The notes beneath the pieces were generated by a model. That model did not search any database, was not told the DNA's origin, and saw only the letters and a program-made list of their open reading frames with translations. 64,000 nucleotides of DNA, taken from contig NC_090406.1 in NCBI RefSeq assembly GCF_036365525.1, positions 6,538,786 to 6,602,785 on the forward strand, written 5' to 3'. Source of the DNA: Heterodontus francisci. Lineage: Eukaryota. The translations under genes were made by a program, and so were the position numbers. This document shows, in pieces, positions 1 through 64,000 of the stretch (position 1 is its first letter; the number at the start of each line of letters is the position of its first letter).

Positions 1-780
1 CTGGGTCCAACTTGATTTCAGTAAAGCATTTTGGATCTGTGGAAGGCCCCTGAAATGTAATTGGATTGTAGATTTTAATACTGTACCTAACATTGTGCTC
101 GAAGAGCATATTTTGCAGTCAGTGAACAAAGTACTGCATACAGGCCTGGAGCAGTGTGAGCAAACTGTGATAGTGAATTAAGAGCCACACAGCCCAGTTT
201 GTGGTGAATAATCTAATCGCAGCGGGAGTGCAGTTATTGATCTTGGCCTCCCTAGTCATCTGAGGCAGGAAGGAAGAGAACTTTCCCAATCCTATCAGGA
301 GACACTTGGATGATCAGTGCAAGTGGAGATGGGCTCCTGGTGCCCTCCACGGTTAAATAGCCTGTCACCATCACTTTCTGCGGTCAGATGTGAGCCACAT
401 CCATGAGGTGCTGGAGAATTATCAGTGGCCAGGACCTCAGCAAAGTCAGCAACTTCAGAAAAGGGAGGAAAAAAAAGCCAGAAACTGAATATAATCCTAA
501 TTTTTACAAAAAAAAATCATTGAAACATAAAGCAAATGTGGTTGCATTGTTGCCTTTCACATTGGTGCAGTCAGTGCCACTCACCCATTTGTTAATACTT
601 CATAAATTGAAAAAAAAATTGAGCAGTTCTACAAACTGACATAACTGCTACTTGGAGTTAGAGTGCCTTCAACTATAAAAATGTGCTGTGATGCTTCACA
701 GGAGTGCATTTGACAAAAATTGACTCAGCTTAAGGAGGCGATATTAGAACAGCTGACTTGGTCAAAAGGGTAGGTTTTAA

Positions 781-2003
781 CGAACATATGAATTGGGAGC
801 AGAAGTAGACCATTCGACCCCTCCAGCCTGCTCCACCATTCAATAAGATGATGGCTGATTTGTTTATGTCTCGAATTCCACACTCCCATCTACCCCTGAT
901 AAACTTTGATTCCCTTGCCCAACAAGAATCTATATAACTCTGCCTTTAAAATATTCAATGACCCCATTTCCACCACCTTCTGAGGCAGAGTCCCAAAGTC
1001 GCACCACCCTCTGAGAGAAAAAAATCTCTCTTCATCTCTGTCCTAAAAGGGTGACCCCTAATTTTAAAACAGTGCCCTCTAGTCTGGACTCACCTAGAGG
1101 AAACATCCTCTCCACATCCACCTTGTCGAGACCATTCAGGATCTTATAAACTTCAATCAAGTCTCCCCTCACTCTTCTAAACTCCAGTGAAAACAAGCCC
1201 AGTTTGTCCAACCTTTCCTCATAAGACAACCCGCTCATTCCAGCTATCAATCTAGTAAACCTCCTCTGAACCACCTCCAACGCATTTGCATCTTTCCTTA
1301 AATAAGGAGACCAAAACTGCACAAAGTATTTGAGATGTGGTCTCACCAATGTCCTGTATAACTGAAGCGTAACATCCTTAATTTTATTTTCAATTCCTCT
1401 CGTAATAAAGGATAGCATTCCACTAACAACCTCTATTACTTGCTGTACCTGCATACTAACTTTTTGTGACTCATGCACTAGAACACCTAAATCCTTCTGC
1501 ACCTCAGAATTCTGCAGTCGTTCTCCATTTAAGTAATACCCTGCTTTTTTATTCTTCATGCCAAAGTGAACAACTTCACATTTTCCCACATTATACTCCA
1601 TCTGCCAGATTTTTGCCCACTCATGCAACCTCCTTATGTCTTCTTCACAACATACTTTCCTACCTATCTTTGTGTCATCTGCAAATTTAGCTACCATGCC
1701 ATCGCTTCCTTCATCTAAGTCATTGATATAAATTGTAAAAAGTTGAAGCCCCAGCCCAGACCCCTGCGGGACTCCAGTCATTACATCCTGCCACTCTTAA
1801 AAAGGACCCATTTATGCATACTCACTGTTTTCTGCCAGCCAGCCAATCTTCTCTCCTGCTAATATGTTACCTCTACACCATGAGCTCCTACTTTGCGCAA
1901 TAACCTTTTATGTGGCACCTTGTCAAATGCCTTCTGGAAATCCAAGTACAATACGTCAACGGGCTCCCCTTTATCCACAGCGCATGTTACTCTTTCAAAG
2001 AAC
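781..2003 (-). mobile_element. CR1 LINE, 5'-truncated, decayed RT C-terminal half and 3' UTR
   Basis: ORF 1032-1781 with GVPQGS, FADDTK, LVRPHL, RGDLIEVYKI motifs. Confidence 0.9.
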
Positions 2004-2360
2004 TGAGAGTGAGGAGGTGAGGTGGAGATGTTCAGGGAAGAAATTCTAGCACTTAGGCCTGGCCGGCTGAAGTTATGGACATCACTGGTGGGCCGAAGGG
2101 ATAGGGGGATTCAGAAGGGGCCAGAGTTAGAGGAACACAGAATCCTTGGCAGATTGTAGGGCTGGAGGAGGTAATAGAGATAGAGAGGGCCAAGGCCTTG
2201 GAACGATTTAAAGCTTTGCTGGGTGGGGAGCCAGTGTTGGTCAGCACGTACAGGGGTGATGGGTGAACGGGACTTGATATGGGCAGCCGAGTTTTGGGTG
2301 AGCTCAGCTTTATGGAGAGTTGAAGATGGGAGGCCGAACAGGAGAGCATCAGAATAGTCA

Positions 2361-2504
2361 GTAAAAACAGTTCTGATGAAAGGTCACAGACCTGAAATGT
2401 TAACTCTGCTTCTCTCTCCACAGATGCTGCCAGACCTGCTGAGCATTTCCAGCACTTTCTGTTTTTATTTCAGGTTTCCAGCATCTGCAGTATTTTGCTT
2501 TTAT
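2361..2504 (+). mobile_element. Short Penelope-like (pLTR) insertion with hammerhead-like motif
   Basis: agtt-CTGATGA-a-aggtc.aca.gacct-GAAA-tgtt-aact; 13-bp TSD atcagaatagtca (2348-2360 / 2505-2517). Confidence 0.75.
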
Positions 2505-3782
2505 ATCAGAATAGTCAAGTCTGGAGATAACAAAAGTATGGTTTCAACAGCAGATAAGTTAAGGCAACAGCAACAACTTGAATTTAATGTTGTAAAACGT
2601 CCCAAGACACTGCACTTGAGCATTATTAAACAAACTTTGACACTGAGCCACATAAGGAGGTATTCGGGCAGGGGACCAAAAGCTTAGTCAAAGAGGTAGG
2701 TTTTAAGGAGGCAGGCAATGATGGACGATGTTACGGAGCTAGAAGTCGCATGTCTTTGTGATGAAGAGAATGTGGGATCGGAAGTTCATCTCAGGATTGC
2801 AAACGGTCTGGTTCAGCCTAAGACTGTGACTAAGGAGGTGGATAGATTCGGGGCAAGGTAATTGAGTTTTGTGCAGGGGCTGAAGTTAGTATCTTCAGGT
2901 TTCCCCATGTTTACTTGAAGGAAATTGCAGTTCATCCAACGCTCTTCGAATATTGCTATGGGATCTTTTACATCTAAAGGCAGATGTAGCCTTGGTTTGG
3001 TTTAACATCTCATCTGAAAGATAGCAACACTTCAACAGTACTGCACTGAGGTGTCAGAATTGAATATGTGCAGAAATCCTGGAGTGAGCTTTGAACCAAT
3101 GGCTGAAGGGCATGGGTAAGGTGTGGATATTGGTAAGGCTGAATTTATTACCCAATGCTATTACTCCTGAGAGTGTAATTAAAATGCGCCTCCTTATTGA
3201 CATAGTTAGCACAACCAAGTGGTTTGCCAGGCCATTTGATAAGGCATTAACAGTCAACCACATGGTGTGAGACTGATGTCGCCTAGTCCAGAAGGGTTCC
3301 CCTCCCTGAAGAATATTGGTGAGCTAGTTGGGCTTTTCAGACAATTGGCAGTTCTCGTGGTTATGTTTTTCCTTCCTTGCCGATCTACAGATTTCCAGAT
3401 TTATTTAATTCAGTATTGCAACTTGGTATTTGAGCTCAATTCGTCTGGGCGTGCTCCGTTCTACAATCGCTGCCTACTGAACTGTATCTTATGAACGTAG
3501 AATGGGGCAAGGTTTTGTACTGATTTTTAAATGAGAATTGTGATTTTGAATGTTGTTGGGTTTATAATGGGGAGCTTGTGGAGATCACAAGGGTGATGGC
3601 GAGTGGAACTTAGTTTGGGGCAGGATTCGGGTGATGGAGCTTTGAATGAGTTGACTTTCTGTAAGAGCTGAAAAAGTTGACTGAAGGGCTTTGACGATGT
3701 CACTTATTAAAGTACCAAGAATGCTAACAGTTTCACTGGGGGAAAAGATCAGTCATTGTGGAAAATAGGTGACTTCGCGCTT

Positions 3783-4150
3783 CACAGAATCACAGAATTG
3801 TTACAGTGCAGAAGGAGGCCATTCGGCCTATCGCATCTGCACCGGCTCTCAAAATGAGCAATTCACCTAGTGCCACTCCCTGCCTTCTCCCCGTAACCCT
3901 GCACATTCTTCCTTTTCATATAACAAATTCCCTTTTGAATGCTTCAATTGAACCTGCCTCCACCACACTCTCAGGCAGTGCATTCCAAACCATAACCACT
4001 CGTTGCATGAAAAGGTTTTTCCTCATGTCTCTTTTGCTTCTTTTAAGACTTACTTTAAATCTGTGCCCTCTCGTTCTCGATCCCTCATGAGTGGGAACAG
4101 TTTCTCCCTATCTACGCTGTCCAGACCCCTCATGATTTTGAATACCTCTA
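3783..4150 (-). mobile_element. CR1 LINE 3' end
   Basis: (ATTCTGTG)n tail read as cacagaatcacagaat; ORF2 C-terminal remnant. Confidence 0.85.
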
Positions 4151-4949
4151 TCTTCCCCACATTGAACTTGATCTGCCACAGTTTTTCCCACTCATAGTCT
4201 ATGTCCCTAATGTCCCACTACTATCTACACAAAATTATGGTGCCTTCTAACTTAGTGTCATCTGCAAACTTGGATATGTGCAACTCTCATTCCTTCATAC
4301 AAGTCGCTGATATGCCTATAGGGTGAAAAGCTGAGGCCCCAGTACGGATCCCTTGGGAGCACTACTTGTCACATCCTACCAATCAGAGAATTGTACTGTT
4401 ACCCCCACTCTCTGTCTCATACCTCACAACCAGTAACCAGCTTACCTTCATTTCTGTGCACTTTGTTACTCTTTTATACAGAACCTTAGCATGCTTTCTG
4501 CAAGTCCATATAGACAACATGTATATCCACCATGCTACTGACCACTAAAAAAAAAAACTAGTTAGTTTAGTCGGACATGACTTAGCCTTCACAAATGCCT
4601 GCTGACTCTCTGATCAGCTCAAATTTAAGTGCTTAGTCTGACAGATTCCTGTAACTTCCCAACAACTGAAGATGAAGTGACAGATCTGTAGTTAGCTTGC
4701 TCATCTTTCCCTTCTTAAATAACAGAGTGGCACTTGCAATTTTGTGATCCAAAGGCACAATTCCCTGTATCGAGAGGGCTTTGAAAAGTTCTGACTTAAT
4801 GCATCAGCACTTTCCTCACCCATTTCTAATAGTAGTCCAGGGTGGAAAGCGTTAGCTCCTGGAGATTATTTTCTCCTTTGTACACTGGAAATTTGTCCCC
4901 TTTCTCCACTGTGAAATGAGTAGCAAGTACTCATTTAACAAGACTGCGG

Positions 4950-5050
4950 TTCTAACGAAAGATCATCAACCTGAATGAAACATTAACTGTTTCTGTCTCC
5001 AGAGATGCTGCTTGACCTGCTGAGTAATTCCAGCATTTTCTGTTTTTACT
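4950..5050 (+). mobile_element. Degenerate copy of the Penelope-like short element
   Basis: Similar to 2361-2504 (gaaacattaactg...agatgctg...gacctgctgagt...ccagcattttctgttttt). Confidence 0.55.
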
Positions 5051-5317
5051 TGTCTGATAGTGTCACCTGCATCATTCTTTTAGTTGGGCATGATTGTATC
5101 TGGATTTGATGGATGCTTGCTGGCATTTGTTGCCAAACCTGATACATGAGTAATAGCCACTTGGGCAAGATGCGGCGACTGAATGGTGCCAGTAAGAGTT
5201 AAATCCTACTCTGCTTTGATAAGGGGGGGAAGTTACCAGAGAAATTTGAGAGAGAGAGAGAGGAGTGTCATTTTTTTTAATAACAAATATTCCTAAACAT
5301 ACACACCTGTCTTGCAG

Positions 5318-5449
5318 GTAACCACTGCCCGCACAGTGGGTACTGTAATCCCACCACCATTGGTTCGTGGTGGTCAACAGGGAACCTCGAAACCTGGATC
5401 CCAACAGAACTCTCAAATAGCGATGCCACCGTTAGTGAGAGGAGCACAG
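5318..5449 (+). CDS. GATAD2A: GATAD2A internal coding exon ([20 protein letters not shown]...[10 protein letters not shown])
   Basis: ttgcag|GTA acceptor, CAG|gtaagt donor, 132 nt, phase 0-0; repeated PPLVRG motifs as in human p66-alpha. Confidence 0.93.
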
Positions 5450-5605
5450 GTAAGTGGCTGGTCAGGAGAATCAACGGGTATTTCTCTGTTATTGTGATGG
5501 TGAATTAGCCATTAAAATACACGACTTTCCTTTATTTTGCATGGGGTTTAATACAGAAATAGATAAGGCAAGTAATCTGGGGAGATGCCATCAGTGATCT
5601 TGGCA

Positions 5606-5809
5606 TAAAAACAGAAAGTGCTGGAAATACTCAGCAGGTCAAGTAGCATCTGTGGAGAGAGAAGCAGAGTTAACGTTTAAGGTCTGTGACTTTCATCAGA
5701 ACCCTCTGATGAAATGTTAACTCTGCTTCTCTCTCCACAGATGCTACCTGACCACCTGAGTATTTCCAGAACTTTCTGTTTTTATTTCAGATTTTCAGCA
5801 TCTTTTATT
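5606..5809. mobile_element. Penelope-like element with inverted arms
   Basis: Left arm is the reverse complement of the right arm; 15-bp TSD tcagtgatc(t/a)tggca (5591-5605 / 5810-5824). Confidence 0.75.
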
Positions 5810-7276
5810 TCAGTGATCATGGCAATTCAGTTGTGATAATTCATCTCTCTGACAATTGGATCCAGCAACTTCTCCAAGTCAGATGTGGTCCTAACTGAAA
5901 AGTTTTTAAAAATTGAAACAAATACAAACTTAAATTAACATAGCAGTTTGTGGCATCTCTGGAATATTTTTAGGTGCTTTACCTACAGTGAATTAATTAG
6001 TAACTGTACTTTGTGGAAATAGCCCCATCCATTTTACATACAGCAAATTGATGAGGGCCACAATAAACTAAACTGCACTTTTTTGATTGTTTATGATGGT
6101 GATTTCCTAATTTGAGGGCAACTTTACTTTGGTCCCCAAGTGGCTCAGTATGTCAACATAAAAACTGCCAGATTGTTATAAAATCCCCTCTGATTCACTC
6201 ATGTTCCTCTGAGAATGTATAGTTATCTCCATGCCCCCTGGCAACATGGGACAGGCACTAAATGCTGCCTAGACAGTGATGCTCATTTCCAAGAAGAAAT
6301 CTTTAAAAATGTTAATTTCAGTACGGAGGAAGACCACGTGGTCATTCAACCTGTGTTAGTGCTCCCTCAGTGGGATTCTAATCTTGTTTCCCTGTGCCTA
6401 CAGTGAAGTTTAACTTTGCAGTGCAGCTTAAACTGCACTAATGTACTGTACAGTAACACTTCAAAGTGACTATTTTGGAATGCCAAAGCCATGATGTCCT
6501 TCGTATGACCAACTGTCAGCAGCAACGAAAGTCGCTGAAAATGGTATAGATTCCCCTACCCCAGTTGTAATTTGATGCCTGCTCATAAAGCAGCATTTTA
6601 TCACCTTAGAGATTTTCAATTTGTGTAATGTTTGGGCAGAAAATCTCACTACAATCCAACTGTCTAAATCACTTGGATAACCCAGGTTGAATAATTTTAT
6701 GGATGTTGCAATGTGGGGTTGATCTTTTAAGCCATGTGCTCCTGGTGTGTGATAATATGTCACTGCCACTGTGCATCATTACAGTGTGACAAGCTTGCAC
6801 GCTCGGTGGCTCTTAAATCTATGGTTGTAGGAGTTTATAAATGTTGGCAGATGTGCTTGCACGTGTAAGATTTTAATTTTTTTTTATATCCATGTGGGTA
6901 ACTGAAAAGTATGTGCTGCAAATATGTTTTGCCCTCTTCTCCCTCTCTTTGCCTTCTCCTCCATAGACTAAAGCTGTTCTCCCCACCCTCAAGTTTTTAA
7001 CTTGTTTTTGCATGCTTTGCTTACATCCTATTTGTGGAATCTGCTTCATACAGTGTAAATTGTACAATACTGGGGTTTACCCTGGATGCAACTTGTACTC
7101 CAGTTGTGAGCATGTTGCTTATATTTGTACGTCTGCACTGTAGTGTGACCTACCTCGTCAGAATCCTGAATAACCTCTCCCTTTTCTTTTCTGCCTTGCT
7201 TTCATCTCCCCATCCTGGTCACACCATTTCATCCATCACTTTCCCATTCTGTTAGCCAATGTCTGTTTCTCCCCAG

Positions 7277-7447
7277 CAAATCCACGCCATCAGGCCACAT
7301 GCCAGCACCGCCCCACCACCCCTGCTACTGGCCCCCCGGGCGTCGGTGCCCAGCTCAGTGCAGATCCAGGGCCAGAGGATTCTTCAGCAGGGACTGATCC
7401 GTGTGGCCAATGTCCCCAACACCAGCCTGCTCGTCAACATTCCACAG
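7277..7447 (+). CDS. GATAD2A: GATAD2A coding exon (QIHAIRPH...[19 protein letters not shown]); alternative in-frame acceptor possible at 7256
   Basis: ccccag|CAA acceptor, CAG|gtaagc donor, 171 nt; close to recalled human [56 protein letters not shown]. Confidence 0.93.
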
Positions 7448-7870
7448 GTAAGCTGCCAATGAAGGGTATACCTCAACGTTGTAGATCTTGGGCTGAAGGC
7501 TTTGAAGACTCATGAAGAATGTAAGAGGAAGGGAAGGGAGGACTGAGAGAGTTAAGGGGCTCCATAGCTTTGCGATCCTGGGAAAGAATGAAGTAAGATA
7601 GTAATGGGATATGAGTCTTGATTTCAACATGGCGACTATTTATCAGACTTGGTGCGGATTGTTTAACCTGTTGTGGATACCCAGGAATATGAGGTTTTGT
7701 ACATAACAATGTTGGGGAATGCCATATTACCAGTTTTTTTCATCCACTGTTAGCTCAAACACTGCTTGGTTAGATACATCAAAGATGAACTGCAAAATAA
7801 AGCTCCTTCCCACATAAGAACATGAGTTGGCCATTCTGCCCCTCAAACATGTGCTGTAATTCTATTAGGT

Positions 7871-9409
7871 AAGTGGTTCTCAAACCTTTTTTGGTTGAAG
7901 GTCCCTTTTCCAAATGCATTAATCTCGGACCCCGCCACCACCCCCCCCCCCCCCCCCCAGCCATTTGACAGTGTTGCATGTAAAGAGAGTTTTAATAATG
8001 CTTTTAAGAAAACAGGTATTTACTTACAGCTATCAGTGAGACTAATGTGCCTGTTAATGCAGAGTCTGCTTATCCTTGGCAGGAGTTTGGAGGGAGCACT
8101 AGGGGAGTGGGGCAGAGAAGTAACATGAAGGAACAGAACACGCCTCCATCCACCACTCATTCGCTCGCTTTTGATCACGGCACAGAATTTTTGTGAAGTA
8201 ACAAAGAAGGTTGATGAAGGGAACTTGAGGATGTTGTCTATATGGATTTTAGGAAAATATTTGACAAAGTACCACACAAAGGGCAGGTTAACAAAATTGA
8301 GGCTCATGGCATAGGACAGTCAGTGTCAGCTTGGATAAAAAATTGGCTTAAGGACAGAAAACAGCAAGTCGTGGTAAATGGTTGTTTTTCAGGTTGGAGG
8401 ATGGGAGGCAGTGATATTCCCCAAGGGTCAGTGCAAGGACTACAGCTTTTTTGATCTATATAAATGACTTGAATATTGGAATACCAAGTAAAATTTCAAA
8501 ATTTGCCAATGACACCAACGTAGGAGGTATGGCAACAGTGAGGATGATGCGAATCGTCTGCAACAGGAGATAGATAGGCTAGCAGAATGAGCCGACGTGG
8601 CAGATGGAATTTAATAGAGAAGTATGAGGTGAAGCATTTTGGCAGAAGGAATGGGGAGAGGTAATATAGACATAATGGCACAATTCTAAAGAGTGTGCAG
8701 GGACAGGGCCTATTGAAAGAGTACTTAGCAAAGCATTTGGGATCTTGGGCTTCATAAATAGAAATATTGAGTCCAAAAGCAGGGAAGTTGTGAACGTTAT
8801 AAAGCTCTGGTTGGGCACAACTGTGCCCAGTTCTGTGAAGGTCCTTGAGAGGGTGCAGAGGAGGTTGCCAGAATGGTTCCAGGGATGAGGGATTTTAGCT
8901 ATAAAGTTAGTTTGGAGAAGCTGGGGCTCTTCACCTTGGAGAAGAGGGGATTGAGGAGAAATTCGATAAGAGGTGTACAAGATTATGACAGGTTTAGATA
9001 AGGTAGACAAAGAAAAGCTGTTGTCAGCTGCTGGTACAAGGGGGCAGAGATTTGGGTTTTTGGGCAATACATGCAGGGGAATGTGAGGAAGAATTTTTTT
9101 TACACAGTGAGTGCTAAGGGCCTGAAACTCGCTGCCTATGAGGGTAGTGGAAGCAGACACTATTAACGATTTCAGAAGGAAATTGGATGGGCACTTGAGG
9201 GAAATAAACTTTCAGGTCTACAAGGATAGAGCGGGGGAATGGGTCAGACTGGATTGCTCCACATAGAGCTGGCATGGTGTGCTGAATAGCCTCCTCTTGT
9301 GCCATCATGACTCTGTGATACAGTGTCCTGGGCGATTGCTCATCTGTAAGGCCAGCCCTATGTTGCGGACCACCTGGGAAGTCTACGGGGCCCAGTTTGA
9401 GAACCACTG
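7871..9409. mobile_element. Non-autonomous hAT (Charlie/MER5-like) DNA transposon split by a CR1
   Basis: TIRs aagtggttctcaaacc ... agtttgagaaccactg; decayed 8-bp TSD tattaggt/cattaaat. Confidence 0.65.
8185..9320 (+). mobile_element. CR1 LINE fragment nested in the hAT element
   Basis: MDFRKIFDKVPH, PQGS and ORF2 C-terminal remnants, CR1-type 3' end. Confidence 0.85.
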
Positions 9410-9570
9410 CATTAAATTATGGCTGATCTGTACGTCAACTCCATTTACCCGCCCTTTCTCCATATCCTATGATAGTTTTACTCATCCCTTCTGCCTGTTC
9501 CCCAATCTTCAGATGAGATGCATCAGAGTGACATTTCAGGTTCTTGCGCCAGTATAACTCCCACCTCTTA

Positions 9571-9907
9571 GTCATAGAGTGATACAGCACTGTAACAGGC
9601 CCTTCGGCTCACCGAGTCTGTGCCGACCATCAACCACCCATTTATACTAATCCTGCATTAATCCCATATTCCCTACCACATCCCCACCTTCCCTCAATTC
9701 TCCTACCACCTACCTACACTAGGGACAATTTACAATGGCCAATTTACCTATCAACCTGCAAGTCTTTGGCTGTAGGAGGAAACCGGAGCACCCGGCGGAA
9801 ACCCACGCGGTCACAGGGAGAACTTGCAAACTCCGCACAGGCAGTACCCAGAATTGAACCCGGGTTGCTGGAGCTGTGAGGCTGCAGTGCTAACCACTGC
9901 GCCGCCC
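9571..9907 (-). mobile_element. HE1-like V-SINE
   Basis: tRNA-like head (gcgcagtggttagc...gggttcaattc), V-domain gagtttgcaagttctccc...ggtttcctcc, CR1-like tail. Confidence 0.85.
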
Positions 9908-10640
9908 AACCCTCTTCTGTGAGGAGATATGCTACTGTGGAAGGAATCACAGCTAATTCCAATCCTGTTCTCACCTAATGTGCACTTTCAGATTGGAAAC
10001 ATGGGGGAATCTGGCTTCCAACCACATCCTGACCCCAGTCCAGTTCAAGGAAAGATTGTCTATTTGTCCTGCCCTGATTGAGATCAAATACCTGAGGTCA
10101 GGCTCTAGTCCTAGTTGGTCCTAATGGCTGTCTGCGATTCCGGGGGAACCTTTCCCACTAAGCCACCATGGCCATACTCGGCAACATTTTTAAAGCCTCT
10201 GCAATTGGCCACCTCTTGCTAGTTGGTGTGGACAATAGATTATTTTATGGTACTATCCTGTGTTCACTGGGAAATGGATTGAGGTCAAAACCTGCTTATG
10301 TATCTCGCAGCCAGAGATTCAGGTGTTGTGATTTGATTGCGGGATGGTATGCTACCTTTCCCAGTTTCTCAATTGTGTTCTCATTAATCTTGAAAGAGTT
10401 CCCCTGTTAGTGAGCTCATCGTCACACTGTATCTAAACTGCTGCAGTTTTATAAACTTGTGGGCTTAATGTGAGTCATTTTTAATAATCTACTGGCTCTG
10501 CGGAGTGAAATCTCAACCTCAATCCCTGGTCATGTGGATGTTGGTCGAGGGGTCACTAGAGACCAAAGTTAACTTTGGTGCCAGGGAGCAAGTAAATCAG
10601 CTAGTCTCCTAATGGCTGTCCTTGGCCCCACTACTGGAAA

Positions 10641-11597
10641 CAAAGTGACTCCTGACAACGCAGAGCATGCGCAGAGTGGTCGTGGATGTCATCAATGTGT
10701 GTGAACATTTGCCAGCTTCCCAGTATGAATGCACACGCATGACGTCCTCACCCCTCAATAGCCATCCCCGCTCGCTCCCAGCATCCCTGCTTCAATCGCT
10801 GCTTCACCCCGCTCACTCCCCTCCACACTGCTGCCTTCCCTCAGCCACTTGCTCCTCCCCCCCCACCGGTCAGCTACTCATTTCCGCCTCACTGGCTGCT
10901 CTCCCCCCTCGGCCGCTCGCTCCAGACCTCGGCACTGCTTCCCACCCACACACCGCCTCCCCACCCCGCTCACCGGCTGCCTGCCCTCCACTTACCCGCC
11001 CCCCCTCCCCCCCCAGCTCGCTCCCCAATTCCCTACTCCCACCCCCTCCTCCTGCCGCTCGGTCCAGGCCGCGCCGCTTCCCTCCTCTTGGCCACTCGCT
11101 CCCACGTCGCCTTGTCACCCCTGACGGCCCGCCTTGCTGCTTCAGGCGGCGCGGCGGGAAACGATCAAACGTGGGAGCGAGTGGCCGAGAGGAGAGAAGC
11201 GGCACAGCCTGGAGCAAGTGGTTGGAGGAGATGGAGAAGCGTGAAGCAGGGTGGGGGGGTGCGGCAAGACCAGGGTGGGTAGCTAAGGAAAGGCAGCGAG
11301 CGGTGTGCTTCCACTGCCCTTTTTTGGCAGTGCATTCCAGATCATTATAACTCTATGGAAAGATATTTTCCTCATCTCTCTTTTTTTTTCTTATACTAAA
11401 TCCGAATCCTCTGTCATTAAACCAGTTTGGATTAAATGAGGGGATTTTCGGGTTGAATTTGTTTTTTGTGATCAATTGAGCAGCACCGTCTTTATTACTG
11501 GCAGCTGTCTGAACATCGCAGACAGTGACGTTTCGGTGATAGAGGCTGCATTTGCGCATGTGCGACACCTAGTGATTGCGTTGTCAGCAAACGCATC
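10641..11597. mobile_element. GC-rich non-autonomous insertion, probable DNA transposon/MITE
   Basis: 10-bp direct repeat ctactggaaa at 10631-10640 and 11598-11607; subterminal inverted motifs ctgacaacgca and catgcgca. Confidence 0.55.
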
Positions 11598-12217
11598 CTA
11601 CTGGAAAATACAGGTTCCAGGGTTGGGGAAGGGCACACATCAGGCTAGAACTTGGCAGCTGTGAGCCTACCCATGGTTGAATACCTGCTCATCTTGGCTC
11701 ACTGGATAGGACTCATGTGAAGAATGGGAACAATTCCAGCTCCAAGTTTCCCTCCAAATCTCTCCCCGTCCCAAATTGGGCATATATTAGCTGTTCCTTT
11801 GTTGCTGGGTCAAGCACTGTGGGTGTAAGTTCAAAACACAGACCTCAGTGGTAAAAGAAGGCAGCTTCTCAAGGTAATTAGGAATGGGCAATAAATGTTG
11901 GCCTTGCCAGTGACGTTCACATCCAGTGAACCCTCTGAATGTTTCCATTGTGTGCAGCTTGTTTATTTCATTGTGCAGTAACTTTAAATTCTTCAGTGCG
12001 ACCATTTATATACGTTATCTTAAATGGGACTTGAGCAGCCTCAGGCAGTGACCTTCCGGGTCACTGCGTGGCCACGCATACGTGTGGCTTACAGAGAACA
12101 TTGCCCATAATCTGTAAATGAATGAATGAATGTGGTAGCAGAGGGTTAATGGTGCTTTTGGAACTGGGCTCCAGGAAGAAAAGTTTGGGAGAAGAAAAGT
12201 TAATTTTGATGTGTTGA

Positions 12218-12643
<426 letters not shown>

Positions 12644-13494
12644 TAAAATCAAGGCTCTAGATCATATTGTGGTGTTTGTCAAGCATTGGATTTAAGAAGT
12701 TGGAAGTTCTCAAAAAGTGATAGTAACATTAATGCTGGTATATACCACAATCATAGAATAATACATCACAGAAGGAGGCCATTTAGCCTATCTTGCCTCT
12801 GTCAGCTCTTTGAAAGAGCTATCCAGTTAGTGCTACTCCCTTTCTGTATGCCCAGAACCCTGCATTTTATTTCTTTTCAAGTATTTATCCAGTTCCCTTT
12901 TGTAAGTTACTATTGAATCTGCTTCCACTGCCCTTTCAGGTAGTGCATTCCAGATCATTATAACTCTGTAAAAGATATTTTCCTCATCTCCCTTTTTTTC
13001 TTATACTAAATCAGAATCTTCTATCATTAAACCAGTTTGGATTAAACACAGCTTGCACCAATAGCAGATTTCAGGCAGGACAACAGTTGACCGACCCTTG
13101 CGCAAAGGAGAGCAGTGCAAAATGAACCAGGGTTTCAGCTGCTGGTCATAATTATTGTTGGTGGGCAAGGATGTGGATGGGCTCAACAGTGAATTTCACA
13201 ACCCTGCAGTGTAGATCTGAAAGGGTTGCGCCTCATTTTTTTGTTTTGCTATGGGATACAAGTATTTGAGGCCAACTACACCATCTTCATTATCAGTCCA
13301 ACTGAGATCAACTAACTCCAGATCGACTGGAGGATGTACTGATATCACACTCAACCAAGTTCATTTTGTAGATACTATAAGTTGGACTCGACACCTCTGT
13401 GAAGGGCAGGTTATCTTAAACTGCCTGTTGGGTAATATTTATCCCTCAACCAACTCTTCAAAACAGATTATCTAATCATTATCATGCTGCCTTA

Positions 13495-13875
13495 CATACG
13501 AGCATACGAATTAGGAGAACTAGGCCATTCGACATGTCTAGCCTGCTCCACCAGTCAATAAGATCATGGCTGGTTTGTTTGAGTCTCAAATTTCACACTC
13601 CCATCTACCCCTGATAGCCTTTGATTCCCTTGCCTGACGAGAATCTATCTACCCCCACCTTAATATTATTCAATGACCCTACCTTCACCACCACCTGAGG
13701 TAGAGAGTTCCAAAGTCATACGACCCTTTGAGAAAACATTTTCCTCATCTCTGTCCTAAAAGGGCGACCCCTAATTTTAAAACAGTGCTCCCTAGTTCTG
13801 GACTCACCCACAAGAGGAAACATCCTTTCCACATCCACCTTGTCAAGACCGTTCAGGGTCTTATATACTTTAATC
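13495..13875 (-). mobile_element. CR1 3' end inserted into an older Deu-SINE
   Basis: Same family as 781-1150; SINE tail resumes at ~13880 (gtgggagcttgctgtgtgcaaattggctgc). Confidence 0.75.
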
Positions 13876-14258
13876 TTTTTGTGGGAGCTTGCTGTGTGCA
13901 AATTGGCTGCCACGATTCCCTACATGACAACAGTGACCACTTAAAAAAAAAAATTAGTACTTCATTGGCTGTGATGTGCTTTGGGACGTCCTGAGGTCAT
14001 GAAAGGCTCTATTGAAATGCAAGTCTTCCTTTCGGTCATCCCTGGTCTGTACAACTCGGGCAGCCTTACTTACCAACTGAACCATCAACAACAACAACTT
14101 GCATTTATGCAGTGCCTTTTAACAATAGAAAACGTCCCAAGGCACTTTGGTGATGTGTGTACGGCACTTGGTGCGAGTTAGAGCACATAGGCTTAACCCC
14201 CAAGTCTTGACTGTCCAAGGCACAGGTGTGAATGGGCAGGTGGGCCAGTCCTTGCTGA

Positions 14259-14815
<557 letters not shown>

Positions 14816-15153
14816 GTAATACATTTCAATTTTCCTCTGTGTAAGTGTTGTCATACACCATCATTGCTGAGTGAGTGACTGTCCCCATCTTTGGAGGAAA
14901 AGGTTTTTTATTGATTGCTTTGACAGGAGAGAGTATTCAGCTCACCAACAGATAGCCAGGTTCCCAGGACAGTTATCTCTCCAAAACTGGGGAGGGAGGT
15001 GTCTTCAACAGCAATGCAAGTAGCTTGTGGGGAGTTGGGGGAAGAGAGGGGGCTTGGGGCCTAAACCTCTATTGCAGGTGTTTACCCCTCTCCCTGATGC
15101 ATAGGTGTGAAGGAGATGCTGATATGTAGAAAGGACACTGTTTTATTTTGTAG

Positions 15154-15240
15154 GAAATTGAACAACGGATACTGCAACAGACAGCTTCTACTGTACAGAG
15201 CAAGCAGGATTCTTCAGTACAGCACCACACGTTGAAACAG
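15154..15240 (+). CDS. GATAD2A: GATAD2A exon EIEQRILQQTASTVQSKQDSSVQHHTLKQ (not in ORF track)
   Basis: ttttgtag|GAA acceptor, CAG|gtatgg donor, 87 nt; matches human EIEQRLLQQ...LKQ. Confidence 0.92.
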
Positions 15241-15744
15241 GTATGGAAGGCAAGTAACTCAGTTAATTAATCTTTAAAATAGCAAGCACTGAATTGAAGA
15301 GCTGCCTCCATGATTAGTTATGACTGTTTCAAGTGGCTGCTCCCAGCATTCTGTTTGTGCTCACAGCAGATGAGGCATTTTCGATGGGCAGGTCCACACC
15401 CTCCGTAGACTGAAACTTGAGCACATTGTGGGTGAGATGAATGGGTTAGTATGCTGCAAGATTAAAAAGTACCCCTTTCTCTTCTGAGATGCACATCAGA
15501 AAGATGTACTAGATATCTCCTGAACTCCCCTGATTGCTCTGCAAGGTGGAAAAGCACCATGTGGACAGGCCATATATTTCAGGCTGCGGTAGAAATCCAA
15601 GTTTATTGCAAGATGCAGTTTATACAGAAGCAAAATCCAATCAGGAACAATACAATATTTGACTTTTACCAGTACATGGAATAGATATCTGACCTGGAAA
15701 TAACTCAAGGTTTCAAAATTAGTGGAATCCCTTCTGAATTCCTT

Positions 15745-18700
15745 AATTCAGACTGAATATTGAAGGGTACATGACATTTAGGAAGGACAGGAAGCTAGGA
15801 AAAGGTGGAGGGGTGGCTGTGTTAATGAATGGTATTAGCACAGTAGAGAGGGATGACCTAAATTCAGGAAACCAGGATGTAGAAACGATAAATGACAAGA
15901 AGTCACTTGTGAGAGTGATGGACAGGCCCCCTAACAGTAACCACACGGTAAGACGGGGTATCAAGGAAAAAATAATGGAAGCTTGTCAGAAAGGCACGTC
16001 GATAATCATGGGGGATTTTAATGTACACATAGACTGGAAAAATCAGATAGGCAAAGGTAGCCTAGATAAGGAATTCACAAAGTTTTCAGGAAAGTTTCAT
16101 AGAACAGCACATTCTGGCGCCAACCAGAAAGCAGGGTATACTAGACCTAGTATTGTGCAACGAGATAGGATTAATTAATTAATCATAGCGAAGGCACCTC
16201 TAGGCAGCAGCGATCATAGTATGTGAAAAATTTTACATTCAGTTTGAGGGAGAGAAGAGTGGGTCGAAGACTAGTATTTTATACTAAAGAAGAAGATACA
16301 ACCCAGACAATGGTGAAAGAGGAGGTAATTCAGACTCTAGAAGGGTTTAAAATTGATGAGGAATTATTAGATAGGGTGTCTGTTCTTCAAGTGGATAAGG
16401 CACCAGGACTGGATGAGATGCATCCACGGATACTGAGGGAAGAGACTGGAAATTGCGGAGGCACCAACCATAATTTTTTAGTCTTAGACTTGGGGGTGGT
16501 GTCCAAGTACTGGAGAATTGCAAACGTTACACTCTTGTTCAAAAAAGGGTGTAAAGATAAGCTCAACAACGACAGGCCAGTCAGTTTAACTGCGATGTTG
16601 GGGAAGCTTCTAGAAAGATCAATTCGGGACAAAATTAATTGTCACATGGACAAATGTGGGTTAATTAAAGAAAGCCAGCATGGATTTCTTCAGAGAAGAT
16701 CATGTTTAACTAACTTGCTGGAGTTTTTTGAAGAGATAACAGAGAGGGTTGATGAGGCTAATGGACTTCCAAAAGGCGTTTGATATAGTGCCACACAACA
16801 GACTTGTGAGCAAAGCTATAGCTCATGGAATAAACGGGACAGTAGCAACATGGATACGGAATTGGTTGAGTGGCAGAAAACAAAGAGTAGTGGTAAATGG
16901 ATGTTTTTCAGGCTGGAGGAAGATTTGTAGTGGAGTTCCCCAAGGGTCAATGTTGTGACCTTTGCTTTTCCTGATATGTATTAATGACCTAGACCTTGGT
17001 GTGCAGGACACAATTTCAAAGTTTGTGGATGATACAAAACTTGGAAGCATTGTGAACTGTGAGGGCAAGATAGTATCAAACTTAAAAGAAAAAGCATATA
17101 ATTGCGCAAAAATGGGTGGCAGGTCAGAAAATTGGACAGAATATATAAAAAAGCAAAAAATGATTAAAAGATTAAGTAGGAGGGAAAGATTGAGTACGAG
17201 GGAAAGCTAGTTAGAAATATAAAAACCTATAGTAAGATTTTCTATAGATATTTAAAAAATAAAAGTTAACAAAGTGAGCATTGGTCCCATAGAAAGTGAG
17301 TCTGGGGAATTCATAATGGAAATAAAGGAGATGGCAAATGAATTGAACAGGTATTTTGCATCAGGCTTCACTACAGAGGATGCAAGCAACATCCCAGAAA
17401 TAGCTGTAAATCAGGAAATGAAAGGGAGGGAGGAACTCAAAATTACAATCACCAGGGAAGTGGTACTGAGCAAATTGTTGGAGCTGCGGGCTGACAAGTC
17501 CCCAGTTCCTGCTGGACCTCATTCTAGGGTCTGAAAAGAAGTGGCTAGTGAGATAGTTGATGCTTTCGTTTTAATTTTCCAAAGTTCACTAGATTCGGGG
17601 AAGGTTCCGTTAGATTGGAAAATAGTCAATGTAACTACTTTATTCAAAATGGGAGGGAGACAGAAAGCAGGAAACTACAGGCCAGTTAGTTTAACATCTG
17701 TCAAAGGGAAAATGTTAGAAGCTATTATTAAGGATGTTATAGCAGGGCACTTAGAAAAATTCAAGGTAATCAGGCAAAGTCAACATGGTTTTGTGAAAGG
17801 GAAATCATGTTTAACAATTTATTGGAGTTCTTTGAAAGCTAGCTTTCCCTCGTACTGTAAATTGTTTCCTCCTTATTAATCTTTTAATGTTCTGTGGATA
17901 AAGGGGAACCGGTAGTTGTATGGTACTTAGATTTCCAGAAGGCATTCGATAAGGTGCCACATCAAAGGTTATTGAGGAAAAGGAAAAGCCCATGGTGTAG
18001 GGGGTAACATTTTGGCATGGATAGAAGATTGGCTAGCTAACAGGAAACAGAGAACAGTATAAATGGGTCATTTTCTTGTTGGCAGGATGTAACGAGTGGT
18101 GTGCCACAGGGATCTGTGCTGGGACCTCAACTTTTTACAATTTATATAAATTACTTGGCTGAAGGGACCGATGGTATGGTTGCTAAATTTGCTGATGACA
18201 CAAAAATAGGTAGGAAGAGGACATAAAGGGGCTACAATGGGATATAGGTTAAGTGAGTGGGCAAAGATCTGGCAAATGGAGTATAATGTGGGAAAGTGTG
18301 AATTTTCCACTTTGGCAGGAAGAGTAAAAAAGAAGCGTTTATCTAAACAGTGAGAGATTGCAGAGCTCTGAGATGCAGAGGGATCTGGGTGACCTAGTGC
18401 ATGAATCGTAAAAGGTTAGTACACAGGTACAGCATGTAATTTGGAAAGCTAATAGAATGTTGTTGTTTGTTGTGAGGGGAGTTGAATACAAAAGTAGGGA
18501 GGTTTTTTTTAGATTAGAGATACAGCACTGAAACAGGCCCTTCGGCCCACCGATTCCGCGCCGAACATCAACCACCCATTTATACTAATCCTACACTAAT
18601 TCCATATGCTTACCACATCCCCACCTGTCCCTATATTTCCCTACCACCTACCTATACTCGGGGCAATTTATAATGTCCAATTAACCTATCAACCAGCAAG

Positions 18701-19490
18701 TCTTTGGCATGTGGGAGGAAACCGGAGCACCCGGAGAAAACCCACGCAGACACAGGGAGAACTTGCAAACTCCACACAGGCAGTACCCGGAATCGAACCC
18801 GGGTCCCTGGAGCTGTGAGGCTGCGGTGCTAACCACTGCGCCACTGTGCCGCCCAAGGACACCCAGGTCTTGTTGCACCTCCCCCTTTCCCAATCTATCA
18901 CCATTCAGATAATACTGCAGTTAAACAGGGCATTGGTGAGACCACATCTGGAGCACTGTGTACAGTATTGGTCTCCTTATTTAAGGAAGGTTGTAAATAC
19001 GTTAGAAGCAGTTCAGAGATGCTTAACTGGATTAATACCTGGAATAGGCAGGTTGTCTTATGAGGAAAGGTTAGACTGGCTAGGCTTGTGTCCACTGGAG
19101 ATCAGAAGAGTAAGAGGCGACTTGATTGAAAAATACAAGATCCTGAGGGCTCTTGACAGGGTGGATGTGGAAAGGATGTTTCCCCTTGTGAGAGAATATA
19201 GAACTAGGGGTCACTGTTTAAAAGTAAGGGGTCGCCCATTTAAGCCAGAGATGAGAAATTTTTTCTCTGAGGATCGTGAGTCTTTGAAGCTCTCTCAAAA
19301 GGCGATGGAAGCAGAGTTTTTGAATATTTTTAAGGCAGAGGTAGATGGGTTCTTGATAAGCAAGGGAGTGAAAGGTTATCGGGGGTATGTGGGAATGTGG
19401 AGTTGAGGTTACAGTCGGATCAGCCATGATCTTGTTGAAGGGCGGAATATGGCCAAGTGGCCGACTGCTGCCCCTAATTCACATGTTCAT
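15745..19490 (+). mobile_element. Composite CR1 ORF2 (endonuclease and RT remnants; second CR1 piece ~16283-17065; SINE inserted)
   Basis: RKDR..GKGGGVA and IIMGDFN (APE), KAPGLD, NYRPVSLTS, QHGF, PQGS; the RT N-terminal region occurs twice. Confidence 0.88.
18503..18854 (-). mobile_element. HE1-like V-SINE, full length
   Basis: A-box tggcgcagtgg, B-box ggttcgattcc, V-domain, tail. Confidence 0.88.
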
Positions 19491-20080
19491 ATGTATTTGA
19501 ATGAACTTGCTGTTCCATCTCATAGCTGCCATGTAAAAATAGGTGGTCGAAACAAATGACCTGGAGATATAGTGACAGGCTGCAGTAAATATACCTGATA
19601 TAGGCAACACCGATCTTTTGCAATAGGTTACTAGAAACAAAAGCAAAACCCTTTCTCAGCCAGCATGCAATCGATATTAATTATTGCTCTTGCCTGGGCG
19701 AGTAGAAAATGAAAACCAGTTCCCCTCAATGTAGGGCATTACTTCTTTTGGCTGGACAGCATCTTTGTGTCATTAACATATAATGCATCCAGACAGAATT
19801 GTGTGTTTGCTTGTACCTATAGGCGAGGTGGGTAGGCAGTAAAGCAAGTCTGATCAGAACCAGCAGCCACGGCTTGTATTTGAAATTTTATAATTCATGG
19901 TATTGGCCTAGCTACAATTTAAAATTAAACAATAAATGTAGAAGTTGTCTTACCATGCCTGTCTCCCATCACGCTTCCTTCAGTAACTCTTTTGAGTACT
20001 GGACAATTTGATGTAGCAATGCACAACATAGTTTGAAAGAGGTTAGCAGTTGACCATCTGTTTTAATTAATTGCAATAAT

Positions 20081-21550
20081 TTCTTCTTCTTCTTCTTCGG
20101 CCTCCTTGTCTCGAGTGACAATGGGTAAGCGCCTGGAGGTGGTCAGTGGTTTGTGAAGCAGCGCCTAGAGTGGCTATAAAGGCCAATTCTAGAGAGACAG
20201 ACTCTTCCACCGACGTTGCAGATAAAATTGGTTGCCGGGGCTGTTACACAGTTGGCTCTCCCCATGCGCTTCTGTCTTTTTACCTGCCAACTGATAAGTC
20301 TCGTCGACTCGCCATGCTTCAGCCCCGCCTTTATGACTGTCCGCCAGATCTGGCGATCACTGGCAACTGACTCCCATGACTTGTGATCAGTGTCACAGGA
20401 CTTCATGTCACGTTTGCAGACGTCTTTAAAGTGGAGATATGGACGGCCGGTCGGTCTGATACCGGTGACGAGCTCGCTGTACAATGTATCCTTGGGGATC
20501 CTGCCATCTTCCATGTGGCTCACATGGCCAAGCCATCTCGAGCGCCACTGGCTCAGTAGTGTGTATAAGCTGGGGATGTTGGCCGCCTTGAGGACTTCTG
20601 TGTTGGAGATACGGTCCTGCCACCTGATGCCAAGGATTCTCCGGAGGCAGCGAAGATGGAATGAATTGAGACGTCGCTCTTGGCTGTCATACGTTGTCCA
20701 GGCCTCACTGCCGTAGAGCAAGGTACTGAGGACACAGGCTTGATACACTCGGACTTTTGTGTTCCGTGTCAGTGTGCCATTTTCCCACACTCTCTTGGCC
20801 AGTCTGGACATAGCAGTGGAAGCCGTTCCCATGCGCTTGTTGATTTTTGCATGGAGAGACAGGTTACTGGTGATAGTTGAGCCTAGGTAGGTGAACTCTT
20901 GAATGACTTCCAGAGCGTGGTCGCCGATATTGATGGATGGAGCATTTCTGACGTCCTGTCCCAAGATGTTCGTTTTCTTGAGGCTGATGGTTAGGCCAAA
21001 TTTGTTGCAGGCAGCCGCAAACCTGTCGATGAGTCTCTGCAGACACTCTTCTGTGTGGGATGTTAATGCAGCATCGTCAGCAAAGAGGAGTTCCCTGAAG
21101 AGGACTTTCCGTACTTTGGTCTTCGCTCTTAGATGGGCAAGGTTGGACAACCTGCCATCTGATTTTGCGTGGAGGAAAATTCCTTCTTCTGAAGACTTGA
21201 ACGCATGTGAGAGCAGCAGGGAGAAGAAGATCCCAAACAGTGTGGGTGCGAGAACACAGCCCTGTTTCACGCCACTCAGAATAGGAAAGGGGTCTGATGA
21301 GGCGCCGCTATGTTGAATTGTGCCTTTCATATTGTCATGGAATGAGGTGATGTTACTTAGTGGCTTTGGTGGACGTCCAATCTTTGCTAGTAGTCTGAAG
21401 AGACCACGTCTGCTGACGAGGTCAAAGGCTTTGGTGAGATCAGTGAAAGCAACATAGAGGGGCATCTGTTGTTCTCGGCATTTCTCCTGTAGCTGGCGAA
21501 GGGAGAACAGCATGGATCTCTCTGGTCGAAAGCCACACTGCCTCAGGGTA
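20081..21550 (-). mobile_element. RTE-clade LINE, 5'-truncated, with an open RT and C-terminal ORF
   Basis: QCGFRPERS, FTDLTKAFD, GVKQGCVLAP, LFADD, LLYGSEAWT, SRIGLYSH; (GAA)n 3' tail at 20081-20098; possible TSD attgcaa.aa. Confidence 0.92.
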
Positions 21551-22532
21551 TATATTGCAAAAACTAGATTGAAGATATGACCCACTTATTTATTGCTTTT
21601 GAGGGAAATCAATCGGCAATTGCAATCAAATGCAACAAAGCAAGTGGCCATATTTGACCCTTGATTTCCTGCTTGCTCCAATTGTGCCAGTCTCTTCGCT
21701 GTCTCAGTAATTGACAGAAGGGATTACACAGTGTGGTGGGATCTGGAAATCACTTCTTGAAGGGTGGCAAAGGCAGAAACCCTCATTGTATTTTTTAAAA
21801 ATACTTGGATATGCACTGGAAGCGTTGTAACATGCAGGGCTGTCGACCAAGAGTTGGAAAGTGTGATTAGGCTGGATAGTTCTTATTCAGCTGCTCAGAC
21901 ATAGTGGGCCGAATGGTCACCCCTTTCAAAAATACATATTTTAAAATGTTTCTATCCCTGCCTCCTGTACTCGCGAGGCCTCGGCTTTTGGCTGTCCTTC
22001 TCTACCTGTGCTCAGAGCTGGGACTGCCTCTGCTGCACTCTTAGTGAGCAACACCAGAGGAGATCAGCTAGTTGTTGGGAAGGATGTTATGTTTCCTGAA
22101 ACTTAAGCTCCACAAGAAAGGGTTTAAGTAATAATCGCTCAAATTAAAGAGAAACATGTTTGAACCTTCAAAAATGATTTTGCAATTACTGGGACTTCTT
22201 CCTACAGAAGAAACAGTGTCTTCTCAGCTCATCTGAAATAGACCCAATGCTTCCATATCTCAAAAACGCAATCCACCTGATCACTGCAAAAGATTTCTGG
22301 TAATTGGCATTTTACACGGATAAGCCTCTATTGGCAGTGATATTGGGACAGTGAATGGAGTGTTCTCTTCTAAGGTTAGGACTGATGCAGAGTAAGGGGA
22401 ACTTTGCATCCAATATTTCTTGTATTTGACCTGTGAGTCCTTTATGTTAACCTTCTGTGCTCAGAGTGTGGAATTAAATTGAATCCTGCATTTTTTATTT
22501 GTAACAAACTTTGGTGAATTTAATTTATCCAG

Positions 22533-22716
22533 AGCTCCAGCCAGCTGTCTCGAGGGCCTCAGTCGATTACAGCCAACCCCCGAGGAGTGCTGCACACGTT
22601 TAGCCAATCGTCTCAGCTGCAGAACGCAGCTCTCGTCAGCAGGCAGAGTAAGCATACTGAGAGAGCCGGGAGCAAAGGCAACACCACCACCTGGAGGAAG
22701 CAAATCACCAACACGG
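22533..22716 (+). CDS. GATAD2A: GATAD2A exon SSSQLSRG...[16 protein letters not shown]...WRKQITNT
   Basis: atccag|AGC acceptor, G|gtagat donor, 184 nt, phase 0-1; matches human ASSQLSRG...[16 protein letters not shown]. Confidence 0.9.
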
Positions 22717-22764
22717 GTAGATCAACAAGATGCTTTCTTTATTGTTGCTGTCTGTCTCTCCACG

Positions 22765-22895
22765 CCCCCCTCCTCTCCCCTGCCCCCTCATCCTCCTCCT
22801 CCTCCTCCTCCCCTGCCCCCTCATCCTCCTCTCCCCCTCCCCCTCCTCTCCCCTGACCCCTCCCCATCCCTGACCCCTCCCCATCCTCTCCCCCG
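22765..22895 (+). repeat. C-rich (TCC/CCCT) low-complexity tract in the last GATAD2A intron
   Basis: tcctcctcctcc and tccccatcc iterations. Confidence 0.8.
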
Positions 22896-23526
22896 AACCT
22901 TGTATTTCTGGGTGGGGACTTGCTCCCAGGAAGCTGTGCAGTAATTGCAGGCCTTAAAAAGGCCTATACACTATGCAAATCCAGAGTGAAACCTTGCTGC
23001 GTGTGGTCTTAAATAGCCAAATGGCTTTCTTCCCTGCAGAGCATTCCTACATTACCCAACTTGCATTAAAATGGAACTTAACCTGGGTTCCCAGAAAGTT
23101 GCTTTACAGATCCTGCAGTTTGAAGCCTAGCCACGCCCAGTGCCTATTTCCATGTGTATTCCCTTACCCAACTACTATATAAACTAGTTCCAAGAAATGG
23201 CATAGGAAGCATTATTGTGTTGTACCTGCATCATTCAATTTAAATTATACCACCTGGTGCTGTCAGCTGCTTCCTAACCTTACCTGGGATACCTCCGGAG
23301 ATGTGCTTTGAGCACAAGCATGGGTCAAGATAACGGAGAAAGAATTTGCAGTGGTCAAGACTGAGTCGATGGGAGGGGGGTCGCGAATTGAAAGGTCCGG
23401 CCAACGTGCCAACTTCCAGTCAAAAAAATAATTTGGATCTGCTCATCAGATTCCATTAATGATTTTGAGGATGTAATTTTTTTTTTGCTGCAGTGAGTAA
23501 GTTCTGACGCTTCTTTCCATTTCCAG

Positions 23527-23660
23527 GGGCTACCATGGCGTACGTTAGCCCGAATCTATCGATGCACAAGACAACTTCTGCCGTGGATCGTCAGCGAGAG
23601 TACCTGTTGGACATGATCCCCTCACGATCCATCAGCCAGTCAGCCACCACATGGAAATAA
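23527..23660 (+). CDS. GATAD2A: GATAD2A last coding exon ([43 protein letters not shown])
   Basis: ttccag|GG acceptor, phase 1, TAA at 23658-23660; the ...TWK end fits GATAD2A rather than GATAD2B. Confidence 0.95.
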
Positions 23661-26600
23661 ATCGGGGTGGGAGTAGGGGGGGTAATAGGGAAATAGCTCC
23701 GAGAGACAACTGCCTTCACTTTGCACCTCTCTTCCTTTGCTGCCACCATGCAGTCCAACAGTCAGAGGTGTGAGCCCCACGTCAACCTGGCGATTTCTCT
23801 TAGTCCTATCGGATGAAATTTGGATTTCTTTGCCTTTTGGACACTGTTCTTACACAATGTATAAGGAAAAAGTACAACATGTGACTATTTAGAAATGGGT
23901 ATTCATTTTGTCGGATTGTAATGAAAGCTGTATGGGGAAATGAGATTTTTTTTTTTACTTGCTCTTTCTGTGTGTGTGTGAGTGCATCTGTCTCCATGTG
24001 AGTGCGTGTGAGTGTGTAAACGCGTTTGCGTGTGTGTGTTTCTGTTTCTCACCTTCACCGTATAAAGGGCACCATGATCGATCTCCAGTTCTACAATAGC
24101 TGTATAGTTTTTGGGGGTTTTTTCCTTCCGTTCTCATCATGACTATAAACACAATAACCCCGGGTCAATCAACATGAGGGGTCAAGTTGAGCAGAGGGCT
24201 ACTGAGCCAGTTACAGTCGGGCAATTTGGAGCATTCAGTCTACAGGAACAGAGACTTTAGCTTTCAAGCATAGTGGGCAACATTGAAGGATAACCAAACA
24301 ACTATGCTGTCCAACCTCTGAGAACCCTCTCCTCTCCTGTGATATATATATATTTTTTGTAACTCCCACCCTTCCATCTCTAAAGCATGCTTTCCTAGTC
24401 ACTATTAAGCAAATCATGCGATTTCTCTGGGAATTCAACCCCACACCCTGCCCTGTGCCAATTTGCAAAGCAACCTCAGTTTTAATTGGAGGTTGCCTTT
24501 TTTACAATAAGAATTTGTTTTGCAGGGGAGAAATAGGTGGTTCTGCCCTACATTGTTAGAGTATGTGCAATGATGCTGGTGATTTCCAGTGTTTTTTCCT
24601 TCTCGCTCCACTGCCCACTTTCAGCCAGTGGAAGTAGCCCAGTGATTCCTTCCTTTCCTTCACAACCACCACTCCCAAAACAGCCCCATACACACATCGA
24701 TGAACATCAGTCGGTTTACAAGCAGCGCGTTCAGCACTGTGGAAATAGACAGATAACCTGAGACACGGGTCATTTTCTATTGCTTTGAAAGGAGAGATTA
24801 TTTCAGCAAAGTTTTGTTTTCTTTTGGGAGCTCTTTGTGAAATTATTCACTGGTGAGCCGGCTGCCCTGAATATCCATATTGGACAATGACATGACTTGA
24901 GCACAGAAGTTGCTCCATTTTGCTAAAGACACTTCAGGAGGGTGAGTAATTTTTTCTCCATTTTTATTTCATGCTCCTGCCGCCTTTCTCCCCTCCCCTA
25001 TTTGGACACCTTCACTTTGGAGTGCTTAGCTAGTTATCCCATTGCTGTTGTATCCAAGGCAGATCTAGCTGCTATGTTCCCAGCATTGGATTTTTAAAGG
25101 TGCCTGGGTCTGCATTCCAAACTCATTGAGGCGGGGAGGGGCGTAGTTTTTTTTAAGGACATAAGTACACTGAGCCTCGCTAGAGTTGGAGGCCCTTTCT
25201 GCCTTTGTGCTCCCAGGCCATCTAGGTCAGTTGGACTGACCTAATGGCATAAAGCTCTAATCGATGTTAAGTCATGTGTTTACATTTGGGCAGTGACAGG
25301 AGGACAGAGGTGAGTCAAGGCTATACCAAGGGGGAAGTTTCTGCCTGAAGGCAAAGCTGGGGTGGGGAGAAAGTGGGACATTTGGTTGGCGGAGTGGGAT
25401 GGGCGGGGGTGGGGGGGGTGGAGAGGCAGGGGGGAGTGGAGCGAGAGGGGTGTGGCAGACATAAAAAGCATCAACATCCACAAAGTTCAACTGTGACTGA
25501 GCAACTCTGCGCTCAATTCTGAGCTCCGAGAAGTTAGAAGTGACAGTCAATTTAGCTTGTTTATTTCTCCTTCCAGTGTGAATTTCTTTTGACCAATATT
25601 TACAGAGATTTTTATTTTCCCCTCCTTTTTGATATCCAATTAGTCATTAGGAACCAAAAAAAGATTTTGCCAGTTGTCCCTGTTTTGTTGTTGTAAATCT
25701 TAGGGTTTTTATTTGTGTATGATTGGTTAGCTGGAATGAGAAATTTAATTCCACCAAATTTAAGTTAATATTTTTGAGTGCATTTCTTGCACTGCAGAGA
25801 TCAAAGTGTAACAATGCAATTTTCAGAGACCCTGACATTTGCATCTGATCAGAGTTGGCTCAACTCTCATTTGTGGAAACGGGTTGAAAAGAACATGTTT
25901 CTGATCCTATAACACACACACACGCAGGGAGGTAGGGGTTTATGCACTATTCAGTTTCTAAACCCAGCCACGTGCTCCCAGGAACTAATAAGGAACAACT
26001 GTGACTTAGGAAGTGCACCAATGCACTGCAGTACTGAGCACTACAGAAAAGGTCAGTTCCAGGTTCGATCCCAGTTTGATCTTAGCAGATGGGGGCCACC
26101 AGGAACTACATGGAGTTGCTACCCTTCGCCTCTGTGCCCCATAAGCTAGGGAAAGTGGCAGAGGTTCGTGTGCCTGTTGGCCATCCAGTAACTCCTATTG
26201 GAAAGTCCAATTGCATGTGTGGAGGTGAAGATTGATCACGAATGTTTTGCCTGACCTCTAGCTTCACTGCCCCGCCCCACCAAAATCCCCACAAACAGCG
26301 ATCAAAAATCCTCGTGCTCCTCAGCCAATTCATGCATGAAGTTGCGCAACCACCTGGTTGAGGCAGAGGACTGCAGGGCTACTGTGAAATTAGGTCACGA
26401 CAAGAGTTGGAGCATAAGGGAGAAGGACGAAGCTTCTACATATTGGTCACTGCTCCGGATTGCCTCCTGTATACTACTACTGTGCAGCTACCAGAACAAT
26501 TTCATCCCCTCTTTTTTAAAAAAAAACATACAGCATATCCAGGAAGGTGTGTAACCATGTCAGTATGTTGTATTATTTTTGTTTGGAGTGACGAGGGGCC

Positions 26601-28220
26601 GGGATGGCTGGGAAGGTTGTCCGTTTTGTAACATATGGGATGGAGCTGGATAATTGGAAGTTCTGACTCTTGGGTTCTCTGATGCAATGTACATAACTGA
26701 GGTTTTTTTTTGTTGTAGAAGTTTGAGTTTGTTGCCATCTTTATTGGATGTTTACACGGTATAGCTTTCCAGATTCAGGGTGGATTGTAGACTTGGAGTG
26801 TGGGCAGAAAATAGCTCCAACTGTAATCCACCCAAGGATCGGGTTAAACCGTGTATTTTTTTTAATTGTCCCCAACTCACTCCCTCTTTTCTCACTGCCC
26901 AACGTTCTTTCTCGGGAGAGTTGGGTTCTGCTGACAGTGCCCAGTAAGCCAGTAGGAGACGTACTTTTATCCTTGAGAATTAATTGGTTCCATCATTTAT
27001 CAGTCCTCCTCCTTCCCTAGCTGTTTACATACTGAAGTTGGTTGCATCAGCTGATGCAAATACTTCTTTGCGTTGTTTTGGAGAGCCATGTCTAATGTGT
27101 TAGGTTAATGTAATGCATTACAAATGATAAGCTCTGTGCCCTGCACTTTTTGCTCTCAAGGGTAATCCCTTAAGTCTGGGGTTGGTAACTCAAGGAGAAC
27201 AGAAGTCAAAAATGTTCTTCTTGACGGGGCAGGTTGATAACTTCAACTTGTTGTCCACCATCCCATCTTGGGACCCCTTTCCTTCCTGCTGCTTCTCCCC
27301 CCACCCTCAAAGAAAGGAAGGGAGCAGCAGGGTGCAAGGGGTTTGACCTCTGGGACCTGGGTTCAAACCGAACCCTGCTTGGGATGAAAATCGTCTCTTG
27401 TCCACTGGCTCTTGTTAGTTTGGGGGCACTCTCAATCGATGTAGTTCCTCGTGGACATGGGTCCACACACACAGTACAATATGTTTGGACCATAACTAGA
27501 CCTTTTTAATCTGGTCAGGTGAGGTCATCACCTTTTGGTTTTTGGTTTTGTGGGGAGGGGCAAGTAACGATATTCAACAATTGTTTTATACTTTGAAGGA
27601 AATGTAGTCCACAGGAGATCGTTGTGCCTCATTTGGACGCTCAGTAACAAATTGATACCAAATAAAGCGCCCAGCTTCACAGCAAGAGTTTGGATTGCAG
27701 GATAATCGGAAACCTACGACTCCCATCTTCCTCTTCGGACCCCATTCCGATTCTCTTCCTCTCCCCTTCCTCCCCTAAAGTTGGTTGTCGGAGGAAAGGG
27801 GAGGAGGGAAGAAAGAGAAACTGACAGGTATTTTTCTAGAATGAATGCAAATACCCCAAAAACCTCAAGCATATATTGTCTGTAAGCAAAAACCGTCTTC
27901 AAGTGGGAGCAACGCCGTATACGTGGAAATAACTGCAGATAACAGGACTCGAGCTGTGCAAAAGAATTTTTGTCTGCACTTTGTGTTGCCAGCAAATTTA
28001 TATTCCGGGTGACTGAAGTCCCAAGTGTCGATCTTCTGGACCTTCTATTTACTGTGACTATAGCCTTTGATAGAAGTTTCAAAGAAATTGCTCGAGATGC
28101 CCATTCCCACTGAAGCCCTGCTGGGGAATTTAAATCCATGCTTGAAATGGATTATGTATATTGTATTGTGAGGGATTTTTAGCATTTGAATGACAAATAA
28201 ACAGGACAAACAGCATCGTG
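23661..28220 (+). other. GATAD2A: Probable long GATAD2A 3' UTR
   Basis: Follows the stop codon, U-rich, no young LINE/SINE copies; AATAAA at 27661-27666 and 28196-28201, after which repeats resume. Confidence 0.55.
28196..28201 (+). terminator. Candidate distal polyadenylation signal of GATAD2A (proximal candidate 27661-27666)
   Basis: AATAAA followed by U/GU-rich sequence (ctgtctgttctt, ttttgtgt). Confidence 0.5.
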
Positions 28221-29187
28221 GCACCACTGTCTGTTCTTCACGGCATTTCTTTTTGTGTAAACTTGGGCTCCTGAAGTTGAGAATATCGGTGGGGATGAAT
28301 GAAGATTTTCCCAATTCAGCACCTAATGCCGAGCATGCTCAGGTAAGCTATAGTACTTTAGATAGAGTGAAGCTGCCTCTACACTGTCCCATCAAGCACT
28401 CCCAGGGCAGGTACCTCACATATTAGAGTAAAGCTCCCTCTACACTGATAATGCTAACTCCAAGATTCAATGGTTTTTAGGAGGGTCTCAGAAGAGGTAT
28501 GTGGAGGAATTTAGGGAGTAAATTCCAAAGGTTTGGACTCTGCTAGCTGAAGGCACATTCTCACAAGCTGCTGGAGTCAGTCATTGGGTTGTTGGGATGA
28601 GAGTGGAAGCTATGAACGCATTAATACACTGATGAGAATTTTTAAATTTGAGGCATTGAGGGAGTGTTGGACACCAAGGTAAATCAGCAAAGACAGAGGG
28701 CACGTTCAAGCTGCGTGGCTGAATATTTGAAGATTTAGATGTACTATACAGAGAGAGGCTTTTCTTTAACGTCCAATGAGAAATGCTGTAGAATGGTCAA
28801 GGAGGCCTCTTTGTATGAACTTCCACCTTTGTACTGAAGGGTTAGCCCCTTCTGGCCTTATGCAGTGGGTCTGCCATTTTGGTAGTTGTGAAGCAGTGTT
28901 CTGTAGTTCTAAAGAACACTGCTTAAATTCTACTTGGAAAAGCTGCACAGAATGGTGTGCAATCCGTAAGAGGGATTTTAAATAGTTTAAAATATAATTT
29001 TAAATAGAGGCATCTGGTGGGTTATTCCAGGCTTTTTGTCCACTCCAACCAGGATCTCAAAATTCATACACAGGACCAATAAACCAAGGAAGAAATAAAA
29101 ACTGAAAAAGAACAAAAATTAGCTGTAAGGGCTGGTTTATCCCAGCTTGAGGGCTATTGATCATAATTCACACAGTGGACAGGAAGG

Positions 29188-30385
29188 TACATACGAATTA
29201 GGAATAGGTCACTCATCCCCTCGAGCCTGCTCTGCCATTCAATAAGATCATGGCTGATCTGATTATAACCTCATTCCCACTTTCCCCCAATAACCTTTTC
29301 ACCCCTTGCTTATCAAGAATCTTATCGACCTCTGCCTTAAGAATATTCAAAGACTCTGCTTCCACTGCCTTTTGAGGAAGAGAGTTCCAAAGACTCACGA
29401 TCCTCAGAGAAAAAAATTCTCCTCATCTGTCTTAAATGGGCAACCCCTTCATATTTAAACAGTACTCCTAGTTCTAGATTCTCCCACAAGGGGAAACATC
29501 CTTTCCACATCCACCCTGTCAAGACCCCTCAGGATCTTGTATATTTCAATCAAGCCGCCTCTTACTCTTGTAAATTCCAGCAGATGCAAGCCTAGCCTGT
29601 CCAAGCTTTCCTTATCAGGCAACCTGCCTATTCCAGGTATTAGTCTTGTAAACCTCTGAACTGTTTCCAACGCATTTACATCCTTAAATAAGGAGACCAA
29701 TACTGTACACGGTACTTCATATGTCGTCTCAACAATGCCCTGTATTGCTGAAGCATAACCTCCCTACTTTTGTATTCAATTCCTCTTACAATAAACCATA
29801 ACATTCTATTAGCTTTCCTAATTACTTGCTGAACCTGCATACTAACCTTTTATGATTCATACACTCAGACACCCAGATCCCTCTGCATCTCAGAGCTCTG
29901 CAATCTCTCGCCATTTAGATTATATGCATTTTTATTCTTGCCAAAATGGACAATTTCACATTTCCTATACTCCATTTGCTAGATCTTTGCCCACTCACTT
30001 AACCTCTCTATCCCTTTGTAGCCTCCTTATGTCCTCTTCACAACTTATTTTCCTACCTATCTTTGTGTCATCAGCAAATTTAGCAACTATACCTTCGGTC
30101 CCTTCATCCAAGACATCGATATAAATTATAAAAAGTTGAGGTCCCAGCACTGATACCTGCGGCACACCACTTGTTACATATTGCCAACCAGAAAATGAGC
30201 CTTTTATGCCTACTGTCTTTCCTGTTAGCTAGCCAATCTCTATCAATGGCAATATGTTACCCCCTACACCATGAGCTTTTATTTTTCTGCAATAACCTTT
30301 GATGTGGCACCTTATCAAATGCCTTGTGAAAATCGAAGGAAGTATAGTATATCCACCGGTTCCCCTTCATCCACAGCACATGTTA
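29188..30385 (-). mobile_element. CR1 LINE, 5'-truncated
   Basis: ORF remnants VDVERMFPLVGESRTR, SLWNSLPQKAVEAE; same family as 17065-19490. Confidence 0.88.
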
Positions 30386-30672
30386 CTACTACTTTATCTG
30401 TAAAGCACATTGGGATATCCAGAGGTTGTGAAAGGAACTCTGTAAATAGGAGACTTTTCTTTCAATGAGGAATGAATCAGTGCTTACCTAATTGGCTGTA
30501 ACTACACAATGTTGCTTATGGGGCTGTCAACAAATCCGTAGCTGCAAATCTCACCAACTCTGAACCAAATGCTACAGGCCTTTTCAATCTGACTCAGAAA
30601 ACTGACAATTCCATTTTTGTACCTCGTTCCTGTTACTAACTAAATGGCATTCCTGAAATTGTTAAGTACTGT

Positions 30673-30892
30673 CCCCAGTGTTATACAGTGACAGACCTGT
30701 ATCCACTAGTAATGTACACCAGTGTTATACAGTGGCAGACCTGTATCCACTAGTAATGTACCCCAGTATTATACAGTGACAGACCTGTATCCACTAGTAA
30801 TGTACCCCAGTATTATACAGTGACAGACCTGTATCCACTAGTAATGTACCCCAGTGTTATACAGTGACAGACCTGTATCCACTAGTAATGTA
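30673..30892 (+). repeat. Minisatellite, 5 x 44 bp (ccccagtgttatacagtgacagacctgtatccactagtaatgta)
   Basis: Five near-identical tandem units starting at 30673, 30717, 30761, 30805, 30849. Confidence 0.95.
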
Positions 30893-30896
30893 CCAA

Positions 30897-31292
30897 CTGT
30901 GGCTCAGTTGGTAGTACTCACCTCTCAGCCAGAAGGTTGTAGGGTCACAAAAATATAGGCTGACCCTTCTATGCAGTACTGAGGGACTGTTGCATTGTCA
31001 GAATGTCCTCTTTCAGATGCAACATTAAATTGAGGCCCCATCTGCTGTCTCAAGGGGGCGTAAATGATCCAATGTCCCTAATTTGAAGAAGTGCAGGGGT
31101 GCTAACCCTCAGTCTATATCTCAAAACGGATTATCTGGTCATTATCACATTGCTGTTTGTGGGAGCTTGTGTGCAAAGTGGCTGCCATGTTCCCTACATT
31201 ACAGCAGCAATTACATTTCAAAAATTACTTCATTGGTGGTGAAGTGCTTTGGGATGCCCTGATGTGAAAGGCGCTGAATAAAATAAGTCTTT
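30897..31292 (+). mobile_element. Deu-SINE (SacSINE1/AmnSINE-related)
   Basis: tRNA-like head gtggctcagttggtag, Deu-domain-like tttcagatgcaacattaaattgaggcccc, tail ggcgctgaataaaat. Confidence 0.7.
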
Positions 31293-32404
31293 TACCCAAG
31301 ACTTCTACCCATCAGTACTGAACTCCGGTATTATACAAGTGACAATGCTGTGCATTAGTGGTATACAGTGATGGTGCTGCATCCCAGTGTTATACTGTGG
31401 CAGTAGTTCTGCCACTTACCCATTACTGATTTATAATGACTGCTCATCCCCAATGCATTAGATTCAAAATCCTTATCCTTATTGATAAATCCTTCCATGA
31501 TCTCACCGCATCCTATCTCCAGTCTGCTCCAGATCTATAATCGCCTCTCAAACAACTGTTCTTTTGACTCTAGCTTGGTGTGTATCCCTCTGGCTGAAAT
31601 TTCAGCCTACCTTGTCCAACTCTTTGGAACCTCTGTCCCTACACCTCATCACCATCCCCTCCAGTTTTAACTAATTCATCAAGATCTATCTTTCTGGCCT
31701 AGTGTTTAGTCACTCCTCCTCATCTATCCCAAATATTTCAAGTGTCAGTTCTTTATACACCTATATGTGAAGCGTCTAATGATATTTGAATACATCAAAG
31801 GCACAACGTAGGTTGTTATTGTTAAAATCATATAATATGGTTCATGCAGTAGAGTTGTTCCAGGTTTGAAGCCAACCATGCTCGATGGGTTGGAAACTGG
31901 TGGGATACACTAGACGCAAGTCCTCATTTTGTGTGTTATGATTTAGCAAATCAAAAAATAAAACCGTTGTAGAAATGGATAAAATGAAAGCTCTGGAAAT
32001 AGAGAAGGTGAAATAGAAAGGTTAATGCCCCTGGTGCAATCCAAAGGATCACCCTTGCCTTTTCTCCTTTTAGACTCTGCTGGACCTGCTGTGAACCTGC
32101 AGCATTTCCTGTGCTAAATGCCTGGAGCCACTGCTTGATAAAGTTCTTCCTGTTCACCCAAGAGGCATTGCCTAGTCACAAAAAGATCTTTGTGTTTAGA
32201 AGTGTCAAAACTGGCTGCTGGTATAAACTGCATGCGGGAAAGAAAGACTTGCATTTCTATAACGCCTTTCACAACCACAGGATGTTCTAAAGCATTTTAT
32301 AGCCAACAAAATACTTTTGAAGTATAATGTAGGACATGTGGTAGACAATTTTTGCATAGCAAGATCCCACTAACAGCAATGTGATGGTGAAGGGATCATC
32401 TGTT

Positions 32405-32550
32405 CCTTTTCCAGTTCTGATGAAAGGTCACTGACCTGAAACGTTAACTCTGTTTCTCTCTCCACAGATGCTGCCAGACCTGCCGAGCATTTCCAGCACT
32501 TTCTGTTTTTATTTCAGATTTCCAGCATCTGCAGTATTTTGCTTTTATTT
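32405..32550 (+). mobile_element. Short Penelope-like insertion with the best-preserved hammerhead motif (32413-32449), inside a minus-strand Deu-SINE
   Basis: agtt-CTGATGA-a-aggtc.act.gacct-GAAA-cgtt-aact; 7-bp TSD atctgtt (32398-32404 / 32551-32557). Confidence 0.78.
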
Positions 32551-32769
32551 ATCTGTTTTAGTGATGTTGGTTGTTGGCGAAATATGGGCAGGACACAGCT
32601 CTTCTAAACAGTGCCATGGAATTTTTTATGTCCATCTGAGAACAGACAGGACCTATTCTCAACATCCCATCTGAATGACAGCACGTCTGACGATGCAGCA
32701 CTGCCGCCGTATTGGTGGTCCCTGTATCGATCACGACAGATTAAATAGGAACACTGTTCACCTATCGCC

Positions 32770-33190
32770 ACTTGTGCACACTGGTTTATATTGGCTTCCA
32801 GTCCAGCAACACCTCAAGTTTAAAATTCTCATCCTTATTTTCAAATTCCTCCAGGGCCTCGCCCCTCCCTATCGCAGTAACCCCCTTCCAACCCTACAAC
32901 CTTCTGAGATCTCTGCACTCCTCCAATTCTGGCCTCTTGCACATTCCTAATTTTAAATACTCCACCACTGGCGGTTGTGCCTTCAGCTGCCTGGTCCCCA
33001 AGATGTGGAATTTTCTCCCCTAAACTCTCCTCCTATAAGAGGTTTTTTGAAACTTGCTTCTTTGCCCAAGCTCTTGGTCCTCTGTCCTAAAATCTCTCTA
33101 TGTGGCTCAGTGTCAAATTTTGTTTGATTTTACGCCTGTGATGTGCCTTGGGAGATTTTGCTGTGTTAAAGATGTTATATTAAATACAAG
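32770..33190 (+). mobile_element. L2 LINE 3' end
   Basis: LYWLPVQQHLKFKILILIFKFLQGLAPPY and AFSCLVPKMWNFLP, typical of the L2 ORF2 C-terminus. Confidence 0.8.
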
Positions 33191-36100
33191 GTGTCACGTG
33201 GGGTAGATTTAGTGACTTGTTAAATAATCTTTGAGACAATGAACCCGTGTTGCAGCCAAGGCCAGTCATGCTCCCCTTGGCTGATTTTAAAGGTAAGGAC
33301 GGAGGGTTAGACAGATTGTACATATAGAGAGGGGAAGTGGGGATTGGCCTGAGACATGCACCAGGGGCCTCAAAGCTATTGTCTTTGTGGGTGAGTAACA
33401 CGGAGACTGGAGGGTGCCACATATCCAAATTAAAGCTGTGTTCCCATTAATTTGCATTGATCCTCAGTCGCTGATATACTAACAAAGCTTCGTGCCCTGA
33501 TTGTGGATTTGAGCAATGAGACAACAGTGGCAAGAACAGCCTTTCCAAACTTCCAGATCCATAAAACACAAAACCAGTCAAACCATAAGCAGTGATAAGA
33601 CAGATGGAGAGGAGCTCTCCCAATGTCCTGGGCCAACATTCAATCTTTAACAAACTAACTGATCAGTCATTGTGTTTGATATTTGTGGGATCTTGCTGTG
33701 AATGCAATGGCTGCTGCCTAAACAACAACAGTGATTACATTCCAAAAGATAATTAATTGGTTGTGAAGCATTTTAGGGCATTCTGAGGACATGAATGGCA
33801 CAGTATAAAATCAATTTTTTTTTCTTTGATTTGCCAGGGTTCGGGGAGATTCTGGTTGGACACCCAGAAAATAGAAAAAACACTCTTCTAATATTTCCTC
33901 AGTGTTGACTGCTGTGGTAATACAGTTGTGGACTGAGGTCACTGATGCATTTGAAGCAATTAGGTATGATTCTGAAGAGACAAGAGATGGAGGGACATGG
34001 TAGGTATAAGGTGAGAAATTGGGATTGATGGATATGGTGAGTAACTGGGTTTGAGGGACATGGTGAGTGGGATTGAGAAATATGGTGAGAAGGTGGGTAA
34101 GCAGGGACCAGATAGGGTAGGAAACCTAGAACCCACTCCAAAACAAAACTTTCTTTGCTTTGAAGGCAGCAGGACTCATTGTTTGGCTCAGTTTCATGAG
34201 TATAGAACTGATCCTGTCCTCGTCTACATCACATAGGGGACTTGCCAGTCTCTAACCTGAAGCCAGGCCAATTTTCTTTTCTTCTGTTCACCTCCTTAGC
34301 TCACGTGAGCCTAGGCCAATCTCACTTCCCCACAAAGATAAATCTCATCCTTCACCATAGGCCAGATCATCGGATGGAAGGTCGGGATTTGGCACTTGTG
34401 GTCCGGTCATTTTCAAGAGGTAGTGGCACACAAAAGAGAGGCCCAAAAAAAAGGCACTCTCTGTGATATCACCAGCTTAGCAACAGTGAAAAGCCCATTC
34501 TGACCTCACTCACTTGGCAACGGGCCTATTTAAGTCCCTTCCTGGGACCAGCCTGTGTATGTGTGTGCCGATCCTGCCTTTCCTACGTACAATTATGTAG
34601 AATTTATGTTTTTCTCGCCCCAAATAATCAGTAGCAAAGATGTTCTCTCACCAACCCAATGCCGTGGTTCAATGTCTGAGCTGCCGGTTTAGCTGGAACT
34701 TGATGCCACAGGTTGTGGACCAGCTGTGAATAACCTTTAACAAACTAGGAGGGTTGCATTGGAGTGCACACTTGACCAAGGTGACTTTGCACTAGTCACA
34801 GCGGAAATCGGTTGAGCACTCTGCAAACAGAATCTTGAGAGGTAAGTAGACAGCACTGAAGGCCTGACACAATGGTGGGTTGAGTTTGATTGAACTACAG
34901 GCAGATGTTGGGAGGAGAGGAATAGTACAGATGCAGCCTGAGAGACTGACAGTCAGTGTCTTTAATGAATAACACTGAAGGTTGTCATTGGTGCTATTTT
35001 ATCTTTTTTTGACCTCAATAAGGTGAGGGATGGAGCATTTTAATTTTGCGCACCCACTGTCAACAGCAACCAGGTACCAAAGGAATTAGATGCAGAGTAA
35101 AGCTCCCTCTACACTGTAGAGGAAGGTAATTTGCCCCATCTTAGCTCATCAGTCAAGAACTGGGGCTAAAAGTGTTAAATTATGCAGACAGGTTGCATAA
35201 ACTTAAACCTGTATTCCCTCAAGTATAAAAGATTGTGTTTAAGATGAATAAAGGAGTTCAAAGGGTAGATAGAGATAAAGTCCAGAAAAACGGGACATAA
35301 CCTTAAAATTAGAGCTGGGCCATTCAGGGGGGATGTCGGGAAGTATTTCTTAACAATAGATTTTTGTTGGGTAGAGGCAGTAAGGGTTACAGAACCAAGG
35401 CAGGTAGATGGAGTTGAGATGCATATCAGCTTTGATTGAATTGAATGGGATAGCAGGCTTAAGGGGCTGAATGGCCTCCTCCCATTGCTATTTTGTTGCA
35501 ATATCCTACCCAGAATTAACTGTGCATGTGAAGAAAAGTGACTTGTATCTGTCCTAAATTTTCCTTTTGTCAGTTTGAGTCGCCGTATCCTTCAGTCGTG
35601 GTTTAATTTGAAGTCATGTCCTCGATTTACCTTATCGCTAGGTGATCCTCTTAGATCAGCCAGCCTGGGGTGAGTGATGGGTGAAACAGGACTCGGTGCG
35701 GGTTATAATACAGGGCAGCTGAGCTTTGAATGAGCTGAAGTTTGCGGAGAGTGGACTACGGGAGGTTGGACAGTAGAGTCCTGGAATATTCCATACAAGT
35801 TGCAACATTGGAGCGGGAGTAGCTCCGAGGAAATTCCCGACCGATGTTATGTAGTCAAGCACGTTAGTTAGTTTTCTGCACATCAAGATCTCACAAACAG
35901 CAATGAGTTAAGGACCAGTTAATCTGGGTTTTATTGTACATATATTTGAGGGATGAATGTTGGCCAGGACTCCTTGCTGTTCTTTCACTAGTGGCGATGG
36001 GATGGTTTTACATGCACCTGAGAGGGTCTTTGGGACCTCATGCAAAAGAAGGAACCTTCGATACTGGAGGGAAAATTTTAAAAACGAAAGCAAACTACTT

Positions 36101-36332
36101 AGAAAGACATGGATCTTAATTTCACAACATGAGGGAGGTTTGGACACATGGAAGGACCAAATCAAACTCAAAATTGGTGACTCTGGTGAAAAAGATTAAT
36201 GAGATATAGAATTGCTTCCAAATTAGACAGCCAGTCTGAAGCAGAGCAAGTTGCTCTATTCCTTTGGAGCAATGTTATTTCAAGACAAGTTATTAATGAG
36301 ACATCAGACAAATTTGATGAAGTTTTAAAAGT

Positions 36333-37525
36333 TATCAGGCAAGCGCCCCACCTGCCAAGACTGAGGCACACATAAATTCGCCACATGAAGATTAAAATTT
36401 AAAATTGCAAGCCCCTGACTGGAAAGACGTTTGCATAGTAACAGACAGTGCTGGAACAAAGAGGACCCAGTTGTTGCTTCCCCAATACACAGAAGAAGTG
36501 GTCAGACCAGTTTTAGTCATATGACTAACTGGCTGTTGCAAAGGTTGGAACTGAGTGTTTTAAATTGGAAAAAACAGGATTTGAACTCGCAAAGCCATGT
36601 GCTCCGGTTGGAACAGAACGTCCTCTCCAGTCCTGCCTGCCTCCATTTCTTTCCCATGGAACAGAATCTTGGGAAAATACGTGAACCTCAAAGAGAGAAT
36701 TGGAAAGCTGTGAACAAGGATTCACAAAGGAGGAGCTGAAAACACTGTTTACAATTAAACCCTGGTACAATGAGACCAAGTGAAGACAGCAAAAGACCCC
36801 GAGATACCTGTTTTTAACAGAAATTTGTGTTTTGAGCTCCCCTTTGTGAATTCTTGTTCACAGCTTTCCAATTATAAGACAAAGAAACAAATTCTCACAG
36901 GTTTTCTGAGGTTTAGAGAAGAAAGATGAATTTTTTTAAAAACAAACTCTCATATGGTTAATGCCCACGGATATGACATGCCCACGCCAACATGCACATG
37001 CGACACTCACATGCAAATAGGGACAGAAAAGGGGAGAGGAAAATATAGTAGAGGGGGGTTTGAGGCAATATCAGAAGTTTCTTGTTTACTGTGCTTCACT
37101 TGATTGTAAGTAGTCTTGCTGTTCGTCGGGGCCCAGTGTTGTTCTTAAACCTTGTTCACATAGGAGATTTTTCTCTCTTTGAGGTTCACGTCTTTTCACA
37201 AGATTCAGTTCTGTGGGAAAGAGATGGAGGCAAGCAGCACTGAAGAGGAGGTTCTGTTCCAACCTGGAGCACGCGGCTTTCCGAGTTCAAATCCTGTTTT
37301 CTCCAATTTAAAGTTCCAACCCCTGCAACAGCCAGTTAGTCATGTGACTAAAACTGGTCTGACCACTTCTGTGTAGTGGGGAAGCAGTGACTGTGTCCCC
37401 TTTGTTCCAACGCTGTCTGTTATTATGCAAATGTCTTTCCAGTCGGGCTTGCAATTTTAAGTTTTAATGTCAATGTGGTAAAATAATGTGTGCCTCAGTC
37501 TTGGCAGGTGGGGGCTTGCCTTACA
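36333..37525. mobile_element. Inverted pair of LTR-like sequences inserted in the gag of element 1
   Basis: 36333-36697 is the diverged reverse complement of ~37175-37525, and 36698-36745 of ~36826-36873; TG/TA...CA-like ends. Confidence 0.65.
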
Positions 37526-40500
37526 TACGCCTTCGATATATATTTCAACCTGAGGAGCAATAAGATTCTGGAAAGGGCAAAATCTAACAAAAGAGTCCAG
37601 AAACCACATGAAACAGTTGATGCTTATCTTGATGACCTTTACAGGCTGCCTGAAGGATGCAAATATGGAGACCTAAAAGCAGAATTAATATGAGACCACA
37701 TTGTAGTAAGTATTGCTGATGAATCCCTTTTGGATTTATTGCAGTCTTAAGGAAGACCTCACCCTAGACAAAGCAATACCGCTGGTGAGACAAGTAGAGG
37801 TCCGGAAAAGAACAGAGTAATGCTGACAGGTGAAGAAACCCTTGCTTCAGGAAACCTCCAGCGACTGTTCAGTTCTTTGAGGCTGTAAAAGAAGCACCAG
37901 AGAAAGGAGGTACACTGGGGGGGGGATGCAAGATGACATGAAACCCTGCCCAGCACTAAGGCACCAAAAAGACCCATAGGCACAAACAGCATCCAGCAAA
38001 CAAAGCAGAATGCTTCCACTGTAAGAAAATAGGGCATTTTGGGAAGATGTGCCAAAGTAAAATCTCTACTCACACAGTTTTGAAAGAAAAAGTCTTCACG
38101 CATAGAGCTGTTGTTGAAGTTGATAAATCAGAAAGCTTCCTTGGTGAAATCAATGACCCTAATCAAGCATTCTGGTCTGCAATACATATGTCAACAGACA
38201 GATCACTAATTTTAAAGTAGACATTGGAGCAAGTGTAATGGTTTTATCAGACAATGAACCATGGTTATCAACGCATTACCTGCAACCAGCAGAAACTCAG
38301 CTACATGGCCCAGGAGGGATTGAACTGAAAGTCAAAGGAAAGCTACAGGCAACACTCCAGTACAAGGGAAAGCAGATATTGGAAACGGTATATGTTCTAC
38401 GGAATCACGAATTCTCTCTCTTAAGCAGAGGAGCTTGTATTGAAAAGTGGAAGAAGTTACTTCCAGGAGTCACTTCCAAAAAGACTTTCCAAAATTATTT
38501 ACTGGTCTAGGAAGAGTTAAGACCGAATATAGTATTAAGTTGCAAAAAGATGCTAAACCTGTATGTCTTTAATGCCTAGGAAGATACCACACCCACTAAT
38601 GAAGCAAGTCCAACATCAGCTAGAAGAGATGACCAGGAAAGGAGTCATTTCTCCTGTCGCTGAACCTACAGAGTGATGCTCTGGAATGGTTCCAGTTTCT
38701 CAACTTAACGGTACTCTTCACATTTGTGTAGTCTTAACTTAATAAGGCTGTGGCAAGATAAGTTCATCCAAAGTCCTCAGTAGACGAAAGCTTGGCAAAG
38801 TTATCCAAAAATACCACGTTCACAAAGCTGGATGCGAAAAGTGGCTTTTGGCAAATTCAGTTGGATGAGGTCGAGGTTATTGACAACCTTCATCACTCCA
38901 TTCGGAAGATTTTGTTTTAATTGTTTACCATTCAGCATAACATCAGCACTGGAAATATTCCAAAGAACTATGTCGAACATTTTACAGGGCCTCAAAAGAA
39001 TAATCTGCTATGTGGAAGAGATCTTAGTCCACGGTGAATTCACTGAACGACATGACCTGAGGGTTAGAGCAGTTTCGAATAATCTACAAGGGAAGGCCTG
39101 GCACTTCATGAAAAGTGTGAATTCTCGAAAACTTCTGTTCATTTCTTAGGACACATTGTCAATTGCAAGGGCATAATGGCTGATCTGCAAAAGACGAGAG
39201 CCATTAGTGAATTCCCACTTCCTACTTCTGTCCAAGGTCTTCAACGGTTCCTTGGAATGGTAAAATGTTTACCCAATCTAGCGCAAGTTACTCAATCCTT
39301 AAGACAACTATTAAGGAAAGCTCAAGCATTGTGTTGGGATGCACATCAGGAGCAAGCATTGCAAAGGATCCAGGAAATGCTGATATCGCCAGATACCTTA
39401 GCACATTATAAAGTCCTTACTACTGGCCATAATTGCAGCAGATTCCTCATTTACAGGGTTAGGGGCACTCTTTTTTTTCAAGAACAACCGGATAGATGTC
39501 AAAGACTGGTTTATTATGCATATAGAGCATTGACTGAGACAAGGGACACCATCATAGAGAAAGAAGATCTTGCAGTCACGCGGGCTTGTGAGAAGTTCCC
39601 AGATTTTATTAGCAGCTTAAAGGTGGTCATAGAGACCACAAACCCTTAGTTTCCTTACACGATGAAAAGGAACTGACTAGGCTGCCTCTGAAAATCCAGA
39701 GATTCCGGTCGAGACTAATGAGATTCACGTACGAAACTGTATATGTACAGGACAAGCTACAAACGACAGCAGATGCATTGTCCAGAGCTACTGTCAACCA
39801 TCCTACACAACAGGATATTAACTTTACTAATGAGATTGAGTCATATTCTCAGTTCACTGCATTACAATGGCCGGCAAGCTCAAAAAAGCTCCAAGAAATT
39901 CATTATGCTCATATGCAAGATGAGGAATGCACCTGTATCCGCCAATATTGCACACACAGTTGGCCGCAGCAGCGTCCCAGTAGTAAGATGATTAACATCT
40001 TCTTTGAAAATGAAAACACTTTATGATTGTGGATGATTTGCTGCTCTATGACGAAAGCCTGGTGATTCTAGATTCACTACGGGTAGACGTCTTGGAGAAA
40101 ATACACCAGGGCCACATGGGTATAACAAAATGCAGAGTACAAGCTCAGTCATCCGTGTGGTGGCTGGGAATATCGAGAGATATCGAAGAAATTATTTCTA
40201 ATTGCCAGGTAAGCGCCGTGCACAGACAGAATCAGTGGGAACCCCTTATCTCGACCCAATTTCCAACCAGACTGTGGGAACGTCTGGGGATGGATCTATT
40301 CATGTTTAATGGAAAATCCTACCTGATAGTCATCGACTATTTTTAAGGTGAATTGAACTCAAATATTTGTACACAATGACTACTGAGACAGTCATTTGAG
40401 CTTTATCGAAGATCTTGGCAACACTTTTCACTCCTGACCAGATAGTTTCTGATAAGGGACCGCAATTGGCAAATGACTACTTTATGCACTTTGCAGAAAA

Positions 40501-41214
40501 CTGTGGATTTGTACATCTTACAAGTTTCCCTGGATATCTTCAATCTAATGGGGAAGCTGAGAGAGGAGTCAGAACTATCAAAGCAATGTTAAAGAAGAAT
40601 GAAGATTTTCAAACAGCACTCCTAAACTATAACTCTACTGTTGATGAATGAAGCTCAAAACACAACTTCCCATTCTACCCAAACAATTACTACCAAGGCT
40701 AGATGTCCAGGATTATCAGAGAGTTCAAGACAGAGAAAAGTCTTACTGAAAGCAACAAGCTTTTAATTATAATAGGAAATATTGTATCAGGAACCTACCT
40801 AAGTTGATGGAAGGAGAAAGGTATGGGTACGAGACCAAGACAGAGAAGAAGTAATCATCCAGAGAGATGATAATCAACAGAGATCGTATTTAGTACTTCA
40901 GAAGGTACTATAAGAAGAAACATGAGAAATCTTATTTCTATTCATCAATGACGTCAATCAGTCATACGTTTGGACAAACCAGATGTGAACCTGAGATTCA
41001 GAAAACATTGGATACTACAAGCTTCAATGAAGGTACCGCATCTGACAACACCACGATCAGGGAGAGTTGTGAAGCCTCTTGGCAGATTGAATCTGTGATG
41101 TCGGAGACTTGGGGGGCGGGGAGGGAGATGGGGTAGTATGTAAAAATATATATATATTTATGGATAAAGACTTGGATGTTGTATAAGGGTTTGAAAGGGT
41201 TAATGTTTGAGACA

Positions 41215-42106
41215 AAAACAAGAAATGCTGGAACCACTCAGCAGGTCTGGCAGCATCTGTGAAAAGAGAAGCAGAGTTAACGTTTCGGGTCAGTGACCCT
41301 TCTTTGGAACTGACAAATATTAGAAAAGTCACAGGTTATAAGCAAGTGAGGTGGGGGTGGGGCAAGAGATAACAAAGGAGGTGTAGATTGGACCAGGCCA
41401 CATAGCTGACCAAAAGGTCACGGAGCAAAGGCAAACAATATGTTAATGGTGTGTTGAAAGACAAAGCATTAGTACAGATTAAGTGTTAGTGCACTGAATA
41501 TTGAACAACAAGTGCAAACCTGAAAAAAAAAAAGTGGGTACGCAAACTGAACAAACTAAGATGAAATGAAATAAATGCAAAAAAAAAAGATTGTAAAAAA
41601 TGTAAAAAAAAAGAAAAATAAATAACTAAAAATGAAAGTAAAATGGGGGGGCTGTCATGCTCTGACATTCTTTTTTACATTTTTTACAATCTTTTTTTTT
41701 TTGCATTTATTTCATTTCATCTTAGTTTGTTCAGTTTGCTTACCCACTTTTTTTTTTTCAGGTTTGCACTTGCTGTTCAATATTCAGTGCACGAACACTT
41801 AATCTGTACTAATGCTTTGTCTTTCAACACACCATTAACATATTGTTTGCCTTTGCTCCGTGACCTTTTGGTCAGCTATGTGGCCTGGTCCAATCTATAC
41901 CTCCTTTGTTATCTCTTGCCCCACCCCCACCTCACTTGCTTATAACCTGTGACTTTTCTAATATTTGTCAGTTCCAAAGAAGGGTCACTGACCCGAAACG
42001 TTAACTCTGCTTCTCTTTTCACAGATGCTGCCAGACCTGCTGAGTGGTTCCAGCATTTCTTGTTTTTATTTCAGATTTCCAGCATCCGCAGTATTTTGCT
42101 TTTATT
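41215..42106. mobile_element. Penelope-like fold-back insertion (~400-bp near-perfect inverted arms plus 3' tail)
   Basis: 41215-41610 is the reverse complement of ~41668-42066; 15-bp TSD ttaatgtttgagaca (41200-41214 / 42107-42121). Confidence 0.85.
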
Positions 42107-42315
42107 TTAATGTTTGAGACAGTGTGAGGAATACCTGCCATCACAATGAGGCAAGAAATCACATGTGACAGAGACTTGAAGCTTCAGAAGCCATACAGAC
42201 TTATGTAAAGCTGTATATAGTTAAAATGTAATAAACGATTTAATGTTAAAATTACTGAAGACTCAGTAATCTCTCCTAGCTGGACTAACCAAACCTACAA
42301 TGGTGGCAGACTAAC

Positions 42316-45300
42316 TGTAGTATAAGGGTTAATCTTGAGAGAATATAAAGATTACTGCCCACTAGGATGAGATAACAGATCATGTGGGAGAGACTCAAGA
42401 GCAGTTACAGTGTGGCTTTTGAAGGAGACACACAGGCTAGTGTGGAGTGTATATAATTACTGTACAAAAAGATTAATGTTTAAACAGAACCGCTCTGGCT
42501 AGACGCTATACGGTGGCAGCATAAAGAACCAAATATATAATATGGTGAACAGCGCTGGATACGAAGTTCAATACCCAGAAGAGAAAATTTGAAGCAACAA
42601 TCATCCTTCAGACAGAATAGAAGAAACTTTAAAACAAGTAGCGGAAGGGAAAAAACAAATTACATATCGTAGAAGGTGGAGAAAAGCTCCATAGAACAGA
42701 AGTGTGGCTGAAAAGCAAGCGATCGGGTGAATCATTGTGCTGATGATTGAGAAATCCCGTTTTAAAAAAAATATATAAAATATAAAAAAGCAAATGAAAC
42801 ACTGTCAAGCACCTGCTACACTCCATCAAAGCAAGCTAGCCCAAAAATTGAAGAGTTTCTTAAAATGGAACACGTTTAAAAAGTCTTTAAATTTTTTTTA
42901 AATGGATCAAAAATTGGGAGTGCCAGTGTTTCAAAAGTCACGAGGGACCCAATCAGATTCAAGACTGGGTACTATGGAGGGAAAAGTTCCTCAGATGCAC
43001 AATTGCATCAAAATTGGACAGCAAGTCCGAAACACAGCAAGTCAATACATTATATTTAATTGGTGCTTTAGCTGATATCATAGCAAGCCAATGCATTGAT
43101 GAAATATCAGCCAAATTCAATGAAGTCTTAAAAGCTTGTGATTCCTACTTCGATTTGTGCAGCAATAACAGACCAATCCCGTGAAGTGAGAAAAGACCTT
43201 GGTTCAGGAACCCTCCTGTAACTGTTCAGTTCCTTCACCAGAGGGATGAACAAGAGGCACCAAGAAAAAAGGTACACTTGGGTGGGGGGGGGGGGGGATT
43301 TTTTTGCAGAAAATTAGGGCATTTCAGTAAGATGTGCTGAAATAAAATCTCGACTACCTCAACCTCTAAACGGAAAGTTAAGAATAGAGAGATAAATGAA
43401 GTTACGCAACCTCCTGCAGCAGACCAATCAAAATATTTTCTGGGTGAAATCAATGATCCAAAATATGCATTTTGGTCATCAGACATGTATGTCAACGGAC
43501 ATATCACTAGTTTCAATCTCGACACCGGAGCAAGTGTGACGGTCCTGTCAGATAGAGAGCCATGGCTATCCACGCAGCTTCTGCAATCAACAGAAACTCA
43601 GTTACATGGTCCAGGAGGTGTTGTACTTGACGTAAAGGCGAAGTTACAAGCAGTGCTTCAATATAAGGGAAAGCAAATATTAGAAACACTGTGTCCTAAG
43701 CAATCAGGAGTTCTCGCTCTTAAGTAGAAGAGCTTGTATTGACCTTCGTAAGTTGAGATACTACAGGCACAGTGTAAGCATGTCCCCTCAAAGATAAAGG
43801 GTGGTGCTGCCAAATCTAGAGCCCCCTGGTTATCGAGAAGCTTACAGGGTAAGTTAAAGCAGAAAAAGAAAGCTTATGACGATCACAAAAATCTTAATAC
43901 TTTAGAAAGCCTAGAGGAGTATAGAAAGTGCAGGGGTGAAGTAAAAAAGGAAATTAGAAAAGCAAAGAGAGGGCATGAAAAATTATTGGCAGATAAAATC
44001 AAGGAAAACCCAAAGATGTTTTATCATATTAAGAGCAAGAGGATAACTAAGGAAAGGGTAGGGCCTATCCGAGATGTACAAGGGAACGTGGATGCAGAAG
44101 ATGTAGACAGGGTTCTTAATGAGATTTTTGTCTGTCTTCACAGGGGAGAAGGTTGATGTAGACATTGTAGTTAAAGAGAAGTGTGAAATATTAGAAAAGA
44201 TGAGCATAATGAGGGAGGAAGTACTAGAGGGTCTGACATGCTTGAAAGTGGATAAATCACCAGGGCCGGATGGATTGTATCCCAGGTTGTTAAAGAAAGC
44301 CAGGGAGTAAATAGCAGATGCGCTGAGGATCATCTTCAAATCCTCACTAGATACAGGAGAGGTACCAGACGATTGGAGGTCTGCGAACATTGTACCATTG
44401 TTTAAACAGGGTGCGAGGGATAGGCCAAATAATTACAGGACGGTCAGTCTGACCTCAGTGGTGGGTAAATGTTTAGAATCTATTGAGGGACAGGATAAAC
44501 TGCCACTTAGAAAGGCACGGATTAATCAGGGATAGTCAGCATGGATTTGTTAAGGGAAGGTCATGTCTTAGTAATTAATTGAGTTTTTTGAGGAAGTAAC
44601 TAGGAGGATTGATGAGGGTAGTGCAGTGGATGTGGTCTACATGGAATTTAGTAAGGCATTTAACAAGGTCCCGCATGACAGACTGGTCAGTAAAATGAAA
44701 GCTGATGGGATACAGGGGAATGTGACAGGTTGGATCCAGAATTGGCTCAGGGACAGGAAACAAAGAGTAGTAATCAGCGGATGTTTTTGCGAATGGAAAG
44801 CTGTTTTCTGTGGTATTCCACAGGGCTCAGTGTTGGGTCCCTTGCTGTTTGTGGTATATGTTAATGATTTGGACTTAAATGTGGGAGGCATGATTGGGAA
44901 ATTTGCCGATGATGCAAAAATTGACTCTGTAGTTGATCGTGGAGGATAGCTGTAGACTCCAGAAAGATATCAATGGTTTGGTTGAGTGGGTGGAAAAGTG
45001 GCAAATGGAATTCAATCCGGATGAGTGTGAGGTAATGCATTTGGGGAGGGCAAATAAAGAGAGGGCATACACAATAAACGGGAGGATATTGAGAGGGGTA
45101 GAAGAAGTGAGAGACCTTGGAGTACATGTCCACAGGTCCCTGAAGGTGGCAGAACAGGTAGATAAAGTGGTGAAGGCATATGGAATGCTTTTCTTTATTG
45201 GCCGAGGTATAGAATACAAAAGCAGGGATGTAATGCTGGAACTGTATAAAACGCTGGTTAAGCTACAGCTGGTGTATTGCGTGCAGTTCTGGTCACATTA

Positions 45301-47098
45301 CAGAAAGGGGTGTACAAAATTATGAGGGGCCTAGATAGAGTAGACAGGAAAGAGCTGTTTCCCCGAGTGGAGAGGTTAATTACCAGGGGACACAGATTTA
45401 AGGTGATTGGTAGAAGGATTAGAGGGGACATGAAAACCTTTTTCACCCAGAGGGTGGTGGGTGTCTGGAATTCACTGCCAGGAATGGTGGTGGAGGCAGA
45501 AACCCTCAATTCATTTAAAAGGTACCTGGAACTGCACCTGCACCTGAAGTGCTGTAACCTGCAGGGCTACGGATCAGGTGCTGGAAGGTGGGATTAGATT
45601 GGGCGGCTAGTTTTTTCAGCCGGCACGGACACAACGGGCTGAATGGCCTCCTTCTGTGCCATAATTTTTCCGTGGTTCGATATTCTAAAGAAAGTTGAAG
45701 AAACTCAAAGATTACCAGAGTGTGAAAGAGAAATGCAGCAAGTTCCTACAGGAGTGCTACACAGACAGAGAACTTGGGAAGAAGCAAGTCCAACAAAATT
45801 GTCAAGTACACAGACAAGGTTAAAGACAACCTCTACTTTCGACCCAATTCCCAACTAGACCGTGGGAACGGTTGGCGATGGATTTATTCTTCTCTGAGGG
45901 AAGATCCTATCTAATTATAGTTGATTACTTCTCAAGATGGATTGAAGTTAAGCGGATGTGCACAACAACAACTGAAGTAGTCATCAGCGTTTTACAAGAT
46001 GTTTTCACACCACATGGTATACCTGATCAGATAGTATCTGATAATGGACCACAATTTGCAAATGATTACTTCATGCACTTTGCAGAAGAATGTGGATTTG
46101 TTCACCTAAAAAATCCTCTAAGTATCCACAATCAAATCGAGAAGTGGAGTGAGCAGTCAGAACCATTTAAACTATGTTGATGAAAAATCAAGATTTCCAA
46201 TTAGCACAACTGACAGACAGAACTACTCCATTATTGTGTGGATTAGCACCATCAGAACTCTTAATGGGAAGAAAACTTCGAACACCTTCCAATTCTACCC
46301 AAGAAATTACTTCCAGGATTGCAAAGCAAGGATTATCAGAAAGTACAAGACAAAGAAAAGTCATATCAAACAAACAGACCCCTAATTATAACAAGATAGC
46401 GTACGAGAAACCTACCAAAGTTGTCAGAAGGGCAAAAAGCATGGGTACGAGACCAAAATAGAGAAGGGGTAATTCTCCAGAAAGACGACAATCAACAGCA
46501 ATGTTATCTAGTACGAACTAGAAATAGAAGGAATCTTATTCCTTTTTACATCAAAGATGTCAATCAGTCATATACTTAGAAGACTCAGATGATGAACCGA
46601 GAATTCAAAATGCACTAAATGCTCCAAACCTCAACAAAGGCCATCCAAGTCAAGAAACAAGGGATCAAAGAAAGATTACCAATCTTTCACACCTGACGAC
46701 AAGATCAGGGAGCGTTGTGAAGCCTCCAGACAGGTTGAATCTATGAAGTCAGAGACTTGGGAAGAGATGGGGTAACATGTAAATAAAAAAAGTGAATGTA
46801 TGTAAATATATATTGGGATAAAGACTTGGCGGGGGGGGTGGGGTGGAGATGTAGTATAAGGGTCTCAAAGGGTTAATCTTGAGAGAACGTAAAGATTATC
46901 ACCCACCTGGATGAGGTAAGAGATCACGTGGGAGAGACTGCAGAACAGATACAGCATGGCTTTTGAAGGAGACACACAGGCTAATGTGGAGTGTATATAG
47001 TTACTATACAATAAAAATTAATGTTTAAGCAATACAGTCTAAAAACCTGTCTAGCTAGACTCTACAGGGTGGTAGCATAAAGAACCAAATATATAACA
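42316..47098 (+). mobile_element. Gypsy LTR retrotransposon 2, internally deleted (RT/RH missing), both LTRs present
   Basis: 5' LTR 42316-42542, PBS-like tggtg at 42543, protease LDTGASV, integrase IVDYFSRW/IVSDNGPQF, G-rich PPT 46828-46849, 3' LTR 46850-47098, 5-bp TSD ctaac (42311-42315 / 47099-47103). Confidence 0.92.
43751..45680 (+). mobile_element. CR1 LINE inserted in Gypsy element 2
   Basis: [36 protein letters not shown] motifs. Confidence 0.9.
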
Positions 47099-47889
47099 CT
47101 AACCAAAGATAGAATAGTTCCTGAAGGTGAATTTGCTCTGAGAACTCACCAACAGGGTAACGCTTCGTGCCGTACAGGTGAAAGCTTTCCTGCTGCTCGA
47201 TTCTAAATATTCTGGTGCTCAGTCAGAAGCATGTCATTTGGTGATGTTCTGATGCTCTGTCGCCCTCTTGTGTTTTTGCTTAAACATCAAACTTTCCTCC
47301 TCTGAGTTACCAGCATTGATCCTGTTTTAGAATGCTGTGTCAGCAACATTTTAGGCCATAAATTTGGCACTTCAGTTGTACAGATTTGGTCCCTCCATCC
47401 ATGATAGTTTATTTTTAAAGCTCCCTCTATTAAATCCTCCGAATGCCTTCTGTTCTATGATAGGGTAGTAACTCTGCATTCCTAAAGGTTTGATCAAGTG
47501 ATGATCTGACAATGTGAAGCCTGATTGTGACGTCTGACTGTGTAACATCGACTCGCGTGATGTTTGACTGCTTTATGTCTGACCATCTGACAGCTAAACA
47601 TGTTATTGCACTAACTTTATAACAGTCAGGTCCCCTATCATTGAGTATTTTTGCTTGATTTGCCTCAGCCGCTGTTATTTGAGAAGTTCACGGGGGCACC
47701 CGTGAGCAGGGCGAGGGGAAACCAAGAGGGTGAGCGAGGGAGCGAATCACAGAGCGGAAACCAGAGATGAAATCAAATTTGATTCTCCGGTAACCACTGA
47801 AATTACGCTGATAACCAATAGTAATGCTAGTAACCAAATAATTCACATTTATTATGACCAGAGTATCAGTAATGTGTTGTGGCTGAGTT

Positions 47890-48245
47890 ATTTATTTACT
47901 TTAGAGATACAGCACTGAAACAGGCCCTTCGGCCCACTGAGTCTGTGCCGACCATCAACCACCCGTTTATACTAATCCTACAGTAATCCCATATTCCCTA
48001 CCACATCCCCACCATTCTCCTACCACATCCCCACCATTCTCCTACCACCTACCTACACTAGGGGCAATTTACAATGGCCAATTTAGCTATCACCTGCAAG
48101 TCTTTGGCTGTGGGAGGAAACTGGAGCACCCGGCGGAAACCCACGCGATCACAGGGAGAACTTGCAAACTCCGCATTGGCAGTCCCCAGAACTGAACCCG
48201 GGTCACTGGAGCTGTGAGGCTGCAGTGCTAACCACTGTACCGCCC
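47890..48245 (-). mobile_element. HE1-like V-SINE inserted in the head of a Deu-SINE
   Basis: Same family as 18503-18854; flanks gtggctgag / tggtaacactctcgc rejoin as a SINE A-box region. Confidence 0.85.
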
Positions 48246-48680
48246 AATGGTAACACTCTCGCTTCTGAGTCAGAAGGTTGTGGGTTCCAGGACCTGAGCA
48301 CAAAAATTAACGTTGACACTCCAGAGCAGTACTGAGGGGGTGCTGCACTGTCGGAGGTGCCGACTTCCAGATGAGACATTGAACCGAGGCCCCATCTGCC
48401 CTCTCAGGTGGACATAAACTATTTCATGGCCATTATTTCAAAGAGGAGCAGGGAGTTCTCCCCAGTGTCCTGGTCAATATTTATTCATCAACCAATATCA
48501 TTAAAAACAGAGTAACTGGCCATTATCACATTTCTGTTTGTGGGAGCTTGCTGTGTACAAATAACCTGCCGCATTTCCTACATTATAATAGTCTGCACTT
48601 CAGAAGGACTTCATTGGCTGCAAAGTCCTTTGAGACAGCCAGTGGTCGTGGAAAGTGCTATAGAAATGCAAGCTTTTCTT
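48246..48680 (+). mobile_element. Deu-SINE (SacSINE1-like)
   Basis: cagatgagacattgaaccgaggcccc Deu-domain-like core; tail gtgctatagaaatgcaag. Confidence 0.72.
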
Positions 48681-49489
48681 TTTAAAATAATACCTGTAAC
48701 TAGTCGTGATCCTTTTAACTCCTTGATATTAACCCTGAAACCATAGCCTGAATTCCCCTGCATTGAACAAGGCCTCTTCAGGTCCCTCAGTTGATGCCAC
48801 TGGCCCCATCTCTCCTTAGATTCTGGTTTGGACTTTGCTTCCATGTGACAACTGTGAGCCGGGAGTCCCAGTCACACGTCAGAACCAGCTGGTATAGACT
48901 GACCTGAACCCAACCGAGAGATCACACCAAGGGCAGCAGGACGTGGATGTTTAGGGCACTTTCCGCCAGGCTCGTCCTCCTAAACCCAGCCAAGCAGCAA
49001 CATTTCCAAACCACTCCCTGGGCTCAGATTCAATAGAGTTTCCATCGAAATTGTAGTATAGGAGGAGGCCATTCGTCCCCCAGTGCTGATGGACCCTCCT
49101 GTAACACCATTCCCTTCATCCCAGCTCATTTTATATTCCTCCTTTTCAAATATTTAGCCCTTTCCCTTTTTAAATTATGTTTTAGTCTCTCCGTCAATAG
49201 CAATTTGTGGTGAAGCCTCCCATGTTCCAATAGCGCTCAATTCAAGAGACTTTGTTCTCCCTTAATTTTCACAATAGAAATCCTTGGCCATTATCCCATC
49301 ACTGTTTCTGGGAGCTTGCTGTGTGCAAATTGGCTGTTGCAGTTCCTACATTACAACAGCAATGACACTTCAAAATTATTTAATTGCTGGTAGGGGGCTT
49401 TGAGACATTGTGAAAGACGTAGTGTTTCTACCTATTCATCTGTCTCCTTTCCTTCTCTGTCTCTCCCTTTCACTTTCATGAGCCTCTCT

Positions 49490-49795
49490 TGTACAACAGC
49501 ACCTTCCAAACCTGCGCCCTCTACCACCTAGAAAACAAGGGCAACAGGTGCATGGGAACACCACCACCTGCAAGTTCCTCTCCGAGTCACACACCATTCT
49601 GAATTGGAAATGTATCATCGTTCCTTCATCATCACTGGGTCAAAATCCTGGAACTTCCTCCCTGACAACACTGTGGGTTTACCTACTCCACATGGACTGC
49701 AATAGTTCAACTTCTTCACCTTCTCAAGGGCAATTAGGGATGGACAATAAATGCTGGCCTTGCCAGTGATGCTCACATCCCATGAACAAAAAAAT
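49490..49795 (+). mobile_element. LINE 3' fragment of a second (CR1-group) family; related copies at ~60720-61105 (+) and ~63465-63720 (-)
   Basis: Shared cagcaccttccaaacc...caccacctgcaagttcctctcc...aaatgctggc.ttgcca blocks. Confidence 0.6.
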
Positions 49796-50215
49796 ACTAA
49801 CTACAAGTTCACTCAAAGGGTTGTGAATCTTTGGAATTCTCTACCCCACAGAGCTGTGGATGCTCAGTCATTGAGTGTATTCAGGACAGAGATCAATAGA
49901 GTTTTGGATACTAAGGGGATTAAGGGATGTGAGGATAGTGTAGGAAGGTGCAGTTGAGATAGAAGATCAGATATTATCTTATTGAATGGCACAGCAGACT
50001 CAAATGACCAAGTTGCCTACTCCAGCTTCAATTTCTTATGTTCTTATAATAGGTCTGTGTTTCTACCCAATTTTATCTTTGTTAACAACCAAAGTCTGGT
50101 TCAAAGAAATTATTCTTTGACAGAAACCAACTTACCAGCTTGGAAAATCTAGAACAGCGCCTGCAGGAGTAATGCAACAAGGCTCTTGTATTGACCCACT
50201 TTAGAGCATATTCCT

Positions 50216-51079
<864 letters not shown>

Positions 51080-51148
51080 TCAATGCATCTGCTGTAATAA
51101 TTTGCAGTTGTGAAGTCTCCCTTGTGTCACACCCCTACCCCATCACCA

Positions 51149-51154
51149 TTTATA
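51149..51154 (-). promoter_or_regulatory. TATA box of TSSK6 copy A
   Basis: catgtcTATAAAtgg on the minus strand ~120 nt upstream of the ATG; the same 15-mer lies upstream of copy B. Confidence 0.7.
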
Positions 51155-51456
51155 GACATGTGCCTAGAAATGCTTTCAAAAATATTGATTGCATTAACTT
51201 TGCAGTGAAATATAAATTGATTTGCCACTTCCAGCCATCAACCAGACTCCCTTCACCCGTGCTTTCCAAAATCGCCAACTCTTTGTGACCTCAAAGGAAT
51301 GCACTCCATTCACTCCAAGACACAAACAAGTTCGCTTTTGCTTCAAGGGGGGGAAAAAAGTAAGGGATTCATCTGCAATACTCATGCTAAAAATAGAATA
51401 TGTAATAGGTAAATGTGACGTGTTTGTTTCTGCATTTCACTGGTGGGGGTGACCAC

Positions 51457-51469
51457 TGACCTTTGACCT
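51457..51469 (-). promoter_or_regulatory. Perfect DR1 nuclear-receptor element upstream of TSSK6 copy A
   Basis: + strand TGACCTTTGACCT = AGGTCA-A-AGGTCA; degenerate counterpart tgatctttgagct at 63190-63202 upstream of copy B. Confidence 0.5.
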
Positions 51470-51949
51470 CAACACTCACGAGTTATGAGATCACCCTCAT
51501 CAATGATGGGATAGGTTGAGTTGCATCACCCAAAGCAGGCAAGCTGGGTGGCCAATGGGCAAGTCTTCCTACTTGACTGGCAGTTATTTTCTAATTGGAT
51601 GATCTTTGTTCCTTGAGATTTCTAATTGGATGGTCTCAAGGAACCTTAGCTCTCCTCCTGCTCCTCCAATCTGTTCTCCCGGCTCATCCAGAAGCACAAT
51701 CCCAGTGGAAATATCCACAGTCACTGTGACAGGGACTTCAAGTGAAAGGCACAAAACTTGAGTCTCACCATCAGCCTCGTTCAGAGAGGGAGGAAGGCTT
51801 GCCTCATTGGATCTGCTTCGAAGAAGAAACCAAATTATGTTTAGAGCCCATATTGGTTAAAGAAAATAATTCTGATAAAAAGACCTTGAGAATCTCAAAA
51901 TAATTAGTTATTACTCAGAGAACAGATAGGTACATCTGTGAAAGTTATG

Positions 51950-52505
51950 TAACGTATTATAAAACACTAATTCAGTCCCAGCTAGAGTATTGTGTCCAAT
52001 TCTGGGCACCACACTTTAGGAAGGATGTGTGAAGGCTTTGGTGAGGGTACAAAAGAGATTTACTGGAATGGTTCCAGGGATGAGAGATTGCAGTTATATG
52101 GAGAGACTAGAGAAGCTGAGGTTGTTCTCTTTAGAGCAGAGAAGGCTAAGAGGAGATTTGGTAGAGGTGTTTAAAATCATGAAGGGTTTAGATAGAGTAA
52201 ATAAAGAAAACTGTTACCAATGGCTGAAGGGTCGATAAACAGAGGACACAGATTTAAGGTGATTGATAAAAGAACCAGAGGCAACAGGAGGAAAACCTTA
52301 TTATGCAGCAAGTGAGAATTTGAAATGCATTGCCTGATCGTGATGGTTAGAGATTTAATAGTTGCCTTCAAAGGGGAATTGGATAAATACTTGGAGAAAA
52401 AGTTGCAGGAATATGAGGAATGGACTTCCTGGATTGCTCTTTGTAAGAGATGTCACAGACTTGATGAACTGAATGGCCTCCTTCTGTGCTGTACTATGAT
52501 TCTAA
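51950..52505 (+). mobile_element. CR1 3' fragment
   Basis: RVQKRFTGMVPGM...RGDLVEVFKIMKG. Confidence 0.85.
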
Positions 52506-53932
52506 GTCTCCTATTAAAGACATCACCATTTGGAAGCAGGGTATCAACATGACTTTGCATGTCTTTTAACATGGTTTTTCCTACTCGGTCTGCCATGTAG
52601 TGGGACTCTTTCCATTAAGAGTTCCTTTCAAGCAGGATGTTTCACCTTCAAGATGCTCTTTTAAATAAAAGAATGTCTTCCTCGAAAAGCCTTTAAACAA
52701 GGAGTTCAGATGGTCAGATTTCCTTGGACCCATAGTGAAGCCCCCTGAGGTGATTCAAAGAAACCTTGAGATTCATCCTCATTGGGATACTCGCCCTTTG
52801 TTATTCTGGGGTATGTCTTGCCACCATTTGGCCATATTAACTCATTATTAACGGTCCCTCTGTTCATGGGACCAGCGTACTTTTGAAGGATGAATTAACA
52901 CCATTGTTATGAGCGACTACCGCTGAGTTGGGTAATACCAAGTTTGGGTTTCAAACCCTGCACCTCGTAGGCAGGAGGGAAGACTCTGACAGGGGGTGAG
53001 GAGGTGCACAGTTTTGCGTTCCCGGCAAATAAAGAGTTGGAGTAGGAGACAGTGCAATGAATCTTGGTTTCAACAAATGAAGACACAATTATAAATAAGG
53101 TTGGAGATCACAGGAACAATGACCGCAATATTATCGGTTAAGCAAGGTTGGCACGAAGGGAGTTAGACTGGGGACTAGAGGTGAGAGAGGAGTTAGACAA
53201 CACTGTTCTTGTATCATGTCACAGTGTCCAAGAAGTGTTAGAAAAGCCTCCCCAAAACAGGCTTCAATTATTGGATGGATGTTGGCTAAAGAGTCAGTAG
53301 AGTTGAGGTGGACAAGAAGTGTTGGTTGTGAAAGAGCAGACTGACCATGTTGGATGTTGCTTTAGCAACTAAGGAGATCTGGGTGTTGTATTTGAGACCA
53401 GAGGAGTAAGAACAAGAATGGCTATAGATAAAGAGGGACTAGGCCTGGAGATCTCAACAGTCGCCTTTAGCTCCACACACACACCCCACAAATAATAGTA
53501 ACCACTTCCACCCCCACCACCCCCCCAAACTCTTCATCTGATGGTGCCAATCTAGTACTAGGTTACATTGTGTGTCCCTCCCACTGCTTCATCTAAGCAG
53601 CCAGTCCTTGTGTGCAAGGCTGAATGTTGTGTTTGGTTTGTTAGTCCATGGTGCGGGAGGGGAAATCTCATACAGTTGAGCTTGAGCAGGAGTCACCAGG
53701 TAGGAATCGGGAATAGGAATCTGTGATTATTTAGTTCCCCTTCCTAAAGGCAGGGGAACTGAGGCAACAGTCACCCCCTGTAACATCTCAGGCTGAGAAC
53801 AAAGAGCCAGCAGTTGAAAGTAGGACTCAATTCCTCACCAGTGTTCTTAGAAACCAAACCTTCAGGGAGCCAAGGACCATTCTCATGCTGGACAGGGCAC
53901 AGGACAAACAATCACACAAAGTGTATATACAC

Positions 53933-54070
53933 ATAAAAAATGCTGGAAACACTCAGCAAGTCAGGCAGCAGCTGTAGAGACAGGAACAGCGATAACATTT
54001 CAAGTCGATGACCCTATCGATCTGTTTTTATTTCAGCCTTCCTGCATCCACAGTATTTTGCTTTGGTTTT
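53933..54070. mobile_element. Old Penelope-like copy: inverted arm plus 3' tail
   Basis: Minus-orientation arm (tgctggaaacactcagcaag...) joined to tctgtttttatttcag...cagtattttgcttt tail. Confidence 0.6.
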
Positions 54071-54589
54071 ACTGTATGAATGGTGATCTGAAGAGAATGG
54101 TCCTGCAACCATTTTCATTAACACCACAGTATCTTTGAGTGGAGTGTAGTTTGGTGGCAGTGTGACTGCTTTGTGCTGTGGACAGCTGGAGTCTCTAAGC
54201 TCTGGAATGCCTGACCTCAACCTCCCTGCCTCTCTACCTATCTCTTCCTTATTCAAGACACTTCTTAAAACCTACCTTTTTTGACCAAGTGCAATAGTAT
54301 CTCCTTCCTTGCGCTGATGTCAATTGTTTTTGTCTGATTATATTCCTGTGGAATGTTTTACTGCATGACGGGCACTATATAAGTGCTAGTTGTTGTGGGG
54401 CTGGATGGAGTTTTATGAACTTTTGGACCAACCTGATGGACAACAATGGAAGAGACCACAGTGTTGTCCTATCCACTGCTATCTCTCAGACCCCTTAATC
54501 ACTTTCCTTGCCAAGAGTCTGAACAGTGCCCTGCTGATACTGGCTCCTTTGATGTTCTGTGTGATATATTATTGTGTGAAAAATTATAC

Positions 54590-54992
54590 CAAGAATGAGG
54601 GACTTCAGTTACGTGGAGTGACTAGGGAAGCTGGGGCCGTTCTCCTTAGAGAAGGGAAGGTAAGATTTAATTGAGGCATTCAAAATCACAAAGGCCCAAG
54701 GGTTGGTGAACAAAGGGTACAGATTTAAGATAATTGGCAAATGAACCAGAAGTGAGAATATTTTTTCCGCAGCAAGTTGTTGTGATCTGGAATGCACAGC
54801 CTGTAAGGACAGTAGAAGCAGATTCAAGAGTAACTTTCAAAATGGAATTGGATACATACTTGAAGGGGAGAAAATTTGCAGGGCTACATGGAAAGAGTAG
54901 GGGGGGAGTGGGACTGACTGGATAGCTCTCCTAAGAACTGGCACAAGCACGATGGGCTGAATGGCCTCCTTTCTGTGCTGTGAATCCTATGA
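54590..54992 (+). mobile_element. CR1 3' fragment
   Basis: ORF2 C-terminal remnant and gggctgaatggcctcct 3' end. Confidence 0.75.
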
Positions 54993-55270
54993 TAAATGCT
55001 ACTCTCTTGAGCTTGAGTGACCGGTGTGCTGGAGTTTGTGGAGAAGGTCAAGCCATTAATAGGGTTCTTGTCCACTAAGAACTGTGCTGGGGCTACCCCA
55101 CTCTCCCTGAATGTCTCTCACACCAGCTTCAGCCATTAGATAGACTTCCGTCAAACAGAAGCAAACACACTCTTAGCTGATTGGTGGAAACCAGGCCAGC
55201 AGAGCCCGGGCCAACCCTCTGTCAACCTGCCTCAGGTCTGAGATTGACAGCTTGTCATGGGAGCATGCAT

Positions 55271-55630
55271 TATTTATTTTTTTATTTTTATTTAGAGATA
55301 CAGCACTGAAACAGGCTCTTTGGCCCACCGAGTCTGTGCCGACTATCAACCACCCATTTATACTAATCCTACACTAATTCCATATTCCTACCACATCCCC
55401 ACCTGTCCCTATATTTCCCTACCACCTACCTATACTAGGGGAAATTTATAATGGTCAATTTACCTATCAACCTGCAAGTCTTTGGCATGTGGGAGGAAAC
55501 CGGAGCACCCGGAGGAAACCCACGCAGACACAGGGAGAACTTGCAAACTCCACACAGGCAGTACCCAGAATTGAACCCGGGTCGCTGGAGCTGTGAGGCT
55601 GCAGTGCTAACCACTGCGCCACTGTGCCGC
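55271..55630 (-). mobile_element. HE1-like V-SINE
   Basis: Near-identical to 18503-18854. Confidence 0.88.
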
Positions 55631-56865
55631 TGAGTATTGTGCATTCTCTGTGGAGTTCCCAATAACTCCTCTTCTAAAGGCCTGAACCATATTTGCTCTG
55701 TCTCCCATTTCTCTATAGACGATTAAACCTAGATTTTCAGAGTACGCACTGATGCTGAGGTGTGTGTGGATGCAGATCAAGGGCGGCTTTGCCTACTTGC
55801 TCTGATATGTGCTGGTAAATGTTGCGAGTAATGCTTTAGGTCTTCTTTACAAACATAGTTGACAGGTAGGAAGTTTGTCGCCCTTTCTCCACTGGTGCAA
55901 AGAGCTTCCTACACCTGCCATTTCCTAATTATCTTGATGTTTCTATTGAATCATCTCACAAAGAATTCCGTCTTTCATACTTTACCACTAGCCGCATATC
56001 AGAACCCAATTGTTTTCTGTCACACCAGTGTGGACCCAATCATAATCTGTCGGGCCTGCCATCATAGACATTGGTATCATGAGCCTGGTGACACGCTATA
56101 GTCTTTTGCTGTCCTTTCGTTGCAGTGACTGCCTCCCAAAGCCTCTCCACCACTGGGGGGTTTTCCTCACCTCAGGTCTGGGTCAGCTGGAGACTAATTG
56201 ATAAGAAATTTATTGCTATGTTTAGTCAACAGCTCCACTGTTGTTGCAGAACGTTACTTGGCTCCAACATTAGTTGCCCTGTCTGTGAAAGTATGCATCC
56301 AATATAATATATACTGGTCAATGGACACTAGTATCCGTTTGTAATATAATCCTCAGAAGTGAATATTCACCTGTATATTAAACGTTACAAGTTCTGCTGT
56401 AGATACTTTACCAGGTTCAGTGGTCTGTGTATGTAATGACAATAAGGGTATGTAACCATGGAACCCACTTGTGACCTGAACCAGGTGGCTGTGTCTTTAG
56501 CATATCCATTTCTTCAATCTTTGCAAAGGAAGATCAAGTTTATAGTACAGGAGGTGTCTTTAGAATTAATACTTTGCTTTATTCTGCAGTAAGATGAACA
56601 TACAGAATAATAGTTATGATCAGGTTCACCTAGTCCAAACGATACAATTTATCTCCTACAACAGCGACTACGTGGTTAAAAAAAAAAGTACCTCATTGGT
56701 TGTAAAGTGCATTAGACGTCCTGAGGTCATGAAAGATGCTAAACCTATGTAGGTTATTTATTGCCATTTGACAATCTAACAATAATGAAGTTGCTACACA
56801 GTCTCACTTCAGTGGGTTGCTTTGATTGGCTTAAACAGATGAACTCCTCTGCAAGCAGGAGCTCC

Positions 56866-57480
56866 TCACAGAATCGTTTGTGCAGAAGGAGGCCATTCAG
56901 CCCATCATGTCCGCACTGGCTCTCTGAAAGAGTATTTCCCTCCGTTCCATTCCCCCGCCTTCTCCCCATAACCCTGCACATTCTTTTCATATAACTGTCT
57001 TGAATGCTTCGATTGAACCTGCCTCCACCACGTTCTCAGGCAGCGCATTAAACATCCATTAACCACTACTCTTTTGCTCACAAGTCTGTTGTGTGTCTGT
57101 TGCTGGGCTTATCTTTACACCCTTTACAAGGGTGCAATTCTCCAGTCCTCTGGCACCACCCCCAAGTCTAAGGAAGACTGAAAAATTATGGCCAGTGCCT
57201 CTGCAATTTCCACTCTCACTTCCCTCAGTATCCTTGGATGCATCTCATCTGGTCCTGGTGCTTTATCCACTTTAAGTACAGATAGCCTATCTAATACTTC
57301 CTCTTTATCAATTTTAAACCCCTCTAGTGTCTGATTTACCTCCTCTTTCAACATTGCCTGGGTTGCATCTTCTTCCTTGGTAAAGTCAGATGCCCTCTGC
57401 CTCCAAGTGCAAATCCTCTCTTTGGTCCATAATCAGCCTCACTCCTCCTTTTACTACCCTTTTATTATTATATGCCTAGA
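56866..57480 (-). mobile_element. Internally deleted CR1
   Basis: DKAPGPDEMHPRILRE remnant joined to a CR1 3' end. Confidence 0.8.
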
Positions 57481-58559
57481 GAAAACTTTGGGATTTCGCA
57501 CTGCAGATCACTGTCTATTCTGAGCCTTTTGCTGACTAATTATCTGTGCAAAGTCCTTTTCGCAAAAGCCAGACTTGCCTTTTTTTGGTATCTGTGTTCT
57601 GTGAATCTAAACACCAGCTTTACAGAAAGACCCAGATCAAAGGGTTTTCCAACACAGTCTGTGAGAGGCACATTTCTGATTATCCAGACAAGCTAACAAA
57701 CTATTTATTGCCTGGTGTCTGGAAGAAACAACTCCCATTTAGCGTATTTGTCTGGGCACACTTTTTTTCCCGTAAGCTCACAAGAATACACATTGTTCTT
57801 AAAACCCCAGGAGTATCAGTAACTATTTCCCCATTTTCTTACTGTGAAAAATAGTCCAAAACAGAATCCCAAAATCATGGCATATCCTCCCCACCTAACT
57901 GTGCCCTGGTCCCCTCAGGGGATCCCTTGTGGATGAGCTATACAGTTCACTTGCAAAGACTGTGTTCCTCACTAGGTACAGAGTCAATCTATCTACACTG
58001 ACAGTCACCACATAACCTGTGAGCTCATGTGGCCTCCGTGTCATTGACTCTCTTGCAATCTTTTCTAAATCTTCTGCTCTTCATTCCTCAAGTTCTGATG
58101 GGAGAGTCCAGAGCAAGGGGGTGTAACTTTAAAATTAGAACCAGGCCATTGAGGGGTGATATCAGGAAGCACATCTGTGCGCAGAGTGCAATCTGGAACT
58201 CTCTTCCCCAAAAAGCTGTTGAGGTTGGAAGTCAATCGAAAGTTTCAAAACTGAGACTAATCGACTTTTGTCAGGGAAAGGTGTTAAGGAACCGGGGTGA
58301 GCAAATTGAGTTAAGATACAGATCATCTGTGATCTAATTGAAAGTTGGAACAGTCTTGAATGGCCTCCTCCTTTGTCTATGTTCCTAGGTTTTAAATTAA
58401 ACTTTTCACTTAAACTCCTTCGCTTTCTCATTGGCCACCAATCTTGCAAATTCAAGCATGACACCCTTTGATTTGAGTGTGTTCAATATTGTTGTTCTAT
58501 TCCATTCACTGTTACATTATAAGCATTTCAAATCACTTTAATTGTAAAATTATTATATA

Positions 58560-59615
58560 TACCTGGACTACTGTGTACAATTTTGGGTTTCTTACCTAAG
58601 GAAGCATATACTTTCCTCAGAGGAGGTGCAACAAAGGTTCACTAGATTGATTCCTGGGATGAGAGGGCTCGCCTATGAGAAGAGATTATCACAGAACTCA
58701 CAGAATTGTTGTAGTGCAGAAGGAGGCCATTTGGCCCATTGTGTCTGCACCAGCTCTCCTAATGAGCATACCACCTCGTGCCACTCCCCTGCCTTCTCCC
58801 TGTAACCCTGCACATTCTTCCTTTTCATATAACTGTCTAATTCCCTCTTGAATGCTTTAATTGAACCTGCCTCCACCACACAGAGTGCATTCCAGACCTT
58901 AACCACTCGCTGCCTGAAAAAGTTTTTCCCCATGTCGCTTTTGCTTCTTTTACCAATTACTTTAAATTTGTGCCCCCTCATTCTCGATCGTTTCATGAGT
59001 GGGAACAGTTTCTCTCTATCTACTCTGTCCAGACCCCTCATGATTTTGAATACCTCTATCAAATCTCCTTTCAGCCTTCTCTTCTCCAAGGAAAACAGTC
59101 CCAACTTCTCCAATCTATCTTCATAACTGAACTTCCTCATCCCTGGAACCATTCTCGTGAATCTTCCCTGCACCCTCTCTAACACCTTTTATATAAAGCT
59201 TGGTGCCCAGAACTGGATGCATTACTCCAACTGAGGCCGAATGGGCCTATATTCTCTGGAGTTTAGAAAAATAAGAGGTGATCTCATTGAAACATATAAA
59301 TATATTAGAGGGCTTGACAGGATAGATGCTGGGTGATTGTTTCCCTTGGCTGGAGAGTTTAGAACTAGGGGTCATAGTTTCAGGATAAAGGGTTAACCAT
59401 TTGGGACTGAGATGAGGAGACATTTCTTCTCTGAGGGATGTGAATCTTTGGAATTGTCTAACTCAGAGAGCAGTGGATGCTCAGTCATTGAGTATATTCA
59501 AGATCGAGATCGATAGACTTTTGGGCACTAAAGGAGTCTACATCACGATCTTATTGAATGGTGGGGTGGGCTTGAGGGGCTGGGATGGCCTACTCCTCCC
59601 ATTTCTTATGTTCTT
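58560..59615 (+). mobile_element. CR1 3' fragment interrupted by an antisense CR1 (58690-59240, -)
   Basis: Minus ORF 58673-59185 (LERVQGRFTRMVPG...) nested in plus-strand CR1 sequence. Confidence 0.82.
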
Positions 59616-61851
59616 AAGTACTTCAGTAATGCAAGTTGCTCTTACCAACTTACGAATTTACATAGATAGCTTCTTGGGCTCAGTTGTGTCTGTTCCCCAC
59701 CCTGCTCCTCCCACCATAAGTGATTCGAACATCCTACTTTTCTTTAGGAGTTGACTCACACTGCCTTAGATGATATATTATGATATCAAAACCCAGTGGA
59801 ATTCCTGTGTGAGCTGAACCTGTTGTAAGTCAAGCACATTTCCTAACTCAGTCTGCCTGCAGAGAGAGTAAATACGAGATAAGGAGAGGCCTGGCTTGAA
59901 TTGTTAAACTGAGTTCCAGTTATCTGCGTAACGACAGAAAAGTAACGATGAAGCTGCATTATCGCACATCAATGAGTTGCTCTGTTTGACTTAGAGAAAT
60001 TAATCTTCTCTGCATTCTGCTCTATCGCAGGACCTCCTCTCCCTGTAGGTTCCTATTTTTCAAAACCTTTTTTGACCTGTGTCTGAGCAGAGCTCTGCCT
60101 GCAAAAACCAGACTGCCTTTTTGGAATCTATGTCTCTTACAATTATCACTGGCTTCACAGGCAGACTGAGCTCAAAGCGTTTTCCAACAGATTGGGTGAA
60201 AGATGTCTTGCTAATAACCCAGATTACATCAGGCAGGAAAATGGAGTTAAGACACAGATCAACCATGATCTAACTGAATAGTGGAACAGGCTTGAGGGGC
60301 TGAATGGCCTCCTATTCCTATGTTCTTTCCTAAGTTAATAAATCGTTAATTAGTTGCTGGGGAAATTAATTTCCATTTGGCATATTAACTGCCTTTTGTG
60401 CTCCTCATTTTTATTTTAAAAAGTGAGAATGCATGTTGCTCTAACCAACATTAAAAGAAATGATTTTCCTAAAATCCTTTCAGTTGAAAGATGGTCAAAA
60501 AGTCCTGAAAGGTGACATCAAGTTATTGGAAATTTGGATTGCTCGATGGTGGGAAATTGCCCAGTTCCTAATGGAGATCAAAGATTGCCAGTATCATTTC
60601 AGTTAATACAGTTTGATCAATTAACACCATTGGCGTTTAATTAAGAGCGAGTTTTCTTTTGTAATTCTTTCCTTTCCTTGCCTGAAAACAATAGGTTCGA
60701 TCAGCACCCCATCCACCACCTTAACATTCACTTCCTCCACCAGCAGTGCACAGTGGCAGCAGTGTGCACCATCTATAAGATGCACTGCAGCAACTCGCCA
60801 AGGCTTCTTCCACAGCACCTTCCAAACCCGTGACCTCTGCCACCTCCAGCCACATTGGGAACACCACCATCTGCAAGTTCCTCTCCAAGCCACTCACCAT
60901 CCTGACTTGGAAATACATCAGCCGTTCCTGTCACTTGATCAAAATCCTGGGACTCCTTACATATAAGCACCGTGGCTGTACCTATACCACAAGGACTGCA
61001 GTGGTTTGAGAAGGCGGCTCACCACCATATTCTCAAGGGAAATTAGGAACAGGCATTAAATGCTGGCATTGCCAACAACACCCACATCCAGTGAATAAAA
61101 AAATTAAAAATGGGGGTAAACCTATAATCTGGCATTCTCACTGGCAGCTACAGTGACGGGGAGTACGGGTTGGCGAAAAGGAGCAAAGTGCTCTATATCT
61201 GACCTGGGTGCTTCCTATGACCAGGGTCTGTTCCCCCACCCAGGTGCAATTACCTGTAACTCTTGCTGCAGTACAGTTTCATTAGCATTGAACATAGGGA
61301 CTGGAGTAGGCCATTCAGCCCCTCTAGTCTGTTGTGCCATCCAAAGCCCATCTTCTCCTGAAATACATCTATACTATTCACCTCAACTACTCCCTATGGT
61401 AGAAAGTTCCACGTTCTCACCACACTCTGGATAAAGAAGTTTCTCCTGAATTCCCCATTGGATTTATTAGCGATTATCTTATATTTATGATGCCTAATTC
61501 TGGTGTCGCCCACAAGTGGAAAAATCTTCTCTATGCCTAACCTATCGAATTCCTTCATAATCTTCAGCTTCAGATATTTAAAGTCTAATAAGGCTGGTCT
61601 CACAAAATTGCCAAGTACCTTAGTGAAGATGGCAGTAGTATCTTATGCGACAACTCCAAAATTGATCTTCCTTCAGGCATGATTCACCGCTTGGAATCTC
61701 CTTCGATCAAAGTTTGAACAGTGACTAAAAAAAAAAAGCTTGTGCATTTTCAAAGCTTTAATTGCGAATGGTTTTAGAAAGGTCGTTACACTCATTACGG
61801 TAACACTAAGAAGAAACTAATGTTCTTGCCCTGTAGGGTTTTTGGGTTATT

Positions 61852-62682
<831 letters not shown>

Positions 62683-62791
62683 TTATCCCAATTTTTTTGA
62701 GGTATTAGCCTTATGAGTAAACCAGTTCACACGTGTGCTGTAATAATTTGCAATTGTGAAGTTTCTGCAGGCATCACGCACCTTGTGGCCA

Positions 62792-62797
62792 TTTATA
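62792..62797 (-). promoter_or_regulatory. TATA box of TSSK6 copy B
   Basis: catgtcTATAAAtgg ~128 nt upstream of the ATG; conserved between paralogs. Confidence 0.7.
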
Positions 62798-64000
62798 GAC
62801 ATGGCCTTGGAAGAAATGTTTCAAAATGTTGGCAAAAGTCACGTCTTTTTCATTCTGGGAATCCCCCCAAAAGATTATAGGACAGTAGGGTTTGACAGGG
62901 AATTAGACTGTAAACAGCTAAATCATAAAGCAGTAATAACATGAAAAACTTTGCATTATCTTGAACCCAAGGCCAGCTCAGGCCCAGTGAATTCTCCCCA
63001 ATCAACTTAGAGATACATCTAGATCTTGAGCATTGCTCCCTGCTCAAATCAGTGCTTAATTCCTGAATTAGTTGTGCTGTTACAATCTAGTTTATGTGGT
63101 TTTACAGCCTATTTGCTTTTATTCCAAGTGGTATGTAGTGTATTGAGGTTTGGCAACCTTATCTTGACACCTCCATGGATGACATCAGGTGATCTTTGAG
63201 CTCGCTTGCAGATGCAAGAGGTCAAACTGACACGCTGACCTCTATGACATCACAGGTTTGACAGGCAAAGAGGGAGCCATGACCTCATCAGTTCAACAAG
63301 TTATTGTGGGACAAGCTGACGAGTTGAGGTAACTTCACTGAGATGTAAACACTGACTTAATGAGGAGACATGGGGGAGTTATAAATCTGACTCATGAGGC
63401 AACTGCCTCTCCTAGCTGTGTACCTTATTTAAAACACAGGTAATTATGTTTTTTTAAATTTTTTTGTCGGGTGTGGGTGTCGCTGGCTATGCCAGCATTT
63501 ATTGCCCATCCCTAATTGCTCTTGAACTGACTGGCTTGCTGGGCCATTTCAAAGGGCATTTTAAGAGTCAACCACATTGCAGTGGGTCTGGAGTCACATG
63601 TAGGCCAGACCAGGTAAGGATGGCAGATTTCCTTCCCGAAAGGACATTAGTGAACCAGATGGGCTTTTAACAACAATTGACAATGGTTTCATGGTCACCT
63701 TTAAACTAGCTTTTAATTCCATTAATTGATATTAATAATTTTTTTCCACTCCCTCTTTAATGAACATAGGGATTCTCAGGTACCAGGCTGTATACACTAT
63801 GTTGAAGAATAATCGTTAATATTTACAGGACACTGGGGACAGAGCATGTGTGAAGGACTAATTGGATAGCTCTACAAAGAACAGGCAGAGGAATGATGGG
63901 CTGAATAGTCTCCTTCTGTCCAGTGTTATTCTATAATTTTATGAACTAAATAGTATGACTTAATTGTAAAATGGGCTCGAGAAATGTCTGTAATGAAAAC

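Follow-up and report, generated by a model that had tools for sequence, protein, structure and literature searches.

Gene and repeat context of the locus

The window, by which we mean the whole 64,000-nucleotide stretch of Heterodontus francisci DNA analysed here, carries the exons of a GATAD2-type gene on the forward strand, from 5318 to a stop codon near 23660, with a GATA finger recognized by Pfam. This gene is presumably GATAD2A, to judge from peptide motifs and from synteny with TSSK6. Downstream of it, on the reverse strand, lie two TSSK6-like single-exon kinase genes (50216-51079 and 61852-62682) that share 74% DNA identity and are tandem paralogs; among 70 matches to the ORF at 61852-62682, TSSK6 of Mobula birostris ranks first, with 90% identity. 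A 480-aa open RT fragment (20143-21585, reverse strand; RVT_1 E 4e-21), presumably RTE-like, lies within a GATAD2A intron, and decayed pieces of Gypsy-like LTR retrotransposons, with zinc knuckle, protease, RT, RNase H and integrase, occupy 37960-41050 and 43240-47100. A SINE-like repeat of 330-350 bp is present in four copies that are 84-93% identical (9578-9903, 18503-18852, 47888-48247 and 55282-55630). Inverted arms of about 360 bp at 36337-37521, 87-95% complementary in pieces and with a nested hairpin at 36698-36873, look like a MITE or another non-autonomous DNA transposon, and short tandem or low-complexity repeats related to each other are found at 30665-30894 and 14664-14823. The focal insertion lies about 8.7 kb past the GATAD2A stop codon, outside the introns, and it contains a motif with the features of a minimal hammerhead ribozyme of the type found at the ends of Penelope-like elements (PLEs). 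The motif, the insertion that carries it and the related insertions are listed in Table 1.

Table 1. Positions and anatomy of the focal motif and the related insertions in the window.
Feature	Positions	Strand	TSD	Remarks
Focal insertion	32405..32550	+	7 bp, 32398-32404/32551-32557	Solo pLTR-like end with tail, 146 bp, inside older host repeat
Minimal type I hammerhead	32413..32449	+		Stem I AGTT/AACT, CUGAUGA, extra A, stem II AGGUC-ACU-GACCU, GAAA, ACGU palindrome
Predicted cut	32445	+		After GUU, from published consensus
Tail	32512..32550	+		39-nt optional 3' extension, on direct arms, missing from inverted arms
Left TSD copy of focal insertion	32398..32404	+		7 bp; right copy 32551-32557; empty-site paralog near 48511
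Insertion 2361	2361..2504	+	13 bp, 2348-2360/2505-2517	9-10 nt inverted remnant of short 3' end plus direct arm with tail; C15.2>U in the hammerhead
Insertion 4950	4949..5051	+	none	Decayed arm ending at short 3' end; core broken
Insertion 5606	5606..5809	.	15 bp, one mismatch, 5591-5605/5810-5824	Head-to-head pair: tail-less inverted arm with damaged core, direct arm with stem II deleted and part of the tail
Long insertion, inverted arm	41215..41612	-	15 bp around whole palindromic insertion, 41200-41214/42107-42121	Tail-less arm of 892-bp palindromic insertion
Long insertion, direct arm	41668..42106	+	as above	Tailed; upstream body of about 355 nt, non-coding and pyrimidine-rich
TATAA and Inr-like site	41941..41974	+		In long arm; stem I begins at the A of an Inr-like TCAGTTC, and a TATAA precedes this A by 29 nt
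Insertion 53933	53934..54071	.	none significant	Old pair: inverted arm 53934-54020 (core broken) and direct tail-only piece 54021-54071

The focal motif is a minimal type I hammerhead sequence

The bases of the focal motif (AGTT CTGATGA A AGGTC ACT GACCT GAAA CGTT AACT) are exactly as first described. We searched both strands of the whole window with a strict descriptor, namely stem I of at least 3 bp, CUGANGA, an optional extra base, stem II, GAAA, a complementary pair and UH, and the focal motif was the sole match, with 0 of 300 dinucleotide shuffles giving one; permitting a U-G wobble in the palindrome added a match at 2373. A loose pattern of CTGATGA, a gap and GAAA stands at chance level, with three matches in the window and at least three in 28 of 100 shuffles. 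The focal copy has the box, the extra nucleotide, GAAA, the palindromic 15.2-16.2 pair, UH and the stems that characterize PLE minimal hammerheads, and is a real minimal type I hammerhead sequence and, on that sequence, a predicted ribozyme. The Penelope-type reading given in the preliminary description is thus supported by the fit to the published consensus and by the shuffles. The extra A and the palindromic stem III to which it drew attention are indeed present, but they are not peculiar to this copy: the PLE consensus has an extra nucleotide between 9 and 10.1 and a palindromic 15.2-16.2 pair (PMC4209133), and reviews agree on both points and on the abundance of such motifs (PMC6155905; PMC6765202). 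The covariance-model search that had been proposed as a check did not recover the hammerhead: Rfam models gave nine matches in the window at E up to 1 and five at the locus at E up to 10, none of them a hammerhead family, and no match to a tRNA-, 5S- or 7SL-like head in either.

Six insertions with two kinds of 3' end

A BLASTN search of the focal locus against the window returned eight related segments besides the query, which resolve into six insertions once the long arms are traced. This amounts to one insertion per 10.7 kb in the window; about one copy per 10 kb had been estimated first. The five relatives named at the outset (2361, 4950, 5606, 41215 and 53933) are real and belong to the same family, with blastn E values of 1e-61 to 3e-14 and pairwise identities of 78-96% among the six insertions. 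Their portrayal as one uniform short unit did not hold, however: four of the six (2361, 5606, 53933 and 41215-42106) are head-to-head inverted pairs, one is six times longer, and what had been taken for the copy at 41215 is only one arm of an 892-bp palindrome, whose partner at 41668-42106 had been missed. The two arms of this palindrome are identical at 393 of 401 positions and extend 300-355 nt beyond the ribozyme upstream, into pyrimidine-rich sequence with no Pfam match. The 5606 pair has a 10-bp palindrome at its arm junction, and self-comparison of the window revealed head-to-tail tandems in none of the six insertions. The palindromic insertion sits in sequence related to the Gypsy-like pieces, and a weak nhmmer match to the element (32016-32120, forward strand; E 0.0014), 300 bp upstream of the focal insertion and outside the six, is perhaps an old diverged relative.

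Clear TSDs of 13, 15, 7 and 15 bp had been claimed for four of the six copies, and we recovered all four, one 15-bp pair with a single mismatch. The 7-bp TSD of the focal insertion is by itself not significant, being equalled by 14.5% of random pairs; we accept it because, in a paralog of the host repeat that the insertion interrupts, the 7-bp motif occurs once, at the expected spacing, which provides an empty site. The 3' ends of the copies are of two kinds, 39 nt apart, and their distribution between arms follows one pattern in all four pairs, in which tail sequence is found on the direct arm and the inverted arm has the short 3' end. The hammerhead motif lies about 95-135 nt from the 3' end of the element, and the TSD-bounded short copies start within 12 nt of the ribozyme core. 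Short copies are 86-96% alike among themselves and 81-88% identical to the long copy. On these sequence comparisons the short copies and the 41215-42106 copy look like different subfamilies, and the long form has accordingly been seen so far only in the 41215-42106 subfamily, not in the focal one.

Decay of the ribozyme across copies

The strict descriptor is satisfied by one of the six insertions, and by two of the six with the U-G wobble. The cores of 4950 and 53933 are broken, the antisense arm of 5606 is damaged and its sense arm lacks stem II, and the youngest-looking insertion, 41215-42106, has a non-canonical core that reads CCAAAGA in both arms. In one Heterodontus francisci copy of the long-insertion subfamily the corresponding codon specifies E, which means that this copy has an intact G5. 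The pair that closes stem II is A-U in the focal copy, a feature the short copies have in common, G-C in the 41215/41969 arms and G-U in 53933, set against a consensus G10.1-C11.1 that is highly conserved, not universal, with a few deviating rows in the published supplement (PMC4209133).

Preferential conservation of the core bases across copies, against which the preliminary description had proposed to judge its reading, was not seen in this small sample. Invariant ribozyme positions were off the majority in 11 of 66 cells, compared with 34 of 366 downstream, a difference in the wrong direction among six insertions (Fisher p=0.08). Covariation was confined to one of nine pairs, the A-U versus G-C pair closing stem II, where both bases changed in two arms belonging to a single insertion, a result equalled in 111 of 500 shuffles; no selection on the ribozyme was detectable across the copies. 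The predicted MFE fold of the focal copy buries the core (-9.2 kcal/mol, versus -6.5 kcal/mol for stems I and II), the palindrome duplexes are predicted at -1.7 kcal/mol for ACGU and +2.6 kcal/mol for the AUGU of 2361, and single-strand folding gave a significant z-score in none of six stretches (fold z-score -0.9). The core damage, the lack of conservation and the buried core fit dead copies. The ribozyme matters, if at all, in the RNA of the source element, as a dimer or with protein help; in vitro, single PLE minimal hammerheads showed no cleavage and dimers cleaved weakly (PMC4209133).

This bears on the copies near GATAD2A, which had been described as three copies in one intron that would be transcribed in the pre-mRNA. 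They are in or next to introns, but 2361 and 4950 lie upstream of exon 5318-5449 and 5606 downstream of it, and hence two introns are concerned and not one; the exon preceding 5318 was not found in the window, so that 2361 and 4950 are only presumably intronic, and the one intact copy is the focal copy, outside the introns. Self-cleavage of GATAD2A pre-mRNA by these copies might be imagined, since two copies in sense orientation, along with one inverted pair, are located within or beside the introns and 2361 passes the relaxed descriptor. Yet the strict sense-strand descriptor is passed by none of the three: the core of 4950 is broken, the sense arm at 5706 has no stem II and is tied up in a hairpin, the predicted AUGU duplex of 2361 is unfavourable, and lone motifs of this type did not cleave in vitro. 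Intronic copies are moreover expected by chance at the density seen in the window. As the intronic copies are the damaged ones, the implication for the pre-mRNA carries little weight, and we regard such an action as extremely unlikely. Separately, the 5606-5809 pair is predicted to fold, on the sense strand of the GATAD2A intron, into a long hairpin with about 80 bp (-126 kcal/mol, z -18.7), on which RNA editing or small-RNA processing could act. Rfam miRNA matches at 5617-5773 and 36698-36873 were rejected; they fall far under gathering scores and reflect hairpins.

Search for an autonomous element and copies beyond the window

The window has 156 ORFs of 80 aa or more, and a Pfam scan of 150 of these gave no GIY-YIG domain, only a GATA finger and pieces that, from their context, are presumably of CR1/L2, RTE and Gypsy type. 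A scan of window segments of at least 20 aa for PLE motifs found neither a GIY-YIG nor a catalytic RT motif. A profile-free search with the translated 2361 copy among 1.84 billion representatives returned 23 matches, of which three were dropped as unrelated repetitive proteins; the other 20 match the element and then continue into unrelated sequence, two of them with the inverted-pair form. None of the 23 contains an RT or GIY-YIG Pfam domain. Searches among longer proteins in two frames yielded 0 of 13 and 1 of 16, the one being a host peroxidase model, and an exact 22-mer scan of bacterial and archaeal genomes, meant to catch a contaminating eukaryotic contig, gave no match. In the peroxidase model, a Heterodontus francisci gene model named 'eosinophil peroxidase-like', residues 17-61 correspond to the element with 43/46 identity; its presence in the N-terminus represents either an annotation artefact or exonisation. 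Together, the library matches and the horn-shark gene model place the family in unrelated contexts beyond the window and within the named shark. Membership of the PLEs is argued from structure, because neither the window nor the protein matches contained a linked RT/GIY-YIG ORF.

A shared 5' boundary at stem I

The 5' ends of the copies cluster: six of ten arms, or five when 53933 is placed conservatively, begin within 15 nt of one another, from about -12 to +2 of the first base of the core, and the clustered arms begin from different 3' ends. The clustering has p 0.002-0.007 under exponential, gamma or lognormal lengths, values that are post hoc and come from arms that are not independent, and p 0.05-0.11 under a tight normal length model. 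This pattern at stem I suggests that the copies run off an RNA whose 5' end is defined, or else that a splice acceptor lies there. A start site would be in keeping with the TATAA and Inr-like sequence of the long arm (Table 1), a combination noticed post hoc and present at 12 of 1468 Inr-like sites in the window; the short copies have no upstream TATAA. The CAG/TT at stem I could be a splice acceptor instead of a start site. In Penelope of D. virilis an intron ends at helix I (PMC4209133; PMC2377424), and the horn-shark peroxidase model joins unrelated residues about at the CAG/TT boundary. By eye, no upstream exon is shared among the short copies, so a spliced template lacks direct support here. 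Either a start site or a splice acceptor would give a template with a defined boundary. Further sense polypyrimidine-CAG stretches occur at 32449-32467, before a conserved ATG, and at 32500-32518, near the start of the tail; both may be cryptic splice acceptors where the element is inserted in introns.

A more specific proposal, which we consider doubtful, is that the source RNA starts at stem I, with TATAA at -29 and the Inr-like TCAGTTC, and that internal priming 95-135 nt downstream mass-produces solo ribozyme cassettes, with the A-U stem II subfamily possibly a self-standing mini-PLE, present roughly once every 10 kb should the window be typical. If this were true, the ribozyme would be the extreme 5' end of the transcript, and the very numerous copies in shark genomes would show, to the base, where PLE transcription starts and where the two priming sites lie.

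Origin of the insertions

In all four pairs a tail-less inverted arm is joined to a tailed direct arm, and this arrangement, together with the TSDs and the truncation, is the signature of PLEs: the structural marks of these elements, an inverted 5'-truncated copy, a tail (here 39 nt) and TSDs of variable length, are all present. Reading from this anatomy, we consider the copies to be probably (about 0.8) the 5'-truncated, inverted insertion products of an endonuclease-bearing PLE of an elasmobranch, whose pLTR ends carry an ordinary minimal hammerhead. The process may be pictured as follows, with the enzyme and the double priming modelled on PAc. A PLE RT/GIY-YIG protein would nick both target strands 7-15 nt apart, leaving the observed TSDs. 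RT would then start inside the RNA at two sites about 39 nt apart, as PAc biochemistry implies, giving the two 3' ends, and priming from both nicks would produce two cDNAs joined head to head, often at a short palindrome. The RNA template was uncleaved, since the copies keep sequence on both sides of the cut site. More speculatively, and with the odds somewhat against it, most cDNAs would extend no further than the 5' edge of stem I, since the RNA begins or is spliced at that point, in which case the copies of about 100-150 bp would represent run-off from an ordinary PLE transcript. Once inserted, the copies would decay neutrally.

The chief competitor is a dedicated non-autonomous family, SINE-like mini-PLEs or retrozyme monomers, with an RNA of its own of about 140 nt copied in trans by PLE protein. 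It would explain the sharp 5' clustering at stem I under the broad length models, the common A-U closure of stem II and the fact that the short copies resemble one another more closely than they do the long copy. Non-autonomous derivatives of PLEs have been reported (PMC8557442; bioRxiv 10.64898/2026.07.22.740005), and in Adineta pLTR sequence alone mobilised a gene in trans (PMC3846280). The clustering loses strength under the tight length model, however, and run-off from an autonomous transcript explains it equally well. The window has no head-to-tail tandems, the hallmark of non-LTR retrozymes, and no tRNA-, 5S- or 7SL-like head; the short copies lack a TATAA of their own, and the core is not conserved. 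The minimal template of PAc, moreover, reaches ORF nt 172, beyond the initiation sites at 111-118 (PMC11167929), so that copies ending with the tail would miss part of such a template. We judge a dedicated family improbable and keep it as a candidate because a short RNA of its own predicts the same 5' boundary and the short and long subfamilies look different.

Much further down the scale, and very improbable in our view, is a repeat that is real but not a PLE, for instance MITE-like or LINE-dependent, with a coincidental likeness to the hammerhead. The missing ORF link, the lack of an Rfam match, the insignificant covariation and the fold z-score of only -0.9 would all be compatible with coincidence, but the absence of the motif from the 300 shuffles is not, and a TSD length varying from 7 to 15 bp, inverted arms that are unequal by a 39-nt tail, unlike terminal inverted repeats, and a distance of about 95-135 nt between the motif and the 3' end, like that in PLE pLTRs (PMC11167929), all speak for a PLE. 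Under the preferred reading of truncated PLE ends, the earlier step to a non-coding, SINE- or retrozyme-like family mobilised in trans is unneeded and in part contradicted by the inverted arms, the tail and the lack of tandems.

The insertions add an elasmobranch to the record of PLE minimal hammerheads; the 2014 alignment lacks this group, which a 2026 preprint sampled once. PLE ends can enter gene models and give miRNA-like hairpin matches, which is useful to annotation. The pairing of tail-less inverted with tailed direct arms means that genome data can test whether both nicks prime at two internal sites, and the sharp 5' boundary that they can test whether short copies are run-off from the transcript start.

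Comparison with known systems

The focal motif resembles published PLE minimal hammerheads in its CUGANGA box, single extra nucleotide, stem II, GAAA, palindromic C-G, UH and short stem I, and differs in a stem II that closes with A-U, not G-C, and has a 3-nt loop. The 56-motif alignment of PMC4209133 has no chondrichthyan row. PLE minimal hammerheads are on record at 4,000-9,000 motifs per genome (PMC4209133), mostly as dispersed single motifs that probably derive from truncated PLEs. Penelope is listed for the whale shark genome (PMC8455134). In literature outside Repbase, Dfam and most subscription papers we found no description of this shark family, which may well be catalogued in Repbase or Dfam or listed in the supplements of bioRxiv 10.64898/2026.07.22.740005.

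Published PLE insertions are heavily 5'-truncated, have an inverted copy beside them and bear a tail of 30-40 bp at one of their ends (PMC8557442); they are also described with TSDs of 8-10 bp and palindromes at the inverted junction (PMC3846280). The endonuclease-bearing Pen2a/Pen2 elements of Adineta (PMC3846280; PMC8557442) resemble our insertions in having head-to-head arms of which one bears a 30-40 bp tail, TSDs of variable length, palindromes at the junction and a TATA plus Inr-like sequence in the pLTR; unlike them, none of the six insertions here has an ORF and most are 100-200 bp. In PAc, Poseidon of Anolis carolinensis (Frangieh et al. 2024, PMC11167929), RT starts internally at two sites that define the tail, shorter 5' templates give shorter products, ribozyme mutants insert normally and the ribozyme needed protein. 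The likeness lies in two 3' end points close downstream of the hammerhead and in an uncleaved RNA template. The PAc ORF, by contrast, starts at stem II, whereas the focal frame from the core ATG stops after four codons, and no library protein here runs from the element peptide into RT.

Non-LTR retrozymes (PMC7229834; bioRxiv 10.64898/2026.07.22.740005), reported in the one chondrichthyan sampled in the preprint, are likewise non-coding, carry type I hammerheads and are related to PLE pLTRs. They are described as head-to-tail tandems, usually with canonical hammerheads, and as forming circular RNAs, while the copies here are solo or head-to-head with a minimal hammerhead; the window contains neither the tandems of a retrozyme nor the head of a SINE. 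The anatomy fits ordinary PLE ends better than a new SINE or retrozyme, and the family, over-read as a new mobile class, is a further example of known PLE ends.
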